From Nephila pilipes (lineage: Eukaryota), in contig BMAW01101096.1 in assembly GCA_019974015.1 (NCBI GenBank), positions 268,342-307,228 of the forward strand: DNA of 38,887 nt, in the 5' to 3' direction. How positions within the stretch are numbered: position 1 is the first letter of the stretch; the number at the start of each line of letters is the position of its first letter. The notes below the pieces were generated by a model. It saw nothing but the letters and a program-made list of their open reading frames with translations. It was not told where the DNA came from and did no database searches. This document shows positions 1-38,887 of the stretch, piece after piece. The position numbers were made by a program, and so were the translations under genes.

Positions 1-22
1 ATATATATATATATATATATAT
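1..22. repeat. (AT)n dinucleotide microsatellite at the window edge
   Basis: Direct reading: atatat... for 22 bases. Confidence 0.9.
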
Positions 23-1160
23 AGTCAATTGATATAAGATGAATTTTCAGAAAAAGTTAACTGTAGATAATAAGTGATTACTTTCCCTTATATATCCATA
101 AAGATTTCTTTATTTTAAAATTAACATCGACCCTTATATTAATGCTTAATCAAGAATACATATCATTTTCTTTTGCCTCTTTTAGTCTTACATTTGTCTG
201 AATTACACAGACAACCTTTTCTATCAATATACTTTTATAAAAAGTAGTTCGCTTATTGATTTTTAAAGCTATATATATTAATTAACTTGAATAATAATTG
301 TATTTTGAATTAAAACTTGTAAGTTAATTTATTTACACCGTTTTTACCTCGATAGTTATAAAATAAAACTTAACTAAGCAATCTGATGAAGTAAGATTTT
401 GATAGAGAAAGAAATGAAAAAGACTTAAGAATAATGAAATAGCACACTAAAGATAGTAATAATGAAAGGGAAAATACATATAAATGCATTATAAAAACAA
501 TTACAAATATGTTTAGTAAGAAAAGTTCCATAAATATAAGAAAATAATTAATGATCTTAAAAAATATTGAAAAGATTATAGAAAAAATTATGATGAAAAA
601 TTCATTGTATTGAAACATAAAGAGAGAAAAAAAAAAAAACAAGCATATTATTTTAAGAATTCAGTACGGAATAAAATCGAAAGAAAATTTTCATGCATCA
701 AATTTCCACGAAATTTTAAAGTATTCATTACCACATGAAATTTATTCAAAAATTTTAAACGTATTTGTGTCAAAGAATCAAAAAAAAAAAAACATACTTA
801 TATTTAAATGAATATAATAAAAATAATTCAAATGAAAATCAAATGGTACCATACATGAACACATTTTGAAAAATTATCAAATTAGACATGTATTATTTAA
901 CTATTAAATAACTTTGAATAAAGGACAACTGAAAATTATAAATAAAACATGAAGCTGAAAACTACTTAGAAGCCAGCAAAATGTCATAATTATATAATAT
1001 TATGTGTACTTTTATGTTAACAGATGATACTTTCTTTGTGCTATTAGAAAAAGAAATTAAAGAAAACTGATATAGAAACATGAAGATAGTTACAGGATAT
1101 ATAATTTTTATTTTTTAAAACTTTTTCCGAAGAAAAATACTATAAAATATCAATAAATAC

Positions 1161-1400
1161 CTCATAAATACGTTGTCTCGGAAATAAAAGAATGCTCTTT
1201 TCTCTTTCAACTTATTTTCTCTAAGAGCTCCAGCATGCATTTCGAGTTCTGTTATTGATAAACCTTTTGGGTACTCTTTTACCCACTGAAGTTCTGGAGC
1301 TTCTGGTGAGTCAAAATTATATATCGTACCGTATCTGTCACCAATTAGACCAATGAAGAAATCAGATTTTTGAGCTTCCAGTAAACATAATTCAGCAGCA
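1161..1400 (-). CDS. Coding exon of an NWD1/NWD2-like gene (DUF4062-type N-terminal module). It is the 3'-most exon in the window, and the gene continues beyond position 1.
   Basis: Minus-strand ORF translates to AAELCLLEAQKSDFFIGLIGDRYGTIYNFDSPEAPELQWVKEYPKGLSITELEMHAGALRENKLKEKRAFFYFRDNVFMR. It is preceded by the acceptor ttttattttag (ag at 1402-1401) and followed by the donor GAG|GTATTT (gt at 1160-1159; an alternative donor lies at 1171-1170). Its first base completes the CG left by exon 3705-3881, giving Arg. The FIGLxGxRYG / ITELE motif pattern matches my recollection of NWD1 N-termini. Confidence 0.55.
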
Positions 1401-3704
1401 CTAAAATAAAAATAAAATAAATTACAAATAAAACACTTCGCGTAAAAGCATTTTAAACATGACATACCGTTTTCGTGTTTCAATAGTTAAAAAGGTTTTA
1501 ATTAAATTCAAAAATTAAACTTTCCTTCTAAATCAATAGACCAAAGAGTAGTTCTTAATATAAACTGCTTCAAGATAGCTAAGGAACAACGAATTTGTGC
1601 AAAACTGCGTTTCTGTCAATTATGAAATCACAGAAAAATAAGTATAGAGAGCATTAAAAAGGCAATTGTACTCTTCTATGTAAGAAGCAGAACACACGCG
1701 TTGTTTATTTATTCCAAATTTTAAGAAAAATCGCTGTCTTGGTTTCAAAAATATTAGTGTAAATGTTCATTTCTTAAGTCAAATACTGAAAAACAAAATG
1801 TCTGTTAGACATAATTTTAATGAGCATGTTCATGGTTGAGCAATTGAACATCTCAAGGAACGATGATTTTATTCGAATTTGCATACTAATAACGGTGTTG
1901 AAAAGTGTTACCTTACAGTCGAGAGTTTGAGCGAGACATTTTGCAAAAATATGATGGAGCCTAAAGGAAGAACACCATACTTCTAGAAGATTGATAACCC
2001 TAGCAGCAAAAAGGAACAGAAATCTTAGATATGATTCAAAAAGTAAATCAATTAATGACATCTAAACTATCATGAGTCTTATAATTCAGTACATATTTAG
2101 AAACAGAAAAGCGAGATTTTCATAAAATTAATACGCAAAATATTTAAAAGAACTGTTGGTGACAAATTGCTTATGATGAATGATAATGTAATACTTCAAT
2201 GGATAAAACTAATTTTGAGCACAAGGCAAGTTAGAATATCCAGGAAAAGAGAAAAATAATACTAAAAAAGCACCAGATATTAAAGAAAATAAATTTCAAG
2301 GTATCAAGCATCTTTCCATAATAAAAAATCTCTTTAAAAAGTAACAGAGCTAATAGTCACAAAAATGTTTTCATTAAATATAAAAATAAAAAAAAAAAAA
2401 AAAAAAGAACAATTGACGGAACTGCATATTTTTGTCACAGAAAATTATTCCTTTGTCTTTTTTTAGTAAAAATGGCTCTAATCATTCACTTCCTTTAACT
2501 TTGAGTTTATATCTCTGACATATTGCCATGAACCTGCGATGACGCTTTTCTGCGATGTTTCTCATATAATGGAGGAGAGACATTTACAAAGATTTCGTTG
2601 GTCAGCCAAGGAAACCTTAAGCAATGACTTTCGACCTCGGTGACTTCGCGAAAAACTAGGCGACAAAACGAAGGTTCTCCAAAATGCTGGAATCTCAACC
2701 AGAGAGAAAGTTAAGATTTTCTCTGAACTTTTTCAGTGGCGTAATACCTGGTCGGAGAGGCAGAAAATACGAGGAGGTGCGAAACCAGAGAATCGATTGT
2801 GATCGGTCGGCAATGGCTGAGTGGATCTGCCGAGGATTTGTCGTAACGAGGCTGAGTCAATTTGATAGGAAGTGCCTGTATCTTCCGGGAAAGTTGGAGT
2901 TATAGGGGTCCGTATGAAATATTGCTTGGAAATTTGTCAGCAGTGCGAAATAGTAAGCCGGTGAGCTGAACGTTATTAAAAGTGCTGTGTGACTGTTATT
3001 TCAAATGCTATTTAGCTGATCCAAACAAAAGCTGTATTTCCTGTTTGTGCTGCTAATTTGTTCAAGTTTTGCTATCTGTGTTCGTTTTATCCTGAATATT
3101 TGTGAATAAAGCGTCATTTGCCATTATCCTCCATGTGGGACTGATACCACTCATACGCGCACACGAGACTGGGGCACTTTCCCAACAACATATGATTGAA
3201 ATCGCGCGCACACTTCACAATTTATTGTGAATTTATGCTAATTTCGAAGTTATGAAATAAATTCTGAATTTCACAAATTACGAATACATATAAATTTTTC
3301 AACCTTCATAAACTTTAAAAGAAAATCCATAAATTATCTTATGCTATTTTATTAGTTACCTTTTCATCTGTTAAGGAAAAATACATTAACAAGCAAATTA
3401 ATTCAAAGCAATTTTTACATATATTGGATTTCGACAACTACGTTTTAGAAATCATGAAGATATTTAAAAAGCACAAACAGAATTCAAAGAAAAACAAAAA
3501 AATTAAACCTAAAATATTTTTTCTGTGTAAACTGTTTAGATTGTGCAGAAAAAATGACGAATGTATACAATGTCTTTGATTTATGACTATACAGTCAGCA
3601 ACATTTTATGCAAGTTTTGAATTTAAAAAAGTTACACGTTTTGATTAAAAATCTAGTTTTTTTAATACTTAGAAACCATGAATATCTAATAAAATAAAAT
3701 ATAC

Positions 3705-3881
3705 CGTTTTGAAGCACAATCAGTCTCAGTAATTCCCCAACGCAAATCCACCTCATTGATTTTAATGAAAATTGAGGCTGCTCTTTTCCTTAATTCTGGC
3801 ATTACAAAGCGAATTAGCATATCTCTTTCACTGTGCATGTCTTTAAACGTTGATGATATAAAAATGCGCACTGTATGCCAT
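3705..3881 (-). CDS. Coding exon of the NWD-like gene. It carries the core of the DUF4062-like module.
   Basis: Translation is WHTVRIFISSTFKDMHSERDMLIRFVMPELRKRAASIFIKINEVDLRWGITETDCASK(R). The acceptor is ttttttag at 3889-3882 and the donor is AAACG|GTATAT (gt at 3704-3703). The exon is 177 bp, and its entry and exit phases are compatible with the neighbouring exons. Confidence 0.6.
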
Positions 3882-4527
3882 CTAAAAAATAGGGAAAAAT
3901 TCAGTTTTAAAGAAAGAATAAATTTTGGCACATATATACAAAACATTCATACTCACTTCAAGCATACGCTTTTGCATACAGATTAATGTATATCAATATA
4001 TGAATTATTAAGCAAAGGCTGTTTTGAAAAACAAGCATTTCAAATCGACATATTGATAAACCGTATTTATTTCATAATACCATACAAAACACATTAATAC
4101 GTATATCAGTTATAAAAACATAGAAGACATTAAAATGAGAGAGAGGAGATATCTTATTTCAAAAGAAATGAAATGGGTACAAAAGTACCTAGCAAATTAT
4201 TTTCATGTAGAAAAAAATAGTAAATGTTTTATTTATAATCTAGTTAAGAAAGGGCATTTAAAGTAAAACAATGAAAAATGGTGACATTACATCGCAGGTT
4301 ACAAAGAAATGACATTTTTTATTTCATAATTCCTATATTTCACAAGTTGTAATATTTGTATGAATTTTTAGAAGGAAATTAAAAACGGGTGGGGAGACAA
4401 GGGTCTATTAATCAGTACAAAGGGCTATCAATTTATTGACAGTTCATTTATTAAACTGAAAAAAAGAATCTGAAGCCATACTATTTTAATATATCAGAAA
4501 ATATGTTGAAATAGCCTTATTTCTTAC

Positions 4528-4689
4528 TTAGGAACTCTAAACAAAGGCAGTTTGGGAACATTCTCTTGTACAGGTGAAATCTTCAGATTATTGTATCGAT
4601 GTGTATTAGTATTCCTGTTTAAATCATATTTAACATCAATATTTTCAATATATGCAAGCTGACCACCACTGGATCGCTCAGCAACAAAC
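4528..4689 (-). CDS. Candidate coding exon of the same NWD-like gene
   Basis: Translation is (R)FVAERSSGGQLAYIENIDVKYDLNRNTNTHRYNNLKISPVQENVPKLPLFRVP. The acceptor is cacttag (ag at 4691-4690) and the donor is CCTAA|GTAAGA (gt at 4527-4526). The exon ends with AA and the next exon starts with A, so the junction gives Lys and keeps the frame into WHTVRIFISS. I see no homology support beyond this phase consistency. Confidence 0.45.
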
Positions 4690-5829
4690 CTAAGTGAAAA
4701 GAAGGAAAAAGAGAAAGGAGTTAGCTCATAGAAATTAAGATGTACTATCTGGTTATTCATAACAGCTCTAAGACTCCGATTTCACACTAATAAAGTATAG
4801 TATAACTGAGTTTAAGTAAGAAAATATTCATACAATACCAAAAAAAACAAGAACTATCTAAGAAAGTTTTAAAATTTTTATAATTTCAATGTTTTGTAAT
4901 ACTAAAAACAGTAGACATGTAGTACTTTAAAGAGATATTTTCAAGAAACTGTGCGGGTAGCAGATGCAATTTTACAACTAAGCAAAAATTAAATACTAAT
5001 GAAAATCATTATACAATAATAATATAATTGTAAATAAAATCAACGAGAAATAGTCAAAAATGTAGCGAATTTTAATCTTTATTACTGGCTCAATAAGCTT
5101 TCGATTATATAAAATGAAAACATCAACGATTTTATACGAAATAGGCATTTTTACTGTATACTGCATGCATCAACTATCTCAAATTGTTATCAACAGAATA
5201 AAAAAAGTATACAATTAATAACATTCGTTTAAACACAACTCTGAAACCTTTTAATATGAATATATTTTACTTACATAAAAAAAACAAGTCTCTGAAATAT
5301 TTTATTCAAATAATGAACGTAACAATCCTTTGTTAAAGAAGATATATTCTATATGCTCGGTTCTTAAATATACGTAACAGTTATTCATGCTCTTTTAATT
5401 GAAGAGGAGAGTATTTTTCATTTTGCTGAAAATGAGCATCCTCTTTTTATAAGCATATTTTTTCACTTTTAAGAACTGAATATTACATGATTTCATAACA
5501 CTCTTATGATAAAAAAATTATGTATAAAAACAATATCTAAGAGTATATTTATGTTCTTAGCAGTTCATTAACATCTCAAAAGAAGATTTCAGTTATTGAT
5601 TTGTTTACTTATATAATTTGTGAAACCCACTTAGGAAAATTCTCCGATGTTCTTAATAAATATTTGATTTTCTTTCGGCATAGTTAATATTTAATACATC
5701 TGTAATACACCATATCGCAAGAAATACATGCACTAGAAAAAATCAAGCCACAATTACGAAATTGAGTACGTATGTAATGTAAGTAGTGATATGTAAATTT
5801 TTAAACTTTTGATGCCAGTGAGATACTTA

Positions 5830-6680
5830 ACTTTAGCAATAGCACCAGTAAGGAAGCATGCTACGCACATATGAGATGCCCACCAGGGATCGTTTAAAAA
5901 CACGAATGTTCGAGTATCGGGTGCGATTTGAACGAAGTTATTGGCTAGTATGCAAGTTATTGTGATTAGAGATGCCTCCAATATTTACCCAGTGGTAGTG
6001 CAAGCAGTTGATGGACCTTGAGTGCAGCCTTATAGTAAACCTCAATGATGCAGCTTGGTCGAAAAGGTCTTCCCCTTCGTCAGAGTGATAGTGATATGGT
6101 AGTAGCTTGGTGTTGGCATCAGTGGATCAGGAGTCAAAGCCCATAAGACTTCTCCCACTGACCCCATGACATAGTCAGTGCCGATTGGATTTTTGCTGAT
6201 ATCAGTCAGGATGAAGAGTTTCCGATTAGAGGCGTATAATCTTCTGTGTGAATCCTGTTTCAGTCTCGTGCTAATGACTACCACACATGCGTGTGGAGGC
6301 CGATTCGGCATTTGTTATTGAATGGTATACGGCCATTACACAAGGTGTGAAATCGCCGTAACCATTAATTGCTCCCCACACTGTTACAACTCATATGACA
6401 GTGTGGAGAGTGATTGGTTAAGAAACTCGATCACGAGTAACCATCCTTCAAGGCACTTTGACGGTTCGCAGTTAAATAAACGATATTTTAACGCCTAATA
6501 TACTGTTCATGCTATTAAGTCGCCTAGGAGCTATTTTTCATCAAAACAATGCTGGGTCACATACAGCGCGACACTCCTATCAATGACTTCGAGGTTATGA
6601 CGTACTCTCATGGTTTACCCGGTCACCACATCTCTCGCCAATAGAGTTCTTCTGGCACATTCTTGGAGGGTAACTGTAGT
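5830..6680 (+). mobile_element. Degraded Tc1/mariner-superfamily transposase remnant (family A), inside the NWD-like intron
   Basis: Plus-strand frames give WIFADISQDEEFPIRG...CVWRPIRH, MTVWRVIG, IFHQNNAGSHTAR and WFTRSPHLSPIEFFWHILG, with stops in between. These are the hallmark DDE-region motifs of Tc1-like transposases (compare FQQDNAxxHTA and WPxxSPDLNPIEhlW). A G12 run at 6743-6754 lies near its end. Confidence 0.6.
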
Positions 6681-8417
6681 CGTCCCGGATTATACCACTG
6701 AATTAATTATCCAATTGCAAAGTTAACTGTAAAATCTATTGCGGGGGGGGGGGGCAAATGTAACCTAAACGAGTCGATGTTATATCCAGTTATGGTTTGC
6801 AAAACAGCCAGAGGCGACTTTACTACTTACTCACGTGAACCATTTTCATGCCATAACATCTTAATATATCGATCTTTAGCTCTAAATCTGTAATAATTTC
6901 CTCATCTCCTGATGCATTACTTACATGTAAGGTTTCGTGATTGTGGCTCGATTTCTTCTGGGTGAATATATATATTTTTGTGACATTGTATATATATCAT
7001 ATATCTTAACATATAAGTCATAAATATAATACATATTTATAAATATAGTAAGAACCTTTTATATAACTCAACTCATTTTATATTTATTGAAAACATGTTA
7101 ATAAAATTTGAGAAACAAATGCAATCTTACTTAATTAACTGTGTAGTGTTTCCACCAAGATAAACATCTTTACCATCTGAAGTATCAGAATAAGTAAAAC
7201 TGCAAAAAGAAGAGAACATAAAAAATAAAATGTATACATTCAATTATTTTTCACGGAACATGTTTCTATGTTATCAATAATAATGGCTAAAGTATTTATT
7301 ACACAATCTTATCAAAAGTCGATTATGTGTGTAACCAAGATCTTTCTAATTCCAGAGTTTTCATTTTGAACATGAACAACAAAATAACAATTCTAAAAAT
7401 TAACATAAATAGAAACCATGTATATTCTTTTACATGAATCTTAATTAAAATAAATAATTTTGAACCTAATAATATGTCGAAGAATTAACATAACATGATG
7501 TTTATAGATTTCAACAATGCGTGAAAAATATATTGAACAAACAATTTCCATTTTCTTTTCACCAATTGAATTTCAATGAAAGTGCTTTCAAAAAAAATTT
7601 AATTATATAAACAATACGTATAGGAAACTATTACAAAATGTTGCCTATGGAAAAAAAACTATACAAGCTCAAGAATCAAAATAATCCAACAAATTATTTT
7701 TCAGGTCAACATAACTTACACTGTAACTTTTTTTTAATTATACAATTCAATAAATCAATGAGACACATTACTTTTCCATGTTTCAATATCGCACAACTTA
7801 AATCGAAACAACTATTATTTCAACAATTTTCTTTACGTCATATTTTGCAGCGAAAAAATAAAAAAGTTTTAAGAATTCTGACGCTAACACATTTTCCCCA
7901 ATAACTTATTCATAATTAAATTTCTTTTACTATTTTTGAAGGGCATTTTTAAACTACTCTGTTCATTCATCGAGATTGAATAAAATTTTTAGTTCTTACT
8001 AATTCACAATAATTTAGTTATATTTACATAGATTTTTTTCTTTCTTTTTCATGGTTAAAGAAAGGCTAATTTCCTTCTAGACAGTATCAAGCATGTTTAA
8101 ACAAAATATACTAGATTCCCTTCCAATGCTAAATTCCGACATGTTAATTGTTGTTCCAAAAATATCAATGCATTTGTTTTCATGTTATGATTCCATAGCA
8201 GCTCAGTGTTACAACATACGTACGAATCATTCGGCTACTTTGACATATGCTATACATATTGTCATATAAATGCTGGAGCAGGTTGAAATGAACACACAAC
8301 AGATATCTAAATAACGTGATTTATTATCAGACCAAGAGCAGCTACATTGGCTGAGAACTCTTTTAGAATGAGAACACATGGGTTTATGTATAACATGAGA
8401 ATATTCCAGAACACCGC

Positions 8418-9400
8418 TCAGGAAACGTAAAGAATATTCTGGAAGGTCTTAGAAATTATAGCAATAAACAGAGAACAACTAAACAAAACTTTAACTAGAA
8501 TTTTTAATGTTGTTAGCACTGTGTTTTGAAACCAGGAAACTATCAGCACTGTTTTTTGAACTGTGTTTGAAATCATACCACCTTCTGTTCTTTTCTTGTG
8601 CTTCCAACATTCGTAATCTGCCCAGTTGTCTAGATTCTTCGGCTCTTGATAGTTACCTAGCAGAATTGTCCTTACGGTTTCTTCAGTCTGAATCGGGAAC
8701 ATAGTGACGAGTGTCTTCTCAGCTTTAAGCCCATGCATAAGATAAAACGGTGGTTGTGTCCAGATTTGTATGCAAAAGTAACAAAGGGAAATATTTCATC
8801 CAATCTTTCGGCTCAACTTCGACGTACATGGACAGCATGTATGTTAATGTCTTATTAAAGAGCTCCGTAAGCCCATTAATTTGGGGATAATAAGCAGTCA
8901 TCATTCGATGGATAACATTACAGAGATGATTAAGTTTCGCAACTAGTTTCGATTGAAACACTCCTCGGTCCTCGATTGTCCACGGTCTTTATTGATAACT
9001 CTGGGAGATAATGTACTCAAGGAGATATTTGGTTATTTCCGGGGCTTCAGCAGTAGGTAATGTCTTCGTGATGGCATAGCGGGTTAAGTAATCAGTGCAA
9101 ACAATGTTCCGTTTATGTCCCCTCAGTGACTTTGGAAATCATCCAAGCAAGTCTATTCCGATCCAATGGAATAGTACGATTGCAGGAGGGCTAGGTACTA
9201 AAAGGCTGAAATGGAAGGGCTTTTCTTCGTTGGCATCCACGGCAATGCATAACATATCGATGTACAATGCAATAGAAACCAGGCCTATAGAATCGTTTCC
9301 TCACGTTGTCATAGGTACTGACAAATCCTAAGTGGCCTGTTGTAGGTGCTTTACGAAAATATTAGAATATATCTGAATAGGAGTTTTGGAATGACCCTTA
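8418..9400 (-). pseudogene. Ty3/gypsy-like retrotransposon integrase remnant (HHCC zinc finger plus rve core), with frameshifts and stops
   Basis: Minus-strand translation contains CYALPWMPTKKSP (zinc-finger region), TDYLTRYAITKTLPTAEAPEITKYLLEYI and ...TAYYPQINGLTELFNKTLTYMLSMYVEVEPKDWMKYFP. These fit the integrase patterns YYWPxM..CxxCQxxK, D.FTKy.EA.P, and Y(H)PQTDGQTER.N.TL..ML. The reading frame is broken. Confidence 0.6.
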
Positions 9401-9425
9401 ACCACATCTTTCCATCTGGATCACA

Positions 9426-9447
9426 TTTTTTTTTTTTTTTTTTTTTT
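9426..9447. repeat. T22 homopolymer
   Basis: Direct reading. Confidence 0.95.
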
Positions 9448-9905
9448 GTAAAGTATTCCATAAAGTAATTCGTAAGTTGTTTTTATTGATTCTGATTTTT
9501 CTGTTGAAGAGAGGTAATCCTCGTGTTCCGAATCCTTCCTTTGATTCGCCGCTAAGTTTGAGAATGAGTCTCAAGAATGTTTACTTCTTCAGAGGAGTCA
9601 ATGTTACAGATTTTGAGAAAGGCTGTCAGCGTTTTATGTTTCTTACTATTATATAAAATGGACATGTAGCATTCTTGAAGGTATCCGACTACGTTAAAAA
9701 CTCGAATTTCGGAGAAAATATCGAATTTTTTTTATTTATCCATTAAAATATTTGAAATCTTCCCTTTCTGTAGCTACATTCCATTTGTAGCTACGGTACA
9801 TAGAAATCAAGTTATAAATATTTTAATATCAGACAATTTCCAAAAAAATTGCCGGAAGTCACGATTTCGAAACCGGAAGTTAATATCTTCTCAAAAATAT
9901 TCGGG

Positions 9906-9932
9906 TTTTTTTTTTTTTTTTTTTTTTTTTTT
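9906..9932. repeat. T27 homopolymer
   Basis: Direct reading. Confidence 0.95.
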
Positions 9933-10553
9933 GTATTTTTGAGAACATTTACTGCTTATATTTTTTTTAAAAACTTTTAAAATATATTAAGATTCATTTT
10001 GAGAAATCTGGTATCACATTTAGTTGCACAATTTTCAAAAAATCAGTGGCAATATACACTCTGTTTACTATTTTGCTGAGCAACGTTTTTTGAATTATGT
10101 CCGAGTTCTGCTTTTAATTGTCATTTTGTTTTTGTATGAAATAACTGTTTAAATTGTGTAATAGTTTTTAGATTAATATTCTTTATTTCAACTATAGGTC
10201 AAACGAAAAATAAACGACAGAGCAAAAAAAAGGAAATTCCATGGTAATCATCATTCTGCTTGTTAGACAACTGATACAGTCAGCACGAGCAGCGAACGTA
10301 AAATTGGAACTGTGGAAACAATAATGAAGGATAGCTTCAAAAAAGACATGAATACACTTGGTAATAGGATTTATAGCCTAGAAATAAGAAATAATTTCAA
10401 GTGTCAATGAAATGCTGAGTTGCCCTTTGTGTTTATTACAAAGTTCAGAACTCAAGGAAGAGTCCAGTTTTGGTTTTCTTTTCAATATGCTCTTGAAATG
10501 AACAAACTGTAATTTCTATTCATGGTTTTTCATCAACTAAAAAAGGAAATAAG

Positions 10554-11844
10554 ATGAATGAAATCAATATGCAGTTTGTTCTAGGTATGCGTTTAATTAG
10601 AAAAGACCATAATGCCTCGAAAAAGCTGAGTGCTGCATTAGATATGCTATGTTTATCCAAGTCAGCTTTCAGGAACTGTGAAAAGAAGTTGTTGAAAGTT
10701 ACAATACCTATTGCACGGGATTCTAGGAATACTGCAGCTTCTGAAATAAAAGAGACAAATCATCAGGAGGAGGGTTTGACAAGCTGTGGTGTATCTTGTG
10801 ATGGTACTTGGCAACGTCGAGGTCACACATCATTGAATGGGTGTGTAGCAGCTTTATCCATTGATACAGGTAAAGTTGTAGATATTGAAATCATGTCGAA
10901 GAATTGCCGCATATGTACTCGAAACAAAAGGTTAAATGTATCCAGTGATCACATTTGTTCGAGAAATCATTCTGGGTCATCCTCCAGCATGGAATCAGTC
11001 GATGCATTTTGCATCTATGAACGGTCTTACCATTTGCGACAGCTGAAGTATTCGTCCTTTTACGGCGACGGTGATTCACAAGGCTTCTCAGCAGTGAAAG
11101 ACATTTATGGAAAAAATAGTGTTTGCAAATATGATAACATAGGGCACATTCAGAAAAGAGTCGGAACTAACCTTCGAAAACTAAAATCAAGCCAGAAAGG
11201 ATTAGGTGGAAAAGGAAAATTTAAGGACAAATTTATTAATAAACTGCAAAATTACTACAGTATTGCAATTAGAAGCAATGTTGGTGATTTGCCGGGAATG
11301 CAAAGTGCTGTAATAGCAGCATTTTATCGCAGCTGTTCAGGAGTGGATCAGCCAATGCATGGCCAGTGCCCGAAAGGACAATTTAGTAGGTGCAAATATC
11401 ATCGTGCGGAACAAAAGTAAATGAAAAATGCAAAAGCCTGACTAAAATCATTGTTAATTCCCTCAAATCTACATATATTGATTTATGCGATCAAAGCTTA
11501 TTAAAAAATGCCTCCATGGCAAAACTCAGAACTCGAATGAATGCTTTAATGGTTGCTTATGGAAAATAATCCCTAAAGATGTATTTGTGGACCATGAAAA
11601 GTTTACTCTGGGAACTTATATATCTGTAATACATTTTAGTGATGGTTATAAGGGAGTGTTAAAGATATTTTATGCATTAGATGTGTTTCCGGGGCAGTAT
11701 ACGGTTGATGCTTTAAAAACTTCGACATTATTCGCATTGCTGACTTTAAACGACATTCATTCCCATCAGCAAAAATGGCAAGAAAAAAAAATTCGAAATG
11801 CAATAAAATCAAATTTCAAAAGAAAGAGAAAGAAGAAGGTGTGA
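10554..11844 (+). mobile_element. Mutator-like (MULE-type) transposase-like gene. It is split into two ORFs (10554-11420 and 11485-11844) by a stop and a frame change.
   Basis: ORF1 contains CGVSCDGTWQRRGHTSLNGCVAALSIDTGKVVDIEIMSKNCRIC ... FYGDGDSQGFSAVKDIYGKNSVCKYDNIGHIQKRVGTNLRKLK. ORF2 contains KKCLHGKTQNSNECFNGCLWKIIPKDVFV...GTYISVIHFSDGYKGVLKIFYALDVFPGQYTVDAL. I recognise this pattern from a widespread family of animal 'uncharacterized' proteins annotated with a Mutator-like transposase domain. The family assignment rests on memory, not on a database search. Confidence 0.5.
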
Positions 11845-12539
11845 CTTATAAAAGGGGGGTAGATTGATTTGGTATGTATATCTTTGTTTTCTGAACAAGT
11901 TTTAACTTTAAATCCAATTTCTGAAGAATATAATTTTCAGTATTTTTACAATTTTTGAAAGGTGATAACTCAAATGTTTTTTTTCTAAATATTGATAACT
12001 TTTGGTAGAAATGTTTTTCATATTATTTTTAAGAGTCTGTTCTAGGATTATTGTAATGTTTGGTTTATAGGTGGATTTATTCTCATTTTAATGCATAATA
12101 ATGGAGGATTTTTTTAAAAAAAACACGTGTTGTTATTTCGACTCTTAATAACTCTGCAAATAATGTGAATTATAAGAAAATCCTAGTTCAGGCCCTGTAC
12201 AGGTGTCATATCAATACATATGCTGAACAACTATGTTATAGAAAGATTTTTCATGAAAGAAGAATATTTTGAAAATGTGCCATTTTTTCCTTATTTTATG
12301 CTAAAAAATTGCATTTTAGAATTTTTTCATTGTAATAAAACTATTAAAATGTTTTTTATGTACATTCTAATTCAGATGATACTAAATACTTAAAAAAATT
12401 ATTCATTTATACGGTTTTTCAAAATTATGGTTCCGAACGTAGTTGGATACTTTAAGGCGCAAACCCAACTTGTGAATCTTCCAGACGAATCTTTAATTAA
12501 CCAGCAAAGAGAATAATAGTTTGTCACAACATTAAATTG

Positions 12540-13670
12540 CTTCCCGAAAAGGTAAGGCCGGAATTTGTGCACAGCTCATACGACAGTAAAATATTCCCTT
12601 TCTGTTGTGGAATAGTTTCTCTCTGCTTTTGAAAGTGCCCATAAGGCATATGCAATCACTTTCTCCTGTCCACCTTATAATTGTAAAATAATTGAGCCGA
12701 TTCCGTAACCACTAGCATCTATATATAGTGATGTGGGAGTCTTTTCGTCGAACAGTCCTAAAATAGAGTCGGAAGTAAGTGCTTTCTTCAACTTGTAAAA
12801 GGTAGTAGCTTGTTCGGGACCCCAACAAAATTTTGAATCCCTTTTCAACAGTTTCTAAAGTGATTGAGCCTGATAGTAAAAATCTTTGTTGAAACGGCGG
12901 TAATAAGAACAGAGTCCCAAAAAACTTCTGACGTCATGTAAATTCTTGAGTTGGAAAACAGCTGAAAGTTTTTACCTTGTCCGGGTCAGGTCGAACACCT
13001 TCTGAAAAAAGAAGGCCCAAAATTTTGATTTCTCGGGTGGCAAAGTAACATTTTTGTAGTTGTGAATGAGCCCAGATTCTAGGATGCAACTCAGAATTAT
13101 ACTTAACCTTACAAAATGTTACTCAAAGGTTTCGGAAAACACCACAACGTCATCCAGGTAACAGAGACACGTTGTCCATTTTAAGTGGCGTAGTAGATTG
13201 TCCATCATTCTTTCAAATGTTGTGGGGGCATTACACAGACCAAAAAGGGCATGACTTTAAGCTTCTGCAGTCTTTATGGAGTGATAAGAGCTGTCTTTTC
13301 ATGGTCAGCGTCATCTACCTTAATTTACCAGTAACCGGTTGGGAGGATCATAATCGAGAAAAATGCAGCAACATTTAAATAGTTTAGTGTATCGTCTATA
13401 CAAGTAGTACATGGTACACATTCTTTTCAGTGATGTGATTGAGGCGACGGTACGCAGAAGAGTCAACTTCCATCTTTATCAAAACAACTGGAAACGACCA
13501 AGGACTCTCCCAGACGGGTAAATTATACCGTTATCTAGCATCTTCTCGACTTGTGGTATTATGCGCTGTTCAGTTGATGACACTCTACGTGAATTTTTAA
13601 TGTTGTCAGCAGTGGATTCTGAACCCGGGAGCTCTCGTTCTGTTTACGAACTACCTCTGCGTCCTCAGTG
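12540..13670 (-). pseudogene. Ty3/gypsy-like pol remnant (reverse transcriptase and RNase H). It is 5'-truncated at the (TA)n / Tc1 boundary and probably belongs to the same element as the integrase at 8418-9400.
   Basis: Minus-strand translation contains IIYPSGSPWSFPVVLIK...YRRLNHITEKNVY, MPFGLCNAPTTFERMMD, CLCYLDDVVV, PDPDKVKTFQLFPTPKNLHDVRSFLGLCSYYRRF and DASGYGIGSILLQL.GGQEKVIAYALWALSKAERNYSTTEREYFTVV.AVHKFRPYLFG. These are canonical RT box and RNase H motifs. Confidence 0.7.
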
Positions 13671-13672
13671 CT

Positions 13673-13674
<2 letters not shown>

Positions 13675-13737
<63 letters not shown>
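13675..13737. repeat. (TA)31 microsatellite
   Basis: Direct reading: about 62 bp of perfect atat. Confidence 0.95.
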
Positions 13738-13738
<1 letters not shown>

Positions 13739-13791
13739 TATATATATTTTTATTTTTTTATTTTTTTATTTGGTTTTAAAAAATTAATGTC

Positions 13792-13816
13792 TTTTTTTTT
13801 TTTTTTTTTTTTTTTT
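13792..13816. repeat. T25 homopolymer
   Basis: Direct reading. Confidence 0.95.
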
Positions 13817-13865
13817 CATTATAAGTTTTATTTTATAATGAAATAAGTAAGTTAATTATTATATT

Positions 13866-15303
13866 TTTTGTGCAAAAGATTTCCAAATCAATACAAATAA
13901 TACCATAAGATCCTCAAGATGCAAGAACATGAGTGATGTAAGCAAAACTTCCCAAAAAAATCAAAAGGATAAAAAGGAACTTTATTGGAAAAAGTAACAT
14001 GGAGCACAAAGCGACTGAAGGCCGAAACATCCATGTGATAGGTGTCCAGCCAGAAACTTCCAGCCTTTAGTAGGAGATATGATAGATATACAGGTTTCAC
14101 ATCATTTGGCCCTGCTGAGTATGAGCTTTTAGATGAGTTGTTGAGGCAATGCAACCCATTCGTCTTGTACCGAGAATTGGAGCTCCGGAATCGTTACTGG
14201 AAGTAAGTTAAGTGCTACCAAGCGTCTCCATAGAAAGTCCCATACATGCTTGATGGGATTCAGATCTGGAGACTTTGCCAGCCAATTCATGCATTCAATA
14301 TCCCCACTGTCCAACAGCTCTTCGACAGCTACTCCGCTATAAGTTGGTACATACTCTTCCATGGAAAGGAACTGTGGACCCATAGCGCCTCTAAAACAAC
14401 ACATACGGAAGGAGAATCTCATTACGATAGCAGGTCAAGGTGACTAAACCTCCTTCAAAGATATGAAGGTTGGTATGGAAACCAAACTTAAGGCCTCCCC
14501 AAACAAGAACACTGCAACCTACAAACCGGTCTCTTTCGTTGATGTTGTAGGGATTATTGCGGTTCTTCACTCTCTCCAGATGTATATGCGTCCAGAATCA
14601 CTATTCAGACTACATCTGTCTCATCCGTAAAGAGTACATGACCCTATCGGTTATCTGTCCAATTCTGGTGTTCCCAGCACCACAGAAATCGCCTTCTCCG
14701 ATAAAGGCATTAAAGGCACACACCGTACAGGTCGTCGAGCAAACAAACCACAACTGTGCAGCGCCCTAGACACGGTAAAACTGCAATTTCTCCCGCTGTA
14801 TACCGCCAGTTCCTTCTGACCTGTAGGGCAATATACCGGTCGTCCACTGACTTGGTTACTCGTGGACGACACAGCTGAACCGCTGGACAGCTGCTCCTGT
14901 AGTTTGAAATTCTCTCCTAAGTCGTGAAACGATGCTGCGAGCAATCCCGTATTCCGTAGTCACAATTCGACCTTCCGCTATATTTTCAATAATTCGACCT
15001 CATGAAAAATCATTGAGATGTTGTCTAACAGATTGACTGTTCGACATTTCACACAAAGGCAGAAACTCGGCGTCATTTCAACTAATACACGCCGTGCAAT
15101 CGCTTTTCCAGAAATTCCTAGTTTACTCCGCTGGCGTGCTTTAAACCGCTTCGACACTGCCGCATTATGACCAGTGCATGTCTCCCCCATGTGCTACCGT
15201 ACCTCACCTTAGTTAATCTCCTGATTCGTCTTTCAGTCCAATTGGCCTCTTCATTCCGCTGATATGCTAATTTTTTTGACTTTGTCCTTAATTTTTGCAC
15301 ACC
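13866..15303 (-). mobile_element. Tc1-like DNA transposon, copy 1 (family C). The transposase on the minus strand is disrupted, and one TIR is partly deleted.
   Basis: The right end CCTTAATTTTTGCACACC (15286-15303) is the inverse of the TGTGCAAAAATTAAGG seen intact at 34157-34172 in copy 2. Copy 1 retains only TGTGCAAAAG at about 13869-13878. Minus-strand ORFs 14129-14422, 14651-14944 and 14978-15190 give SPDLNPIKHVWDFLWRRL, RALHSCGLFARRPVRCVPL and an N-terminal HTH-like segment. These are typical of Tc1 transposases but lie in different frames. Confidence 0.7.
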
Positions 15304-15584
15304 AGTGTATCTATAAATATCATGCATAAATACGAATTTAAATCATGAACCGTTGCAGAGAACTCAACTGTTTTAATTCTGATACTCTCTGAATTACATA
15401 CACAGAACTAACTAAAATATTTCAAGGTAATAACAGAAAATAAATATGCCTTCTCTTTTAAAGAGAACTTAATAATTTCAAATTTCCGATATAAGATTAA
15501 AAATAGTTCTAACTTTCAAACATAAAAGATTAAAAATTCGAATTGTCATTGAAAGAAATATTTTTTTTCAGACTTTTAACATAC

Positions 15585-15733
15585 CTTGAACTACTCATAA
15601 GAAAATCTACATCCGTATATAGCAAATCAGGGTTGACCACTTCTCGATATTTCCGAAGGAAAGATTTGATAACATTCTTCATTTTATCATTATCATCAGC
15701 TCGGGATCCTCCTAAAAATATCACATGATCCAA
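15585..15733 (-). CDS. Candidate upstream coding exon, probably of the same minus-strand NWD-like gene
   Basis: The acceptor tttctag|TTGGAT and donor TTCAAG|GTATGT are very clean. Translation is LDHVIFLGGSRADDNDKMKNVIKSFLRKYREVVNPDLLYTDVDFLMSSS(R). The exon ends with 2 bases of a split codon, matching the 1-base start of exon 4528-4689. Assigning it to this gene is an inference. Confidence 0.4.
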
Positions 15734-16189
15734 CTAGAAATAATAACAAAAAAGGCATTATTTCAAATGAATTATTAAAATATACAAAAAAGATTAAAAG
15801 GATTATGTTTATTAATTCAGGAAATTACTGAATATTTTTTTAAAATATATTTGCTACTCAAATTGCTATAACCCTAAGAAAATTACATAACCATTAACCA
15901 CAAAAAACATTTTTGCTCTCAAAAATTTGTTATTTCAAATGACAAACACATACTTGTGCAGCCCATAGCAAAAATTTATTCAAAAACAATAACACTTCTT
16001 TATCTAAAAGATTAAATGAGCGAAATGATTTGCAATTGATTTGTTTTGTATAAACTGCACGACACTGAAAATGCAACACCAAGAAGAAGTGAGCAGAAAA
16101 TTATGCAAATTTCAGAGTAAACGCACGACACCAAGTTATATAAATGATGTGAAATACGCAGCTCTCCAGTTTACGTTGAAGTAGATATA

Positions 16190-17110
16190 AGTGAAAAAAT
16201 CTGCAGAATGTTCAATTTTCGCAAGGGAAATCATCGTAGAAAATTTGTTCTTGTCTCAGAGGACGCGAGTAATAGCAGAGAATACCAGGCCGTCGTCAAT
16301 GGAGGCAGTTCCAGCAGACAGACGATTTTATGAGGGGCATGGTGATAGGACTGAGAAAGGTAATGAAGCAAATCTCAGCTGATACACACATGGACGCTTC
16401 CACAGTGCGCTGGATGTGGCGAAGGTGGTTGGAAAAAGGAAATGTGGCCAGTTTGAGGGGTGCCAGTCAGCCAGAGTAACGTGAACATGCGTAGACTTTC
16501 GTCGACAAGCGGTGGCGCACCCGGAAACCTCTTATACCTTCAATCTGCAGCATGTTCAAGACACCCTGGACGACGAAATGGCACACGGTCGTGTTCACAG
16601 TGAGTCAAGCTTCTGTTTCTCCAATAATAGTTGCCGGGTACGAGCGTGGCGCCGACGTCGAGACGGGTCCAATCCGGCAGCAATTGTGAAACGCCCCACC
16701 ACGCGACAATGCGGCATCATGGTTTGAGGCGTAATTGCGTATGATTCCAAGTCACCTCTAGTTCATTTTCAGGGTCCTATGAAGGCCCAACGATACGTGG
16801 ATTATGTACTGTGGCCGGTGACACTCTATTACCATCAGGTAGTGCACAATGCCCTTTATCAGCAGAATAACGCCCAACCGCACACTGCTCTCATCAGCCA
16901 ACGTGCTCTGTAAGGTGTACAGATGCTTCCCTATCCATCGTTCTTTTCTTATCTATCACCAATTAAACCCATTTGGAATGTGATTGGACGCCATTTGTAG
17001 ACCCCACCGCTGCCGCGTTCAGAAGACGAACTGTGGCAAATGGTTGACAGGGGATGGAGGGCCATTCCTCTGGACGCCATCCATACTCTCATTGACTGTG
17101 TACCTAGACA
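16190..17110 (+). mobile_element. Tc1/mariner-superfamily transposase remnant (family B), degraded
   Basis: Plus-strand frames give ESSFCFSNNSCRVRAWRRRRDGSNPAAIVKRPTTRQCGIMVW, MKAQRYVDYVLWPVTLYYHQVVHNALYQQNNAQPHTALISQ and ...INPFGMWLDAICR. These correspond to the R.RVWR, MNAQRYvD.IL.P and FQQDNA.PHTA motifs of Tc1-family transposases. The frame is broken and the terminal inverted repeats are not resolved. Confidence 0.6.
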
Positions 17111-19232
17111 TGTTGCTTCGTGTATCGCTGTCCACCGTGGTCCTACAACCTACTGTGTCTGCACTGTTTCTCTCTGTATTACACATATCTTTTTGAAATA
17201 AAGATAACTTATTGTTTGTTGCTGTCTCTCTCTGTTTGCCGAGTTTCATCACTTTCTGGCTACTCCTTGTTATTGCATTTTCAGGGTCCTATAGTGTATA
17301 TCACTCTCCAATATATCAACAATACATAAGTAAAAGTGAGAGGGGATAATAGAGACTTGATGCTTCGTATCTCTTAAAACCTTTTAATCAAATCAAAGGG
17401 GAGAATTGAGCTGTAATTATGTACAATTAGTGAAAAAAAGCTATTCCTAAAGCTTATGGTGTACAAAGAAATATGTTAAATGAATAACTGTTTACATAGA
17501 GTATTTAGATTTGAAGTTACTTATCCACAATTTTATATATACGTAATTCAAAAACTAAAAATACAAAAACGACCGATTAAAATATTTACTTTCCTAAAAA
17601 TGGAAATAAAAAAATCAATATAAAAAAAACCCACGGCAAACAAAAAAATATCCAAGATTGTCCAGTTATATATAAATTCAGCCAATTAAAGCATCGATTT
17701 CAGTAAAGAAATAAATTAATACGATTTTCAAAAAATGACATAATATTATTTTGATAAGTTCCATAACATACAAATAATTCAAAAAATAATCCATTAGCTT
17801 ATTTCATAAAGTATTTGTGAGCACTAACCTGCGTCATATTTCACTCCCCTTTCCCCCGATAGCCAAACGTGTATCACGCTTTATAGCTTGAAGGTAACTA
17901 AATATGAGGTTAACACTTTAACTACAGTATATTTCCTCAGATAAGAAGAGGTGTAAATTTTCATCAAGATCTTTAGTTATAGCATATATCTGTCCTATAA
18001 GACGACTTCCAAATTATCAAGGGCCAATAAATTTTGTTCAGATCCGCAATCCTCATCCGGAATAAATTTTATTTTCTTACATCTGGCAGCACTGTCTATA
18101 GAAACATGTGCCGAATCATGAACACACATGTATTTCTTACAAGTACCTCTATACAAATCCGTCAAAAAATGTGGGATTTCTAATGCTATGGATAGCACTG
18201 AGGACGATTAGTTATGGGATACTGAGGAGAAAATGGAAATCGATTCGCTTAGTACAGAATGTGGGACCCATAAGACGAGTTTCTCAACGAGAGTGAAGAT
18301 GCATTTGAGGAGTTATTTGCCATAGATAATAAACAATGAATAACTTCTCAACAACGAAAGTAACAGTATACTTGAGGAGTGCTTTGGATGATGAGTGAGT
18401 GAGAGTGGATTTTAATGGCGCAAGAGCGACATATGGCTATGATGCGCCTAACAAGGTTAAGGGGGGGAAATAAAAACATGAAATACAAATCACACATTGA
18501 AAATACAATTACGTAAAATCACGAAAAAGCTAAAAACATTCGAGTAAAAATGCACAGCTTAAAAATAGCAAATTTAAAACTAATATGCAAGGCTTAAAAT
18601 AGTAAATGAAACTGTTGTTGATTATGCGTAGCTTTCCATACAACCATTATTTTCGGATAAGTTGCTTAGAACGCTTTAAATGCAGTGATGTTTCCATTTC
18701 GTCCGCAGCATCAATCAACGAAGAGTCATCGATGTCATATAAAATCATGTCATCGTCGTCAAGGGCAGGTATGAGAGAACCTTTTTTGGGTGCATGTGGA
18801 TTCATTGTAATTGCTATCTGGGGTTTATTACATATCGTGAGATTTATATAAGCTATTTTTATAAGTTATTTTTTCTCTGGGCTTTTTTTGAGGTCTATGT
18901 TTTAGAGCCCTATCAAGTAAGGGAATGAAATATTTAGATTAAGAAGAAGTTTTGGGTGTGGTTTTTTTAGTAAGAGGTAGAATGCATGTCTGTGAGGAAG
19001 TTGTCGATGTGGAGACATTATTTATGGAGGAAGAGGAAGGCAACGGGGTGGAGGAAAAAGATAAAAGTTTCAGTACCTGTAAAGGTGGACATAAAACTTT
19101 CGTAATGTTTGGGTCAGTTTGGGTGGTAGCACAGAGAGAATATTTTGCAGCCTGGGCATAAGAATGAGATACCTGTGAGACTATTTGTTTACGTGCTTCG
19201 ATATAAGAGATGTTTTGAGTTGTTTTTATTTC

Positions 19233-19730
19233 CTAGATTCGTTTTCCAACTGTCCATTTCAGACATAATTTCAAATCAGACGAATGAGATTGTTTAACAC
19301 ATCTAGGCTCCAGAAGGCAATATGGGGAAGAATGTCCAACAGACGCACATCTATAGCATGTTAATTTCCCTCTGCATGCTGCATTTGAATGATCGAACCT
19401 CTGACACTGAAAATAGCACAGAGGATTGGGAATACATGGACGTACGTGACAGTTTAGATATCCTGCTTTTATTGTAGTGGGTAGTTGTGGGCTATTGAAT
19501 GTTAATATCAAGTGTTTTGTCGGAAAGGAAGTGTTATCTTTCTTAACTATTATTCTTCCGACTTGAGTGACACCTTGATCGGAGAATCCATCCAGGATAT
19601 CTGCGTCAGAGGTGCACATCAAGTCAGATTCAGAAATGACACCATGACAGGAACTAAGCGACTTATGAGGAATGACCGTAAGGGGTAAATTTAAAAAGGT
19701 TTTTACTAATAAAAAAGATTTAGTTTGCAA
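19233..19730 (-). mobile_element. Non-LTR (LINE-type) retrotransposon ORF1 / gag-like fragment with a triple CCHC zinc knuckle
   Basis: Translation is ...KAGYLNCHVRPCIPNPLCYFQCQRFDHSNAACRGKLTCYRCASVGHSSPYCLLEPRCVKQSHSSDLKLCLKW. This matches the CX2CX3-4HX4C knuckle pattern of insect LINE ORF1 proteins. The flanking GC-richer DNA (about 18.3-20.4 kb) is probably the same element, but its limits are unresolved. Confidence 0.6.
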
Positions 19731-21094
19731 TGCGAAAGTTTATTCTATAAGCAAATAACCAGAACGTAGCTTTTTAACTTATTTCAGATCTCCACCGATA
19801 CCAAAAAGTGCCTTCTGAATAGCAAACGGAGACTGCTTAGACATTTCATTATTTGGAAGGGAAAGAATCAAAAACCGACAATGTGTAGCAACGTTATCGA
19901 CACTGGACGAATTGGGTAATACAAGGTCATTACCCGGTCACGATAAAGAATGATCCAAAGGAAGAAATAGGTATTCATCCTGAAGTGCCTCCACCCACCA
20001 TGAAATCCAACGAGGGAGGCAATTGCCGGTCAACTGACATATGTCAGGCACGACACTTACCTGGAGGTCACCCAGGATATAGCATCAGGGTGAAGATCCA
20101 CGATTCGACGAAAACAGCCGACTGCGAGTCTGCAACTAAAATCATGAGACTACCGTGGTCACGTACTAAATCGAGGATGTTGTAAAACGTTGCAATAGAT
20201 TTTATCCTTGCATCTCATACCGTTTTCGAGATTCGAACACTCCAATGTTTGCCACCAAGTAGCGCTGTAACCGATCAATCCTATAGCAGCCAATTTTCTA
20301 TACCACGACACCTTATTGGAAGCAAAAGCTACTATTGTTCTGAAGTTAAGGTAGGGGTGGGGAATATAGGATTTAAGTGAACACCTTGAATATTCCTCAT
20401 AAAATATACACAAACATTCTCACAGCAACATTTACCTAAGTTCAATTTTTATTAAATTAAATTCCAAAAAAGCAAAATTTAATTTTAAATTGATTTTAGT
20501 ATCAATGTACATCACATTTAATACAGATACTATAGTTTTCTGGCAATGGCGCAAGAGCCAGATTCCGCTCTTGTACCATAAGCCTACATTCATTCACTCG
20601 CGGCATCGCATTAAGCTTTAATTCTCAGTTTGCATTCGACCATGGTCGACGGATGAAATCCACCTGAGAGCCCATATTTATTCTGGAAAGCTTATGAACT
20701 GAAGCGAAGCGCGACCCCGCGTCTCTTTAAGAAGTAAAATCGATATAGGATTTTATCTTCCTGTTGTTGTGATTTGCATCCTAAATTTATAATTAATTAA
20801 TGTTAATTTAAAATAAAATCTTACATGTATTATTCTTATTAAATTGATAGTTTTGAACACTTTTGATTCCTAAAAGTCATGAGTTGAGACTCAATTTCAT
20901 ACTCTTTATTTGGCTTACCCATATATTCTAAGAGACATATTTGGTGGAGACTCAAGGTATTGATCAACACGATGGAGCAGCTACGTAGAAGTCTATGTCT
21001 CCAAGGTCTCTCTCTTGAATTCAGCCAATTACCATATCCAAGTAGAAGCTATAAAAAAAATGACTGACGATTTCTTATAACACCCAGGCCCAAG

Positions 21095-22000
21095 TTGACA
21101 ACTTCACCCAACATCTCTCCAGAGCTGTTACTGACCTACCAACTACCAAGAAATCCATGCACCTTTTCTGGTGACGACCAACAAGATTCTAGTAAATGGT
21201 TCAAGGACTGTGAATGGATCGCATCCTATAACCGCTTTCGAGTAGTGTCCGGTGTACGTCGTTTTTCACTTCACTAGTGCAGCTAGACTATAGTTTGATA
21301 ATTGTAAACACCTTCCCGAACTAAGAGAACTACATTCAGAAACTACCTGAACAATACGTTTTGCCGTACAGATGATCCAAAACGCCAAGCTGAAAGGTGT
21401 TTGCTTACACATTTCCAGCAAATTGATAAGATGTCCGAGTCGTACATTAAGGATATACATGCTTCGTGCCGAAAAGTGAACCTCTCCATGCAAAAAGACG
21501 AGAAAGTGACTCATCTGCTGGTTCAGGATTATAAAAATCTTGATGAATTTGTAAAACGTTGCCAATAAATATATAATCTTAAAAGGATACGCATCATCCG
21601 GCCTAAATTTCGGAAGTTACCCAATGTTTGTACCGTATCAGCCGATACAGACATGGTTGATTTAAAATCCCTGGTACGTTGCACTGTTAAGGAAGAGATT
21701 CAGAAGATCCTACCAGAAATGTAGTATACCAATGACTAATCCGTATCTTCAGGTTACATTGCATCTATAGTCTGGGAACAGGTTGTGGAGGCTCTCATTC
21801 CGACCACTAATCCAAGAAGACGCAATACCACTCTTCATTACCAGGTTCCAGATAGGTAACAGCCAAGACATCCAGTCAGAAACTCCGCCGTTCTACAGCG
21901 TAAAACAGATCCGGGGGAAACTGCCGAGAATGTATCTGTCTGTTACCATTGTGGACGTCCGGGACCCGTAATGCGTTGTAGTAGAAATCGACGGCGAATA
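21095..22000 (+). mobile_element. LTR-retrotransposon gag-like fragment with a CCHC knuckle
   Basis: ORF 21095-21277 gives LPRNPCTFSGDDQQDSSKWFKDCEWIASYNRF, a gypsy gag-like PxFSG...W motif. At about 21941-21995 a downstream frame gives CYHCGRPGPVMRCSRNRR, a CCHC knuckle. The region is fragmented by stops. Confidence 0.4.
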
Positions 22001-24049
22001 TTCAACAGCCGCTAGAGTACTCAATGCTCGAGATATGGACAATGAATCCCAGAAAAGCTTTGACGATGATTATGCACAACTTACTGCATCCAATTACAGA
22101 AAAGGCACTTCATATCTCCCGTCACTCCTTCTCGTTCTGGCTGTAAGTATGGCGTTGTTGTAGAAGAGAGTGGCTGCAAACTCCCCCTCTAGTATCACCG
22201 TGATGATACGAAGAGAAACATTAGTATTTGTAGAGAAGGTTGCTTTTTTAGCCATTTACTGCAATTGATATACATCTCCTCCCTGATGAATTGAGTTTTA
22301 CTTGGAACAGTTTTTCCATTTGAATCATTAGCTGTCTCGAGTTACATGGCGCGCCTCGTCGACACGTGCGCCAAACCCAGGATATCACCAATCGTGATTT
22401 ATGTGTGGTTGTCTTCGTTAGACATACAGAGGCAAGTATTTTGCGTCGAGGGCATATGCTGTCAGTAGTTTTAGGCTGTGCTGTCATCTAGTGTTCAAGT
22501 CCTGAGTTGCCACTTCAGCGTACGTGGTTTTTCGACCCTGTGGAGAGGGAGAGAGTACTTAGTGACCTGGCCTTGGTGGGCCGACGTTGTTTCGAACCCT
22601 GTTCCAGGAGGCCCGAAGAAAAGTTGACCGGTTGCTTTTTGCTGTGCCTTTACCAACCAGGCTAAAAAGGACGTCTCTCTTTGGCTAGTTAGAAGGCGTT
22701 TTAACTTCTTGCGTTGTTGTAGAAAAGAGTCGCTGCAACTCCATTGGTGCGCTGAATGAAAAGTGCCGAGAAGGTTAACGGACACATCAGCCCAGAAAGC
22801 AAGAACTCGAGAAAAATTGAGGGACAAGCTGGATAATGAGTTCACAGCTATTCAGAAAACAAGACTTTTTACAAATATATTGTTTTTCTCAAAATAATTC
22901 TTAAGGTATTCCTACATATATTTCACATTACTTGTTTTAAAGTTAAAATATGTCTACCAATTTACATGCTTAATATCCTACTTCTTTAATCCAAACTACT
23001 TTTTTTTTATAAATACAAATTTAAAGTAATTTTAAGTTTCATTTTTAACAATTATTTTTAAATTTTGTCCGTAGGATGATTCTAGTATGAATTTTTTTTA
23101 AAAAAAAAATAGCAGTACAACCAAAGTTTGCATATTGATGATTGTGTATATACAAATCTATTAAATTATTATAGCTAATAAATAACTTAATATTTATAAT
23201 ATAATTATTAATTACATCATAAATATACAAATTTTTGTAGTTAAATCGTAAATACGTGATATTCTAGTTTCACTCATTTTAAGCGACGTTCCATCATAGT
23301 TATAAAAAGGGCCACTTATGACGGAAATCAACAGAAGCAAATTTCTGAACTAATTTAAGCACTTAAAATTTACAGATTCACTCATTTCTGAAAGCTTATA
23401 TTGAGCCTAATATCTCATCGAAAAAAGGAACAAGCACATATTTATTTATATATTCATGCAGTAAAATTAATATATAAGTGAATATTCATCTGAATACATG
23501 CTGATCAATAAAGTTATTTCTACATCAATCAGCCAATTTTCCGTTCTCAAATAACCGGGTCGATATTTTTTTAACGATACAATAACACAATTTGGTTATT
23601 TTATTATTCCCCTGAATCAGCACGCTTTTCAAAATTATTAATTTACAAATGTAGCTGCTAACTTCTATAGTTATCTGATACACAATGAATTCTGGTGATT
23701 AACAGATGCTTCTTTATTTCACACATATATTGCTAATAATTAAATATCCAAACTTCTCAGAATTAACCTTTGAAGTCAATCTTGATTTGTAAAAATTTCG
23801 CAAACCGACTTATGAAGTACTTTAACATATTCGCTCTTATTCATAATTGCTTTTCTTACCCTTAAAGAATGAACATTTCGGCTGAAAAGTAACCAATAAA
23901 CTATAACATGCTGCCAGAACGTAAAATCAAGTTATCGAGCTTATCGAGAATAAAACGCATTCATAAAACTAAAATACTATCAATACGTATTAAGTACTTG
24001 AAAAATCCATAAATATTCTAAAAATTACAAAAATGCAGATATTTCCTTT

Positions 24050-24051
<2 letters not shown>

Positions 24052-24083
<32 letters not shown>
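24052..24083. repeat. T32 homopolymer
   Basis: Direct reading. Confidence 0.95.
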
Positions 24084-24088
<5 letters not shown>

Positions 24089-27000
24089 CCATGATAGATA
24101 ACAAATGAACCATGAGAGAGAAAGAAAAAAAAAGGGGGGAAGAACTTATAAGTATTCCCTTCGTCTTTACAAGCGAGAAAGGGAAGCACCACAGTTTTAA
24201 AGGCTTAAATAAAAGCTAACGTAAGCATGAATGAATAACACCTGCATGATATCTCAGGTAAATCCATTAAGAAAGCTACGTTTCATGCAGAAAGGAAACT
24301 ACAAAATGGTGTGAAGGACTCGTGTTTAATAATCTGTACTACTCATAAGTTCAACTACATTAATTCAAGTAGAAATACATAGGATTTGTAAGTAAACACA
24401 AACTGAAATTAAAAGAAGTAAGTGATATTCTTTCATATTATAATTTTAAAGCTACGAAAAAAATTTTGAACTATATTTTGGTATGACAGATATTGAAGTT
24501 TTGCATAATATATGTAATTATTAAAGCAATGTCTATAAAAACAATATTCATTAAGTGTTATTAATATGCCAAAATTGAAAAAGTGTAAATTATACTGTTT
24601 TTAATACACCAAAATTAATTTTATATGAGAAGTATAAAGAAAATATATATAAAAATTAAATATGCTGATATTTGTTTTATTCTCGTGAAATTTTTTTTAT
24701 TATTTAATGATCTTAAAATGTTGTTAAAATTTTATTCTCACAAAGTATTTCATACAAGCAGCATGTATGTTTGGATGTAGCATGTTTCTCCTTTCGATAA
24801 AGTTTATTAGAATGCAAGAACGGAACAATCTTAAACAGAAAATATAGAAAAATACATCAGAATCTTTGTTAATTATTTGAGTCATTTAATCAAAAATGTT
24901 CCATTTCTATTTATTCAAAAGAGCTTCTGGAAAGTTCTTCCATTACTAAGATACTTGAAAATTTACTGAGAAATTTCAAACAGATTCTACATGTCTGAAC
25001 ATAATTTTGAAAAAACGTCTAGTTTGAATTAAACTTATGACACATTTATTTACTTAAAGATGGTACATTTTTTAGAAGAATTAAGAGAACTCAGTTTTAA
25101 ATAGGTGCCATCGGATAAACGGCAATATATTATTCAGGTTCTAATGTTAAATATTAAAAATCTTGCATACAACTTTTTTGAATGTTTGTTTGCTATAAAA
25201 ATCCACACCGTTTCACACATTTCGAAATTATAAGCATGTACACCCTTACGGAAACGTGTGATATTATGTTTGAAGCTTAAATTCGTTATATTTGAATAGT
25301 ATTTACCAAACAAAATAATGAAATGCAAAGAACATAACGCAGGGTATCCCAACGGTTTCACAACAACCAATATCTGTAGACTGTGATAGAAATCATGAAG
25401 ACAAGTCTTTTGTTATGTCACATGAGAGATAGGGATTTCTAATTATATAATCATAGTCTAATTACGTTTGAAAAAGTTAGTTATTAATACTTACACACAT
25501 TATATATTTGTTACATTATAAATACTCATAAACTCAGACAATTTAGCCGAGAAGTTATGTTTAATTTTAAAAAATTCGAACGTGGTCAGAAATAATTTCA
25601 TTAATGACACTAAAATCTCAGGATTAAGAAACAAAGCTCGCAATAAAAAAATGCATATATTTTATCATGTGCATATTGCATCGTGTACACAAATACATAG
25701 AGCGTATTTATACACCCATACATACGATGCATTTATTATTAATAAATTTTTACTAGTTTTACTAACTATTTCTATACATCTTCAAAGCTGTTAAGCCAAG
25801 ACAATAACATTTATCAGTAAAAATTCAGAATGAAATTGTCAGCCTTATGTCATTGATTTTCCCAGTGCAGTGCAAACATTTATGAACAGAACGGTTATTA
25901 CATTAGCAACATTCTTTTTTTTTTAATTTGTCCCCTCAACTCTTTGTATAGCTTATTAAAACTTTATCAATGTACTTGAAACTACTCAAAATCCGTTTAA
26001 AAATGCATTAACCTTTAGAAATAAAAAAGAAGTTTTCATTATTACTTTAACATTTCGTACTTTGCATTTAAAAAATCTTTTTTCTTGTCATAAAATTTGT
26101 AAAATAACTTTATTTTTCTATCGCAGTAGTATTATACGAGTAGAATAATCTTTAATAATTTTATTAAAAAAGTAATATGTCGAAATAAAAAAAAATGTAC
26201 ATAAAATTTTCTCCAGAGCTGAATTACCCACAAATAATTTTATTATATTTTAGTCTAATCAAATAATTTTTAATACGTTAATCATTAAACGTTCTGTATC
26301 TTGTTTCAAATGAACAAATAATTCTTTTGTCAATTTCAAGTGTCTTCCATACAATTAAGTCTCAATAACAAATGGCATTTCTCAAAAGGGTCCCTGAAAA
26401 TATTAACGGAAGTGAGACTTATCTACAATCTTGAACTCAGTAATATTCAAGACAAATAAACTCATTGATTTTTTTTCCGAGTTTCACTCTTATATAAGTC
26501 TGTAACTAAATAAGTCTGCAATACTCAGCAAAGATCCAAAGGACTTTCAATTTTATGGCATCTCTAGTACTTTATACACAAATAATGTTAAATAATATAG
26601 AGCAAAAATTACAGGTGTTTAATTAAATTTCTGTAAGCTCCCCGAACTGTTGCTTACAAAGTCAATTAGAATAACAAAATTCTTGCTAGATACAAGATAC
26701 TTCTAAGCAGTTGGATGTGAAGACCTTCCTTTCTGCATCTGCATTCGTGGTCTGAATTGTTATAATTGGCTGCTGGAAAATGACGGTTTCCTTACAATAA
26801 ATATATTTTCGTGTTTTTTCGTGGTCTGAAAATAACCAGTCTGATGTTATAATCTACTATAAGTCATTATCAAAGATTCTGCTATTCTCATTACCTAGGA
26901 CAATACATTAAGAGTTTGTACTTAAACAGTGTCCTGATTATTTTCATAAAGTATATCTCTAACGATGTGGTGGCCCTAAAATGCATAGATCCTGTAGGCT

Positions 27001-27316
27001 GGTGACCAATATTATATCGCATTATTAATTAATTATTGTTATCGTTAATAAATTTGAAATTACAATTAGAATATTAGAAATTAAAAAAAAGATTTGAAAA
27101 CGGTTATTTTATTTTTATTTAATTTCAAAGGTTATTTTTCATTCTATGAAAAAAATTCTACATAAAATCTTATCAAATGCATGGTATATTTAAATGAAGT
27201 TTTTCTCTTTTGTTACAAAATTTTAAATACAATTCTTATTTCTTTTTAAATGCTACATATTTCAATTTAGTTGGTATTTGTTTGTATTTACTATATATGC
27301 ATACTTCTGTTTACAG

Positions 27317-29911
27317 ATGAAGTTTTTCGACAAAATTTGTCTACTGCTTTTTCTCACAAATGTGGATTCTCGACTTAAAGAGCAACACAGACCATGCTCA
27401 TTCAACCCATTATGCACATGTTCAAATGGAGGACCAGACCTAGGATCTGTATGTTGTCACAACATACCTTTTATGACAGTTCCCTCCCAAATCAACAATT
27501 CTGCAATTTACATAATGAGTCTTAAAGAAAACAAATTACGCTTTCTTGAAGATAATAGTTTAAATGGAACTGGGCTATGGAAACTTCAAATTAACAACAA
27601 TCTTTTAACAGATTTACCCTCTAATGCTTTAGCTGGACTGGAGAAAACATTATCAATTCTAGATTTAAGTAAAAATAATTTAGTAAGGATACCTAGAGAA
27701 GCAATACAGAATTTAGAAAAACTCAGTAATTTAAATTTAGCTGGCAACAAAATTACCTACTTAAACAGTGACGATTTTCGTAATCTAGGTAAGACATTAA
27801 AACTTTTAGATTTGTCAGAAAATGCTCTAATGCAAGTTCAAAATGATGTATTTCGAAATATGATATCATTAGAAGTTTTAAACCTTGCGTATAATTCCAT
27901 AATTTCCATAGATGACATTACATTTCACGGAGGGTTAAATAACTTAAAACATATAATTTTAACAGGAAATCAGCTGCAGCAGATTCCATTAAATGCACTA
28001 GCTAATTTTAGAAACATTAAAATCGTGAACTTGAATGAAAATTTGATATCCAGTATATCTGAGGGAAGAGAAATAAGAAATCGCATCTATCTCGATGAAT
28101 TACATCTCGAACATAATCTTATTAAAGAGCTAACAGCAGAAAGTTTTAGACTTTTCAGTCAAGTAGATCGCATTTTTCTAAAAGGAAATCCACTCTCTAT
28201 AGTTAACGACACTTTTCTGACTACTAATACAACCGAAATTTACATGCCTTACTGTTCAATATCAGTTATAACACATACTGCATTCCTCAGTTCAACACAT
28301 TCACTACAAGTTCTTGATTTAAGTCACAATGAGTTAAAAGAATTTCCAGTCTTACCACTGACCAGATTGACAAAACTCTCGTTAGCTGGAAATTTGATTA
28401 AAGAAGTTGTTCCTGAAGATATAAAATACTGTGGAAATTCTTTAAAGTACTTAGATATCACAGGAACAAAAATGAGTGGTTTGTCTGAAGAGAGTATGAA
28501 TTATTTACCAAACGTAAGAGAACTTTCTTTCAACAAACAATACCCTGTCGTTGGTGCGGAATCTTTACAAAATATTAGTCCCTCAATGGAGAAACTTAAC
28601 ATGGTCCAATGCTCCATAAAAGTCATTGAAAATGGAGCATTTAATAGATTAAGTGGCTTAAAATCATTGGACTTATCTTACAATACAATATCGAAAATTG
28701 GAAATACTACTTTTAAAGATATAAAGCACTCATTAGAAAAACTTATTTTGCACAGTGCTCTAAGAATATCGATATTCCCTTATAAAGCATTGAATTCACT
28801 TTCAAAGTTAGAATATTTAGATGTAAGCAGTAATGACATCCAATATCTACCATATAACTCTTTTGTTTCATTTCAGAATTTAAGGCATTTAAATTTAAAT
28901 CACAACGAATTAAAAGATTTAGATTCAAATTTTGTAAACGATATACATAACCCAAACCTTGCAGAAATAAAAGTGGCATTTAACAAAATAACCTCTTTGA
29001 AGTCATATACTTTTCGAAATTTGAGAAGTTTGATTTATTTGCAACTAAACGATAATCTCATTGAATTCATCAGAAAATCTGCATTTCTCGATTTGGATTC
29101 GATAATGATAATTCGGTTAGAGGGCAATTCAATACAAACTATAGACAGTGAAGCCTTTCAAAATTTACCAAATATCCAAGTAATTAATCTTGCGTACAAT
29201 AAGTTATCCTCTTTTAATCTAGAAGCCTTTAATCAAGTCGGACGACTATCAACTTTAAGAATTGATGTCAATCACAACAATATCCAGAATTTAACAGGAG
29301 ACTATACGGTAACACATACGTCAAGTAATATTAAGCACCTTAATTTCAGTCATAATAACATATCGTATTTGGATAGCAATTATTTAGACCCAATAAGATT
29401 ATCAGTTACTATCTTAGACTTGAGTTACAACAGACTTGTGAATTTAACAACTCTTGCTTTTACAAATATGGCTCATCTGCAAACACTGATCCTCTCAAAT
29501 AATATAATTAGTAAAATAGATGAAGATGAATTTAAAGGTTTAAGATCCATACAAGTGTTAGATTTATCAATGAATAATCTAAATACTCTCCCAGAAAATT
29601 TATTTGAAAAACAAAAACAACTGAGGATATTTTTATTACATCATAATGAAATCGACGAATTACCAGAAGACATTTTTAAGGCAACTATTCTGGAACAGAT
29701 AGATTTGTCCTTTAACAACATTGAAGAATTCCCTTATTATTCTATATCTCAAATCAAAAACACTTTGCAATTTTTGAACTTAGCTGGAAATCAAATAGAA
29801 GCTCTTAATTTCAGTAGTATAATGTCTCTGCAAAATCTAAGGTACTTGAGTCTTTCACGAAATCGACTGTTTATACCCAGTTCTGAAGAAGATTTACAAC
29901 TGCCAAAATTA
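27317..29911 (+). CDS. chp: Chaoptin-like LRR cell-adhesion protein, coding exon 1 (signal peptide, N-terminal cysteine cap and about 30 LRRs)
   Basis: An 865-codon open frame starts MKFFDKICLLLFLTNVDS, which is signal-peptide-like, followed by PCSFNPLCTCSNGGPDLGSVCCHNIPF. It then runs through continuous 24-residue LxxLxLxxNxL repeats. Internal blocks such as YMPYCSISVITHTAF, INLAYNKLSSFNLEAFNQVGRLSTLRIDVNHNNIQNL and NIKHLNFSHNNISYL match what I recall of Drosophila chaoptin. The start codon is directly preceded by an acceptor-like tttacag. The donor is AAATTA|GTAAGT (gt at 29912-29913). Confidence 0.8.
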
Positions 29912-30829
29912 GTAAGTATTACATTATTAATTATATTCAGAAAAAATAAATGTTTGTGTTTTCAATATTTAAACGCTTTATTAAATATAATTGTAAGTAT
30001 TTAAATGATTTTAAAAAATATTTACAACCAAACTGGTAAAAAGTAAATAATAATAATTTTATCAACCTCAAAATTTCTTCTATTCATGTTTAAGCAAAAT
30101 GAAATTTCTTTATTATATAAGTCGAATTGAGAAATACTTAATTAACAAATTAACAAAATAAAACATATATAAATAAAAAAAAAAAATTATGGCTGAATTC
30201 TATAACATTGCTATTTTTCATCAAAGTAAAAATAAAATGTAATAAACAACTATGAGCTTTTGAAAATGGGAAAAAATATATATATTTGAAAAATTTAAGG
30301 GGAAAAAATGAAAAAATATTGAAATTTGTGTGACGGCATTTCAAAATATTTTAATCATAAGCTGGAGATAAAAAGTTATTAGAACACAACATTTAAATAA
30401 AAAACTCAAAATTCATATTTTTTTGTAATGTTTTAAAGATATTTTAAATGATACTAAAAATATTAACTTATACAAATAGATTTTATTTGACACATTATTA
30501 GACCATTTTCGTAACAGTGAAATTTAAAGGTCACCAATGAGCTTATATATGTATATCCAATTCATTATATTCAATACTTTGTCTACATATGGAAAAAGAT
30601 GATGATATTAATGGGATAAATTCTACGATGATGAAAAAAATAACATTTATCTAATGCATTTTAAAAGAAATTGTTTATCATACTTTAATACAAATAAGAC
30701 TTCTAAGAAAAATTAACTATAATACATATATTTATATTGTTTTCAGTATTTTATACAAATCACAGTTTTATAGGAATATTAAAAAATTCATAATTTTTAA
30801 ATGAATTATCGTTTTTGTCTTTTTTCTAG

Positions 30830-31621
30830 ATAACACTGGATCTATCTCATAATACGATAAAAGAGCTTCCGGCATGGATAGCTAACCATTTACCCCCCAG
30901 TCTCGAACAACTCAATTTGGCAAATACAAGTTTAGAAACTGTTCCAGCTCTAGGTTCCTGCAATATTTTAATTTTGAATCTAAGTTCCAATAGCATACAA
31001 ACAGTGGAACAAGAAGAATTTGAACAACTTAAGAAACTACAAACTATAGATTTATCTAATAACTTGCTGCTAACTACTTATAATAATGTATGGTCAAACC
31101 TTCAACATCTGAAAACACTTTATTTGCAAAAGAATCCAATACAAAAATTATTAAATAATAGTTTTATGAACATGGAAAGGCTACAAGAATTATTTATGAA
31201 AAAATTAAAATTGCAAGAAATTGACCAAGATGTTTTTCATGAATTAACAGCACTAAAAAAGGTAGAAATGGATACTTTTCCCAATAAGAATATGGATTTA
31301 TCTCAAATACTTCGAAATAATCAAGGAATTCAAGAGATTCGTCTGCATGTGCAGGACAATGGATTAGATGGAATATTCAATGGGGAACTTCCTAAATCAT
31401 TAAAATTCATTGTATTGGAAGGAGAAAATTTAAAACATTTAGATGAATCAATATTTTCCTACATCCAAAGTCAAACTCTCAAGCTGAATATTCAGAATTC
31501 AAATATAACCAAACTCTCACAGAAAGTTTTTCAAAACATGAAAGAAGTAAGGAATTTCACAGTGGAATTTATAAACAACAAATTACAGACACTTGAAAAA
31601 TTATATGCAGTCGGAAAAGAG
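30830..31621 (+). CDS. chp: Chaoptin-like gene, coding exon 2 (LRRs)
   Basis: The acceptor is ttttgtcttttttctag (ag at 30828-30829). Translation starts ITLDLSHNTIKELPAWIANHLPPSLEQLNLANTSLETVP... in phase 0, contiguous with exon 1 (...LQLPKL|ITLDLSHN). The donor is GGAAAAGAG|GTAATA (gt at 31622-31623). Confidence 0.75.
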
Positions 31622-32817
31622 GTAATATTAAGTAACAATTTTCATAAAATGAGTAGTTTTTTATACATCCATGAAAAATAACTATAAAAATAGTTCATTT
31701 AACTGTATAAAAAAAAATTGAAAGAACGTCTGATTAATGTAATGTTTGATGAAGATAAATTTTGGCCTATGATTTCAATTACATTTATGGAGGGTAAAAC
31801 TTAATTATGCAGCATTTTATTTAATGGCATTTTAAAAAGACTACAGCAGCGATATTTATTTACATTCAATAACAAGTTAAGTTTCATTTAATCAGTAAAA
31901 AAACAAGTTAATATAAATTCCTTAAATATCAATTTTAAAATTAATGTTAAAATTAAACACCACTGTGTTAAATGTTTAGACGTTTTAAAGCCTAGTGAAT
32001 ATAAAAGAAATATATATTAACAGAATTGCTTTCAAAATTAAACCTTTTCTTTCAGTTTTAATTATTTCATAATGGCATCGGCATAAGCTTATCATTCAAT
32101 GCTAATGTGATATAAATCAAACAGAACAATCAAAAAGGAAAATGTTACTTCTAAAACATTAATTAAATATCAAAATATGATTTTTTTTTATTTTACTTTA
32201 TCAACAACATACATTTCAGACATTAAATTTTTTCCTACTAACTAATCATTTGACGTTCTTTATTCACTAAGCCACCTCTTTAATTATATGTAAACTATCT
32301 ATTTCTTTCCCATTTAATATATATTTCTAAATGTAATATAACTACATAATGAGAGATTTAAGCACTTTAGTTTTGCAAATGCAAATCCAAAATACAGCGT
32401 ATTTGATTTTAAATATTTAATATTTGAAGTTTTTTTCTAGAGTTATCGAAAAAAATTATTTTAATATTTCTTTCTTTTTCATTTTCTCCCTAATTAAGAT
32501 GCAAATCTCTTCTAAATTGATATTTAAAGATATTCTCTCATGAATGTTTAACTTTTAATTAAAGTGCTAATCGAGTGAAAATTTTGTGATTAGCATCCGT
32601 ATCACACAATACTAAGATGGGTTGTATTCGCGACAGGTGATAATGTCAATGTTATAATAGTTATAAGATAAAATTAAAATGTTGTAAGCAAAATACAGAA
32701 TACGGTTTAATCACTCGAAAAATTAAGCACACATATGTAATTAAATTACGTGACAACACATCGTAGATTTTTAAGCAATATAACCTTTTCTTGAAATATA
32801 TTTTTTTCCTATTACAG

Positions 32818-33141
32818 GTATCCGGAAAATACCTGAAACATTTAAAATTGTCAGGAAATCAATTGGATTGTGATTGTGAACTTTTCTGGATATGGGAATG
32901 GTTGAAAGAATATGAATACGTGAACAAATGTGAGGAAAGGATATGTGAAGAGACTTATTTACATGATTTACGAGAAACCAAATGCGTCAATATGAATAAC
33001 AGATCAATCATAAATGTATTTAAAACAGATTTACAATGTGTTTCAAATGGAACTCCAGCAGAAAACCCAAAAAGTATATTACTTCACTTCTTCATAAGCA
33101 TCGTTTTCATGCTATTTTACATAAAAGTGGTTATAATCTAA
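32818..33141 (+). CDS. chp: Chaoptin-like gene, terminal coding exon (last LRR, LRRCT cysteine cap and a hydrophobic GPI-signal-like tail, plus stop)
   Basis: The acceptor is tttttttcctattacag. Translation is VSGKYLKHLKLSGNQLDCDCELFWIWEWLKEYEYVNKCEERICEETYLHDLRETKCVNMNN...ILLHFFISIVFMLFYIKVVII*. The CDC...C...C cap plus 'DLRETKC' matches the chaoptin C-terminus. The tail is hydrophobic with no cytoplasmic domain, consistent with a GPI anchor. Confidence 0.75.
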   Translation, partial: VSGKYLKHLKLSGNQLDCDCELFWIWEWLKEYEYVNKCEERICEETYLHDLRETKCVNMNNRSIINVFKTDLQCVSNGTPAENPKSILLHFFISIVFMLFYIKVVII

Positions 33142-33647
33142 AAATAATACTAAAATCAAAAATGTTTCTTATGAATTAGATCATTAATACTTAGATAATG
33201 AATACATGTAAAAGTTTCATTATTTTACATATTTCCAAACTACGCTTAAATTACACAAAAATATATTTAAATATGTTGAAAATATATCTAAAATATTAAC
33301 ATATTAACATACACATTAAATATTAATAACTTTAAATATTTGTCTGTGTTACGATTTTACATGTTTTCCGTACAATACTGAGAAGACGTGTATTTAGCTT
33401 TCTTGAGTTATGACACTTAATATGTAAATCTAGTTAAGTATGTATAAAAATAAAATCTTTCGATTATAGAAGTGAATTCTTATGTCTCACATACTTCAAT
33501 TTTTCATCCATCATTTACTAATACAAATACTAATTTAAGAACATTATAATTAAAAATGAACAGACTTTCTTACAATTTAACTAAATTAACTGTTTTAAAA
33601 AAAAAATGTCTTTTCGTTACATTTGCAATCTATATCATTTACTAATG

Positions 33648-33668
33648 TTTTTTTTTTTTTTTTTTTTT
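33648..33668. repeat. T21 homopolymer
   Basis: Direct reading. Confidence 0.95.
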
Positions 33669-34155
33669 AAAAAATTTGACAGTGAATTTCTTTAACAGTA
33701 AATAAGGATTCAATGAAACCTACTTCTAATAAATAATCAATCAATCAATGACACACACTCAAAAAAAATGTTTTCAGGATCAATTAAAAAGGCTGAAATG
33801 AGTACATAAAAACAGTTTGTATGCACTATGTAATAAATAATTTCAGAAAATTTATGATTGCCAAAATCAATGAAAATTAAACTCTAGATATTATATTTAA
33901 GTCACAAAATAACAAACGAAATTCAACAAGGAAATTTAAAATTTAACTGTGTAACAAACATTAATGTTGATTTTTTTAAGTCAAATCTTCATGAAAGTAC
34001 AAAAATTTAATAAACAAATAATGAACATATTCTTGAAAAATGAATTTTATTTGATGGCATAGACAATAAGAAATATTCATACTTCACATAATAGTACAAT
34101 GGTCCCACAAACCATTCGTAGTTTTAATGACCGGATATTATAAATACACTGATTG

Positions 34156-34792
34156 TGCAAAAATTAAGGACGAGATAGTTTTTTCATTATAACGTTGCCC
34201 AAAAGCTTTCCAAATCAACTCACATAATACCATAAGATCCCCAAGACGTAAGAAAAAGTGTAATGTAGGCAAAACTTACTAAAAAAGAAATCAAAAGGAT
34301 AAAAAGGAACTTTATTAAAAAAGTAGCATGGAGCACAAAGCGACTGAAGGCCAAAACATCTATGTGACAGGTGTCCAGCCAGAAACATCCAGCCTTTAGT
34401 AGAGAATATGATTTTCCCTGACTTCTATGCAGGTTTCATATCGTCTGGCTATGCTGAGTATTATGAGGTTGTCAATGAGTTGCTAAGGCATTGCAGCCCA
34501 TTCGTCTTGTACCGCCAATCGGAGCTCTGGAATTTTTACAGGCGGTACGTTACGTGCTGCCAAGCATCTCCCTAGGAAATCTCATACATGCTCGATGGAA
34601 TTTAGATACAGGAGACCTTGCCACCAATCCATGCGTTCAATATCCTCAATGTCCAACAGCTCTTCGAAGGCTACTGTGCGATGAGCTGGCACATTGTCGT
34701 CCATGTGAAGGAACTTCGGAACTTAAAGCGTCTCTAAAAAGACACGCATAGGGAAGGAGAATCTCGTTATGCCCTTAATTTTTGCACACCAT
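34156..34792 (-). mobile_element. Tc1-like transposon copy 2 (same family as 13866-15303). It is internally deleted and non-autonomous, about 0.64 kb, with both TIRs present.
   Basis: TGTGCAAAAATTAAGG at 34157-34172 is the inverse of CCTTAATTTTTGCACACC at 34775-34792. Region 34209-34763 aligns at about 90 % identity with 13895-14427 of copy 1, for example the shared AAATCAAAAGGATAAAAAGGAACTTTATT and ATGGAGCACAAAGCGACTGAAGGCC. It then jumps directly to the terminal CCTTAATTTTTGCACACC, which implies an internal deletion of about 855 bp relative to copy 1. Confidence 0.7.
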
Positions 34793-37700
34793 TGAATGAG
34801 AAATTAAAACATAATAAATAACCTTCAGAGCCATTATCAATACTTATGATAATCAAGACTTTACTTTTGTGCCCTTTATGAAAATTGTAAATTTGAAATT
34901 GAATTTATTCAAAAATCTGGTTGATGCCTTCACATCTGCTGTAATATTTCAACTTACCTTTAGACATTAAATATTTCATCAGACATATAAAAATTCGAAA
35001 GTGGTGAGTTAAATTTAAAATAATTGGATTAATAATAGAACAGAATTACAATAAGATGCGATTTAAAACAAATCTTGAAAATTAAGAATCCTATTTACTG
35101 CGGAATAATGTTTTTTAATTGTTTGATTTTCAAAAACTTCTGAGATTTAAACATAAATAAATATGATTAAGTCAAACAATTTTAATTGCCAAATGGGCTT
35201 TAACTAAAGGAGGAAATTATGTTTTGTAATATTAATACTTTTTAAACAACTGTATTTTAATAACCGTAAGTTTAAATGTTTTTATACACTTAAATCAGTA
35301 AGAATTTCAGAAGCTCTTTCTACAAGCAGATTTCAGATGAGCTATGTTAAAAAAGAAGGGGAAAAAACAGAATGTGCATATGACATTTATTCAAAAAATT
35401 CATTTTGTCTCCTAAAATAGGAACATTTACTCACCTGCAATAATGAATTTAGAGTCACAACGAAATAAATTGATTTTTTTTCCCAAAAATATAAGGAAAT
35501 ATCACGGATTATATGTATTTAAAGTAACTTGCTCTACGTAAGAATTGCAATTCTTTTCTCAGAATCAAGAGGAAAAATTTGACAAAAAAATTAAAAATTG
35601 CATATTTTTTATAATCAGCGCCGTAGTACAGTAATATGACTTATTAGTATAAAGCATAGACTTAGGTTAGTATTTTCTGTATTATTTTATGCTATTTAAA
35701 GCTTTAACAATTTCAGAAGGAAAAAAAAGAGAGAACGCTTTTATAGGATTATTTTACCTTTTTAAAACTTTTTTCAAGAGTTCTTAACGTTCGACTTAAC
35801 ACAAATTATTTTTAAAAAAGTTTAATGCTTTAAAAATATACTTGATCTTATAAGAGTCAAGGGAAAAAGCGAATAACAAATTTTATTTAAAAAGTTATTA
35901 TCGCTTTAATTAAAAATATTATTCGAAATACTAAATGCATTAAAAATATGGCTTCAAAATGAAAGTTTTAAAACATAGAAAACATCAAAATCTCAAGTGG
36001 GGACGAAGTGAGAAGAAGGAGGCAAGTTGGCATGAGAGAAAATGCATGTTAGCTAAATTGGTTTTAGTGAAGTGACATAATTAGTACAAATGCTTAAATC
36101 ATCTACAATTTTCTTTCAATACATTGAAAAAAATAAAGACATAATGAATTATTACTAATATTTAAATTTTTGTAAAATTTAATTTGTCAATTTTTCATAA
36201 TCATAATCAATTTTTGTAAAAGTGTAATTTCAGTTTTACACAATTAAAAACAACTGCATTTATAGGTTTTAAAATATAATGCACACAACGTGAGTGCGAG
36301 ACCTCAAAAAATATCGATCTCGGTTAATCAAATGCATAAATATTTCTATTTAACAGAAATATGTTGCATTTTTCCAAAAAAATGCATATTTTTATTCTTG
36401 AAAGCAACATTTAAAGTACTTTCCTTTACAGTATTATCAGATTAAAAAGATGTAAAGAGAAGAAAAGAAAACATTTATGATTAAAAGTATTTTTTCCATC
36501 TAAACAGAGAAGGGAAATACTATTATTCTAAGTTATAAGTTTGTTTGTTATTAAATTCAAACTTCAATACTTGAATAGCCAAATGCAAATAAATGTACAT
36601 AATTCAATTTTTTTTAAATATGTGTATATAAAACATAATACTTATAAATAAGTACAAGTTTAATGAGATTTATGAAATTTTTTAACAGATTTATTAATCC
36701 ATTAATAAAATAAATCTTCTCCACTATAAAAGGATATAATGCGAATTTAAAGTATTGCAGAATATTTTTATATTTATACTAATCAGTGCTTTCGTTATTT
36801 TAATGCACGTAAAAAATACAGTTTGCAATATTGAAGCATCTATTTTAAGGAATACGTCATTCATAAGTTTATCATTAATCGAACCAATAAATCACTTAAA
36901 AATGTAAGATCGAAAGTTGTATGCAAAGTTTTGCAAAGAACAGATCTAGCCATAAAAGGTGCTCTTTTTTTTATAATTATAATTAAATTACTCAATTAAA
37001 TATAAGAACTGAAGTAAACGATGAAATACCGAGAAATGGACAATAGTAAACTGTTCCGATATTAAAATTAAAGCAAACGATAAATTATTAAATTGAATAT
37101 ATTTAAGCTAAATGTAATTAAAATTGAAGCAAACGATAAAAAATTGAAAAGTGATCTGGTACGTCAAAAGTGATTCAACTAAAACAATAGCCCCTTGGGT
37201 AGCTAATAATATTACCTCAGTAGCAAATAAACATTTTATTTATGTGACATATAATAACTATTTAAATACCATTGACACACACAAGATACAAAAATTCTAT
37301 AGCAAAAGTCTCGTGTGTGAAAAATGATAACATTTTCTGAAATTGCATAAACTACTTCTAATCAGTGAAATAATTATATAAAATGCTTGTCCCAATAGAA
37401 AAATGATGCTAGATAGGAGGAGGAAAGATAACTCTGAAAGAGATAAACATAATATGAAACGCAGAGATGAGCAGGTTGAAAGACAAAAAGAACAAATGAA
37501 CGGTATAACATGTTGTTTGATAAGCGGAACAATAAAGAAAATGAAAAAAAGAGAAGGTTTATACATGACACCCGAGAGCAGGATGTTCCTCCTCTTTCCA
37601 AACCAGCAGGTTTTCTTTTACAGCCACTCCCCTCCCTAATCAGGTTTCACCACTTCTATGCAGTCGTCATTGGTAATCGAATCTACTAAATACGATTCGA

Positions 37701-38110
37701 TACAAAATAAGAACAAATATTAATAAATTTTGAGAATAGAAATGCATAGTACAATTAAAAGAACCTTACAAATATTTCTCAAAAAAAAAATAGATGTGTA
37801 ACATTTTTCAAATGCTTTTCAACTGCTTTAATATTAGATTAACATTCGCAGAGTTTGGACATCACTGTTTTCAGTAAAGTAATTTGAACACTTTAAAACC
37901 AAGCGTTTGAGAAAGATTTGAAAACGAACTCGTCTACGAACGAAGTTTCTCTGTTTTCCCTACAGAGGAAGAAGAAAGCAAAATCATCATGTAAATTTAG
38001 TTCCCCCAGAAAAAAAAATACCATAAAGGAGCTAATGTAGAATTAAAAATTTTTTAATTCTTTTTGGGAGCGAAGAATAGATCATAAATGAGTGCATTGG
38101 GTTTACTGAC

Positions 38111-38209
38111 CTTTTCTCTTAAGATAACATTTTGTTTCAAGTAGTACTCCAAAGTTCTTTTTAAAGCATCCACAGAACTTGTTAAACCATCTTTAGTGAC
38201 GGAGAACGA
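38111..38209 (-). CDS. Candidate exon of an unidentified minus-strand gene (no homology recognised)
   Basis: The acceptor is gtttcttccag and the donor is GAAAAG|GTCAGT (gt at 38110-38109). The 33 codons are SFSVTKDGLTSSVDALKRTLEYYLKQNVILREK, which is non-repetitive and not AT-biased, unlike the surrounding DNA. Alternatively it may read on to the stop at 38054. Confidence 0.25.
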
Positions 38210-38887
38210 CTGGAAGAAACGCAAGCAATGAATCAATTGAAATATAAAGCAATATTTTATAAAATAAGAAGTATTGTTCACAGAGCAGCAGTTATTTTGC
38301 AAAAAAAAAATATTTCTAAGTTTACGGTAAAATTTTAAAAATAAAAGTAAAGAATAAGTTTTACTGATATAGTTCTCAAAACTATTAATTTTATGAATCT
38401 TTTTTATATAAAGAAACACATATCACAAGCTTAATTTTACTTAGGTAGAAGAGCTCCCAAGCCTTAACATTTTAATTTTTTAAGTGAAATGCACCCGTTC
38501 ATTGCATCTCTCACATAAGTTTCCAATATCAGCTACAAAATTCATACAATATCTAAAAATATTTTCTTCCAAATGGAATTTTTGGATAAGTAAAGCTTGA
38601 CACAATCATGACGAAAAGTGTATTAGAAATGATTTTAAGTCATGCAAAATTCTAGAAAAATATAAATTAAAATATAGAGAAAAATAACAATGATATTAAA
38701 CTATATTTCAGTTGGTCTCTGTCTATATTTCAATAGAAAACTGCATGTTAACCATATTGAAAAGAGACTTTGAACTCAGATAATCTTCAATATGAAACAG
38801 ATGGTGGCGAAAGAGATCTACTTTCTATTCATCTAGAACTAAATTATTTTTCTTAATTTAGGAAGTAAAATTTTTCAAAAGAAGTAA

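Follow-up and report, generated by a model that had tools for sequence, protein, structure and literature searches.

Telomerase protein component 1 (TEP1) is a vault-particle protein with the architecture TROVE-vWA-TIR-like-NACHT-WD40. Its DUF4062 domain was first reported as a TIR-like NADase in 2026, with NADase activity known for the human protein only and from preprints; the catalytic glutamate of the human TEP1 NADase is E1008, and changing R908 to alanine lowers the activity (10.64898/2026.05.01.722283; 10.64898/2026.09.04.749371). NWD1 and NWD2 carry the same DUF4062 (TIR-like/NIR) module and follow the same STAND NACHT-WD40 logic, but their domain is N-terminal and is not accompanied by TROVE or vWA regions, and no NADase activity has been seen for human NWD1 or NWD2 (10.64898/2026.05.01.722283; 10.64898/2026.09.04.749371). 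The bacterial DUF4062/NIR defence effectors, such as Swarozyc KpSwz, Avs2-NIR, Vulcan, and Vesta, belong to the same domain family and have the same catalytic Glu, but they differ from TEP1 in being prokaryotic, phage-triggered abortive-infection proteins of other architecture and distant sequence similarity.

Within the window, that is, the whole 38,887-nucleotide stretch of Nephila pilipes DNA that was analysed, positions 1161–15733 very probably hold five consecutive internal coding exons, on the minus strand, of a spider TEP1 orthologue. The exons, in the order of the predicted transcript, and the catalytic codon are as follows:

15585..15733, minus strand: exon A, encoding LDHVIFLGGSRADDNDKMKNVIKSFLRKYREVVNPDLLYTDVDFLMSSS, part of the vWA-like/DUF5920 region
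7131..7199, minus strand: exon A', 69 nt, with a CAG acceptor and a GTAAG donor; absent from the earlier note
4528..4689, minus strand: exon B, encoding FVAERSSGGQLAYIENIDVKYDL..., in which DUF5920 ends and a poorly conserved linker follows
3705..3881, minus strand: exon C, first half of the DUF4062/TIR-like NADase domain (WHTVRIFISSTFKDMHSERD...VDLRWGITE)
1161..1400, minus strand: exon D, second part of the DUF4062/TIR-like domain (FFIGLIGDRYG...SITELEM...FFYFRDNVFM)
1241..1243, minus strand: GAA codon (Glu), the second E of ITELEM, aligning with E1008, the catalytic residue in human TEP1

The joined five-exon translation of 265 aa matches Pfam DUF4062 (PF13271) with 54 bits against a cut-off of 24.7, which identifies the motif module described in the earlier note. 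In frame directly upstream of this domain, the same translation matches the TEP1-type DUF5920 (PF19334) over model positions 94–200 of 203, with 27.9 bits, barely above the cut-off of 27. The top named database matches are spider "telomerase protein component 1" proteins, and the best among all representatives is XP_035227346.1 (P0093; TEP1-like, Stegodyphus dumicola; E 5.7e-101), with 63% identity over query residues 1–262; this protein and a second match, P0094, contain TROVE, DUF4062, WD40, and Beta-prop_TEP1 domains. The top solved-structure match is the TIR-like domain of human TEP1 (crystal structure 11gz, chain 11gz_A; E 5.7e-36, 43% identity), and the second, weak at E 0.09, is KpSwz. 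The likeness to TEP1, both human and that of S. dumicola, is colinear over DUF5920/vWA and DUF4062. Similarly, residues 723–984 of the 2,086-aa Stegodyphus mimosarum TEP1 match the window exons colinearly, with block ends that coincide with the exon boundaries. Since full-length relatives measure ~2,100–2,600 aa and the window holds only residues ~723–984 (~265), the exons come from the middle of the gene and not, as the earlier note had it, from its 5' part. The C-terminal half of the vWA-like/DUF5920 region would come from exons A, A', and B, and exons C and D would supply about 140 residues from the start of the DUF4062 (TIR-like, "NIR") domain (the crystallised TEP1 domain has ~218); this domain and the gene run on past the window start after exon D. 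The TROVE exons would sit upstream, past the window end, and what remains of the TIR-like domain, together with NACHT and the WD40 propellers, downstream, past the window start.

The earlier note had described four minus-strand exons with canonical splice sites; these have AG acceptors and GT donors and form a single open frame when joined, but a fifth exon at 7131–7199 had been overlooked. Exon A' encodes (S)FTYSDTSDGKDVYLGGNTTQLI(K), i.e., FTYSDTSDGKDVYLGGNTTQLI plus two split codons. Because its 69 nt are a multiple of three, a direct 15585→4689 junction is also in frame, and a check of codon phases is consequently blind to the gap. The sequence and splice sites of exon A' are kept in Trichonephila clavipes and Caerostris extrusa, i.e., in three spider genomes in all, and what had been taken for a single intron of ~10.9 kb is split by it into introns of 8,385 bp and 2,441 bp. 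The junctions 15585→7199, 7131→4689, 4528→3881, and 3705→1400 are thus predicted from splice consensus, reading frame, and homology. The direct 15585→4689 junction could alternatively represent a genuine isoform in which exon A' is skipped, which the preserved reading frame would allow; such an isoform appears unlikely, as the A' segment is found in every TEP1 protein aligned, the exon is constrained against T. clavipes (pN 0.04, pS 0.20), and DUF5920 is listed by Pfam, above its cut-off, only when exon A' is included. At the upstream end, exon A aligns with residues 723–773 / 359–405 of Stegodyphus TEP1, and its sequence is kept at the Caerostris locus (L002). An AG acceptor marks its beginning and an in-frame TAG lies immediately before it, so that it is not a first exon.

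The introns of the predicted TEP1 gene are heavily loaded with transposons, and the following features lie between or upstream of the exons:

4690..7130, minus strand: intron A'-B, 2,441 bp, carrying a weak Tc1-like remnant
~6410–6670, plus strand: weak Tc1-like remnant, found by tblastn against the Tc1 copies of other spiders
7200..15584, minus strand: intron A-A', 8,385 bp, with the bulk of the transposon debris
10554..11420, plus strand: Mutator-like (MULE) transposase ORF, 288 aa, antisense to the host gene
12399..13700, minus strand: gypsy-type LTR-retrotransposon pol fragment, degenerate, with stops and frameshifts
~13865..15008, minus strand: Tc1/mariner transposase remnant, degenerate (HTH and DDE parts), solid by tblastn
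15734..38887, minus strand: section of the intron that precedes exon A, >23 kb and running off the window, with an opposite-strand LRR gene inside

The Mutator-like ORF matches Pfam PF20700 (E 2.1e-50, 172 bits), and the gypsy-type fragment contains RVT_1, RT_RNaseH_2, and RT_RNaseH, with RNase H at 12399–12848 (minus strand) and RVT_1 within 12850–13700 (minus strand; E 4.6e-10). The Pfam search of the intron frames was run with stops written as X, which reduces its sensitivity, and gave no match at E ≤0.01 for the Tc1 or integrase-like stretches; Tc1 elements were for this reason identified by tblastn to the Tc1 copies of other spiders. The remnant at ~13865–15008 matches those of T. clavipes and C. 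extrusa with E 1.7e-21, and its Pfam matches to DDE_3 and HTH_Tnp_Tc3_2 are weak, with both domains present in the matched spider copies. No third Tc1 remnant was found inside 1161–15733, and the integrase-like stretch at ~8725–9330 (minus strand) had no match in the Pfam search. The transposon nest that the earlier note had placed in this region is thus largely confirmed, with its MULE transposase, its gypsy pol, and one solid and one weak Tc1 remnant. The orthologous intron A-A' in Caerostris is only ~4.6 kb long. As in other spiders, the gene would be very large, with introns that have gathered lineage-specific Tc1, gypsy, and Mutator insertions; these insertions and the poorly conserved exon B linker are among the points in which the Nephila sequence differs from its TEP1 relatives.

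Upstream of exon A, TROVE and first-half vWA exons were sought in 15734–38887 by tblastn and profile HMM, and only exon A was found. The tblastn queries included partial matches, the N-terminal parts of P0093 and P0094, and the 2,086-aa S. mimosarum protein in its full length. The profile HMM represented the N-terminal regions of 15 TEP1 proteins and was run against all stop-free segments of at least 10 aa. A 14-residue match (IDNLIILS...) at 34435–34476 lies close to a Tc1 remnant at neighbouring coordinates and was taken as chance. Similarly, when 15.4–27.4 kb was compared in translation with the loci of T. clavipes and C. extrusa, only exon A and Tc1 copies came up. The 38.9-kb window has no coding sequence for TROVE, NACHT, or WD40, and the full architecture is taken from the orthologues. 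TROVE is expected outside the window because spider TEP1 genes span hundreds of kb; for example, the S. dumicola TEP1 gene occupies 340 kb, encodes one 2,010-aa product, and has an opposite-strand LRR gene nested within it. The same nesting in S. dumicola and synteny in Caerostris place the Nephila locus in a neighbourhood shared among spider TEP1 genes. In the other direction, the orthologous loci have an AAA_22/NPHP3_N gene model (T. clavipes) and WD40 (C. extrusa) downstream, in agreement with the earlier note, which had placed the NACHT and WD parts beyond the window start. It is decidedly improbable that the persistence of the nested LRR gene (TLR/LGR-like ectodomain) from Stegodyphus to araneids reflects functional coupling rather than neutral retention. 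One example of such coupling would be an LRR receptor that is regulated jointly with an NLR-like NADase.

The exons are also under coding constraint. Their dN/dS values of 0.15 (T. clavipes) and 0.14 (C. extrusa) indicate purifying selection, and the amino-acid identity of exon C to T. clavipes is 91–93%. Residues were mapped by alignment to PDB 11gz_A with an offset of +893, by which R908, R954, and R976 each coincide with an Arg of the chain and E1008 with a Glu. The spider sequence keeps the Glu of E1008, as well as Arg at the positions of R954 and R976, and it differs from human TEP1 in having Lys at the position of R908. By inference, the spider TEP1 protein would have NADase activity and act in vaults, and chelicerate TEP1 may possibly be an active vault NADase. 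Alternatively, the exons could be a TEP1 pseudogene in decay or a piece of a broken gene among transposons, severed from its TROVE exons. This would agree with 38.9 kb of sequence without upstream or downstream TEP1 exons, with the transposon load of the introns, and with the way in which T. clavipes and C. extrusa are publicly annotated, where the gene is given in fragments. Such decay is nevertheless very improbable: all five exons are open with intact consensus splice sites, dN/dS is ~0.15 against two species, the catalytic Glu is retained, and the gene order, including the nested LRR gene, is that of the 340-kb S. dumicola TEP1 gene, by which giant introns account for the absent neighbouring exons.

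The earlier note had assigned the gene to an NWD1/NWD2-like family, with an N-terminal DUF4062 followed directly by NACHT and WD40. This assignment is hardly credible, for although DUF4062 is common to NWD1, NWD2, TEP1, and NPHP3 (10.64898/2026.05.01.722283), the motifs named in the earlier note are domain-wide, and many long N-terminal-DUF4062 proteins match exons C–D (~1e-30 to 1e-35), the domain is internal here, exons A, A', and B precede it in frame and match the TEP1-type DUF5920/vWA, exon A is not a first exon, and TROVE-bearing TEP1 proteins are the best matches at every level. When only the DUF4062 part is scored, TEP1-type proteins attain up to 242 bits, and the highest score for a long protein (>1,000 aa) that has an N-terminal DUF4062 and lacks a vWA match (NWD/NLR-like layout) is 140 bits, a comparison by proxy in which N-terminal-DUF4062 proteins stood in for named NWD sequences. 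By sequence, the family is TEP1, not NWD1/NWD2. An arthropod NWD-type gene, which had been put forward as worth confirming, would in any case be no novelty, as experiments already make use of Nwd1 from Drosophila melanogaster (10.64898/2026.09.04.749371).

The flagged gene is therefore a known and ordinary one, whose annotation other spiders already carry, and the main value of the finding is correct annotation, with little significance otherwise. A call of NWD based on motifs should have been TEP1, and the flagged stretch belongs to the middle of a giant spider gene and not to its start. The structure of the locus also carries a lesson, in that a short exon can hide behind a frame-consistent junction if its length is divisible by three. 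Work on the TEP1 NADase gains from this locus a small and expected comparative data point, namely a spider orthologue that is under purifying selection and has kept the catalytic Glu.

The minus-strand gene at the start of the window is an ordinary, already annotated spider TEP1 (telomerase protein component 1, a vault protein), of which five internal exons are in view:

15585-15733, minus strand, exon A
7200-15584, minus strand, intron A-A', 8.4 kb
7131-7199, minus strand, exon A', 69 nt, acceptor ttttgCAG and donor GTAAGA
4690-7130, minus strand, intron A'-B
4528-4689, minus strand, exon B
3705-3881, minus strand, exon C
1161-1400, minus strand, exon D

The joined translation of 265 aa contains the TEP1-type vWA-like region DUF5920 followed by DUF4062 at 54 bits (Pfam), and its best solved-structure match is 11gz_A, "Telomerase protein component 1" (E 5.7e-36; 43% identity over 140 residues). 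The first matches in a word-indexed protein search were spider "telomerase protein component 1" fragments, and the top match in an exhaustive search of representatives was the 2,010-aa XP_035227346.1 of Stegodyphus dumicola, labelled "telomerase protein component 1-like" (E 5.7e-101, 63% identity, query residues 1-262). Both this protein and the second match (2,612 aa) carry the TROVE, DUF4062, WD40, and TEP1-specific beta-propeller Pfam families. The exons are colinear with residues 723-984 of a 2,086-aa S. mimosarum protein and residues 728-994 of the 2,612-aa protein, and the window therefore covers a central portion, roughly one eighth, of the coding sequence rather than the 5' part of a gene as the earlier note had proposed. 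The DUF4062 part alone scores up to 242 bits for TEP1-type proteins and 140 bits for the best long N-terminal-DUF4062 protein without a vWA match (NWD/NLR-like layout). The assignment to NWD1/NWD2 in that note thus had the correct domain superfamily but the wrong family; an N-terminal DUF4062 defines NWD proteins, and here DUF5920 precedes it. An NWD gene in an arthropod, described there as worth confirming, would not be new in any case, as Drosophila Nwd1 is already in use (10.64898/2026.09.04.749371).

Exons A, B, C, and D had been recognized correctly, each with a polypyrimidine tract and AG before it and GT after it, and they join into a single open frame. Exon A begins just past a splice acceptor with an in-frame TAG directly 5' of it, and is therefore an internal and not a first exon. 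The fifth exon, A', had been missed. When the first database hits were used as tblastn queries, a Caerostris extrusa protein proved to have, between exons A and B, a stretch of ∼20 residues missing from the four-exon model, which matches 7130-7189 on the minus strand (SDTSDGKDVYLGGNTTQLIK vs. SDSEDGKNVFLGGNPNQLVK). The direct A-to-B junction had been in frame because the length of exon A' is a multiple of three. Exon A' and both its splice sites are kept in the genomic DNA of Trichonephila clavipes and C. extrusa, its segment is found in every TEP1 protein examined, and DUF5920 reaches 27.9 bits (cut-off 27) with it and goes unreported without it (Pfam). The supposed single intron of ∼10.9 kb is consequently two introns. 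All five exons are open. Their Nei-Gojobori dN/dS is 0.15 in the comparison with T. clavipes (212 codons, dS 0.50) and 0.14 in that with C. extrusa, the latter with saturated dS; this favours purifying selection over a pseudogene.

The transposon nest described for the single intron is largely borne out, with its contents spread across both introns and a third Tc1 remnant left unconfirmed:

10554-11420, plus strand, Mutator-like transposase, E 2.1e-50
12399-12848, minus strand, gypsy-type pol, RNase H
within 12850-13700, minus strand, gypsy-type pol, RVT_1
∼13865-15008, minus strand, Tc1/mariner remnant matching Tc1 copies of two other spiders, E down to 1.7e-21
∼6410-6670, plus strand, weak Tc1 remnant, in intron A'-B

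A minus-strand stretch at ∼8725-9330 has no match in a Pfam search but looks by eye like the core of a retroviral-type integrase (YYPQINGLTELFNKTL). The Mutator ORF separates it from the gypsy RT/RNase H pieces, ∼3 kb away, an arrangement that would fit Mutator insertion into a gypsy element. Intron A-A' measures ∼4.6 kb in C. extrusa vs. 8.4 kb here, and the C-D intron is ∼7.8 kb with a Tc1 copy in T. clavipes vs. 2.3 kb here; the insertions are thus specific to each lineage, an expected pattern in large spider introns. Two further degenerate Tc1/mariner transposase remnants lie outside the span 1161-15733, at 16191-17200 (plus strand) and 34218-34774 (minus strand), the latter related to the copy at ∼13.9-14.4 kb (80-84% amino-acid identity over short stretches). 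Simple repeats comprise (AT)36 at 13675-13747, poly-T runs of 35 and 25 bases at 9906-9940 and 13792-13816, and an (AT)n run at 1-20.

Neither tblastn nor a profile HMM picks up coding sequence for TROVE or for any other N-terminal part of TEP1 anywhere in the window. Upstream of exon A, on the opposite strand, lies a large LRR gene (27227-33138):

27227-30001, plus strand, open LRR stretch of 925 codons
30830-31678, plus strand, open LRR stretch
32767-33138, plus strand, open LRR stretch without a Pfam match

Among solved structures it best matches LRR ectodomains (IGFALS, LGR4/5, TLR3/13). C. extrusa also has an opposite-strand LRR gene upstream of exon A, about as far away, and the 340-kb TEP1 gene model of S. 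dumicola encloses an LRR_8 gene of 1,235 aa in the opposite orientation. Read most simply, the intron 5' of exon A exceeds 23 kb and has the LRR gene nested inside it, and the TROVE exons would lie past the window end. A 168-aa open frame without a Pfam match occurs at 19236-19739 (minus strand), among several further long open stretches (∼18.9-22.9 kb). Downstream, orthologous loci carry AAA_22/NPHP3_N (NACHT-like) and WD40 gene models, in agreement with the earlier placement of the NACHT and WD parts beyond the window start. Public annotations break TEP1 into short models of 206 and 601 aa in T. clavipes (BMAU01005471.1) and of 282 and 1,330 aa in C. extrusa (BPLR01003961.1), probably because of the long, transposon-rich introns; the 206-aa model runs on into the intron after exon C.

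DUF4062 is described in two 2026 preprints as a TIR-like NADase domain ("NIR"), with which human TEP1 converts NAD+ and NADP+ into ADP-ribose (or its phosphate) and nicotinamide in an E1008-dependent manner, R908 and R976 contributing, while human NWD1, NWD2, and NPHP3 are inactive (10.64898/2026.05.01.722283; 10.64898/2026.09.04.749371). The numbering is supported by the 11gz_A alignment, in which an offset of +893 puts R908, R954, and R976 on Arg residues of the chain and E1008 on a Glu. The equivalent spider positions are:

codon 1241-1243, minus strand, E1008 position, Glu, second E of ITELEM
split codon across the C/D junction, minus strand, R954 position, Arg
GDRYG motif, minus strand, R976 position, Arg
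TFKDM motif, minus strand, R908 position, Lys

The equivalents of E1008, R954, and R976 are thus kept, whereas R908 of the human protein is replaced by Lys in the spider. The spider protein is predicted to be a catalytically competent NADase; analogy to other TIR and STAND proteins and to the data of the preprints suggests that it may be activated by oligomerization and act in vault particles.

Follow-up and report, generated by a model that had tools for sequence, protein, structure and literature searches.

The DNA analysed here, referred to as the window, is a 38,887-nt stretch of contig BMAW01101096.1 of the golden orb-weaver spider Nephila pilipes, with the composition of AT-rich eukaryotic DNA. 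A 908-aa open reading frame at 27278-30004 is 99% identical to Nephila pilipes chaoptin, and the annotated chaoptin protein maps to three exons (Table 1), with its first 18 residues not located in the window. By this match alone the host would be placed as Nephila pilipes or a species very near to it. The few amino acid differences suggest that the annotated protein comes from another individual, haplotype or assembly. About 1 kb past the chaoptin stop codon lies a short transposon relic, here called copy 2, and a longer relic related to it, copy 1, is found 19 kb away.

Tblastn detected four Tc1-like relics in the window, namely copies 1 and 2 and two that belong to other families. One of these occupies 16053-17296 (+), ~740 bp from copy 1, between TA dinucleotides at 16051-16052 and 17297-17298; its inverted ends are imperfect (41 nt, 16049-16089 and 17260-17300, 78% complementary), and its transposase is decayed, with stops and 29% identity to residues 148-341 of P0006, the intact reference transposase described below. 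The other, at 6137-6697 (+), is strongly decayed, with several stops and 26% identity to P0006 residues 121-300 (tblastn E = 4e-6). At 10554-11420 (+) a 288-aa reading frame remains open and matches positions 71-357 of the Mutator-like transposase profile PF20700 (Pfam, E = 2e-50), followed at 11485-11844 (+) by a 119-aa frame with no Pfam match; a MULE of comparatively young age may occupy the region 10554-11844. Segments 8498-8537 and 13591-13630, ~5 kb apart, form a 40-nt direct repeat of 83% identity (GAATTTTTAATGTTGT.AGCA.TG...), perhaps a piece of some other repeat family, and a 122-aa frame at 1115-1483 (-) has a weak Pfam match to DUF4062 (E = 4.6e-6, just above the cut-off).

Table 1. 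Coordinates of copy 1, copy 2 and chaoptin in the window.
Feature	Position	Strand	Remarks
Copy 1, dead near full-length Tc1-like (DD34E) element	13866..15307	-	1442 bp, conservatively recognisable part; may reach left to 13768
Copy 1, 5' TIR	15284..15307	-	CACTGGTGTGCAAAAATTAAGGAC; 24/24 to the family consensus, then TA at 15308-15309
Copy 1, transposase pseudogene	14067..15047	-	codon-by-codon reading of the MAFFT alignment with intact elements
Copy 1, candidate decayed 3' end	13768..13825	+	16/24 TIR match at 13768-13791
Copy 2, internally deleted, non-autonomous derivative of the same Tc1 family	34147..34794	-	648 bp; flanked by TA (34145-34146) and AA (34795-34796)
Copy 2, 3'-end TIR	34147..34171	+	CACTGATTGTGCAAAAATTAAGGAC; 23/24 to the consensus, with one mismatch and one inserted base
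Copy 2, 5'-end TIR	34771..34794	-	CAATGGTGTGCAAAAATTAAGGGC; 22/24 to the consensus; sole remainder of the element's 5' part
Copy 2, deletion junction	34769..34771	.	AAATTAAGG-GCA-TAACGAG in transposase orientation
Copy 2, transposase C-terminus remnant	34396..34768	-	codons ~226-347; 70% amino acid identity to P0006
Chaoptin, three exons	27314-29926, 30830-31624, 32815-33138	+	99.4-100% to the annotated Nephila pilipes protein

Copies 1 and 2 are both relics of one ordinary Tc1-like (DD34E) family of the Tc1/mariner superfamily. Fragments of a Tc1-like transposase can be read in three minus-strand frames of 13760-15320. A Pfam search of the raw broken frames of copy 1 returned only DDE_3, as a weak, sub-threshold match (E = 0.028). 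The stitched translation of copy 1 matched 2119 database proteins, the best of them 347-aa proteins of Trichonephila clavipes annotated as 'Tcb2/Tc1 transposase' (E = 1e-145, ~60% identity), which carry the domains PF01498 and PF13358. The specific family is undescribed in the literature searched, which gave only genome-level counts of TcMar-Tc1 elements and a general mechanism for the origin of MITEs.

The reference set consisted of 16 short contigs (L001-L016) coding for P0006 (347 aa) and P0012 (374 aa), both of them intact relatives. On each of these contigs the element is bounded on both sides by TA followed by CACTGGTGTGCAAAAATTAAGGACGA, and complete intact relatives from other spiders measure 1551-1553 bp, with TA on both flanks and perfect TIRs of 26-28 bp (formed in L008, L011 and L019). 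The catalytic triad of P0006 is D158, D249 and E284; the last two are separated by 34 residues, which is the DD34E arrangement. The family thus combines TA target-site duplication, CAGTG/CACTG TIR ends and DD34E spacing, the marks by which the Tc1 family is recognised, and its closest intact relatives have the N-terminal paired-like HTH (PF01498) and DDE_3 (PF13358) domains of a Tc1-family transposase. In the intact 347-aa transposase (the P0006 cluster; L001-L008), Stegodyphus mimosarum (P0244) and Trichonephila clavipes-type sequences share 97% identity, and contigs of numerous unrelated sequencing runs and metagenomes also encode a protein identical to P0006. Such a distribution suggests either recent horizontal spread of the Tc1 lineage among distant spiders or spider DNA contaminating the samples.

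The family TIR, CACTGGTGTGCAAAAATTAAGGAC preceded by TA, is of Tc1 type and 24-26 bp long, and the 16-nt terminal inverted repeat previously described as common to both copies is its core. This core, TGTGCAAAAATTAAGG, occurs exactly three times in the window, at 15286-15301 (-), 34154-34169 (+) and 34773-34788 (-), against 0.19 occurrences expected by chance, and none of 100 dinucleotide shuffles reached three. TIR-like near-matches at 25863 and 25872 (17/24 each) were rejected as an unrelated short palindrome, CAGTGCAGTG. Because the true termini in intact relatives read TA followed by CACTGG, copy 1 ends at 15307 and copy 2 spans 34147-34794; these ends correct the element limits in the preliminary description. 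The right terminus of copy 1 reads …CACCAGTG and is followed by TA, and that of copy 2 reads …CACCATTG and is followed by AA. Both copies fit TA target-site duplication, with TA next to the 5' end of copy 1 and the 3' end of copy 2, and at the remaining end of copy 2 a dinucleotide one change off TA. In copy 1 the TA is legible at one end only, the other end being unreadable. Just outside the TIRs the sequence is alike at both loci (15308-15321 and 34134-34146), reading GATATT(T)ATA(A/G)ATA beside TA, and most intact relatives are inserted in contexts of ATATA followed by CACTGG, which suggests an insertion preference for TA within alternating AT.

When aligned with MAFFT to the intact 1551-bp elements of L008 and L003, copy 1 is 80.6% identical over the whole element, and tblastn with P0006 covers residues 1-340 in three frames of copy 1. 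Its 5' TIR is perfect, and the 5' UTR is present along with the entire coding region. The transposase pseudogene, 66% identical to P0006 at the amino acid level (212/320), carries seven frameshifting deletions (1, 37, 2, 1, 1, 2 and 10 nt), one 9-nt in-frame deletion and five in-frame stops, which bears out its earlier description as a frameshifted, near full-length relic. Two catalytic residues have been lost (D249 to E and E284 to K), and the triad now reads D, E, K with its spacing kept.

The loss of about 45 bp of TIR at one end of copy 1, also described previously, agrees with our alignment, in which clear homology ends at ~13866-13872, ~46 nt before the expected terminus. Farther out, separated from the clear homology by an AT-rich insert of ~41 nt, lies a candidate decayed 3' end (Table 1). 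Its outermost 24 nt read ATTTGGTTTTAAAAAATTAATGTC, and all eight mismatches to the TIR are G/C to A/T; they are followed by T25 (13792-13816) and, beyond it, by CATTATAAG, a match to the subterminal sequence TTTTTTCATTATAA in copy 2. Across the window's 77.7 k positions the TIR is matched at 16/24 or better in just five other places, and 0/5000 local dinucleotide shuffles reached a 16/24 match at this candidate end. When the expected 46-nt 3' end was aligned with gaps to the flank of copy 1, local shuffles reached the score in 1/1000 cases with the L008 end as query and in 52/1000 with the copy 2 end, and other AT-rich segments reached the Smith-Waterman scores in 28/392 (7%) and 74/392 cases, respectively. 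The L008-end query thus stood out from the shuffles and the copy 2-end query did not, and against AT-rich sequence of the window neither did, which makes this control equivocal. A decayed TIR remnant of copy 1 at 13768-13791, an idea conceived after the data had been seen, is at most plausible on this sequence evidence. The degraded end is abutted by a (TA)31 microsatellite (13675-13737) and by the T25 run, and further homopolymer A/T runs of 20-32 nt are present at 2382-2406, 9426-9447, 9906-9932 and 24052-24083.

Copy 2 retains 24 nt of the 5' end and the last ~620 bp of the element, and its description as an internal-deletion derivative that kept both TIRs holds. The junction joins position ~24 of an intact element to position ~935 (codon 226), with microhomology of at most 1 nt and up to three ambiguous bases, and its 5' breakpoint lies 0-2 nt from the TIR boundary, leaving the TIR untouched. 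The missing DNA amounts to 910 bp compared with an intact element and to ~858 bp compared with copy 1, which has deletions of its own. The breakpoint given in the preliminary description is correct, as copy 2 jumps from 34769 to 34771 and the equivalent positions of copy 1 are 14424 and 15283/15284. The transposase remnant (123 codons) has one frameshift, one 3-nt in-frame insertion and two stops, and it still shows the motifs MDDN and NSIEH and retains the second D and the E.

Pairwise alignment confirmed that the two loci are homologous and have terminal repeats in common. BLASTN aligned 34200-34769 with 13873-14424 at 465/573 identical positions (81%, 24 gap columns, E ~1e-123), and the right ends, 34769-34790 and 15283-15304, match at 21/22 positions. 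The identity is thus well short of the roughly 90% reported earlier. Under the 80-80-80 rule the two copies fall, as a borderline case, within one family, since 81% identity extends over 573 bp or 88% of copy 2. One 59-nt BLAST match passes through a TIR into the flank (15284-15337 against 34171-34114, 83%), as might be seen if the pair arose by segmental duplication of host DNA and not by independent insertions. However, beyond the TIR this match covers just ~13 nt of AT-rich sequence, the GATATT(T)ATA(A/G)ATA motif noted above, and it joins opposite ends, pairing sequence outside the 5' end of copy 1 with sequence outside the 3' end of copy 2. The predominance of ATATA contexts among intact relatives also fits a target preference, and the BLASTN comparison gave no further flank homology between the two loci. 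With flank homology lacking, segmental duplication was rejected, and we regard its probability as negligible.

To place the two insertions in time, we compared their divergence with that of intact elements. Over the shared 3' part copy 1 and copy 2 are 80.9% identical (K2P 0.22), and they are 82.4% and 81.8% identical to L008, respectively, so that the distance between the copies is about as large as the distance of either from an intact element of other spiders. We then scored differences by codon position, using only sites where two intact, selected elements agree. At positions 1, 2 and 3, copy 1 differs at 14.9, 12.1 and 11.9% of sites and copy 2 at 13.4, 12.4 and 12.6%, an estimate that uses two outgroup elements from other hosts and, for copy 2, only ~120 codons. 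Between the two intact elements the differences at these positions amount to 11.5, 8.9 and 27.4%, a profile that reflects purifying selection. The flat profiles of the relics, with ~12-13% private differences per copy, indicate neutral decay after inactivation, and 72/107 of the private changes in copy 1 are G/C to A/T.

Within the shared region 37 changes are private to copy 1, 38 are private to copy 2 and six are shared, where ~2 would be expected by coincidence, and the private decay is nearly equal at ~10.5% and ~10.7% of conserved sites. The K2P distance of 0.22 between the copies is approximately the sum of the two private decays, so the whole pairwise distance is explained by independent decay from nearly the same sequence, beginning at about the same time. 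Equal neutral decay in turn indicates that both are old insertions of similar age; this age is a relative one. The earlier suggestion that the family was active relatively recently does not survive these results, given 81% identity, flat private decay, and stops and frameshifts in both copies. In the two copies neither near-identity nor an intact transposase was found, nor the derived changes of a parent in its offspring, any of which would have marked recent activity or direct descent.

The preliminary description had further paired a dead element with its own deletion derivative. The copies do belong to one family and copy 2 is deleted, but the direct link was overstated, as copy 2 has the ancestral residues MDDN and NSIEH where copy 1 has MEEY and NPIKH, and private changes (37 and 38) far outnumber shared ones (six). 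Local hopping is known for Tc1/mariner elements, and copy 2 could in principle descend directly from copy 1, for instance through abortive gap repair once copy 1 had excised or been copied, and have hopped 19 kb while the family was recently active. The shared orientation of the copies, their spacing, the near-equal private decay and the slight excess of shared derived changes can all be read this way. The recency in this reading is contradicted by the divergence, the codon-flat decay and the disabled reading frames of both copies, and nothing specific ties copy 2 to copy 1, since any two copies of one wave would share the pattern. Proximity weighs little in addition, because a related genome holds roughly one Tc1 relic per 7 kb: Trichonephila antipodiana contains 332,152 copies or fragments of TcMar-Tc1 elements, 7.18% of its genome (PMC7976613). 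In such an abundant family, two relics 19 kb apart need no special explanation. We consider a recent parent and offspring very unlikely, while noting that the data are compatible with copy 2 having been made from copy 1 when both were young, as any two members of one wave look alike.

Both loci are very probably fossil insertions of one DD34E cut-and-paste transposon, siblings from one ancient wave and not a recent parent and its offspring. The active element would have been ~1.55 kb long, with TIRs of 26-28 bp starting CACTGG and a single gene for a 347-aa transposase (Tc3-type helix-turn-helix plus DDE_3), and would have inserted at TA. Copy 1 would have inserted as a complete or nearly complete element, and the copy 2 form would have lost the ~910 bp that lead from the inside of the 5' TIR to codon 226, most likely through interrupted double-strand-gap repair after excision or through end joining. 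Tc1/mariner and P elements provide the background for a mechanism of this kind. The proposal draws on established knowledge of cut-and-paste elements together with the work on mosquito MITEs (PMC3814204). With both transposase-binding ends in place, the product could then have been moved in trans. Both copies would subsequently have decayed neutrally, by ~10-13% per site and under a strong G/C to A/T bias, to the point where neither can now encode or respond to a transposase.

As read, the junction of copy 2 would fit gap repair, end joining or an unrelated deletion in place, and it discriminates none of the three. The last of these would have struck a full-length insertion long after it arrived, as ordinary genomic loss unrelated to transposition. 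The genome does delete DNA from dead elements, as the eight deletions of 1-37 nt in copy 1 attest, and timing is indistinguishable from one copy. A single loss of 910 bp nevertheless far exceeds any other indel in either copy, and a stop within 0-2 nt of the untouched TIR would be an unlikely outcome of random placement. We judge deletion in place to be somewhat unlikely, and the breakpoint at the TIR boundary speaks mildly for a derivative kept mobile by selection and against a chance deletion at a later time.

Copy 2 could also belong to an amplified MITE family, an undescribed Tc1-derived one in Nephila pilipes whose 5' end would be the bare 24-nt TIR and whose many copies would carry the same junction of TIR (24 nt) and codon 226. 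Copy 2 has the size expected of a MITE (648 bp, below ~800 bp), both TIRs, TA-type flanks and a dead 123-codon remnant, and its 5' breakpoint coincides exactly with the inner boundary of the 24-26 bp TIR, as selection for continued mobility would leave it. MITEs are documented to arise from Tc1/mariner elements by such internal deletion (PMC3814204). On the other side, no second copy with this junction was found within the window, and the junction is free of the 6-8 bp of microhomology reported for MITEs derived from Ozma. When public metagenome contigs were scanned for the 24-nt TIR, a search uninformative on MITE amplification, eight loci were found, all full-length or single ends, with TIR pairs of 1526-1551 bp and no short derivatives. 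Membership of copy 2 in such a family is unlikely on balance, and copy 2 is 'MITE-like' in size and TIRs only, since what defines a MITE is one homogeneous deletion form amplified to high copy number. Were many copies with this junction to exist, 24 nt of one end would be enough in cis for this spider Tc1 lineage, and the locus would offer a dated example of MITE birth beside a sibling full-length relic.

These findings fix the exact boundaries and the TIRs of one Tc1 lineage that is abundant in nephilid spiders and supply a reference structure for it, and they show by example how private substitutions that are flat across codon positions separate old decay from recent activity. They also remove the suggestion of a recently active Tc1 family, or of a MITE origin freshly caught, at this locus. 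Beyond annotation their importance is small, as the pair are ordinary ancient fossils of a Tc1 family.

At the level of family architecture the closest familiar systems are Caenorhabditis Tc1 and Tcb1/Tcb2, which have the same CAGTG/CACTG terminal motif beside TA. The name Tcb2 on the spider proteins is only an annotation transferred by similarity. The Ozma element of Aedes aegypti and its MITEs Gnome, Elf and Goblin (PMC3814204) resemble the pair in that an autonomous-type element is accompanied by a short derivative with both TIRs and some internal sequence. The Ozma-derived MITEs are present in many near-identical copies with 6-8 bp of junction microhomology, whereas copy 2 is one old copy with at most 1 nt. 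The closest known relatives are the 347-aa 'Tcb2 transposase' elements of Trichonephila clavipes, T. clavata and Stegodyphus mimosarum (P0006, P0016 and P0034; L001-L008), in which the first 24 nt of the TIR, the TA duplications, the DD34E spacing and the order of 5' UTR, one intronless ORF and 3' UTR are all the same. DNA identity between these elements and the window copies is 80-82%, and amino acid identity is 66-70%. In contrast to the Trichonephila copies, which are intact and numerous and form clusters of 526 and 1030 members at 90% identity, those in the window are dead and ~18-20% diverged, and they stem either from an older wave or from a Nephila lineage of their own.

What the first reader, a model, noticed from the sequence alone, without database searches (positions are those of the whole stretch)
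27317..33141. Apparently complete chaoptin orthologue with LRRCT cap and a GPI-signal-like tail
Three phase-0 exons join into a secreted protein of about 1237 aa made almost entirely of leucine-rich repeats. It ends in a cysteine-rich cap and a hydrophobic tail with no TIR or other cytoplasmic domain. The N-terminal cysteine motif (PCSFNPLCTCS), several internal blocks and the C-terminal LDCDCELFW...DLRETKC correspond closely to Drosophila chaoptin as I recall it. Chaoptin is the photoreceptor-specific adhesion protein required for rhabdomere formation. The gene identity and an arthropod origin are the most solid conclusions for this window. I see no stop or frameshift, so the gene appears intact despite the surrounding transposon load.
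Basis: partly seen in the sequence, partly recalled or inferred. Interest (0 to 1): 0.5.

Follow-up and report, generated by a model that had tools for sequence, protein, structure and literature searches.

The report
Spider chaoptin gene, intact, already annotated

Summary
Three phase-0 exons (27317-29911, 30830-31621, 32818-33141, + strand) have GT/AG at all four junctions. They join into a 1236-aa ORF ending in TAA.

The product is 100% identical to GenBank GFS98073.1, 'chaoptin [Nephila pilipes]'. That record only adds 19 N-terminal residues from two micro-exons about 2.9 kb upstream.

Orthology to Drosophila chaoptin was tested and is supported:
- A Drosophila chaoptin aligns over the whole length (32.6% identity, 597 bits).
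- Among the fetched chelicerate proteins, it scores highest against this protein's clade (567-625 bits). The other spider 'chaoptin-like' proteins score 321-363.
- A bootstrapped NJ tree puts insect chaoptins plus this arachnid clade together at 100%. It separates them from a second 'chaoptin-like' clade, artichoke and the nematode proteins.

Homology in the window is confined to the three exons. No domain was found in the 5.7 kb downstream, and no TIR domain in the protein.

The protein has an N-terminal signal-like segment, about 40-45 LRRs and 18 N-glycosylation sequons. It also has a conserved C-terminal Cys cap and a textbook GPI-type tail. GPI anchoring, eye expression and adhesive function are inferred from fly work, not shown.

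Verdict: already known, low interest.

The parts
24246..24257 (+). Upstream micro-exon 1 of the deposited model (ATG ATA TCT CAG | gtaaat; encodes MISQ). It is probably 5' UTR rather than coding sequence.
   Evidence: P0001 carries a 19-aa extension and the sequence was read directly. The extension is not shared by the orthologues.
24372..24416 (+). Upstream micro-exon 2 of the deposited model (encodes KYIGFVSKHKLKLKE, donor gaa|GTAAGT). A near-identical stretch is in the Trichonephila clavipes model. It is likely a conserved 5' leader exon spliced onto the acceptor at 27316.
   Evidence: tblastn placed the P0001 extension here; sequence read; the T. clavipes model has QYIGFVSKYKLKLKE.
27317..29911 (+). 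Coding exon 1 (aa 1-865). It holds the start codon, the signal-like segment, the N-terminal Cys motif and most of the LRRs.
   Evidence: tblastn of the orthologues covers it end to end. The same intron position is seen in three other genomic contigs related to this spider, whose called proteins stop just after ...(P/S)KL|V.
27317..27370 (+). Putative signal peptide, aa 1-18: MKFFDK + ICLLLFL + TNVDS. Cleavage after VDS is proposed by the -3/-1 rule.
   Evidence: Hydrophobicity and inspection. The orthologues start at the same Met with the same pattern. SignalP was not available.
27395..27457 (+). N-terminal cysteine motif (aa 27-47; C27, C33, C35, C46, C47; PCSFNPLCTCS...GSVCC), the N-cap of the LRR solenoid.
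   Evidence: Cys positions. The motif is aligned and conserved in Drosophila, Tribolium and Neocloeon chaoptins and nearly invariant in 46 sequences. There is no Pfam LRRNT hit.
29912..30829 (+). Intron 1 (918 nt, GT...AG, phase 0).
   Evidence: It shows no homology to the orthologues.
30830..31621 (+). Coding exon 2 (aa 866-1129): LRRs, including the irregular repeats of the C-terminal third.
   Evidence: The AlphaFold2 model of exons 2+3 has pLDDT 90.
31622..32817 (+). Intron 2 (1196 nt, GT...AG, phase 0).
32818..33141 (+). Coding exon 3 (aa 1130-1236 plus the TAA stop at 33139-33141): last LRR, Cys-rich C-cap and hydrophobic tail.
32869..33039 (+). C-terminal cysteine-rich cap (C1147, C1149, C1167, C1172, C1185, C1203; NQLDCDCELFWIWEWL...DLRETKC...DLQC), LRRCT-like.
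   Evidence: C1147, C1149, W1153, W1157, L1180, R1181, C1185 and C1203 are invariant across 8 chaoptins. In the model a helix follows the CxC directly, with high pLDDT. The nearest solved folds are extracellular LRR ectodomains such as LINGO-1, NGL-3, LGR5 and Nogo receptor. Pfam LRRCT is not matched.
33043..33138 (+). GPI-attachment-signal-like tail. The candidate omega site is S1205-N-G, followed by an 8-residue polar spacer (TPAENPKS) and a 21-residue hydrophobic end (ILLHFFISIVFMLFYIKVVII, nt 33076-33138). There is no cytoplasmic tail.
   Evidence: Hydrophobicity. In the model the spacer is low-confidence and the tail helical. 113 of 121 full-length chaoptin-clade proteins end the same way. 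No GPI predictor was run.

Best explanation
The locus is the single, intact, three-coding-exon chaoptin (chp) orthologue of the golden orb-weaver Nephila pilipes.

SHOWN:
- The gene structure.
- Identity with the deposited record.
- Membership of the chaoptin clade.
- Collinearity with arachnid and insect chaoptins from the start Met to the hydrophobic C-terminus.

INFERRED from sequence:
- The protein enters the secretory pathway through an N-terminal signal peptide.
- It folds into one long, heavily N-glycosylated LRR solenoid of about 40-45 repeats, capped by Cys clusters at both ends.
- Its C-terminal about 30 residues are exchanged for a GPI anchor near S1205.

INFERRED from Drosophila genetics and biochemistry:
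- The protein sits on the outer leaflet of photoreceptor microvillar membranes.
- It glues neighbouring microvilli together by adhesion, so that the rhabdomeres of the spider's eyes form and stay ordered.

The 19-residue extension in the GenBank model most likely reflects 5' leader exons that happen to carry an in-frame ATG.
For: Gene model:
- Open frames, phase-0 junctions and GT/AG sites.
- Chance probability of the open frame is about 1e-31.

Identity:
- 100% identity over 100% of the query to P0001 = GFS98073.1 / A0A8X6N7N5 'chaoptin [Nephila pilipes]'. Trichonephila orthologues share its 90% cluster, and the T. clavata model is exactly 1236 aa.

Orthology:
- A Drosophila chaoptin cluster representative (P0121) was retrieved with a query that matched it at 99%.
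- P0121 aligns to this protein over residues 20-1228 at 32.6% identity, 597 bits.
- P0121 scores this clade (567-625 bits) well above the other spider 'chaoptin-like' proteins (321-363 bits) and artichoke (<200 bits).
- NJ tree, 1140 columns, 200 bootstraps: {10 insect chaoptins + Nephila/Stegodyphus/SRR7472191/Centruroides + Leptotrombidium} 100%; arachnid subclade 99%; insect subclade 100%. A clade B holding both insects and chelicerates is 98% and separate, so the duplication predates the insect-chelicerate split.

Completeness:
- tblastn of four chaoptin orthologues and two paralogues hits only the three exons.
- P0003 comes from an intronless 4021-nt contig. It has in-frame stops upstream of the equivalent Met and ends in the same hydrophobic tail.
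- Three other contigs break at the same exon-1 boundary.

Architecture:
- Pfam LRR_8 E 2.6e-120 in 12 stretches, and only LRR families.
- 35 strict LxxLxLxxNxL matches in 24-residue register, plus degenerate repeats in the gaps.
- 18 N-glycosylation sequons, against 16 in fly chaoptin (PMC2672165).
- Invariant Cys caps.
- AlphaFold2 model pLDDT 90, pTM 0.84.
- The tail architecture is shared by 113 of 121 clade members.

Function in flies:
- A GPI-anchored adhesion glycoprotein required for microvillar stability and inter-rhabdomeral adhesion (PMC4021355; PMC2672165).

Expression hint:
- The deposited Nephilinae gene sets kept only models with cDNA-seq expression of at least 0.1 (bioRxiv 10.1101/2021.04.22.441049).
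Against: - No expression data from spider eyes were examined, so photoreceptor specificity is untested.
- The signal peptide and GPI signal rest on hydrophobicity and rule-of-thumb inspection only. The N-terminal h-region is short (7 residues).
- Pfam detects neither LRRNT nor LRRCT in the termini, even at E <= 10.
- Identity to fly chaoptin is only about 33%, and the tree is distance-based NJ on a repeat protein, not a model-based phylogeny.
- The exact product P0001 was not found in the contig index, so genomic context beyond the window was not seen.
- The deposited model uses an upstream ATG, and this cannot be excluded without 5' RNA data.
Confidence: 0.9

Rival explanations
1. It is not the chp orthologue but a member of one of the paralogous giant-LRR families that databases also label 'chaoptin' or 'chaoptin-like': clade B, which includes Parasteatoda 'chaoptin', Larinioides 'Chaoptin', Danaus 'putative chaoptin' and nematode 'Chaoptin', or artichoke.
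For: Such paralogues exist in spiders and share length and architecture (P0034, P0043, P0059 at 27-30% identity). Database names are automatic.
Against: The query scores insect true chaoptins at E about 1e-180, against about 1e-107 for insect clade B proteins. Drosophila chaoptin scores the query at 597 bits, against 321-363 bits for clade B spiders and under 200 for artichoke. The tree separates the clades with 98-100% bootstrap, and each clade contains both insects and chelicerates.
Confidence: 0.03
2. It is the ectodomain of a Toll/TLR-type receptor whose transmembrane and TIR exon lies downstream or was missed.
For: TLR3, TLR13 and a TIR-domain protein appear among the PDB sequence hits (E 1e-30 to 1e-34). 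One distant hit is named 'toll-like receptor 13' (P0089).
Against: These are generic LRR similarities, about 150 orders of magnitude weaker than the chaoptin matches. The frame ends in TAA immediately after the hydrophobic tail. The orthologous transcript contig ends the same way. No Pfam domain appears in + strand ORFs of 33142-38887. There are no internal Cys-cluster caps of the kind found in Toll ectodomains; Cys clusters occur only at the two ends.
Confidence: 0.01
3. The gene is the same, but the C-terminal hydrophobic stretch stays in the mature protein as a membrane-spanning anchor with no cytoplasmic tail, or the protein is secreted, rather than the stretch being replaced by GPI.
For: No GPI predictor or experiment was run. 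The tail is 21 residues long, enough to span a bilayer, and it models as a helix.
Against: The S-N-G small-residue triplet, 8-residue polar spacer and terminal hydrophobic run with nothing after it form the canonical GPI-signal layout. The layout is conserved in 113 of 121 clade members, including Drosophila chaoptin, which is experimentally GPI-anchored (Krantz & Zipursky 1990 and Rosenbaum et al. 2012, as cited in PMC4021355).
Confidence: 0.08
4. The deposited 1255-aa model is right. Translation starts at the upstream ATG (24246), so the mature mRNA encodes a 19-residue basic extension in front of the hydrophobic segment.
For: BRAKER with cDNA-seq hints built this model. Both micro-exons have good GT donors. 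The second micro-exon is conserved in the T. clavipes model. The ATG at 27317 directly follows an acceptor, so an upstream exon certainly exists.
Against: The four Nephilinae models disagree on everything upstream of MKFFDKIC: extensions of 0, 13, 19 and 53 aa, the longest looking mariner-derived. The Stegodyphus, Centruroides and SRR7472191 orthologues start at the equivalent Met. The SRR7472191 transcript has in-frame stops just upstream of that Met.
Confidence: 0.15

Closest known systems
GenBank GFS98073.1 / UniProt A0A8X6N7N5, 'chaoptin [Nephila pilipes]' (Kono et al. Nephilinae draft genomes)
   Same: Identical over all 1236 residues; this is the same locus.
   Different: The record has 19 extra N-terminal residues from two micro-exons at 24246-24257 and 24372-24416. 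The orthologues do not share them.
Drosophila chaoptin (chp; Swiss-Prot P12024; represented here by cluster P0121)
   Same: Collinear over the whole length. It shares the N-terminal PC.(F/Y)N..C.CS Cys motif, the 24-residue LRR register, the C-terminal CDC..W...W...DLRET.C...L.C cap and a terminal hydrophobic GPI-type tail. The number of N-glycosylation sequons is similar (18 vs 16). The two proteins fall in the same clade.
   Different: Only about 33% identity. Its function and expression are untested in spiders.
Arachnid chaoptin orthologues: Stegodyphus dumicola 'chaoptin-like' (P0002), Logan SRR7472191 transcript (P0003), Centruroides sculpturatus 'chaoptin-like' (P0007)
   Same: 65%, 61% and 40% identity. 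Same start, same length (1233-1243 aa), same end and same exon-1 boundary.
   Different: Species differences only.
'Chaoptin-like' clade B (e.g. Parasteatoda tepidariorum 'chaoptin' P0059, Larinioides 'Chaoptin' P0034, Danaus 'putative chaoptin' P0036)
   Same: Same size class and an all-LRR architecture with a C-terminal Cys cap; 27-30% identity.
   Different: A separate clade with 98% bootstrap that contains its own insect and chelicerate members, i.e. an ancient paralogue.
Artichoke (atk) and Toll/TLR ectodomains
   Same: Long extracellular LRR solenoids.
   Different: Artichoke clusters apart. Toll/TLRs carry TM and TIR domains and internal Cys caps that are absent here.
Nogo receptor, LINGO-1 and NGL-3 (solved structures)
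   Same: These are the closest solved folds to the modelled C-terminal third (Foldseek E about 1e-7 to 1e-9). From general knowledge, they are extracellular LRR proteins with Cys caps, and Nogo receptor is GPI-anchored.
   Different: Much shorter proteins, about 20% identity, vertebrate neuronal proteins. They are structural analogues, not orthologues.

Membership tests
Chaoptin (chp) orthogroup | Reciprocal best similarity to Drosophila chaoptin relative to paralogous LRR families | tested here: met
   Forward search: the best insect hits are the proteins that a Drosophila chaoptin query also retrieves. Reverse search within the 225 fetched proteins: the query scores 597 bits, against 321-363 for other spider LRR paralogues.
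Chaoptin (chp) orthogroup | Phylogenetic placement inside the clade containing Drosophila chp, with a species-tree-like topology | tested here: met
   NJ tree with 200 bootstraps: chp clade 100%, arachnid subclade 99%, insect subclade 100%, clade B 98% and separate. The method is distance-based only.
Chaoptin (chp) orthogroup | Polypeptide made almost entirely of about 24-residue LRRs (38-41 reported for the fly protein) | tested here: met
   Pfam shows only LRR families, with LRR_8 at E 2.6e-120. There are 35 strict motif matches in 24-residue register plus degenerate repeats, an estimated 40-45 in total. The fly figure of 38 comes from PMC2672165.
Chaoptin (chp) orthogroup | Conserved N-terminal and C-terminal cysteine caps | tested here: met
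   The Cys, Trp and Arg columns are invariant across arachnid and insect chaoptins. The C-cap models with high confidence.
Chaoptin (chp) orthogroup | GPI anchoring (C-terminal GPI-attachment signal, no TM or cytoplasmic domain) | tested here: inconclusive
   The sequence layout fits: S-N-G, an 8-residue polar spacer, then 21 hydrophobic residues to the very end. The layout is clade-wide. No GPI predictor or experiment was available.
Chaoptin (chp) orthogroup | N-terminal signal peptide | tested here: inconclusive
   MKFFDK-ICLLLFL-TNVDS fits the n/h/c layout and is conserved in the orthologues. SignalP was not available, and the h-region is short.
Chaoptin (chp) orthogroup | Photoreceptor-specific expression and adhesion required for rhabdomere microvilli | not testable with these tools
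   Known for Drosophila only (PMC4021355). No spider eye expression data were accessible.
Pfam/SMART LRRCT domain | Significant match to the LRRCT profile | tested here: not met
   Pfam gives no hit for the isolated 107-aa C-terminus, even at E <= 10, and none in the whole protein. The CxC...W...W...C...C motif and the predicted helix after the CxC resemble an LRRCT, and some sources name homologues 'LRRCT domain-containing'. The safest wording is 'LRRCT-like cap'.
Toll / Toll-like receptors | Transmembrane helix followed by a cytoplasmic TIR domain | tested here: not met
   The stop codon follows the hydrophobic tail directly. There is no TIR domain in the protein, and no Pfam domain in + strand ORFs of the 5.7 kb downstream.
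Artichoke and 'chaoptin-like' clade B | Phylogenetic placement in those clades | tested here: not met
   Both form separate, well-supported groups that exclude the query.

The most novel reading that the evidence does not exclude
The most novel reading not excluded is that the conserved upstream leader exon (24372-24416) is not a BRAKER artefact. It is shared with Trichonephila clavipes and carries an in-frame upstream ATG. It could therefore mark a Nephilinae-specific alternative N-terminus or a uORF-like translational control of chaoptin. More broadly, spider chaoptin might have acquired roles outside the retina. One comparative study lists chp among genes under positive selection in non-diurnal spiders (PMC13372096).
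Probability: 0.05. Interest if true: 0.3.

Novelty: already known. Interest (0 to 1): 0.1.

Why it matters
It matters little beyond housekeeping. The result confirms that the window is Nephila pilipes genomic DNA. It also shows that a first-stage reader can reconstruct a 3-exon, 1236-aa gene and name it correctly from sequence alone.

Two minor practical points follow:
- The deposited N. pilipes model probably has a spurious 19-residue N-terminal extension. The T. inaurata and T. clavipes models have different ones.
- Many database entries called 'chaoptin' or 'chaoptin-like' in spiders, Lepidoptera and nematodes belong to a separate ancient paralogue clade. Studies of visual-gene evolution in chelicerates should pick the clade represented here as the true chp orthologue.

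Tried and rejected
- The look-up of encoding contigs for the deposited product P0001 found nothing on record, so no genomic context beyond the window was obtained.
- Pfam on the isolated N- and C-terminal pieces at E <= 10 gave no LRRNT or LRRCT hit.
- Rfam over the whole window gave nothing. Tandem repeats were only low-complexity A/T runs.
- Pfam on the ten longest + strand open frames downstream of the stop gave only two sub-threshold chance matches. A downstream TIR or other exon was therefore rejected.
- tblastn with four chaoptin orthologues and two paralogues, looking for extra or alternative exons in the introns and flanks, found none.
- The Toll/TLR, artichoke and clade-B 'chaoptin-like' identities were considered and rejected on score gaps and on the tree.
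- A pseudogene was rejected: there is no stop or frameshift, the protein is fully collinear with its orthologues, and conserved residues are intact.
- Full-length structure prediction was not attempted because the protein exceeds the 1200-residue limit. Exons 2+3 were modelled instead.
- The species behind SRR7472191 could not be looked up.

Full report
**1. Observation**

Their lengths (2595, 792 and 324 nt) are all multiples of three. Joined, they give a 3711-nt CDS: 1236 codons plus TAA.

All four junctions are canonical:
- donor tta|GTAAGT at 29912
- acceptor ttttctAG| before 30830
- donor gag|GTAATA at 31622
- acceptor tattacAG| before 32818

The window is 31% G+C, so stop codons are expected at a frequency of 0.079 per codon. 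An 865-codon open frame then has a chance probability of about 1e-31.

**2. Identity of the locus**

A search of the large protein collection returned a 100%-identical, 100%-coverage match, P0001. This is GenBank GFS98073.1 / UniProt A0A8X6N7N5, 'chaoptin [Nephila pilipes]'. Its 90% cluster also holds the chaoptins of three Trichonephila species.

These records come from the Nephilinae draft genomes, annotated with BRAKER and cDNA-seq hints. Their functional gene set kept only models with expression of at least 0.1 and a database annotation (bioRxiv 10.1101/2021.04.22.441049).

**3. Gene model and start codon**

The deposited protein is 1255 aa. It differs only by the N-terminal extension MISQKYIGFVSKHKLKLKE. 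I located this in two micro-exons at 24246-24257 and 24372-24416. They splice onto the acceptor that directly precedes the ATG at 27317 (tttacAG|ATG).

The extension is unlikely to be coding, for three reasons:
- The four Nephilinae models disagree on everything upstream of MKFFDKIC. T. clavata has no extension and is exactly 1236 aa. T. inaurata adds 13 aa and N. pilipes 19 aa. T. clavipes adds 53 aa, with a mariner-like 'GDEKWVTYDN' start.
- Stegodyphus, Centruroides and the Logan SRR7472191 orthologue all begin at the equivalent Met.
- The SRR7472191 contig is intronless (a 3.7-kb ORF on a 4.0-kb contig, so a transcript). It has in-frame stops just upstream of that Met.

The second micro-exon is conserved in the T. 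clavipes model, so a real 5' leader exon is likely.

**4. Completeness**

tblastn of four chaoptin orthologues and two paralogues against the window hits only the three exons. The orthologues' residues are accounted for end to end.

Three related genomic contigs yield called proteins of 866-879 aa. They stop just after the residues equivalent to ...LPKL and read through a GT. The exon-1/intron-1 boundary is therefore conserved.

The ten longest + strand open frames in the 5.7 kb downstream of the stop give no Pfam domain, only two sub-threshold chance matches.

**5. Orthology test**

A query built from my recollection of Drosophila chaoptin matched a Drosophila chaoptin cluster at 99% identity. 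I used the database sequence P0121 for every later comparison.

- The best insect hits of the spider protein (P0008, P0009, P0011, P0013-P0024, P0026, P0030; E about 1e-180 to 1e-133) are also on the Drosophila chaoptin hit list.
- In the reverse direction, P0121 was compared with all 225 fetched proteins. It aligns to the spider protein over residues 20-1228 at 32.6% identity and 597 bits. Its clade-mates score 567-625 bits.
- The other spider proteins named 'chaoptin' or 'chaoptin-like' (P0034, P0043, P0059) score 321-363 bits. Artichoke scores below 200.

A neighbour-joining tree was built from 42 sequences and 1140 columns with 200 bootstraps:
- {insect chaoptins + Nephila/Stegodyphus/SRR7472191/Centruroides + a mite}: 100%
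- arachnid subclade: 99%
- insect subclade: 100%
- a separate 'clade B' holding both insects and chelicerates: 98%
- artichoke and the nematode proteins: apart from both

The chp/clade-B duplication therefore predates the insect-chelicerate split, and this gene is on the chp side. TLR ectodomains in the PDB match only at about 1e-34, which is generic LRR similarity.

**6. Anatomy of the protein**

- Pfam finds only LRR families; LRR_8 scores E 2.6e-120 in 12 stretches.
- A strict LxxLxLxxNxL pattern matches 35 times in 24-residue register, with one further out-of-register match. Double-length gaps and an irregular stretch (aa 970-1135) bring the estimate to 40-45 repeats. Fly chaoptin is reported with 38 (PMC2672165).
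- There are 18 N-x-S/T sequons, against 16 in fly chaoptin.
- Cysteines cluster at the two ends: C27, C33, C35, C46 and C47, then C1147, C1149, C1167, C1172, C1185 and C1203. Only four isolated cysteines lie between them.
- C1147, C1149, W1153, W1157, L1180, R1181, C1185 and C1203 are invariant in eight arachnid and insect chaoptins. The N-terminal motif is aligned and conserved in them.
- Pfam does not call LRRNT or LRRCT, even at E <= 10. 'LRRCT-like cap' is therefore the accurate wording.
- An AlphaFold2 model of exons 2+3, built with 46 aligned chaoptins, is confident (pLDDT 90, pTM 0.84). It shows a regular solenoid and a helix immediately after the CxC. The stretch at aa 1206-1211 is low-confidence, and the end is helical and hydrophobic.
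- The nearest solved folds are extracellular LRR ectodomains: LINGO-1, NGL-3, LGR5 and Nogo receptor.

**7. Termini**

The N-terminus (MKFFDK / ICLLLFL / TNVDS) has the n/h/c layout of a signal peptide, though the h-region is short.

The only strongly hydrophobic 19-mer windows (Kyte-Doolittle > 1.6) lie in the last 24 residues, and the hydrophobic run (aa 1216-1236) ends at the final residue. The interior maximum is 1.19. Upstream of the run are eight polar residues (TPAENPKS) and the small-residue triplet S1205-N-G. This is the classical omega / omega+2 / spacer / hydrophobic layout of a GPI-attachment signal.

The same end architecture is present in 113 of 121 full-length members of the chaoptin clade. 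That includes Drosophila chaoptin, which is experimentally GPI-anchored (Krantz & Zipursky 1990 and Rosenbaum et al. 2012, as cited in PMC4021355). I could not run SignalP or a GPI predictor, so both termini remain inference.

**8. Mechanism**

Shown here:
- the gene structure
- orthology
- the all-LRR ectodomain
- the conserved caps and tail

Inferred from the Drosophila literature: the protein is a heavily glycosylated, GPI-anchored, arch-shaped LRR adhesion molecule on photoreceptor microvilli. It keeps microvilli and early rhabdomeres attached.

Spiders have rhabdomeric photoreceptors (general knowledge). The most likely role is therefore the same one in the spider's eyes. No spider expression or functional data were available. 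The only spider-specific mention I found lists chp among positively selected genes in non-diurnal spiders (PMC13372096).

**9. Verdict**

- Observation: confirmed.
- Interpretation: supported, with the caveats that 'LRRCT' and 'GPI' are likeness claims rather than tests.
- Novelty: none. The locus is a deposited, named gene.
- Interest: low.

Noticed in passing
window 1115-1483 (-) and 3686-3946 (-): Two minus-strand ORFs both match Pfam DUF4062: profile positions 42-79 (E 4.6e-06) and 1-23 (E 1.3e-05). They look like two exons of a neighbouring gene that is transcribed leftwards and runs off the window.
   Followed up: partly
window 10554-11420 (+), continued by ORF 11485-11844 (+): An ORF fragment of a Mutator-like transposase (PF20700, E 2.1e-50, profile positions 71-357 of 357). 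It is a DNA-transposon insertion in the 27 kb upstream of chaoptin.
   Followed up: partly
window 14129-14422 (-), 8725-8961 (-), 19233-19730 (-): Further decayed mobile-element remnants. One is a weak DDE_3 (Tc1/mariner-type) match, E 0.0026, below the cut-off. Two were recognised by eye only: an integrase-like 'YYPQINGLTELFNKTL' ORF and a CCHC zinc-knuckle gag-like ORF. Local G+C rises to 0.42-0.47 in these stretches, against about 0.28 around the gene.
   Followed up: partly
window 24246-24257 and 24372-24416 (+): These are the two micro-exons used by the GenBank model to add 19 N-terminal residues. The second is conserved in the T. clavipes model. The four Nephilinae chaoptin models have four different N-termini, and the T. 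clavipes one starts with a mariner-like peptide, which suggests annotation artefacts.
   Followed up: yes
proteins P0034, P0043, P0059, P0036, P0039 and others (not in the window): Many database proteins called 'chaoptin' or 'chaoptin-like' do not belong to the chp clade. The spider and Lepidoptera examples fall in a separate, well-supported clade B (98% bootstrap) with its own insect and chelicerate members. The nematode 'Chaoptin' proteins group apart, nearer artichoke. No Parasteatoda or Larinioides member of the true chp clade appeared among the top 120 hits.
   Followed up: partly
window 34348-34748 (+): A short island of higher G+C (0.36 against about 0.23 in the flanks) with 75-90-codon open frames and no Pfam match. 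It may be a repeat or SINE fragment downstream of the gene.
   Followed up: no
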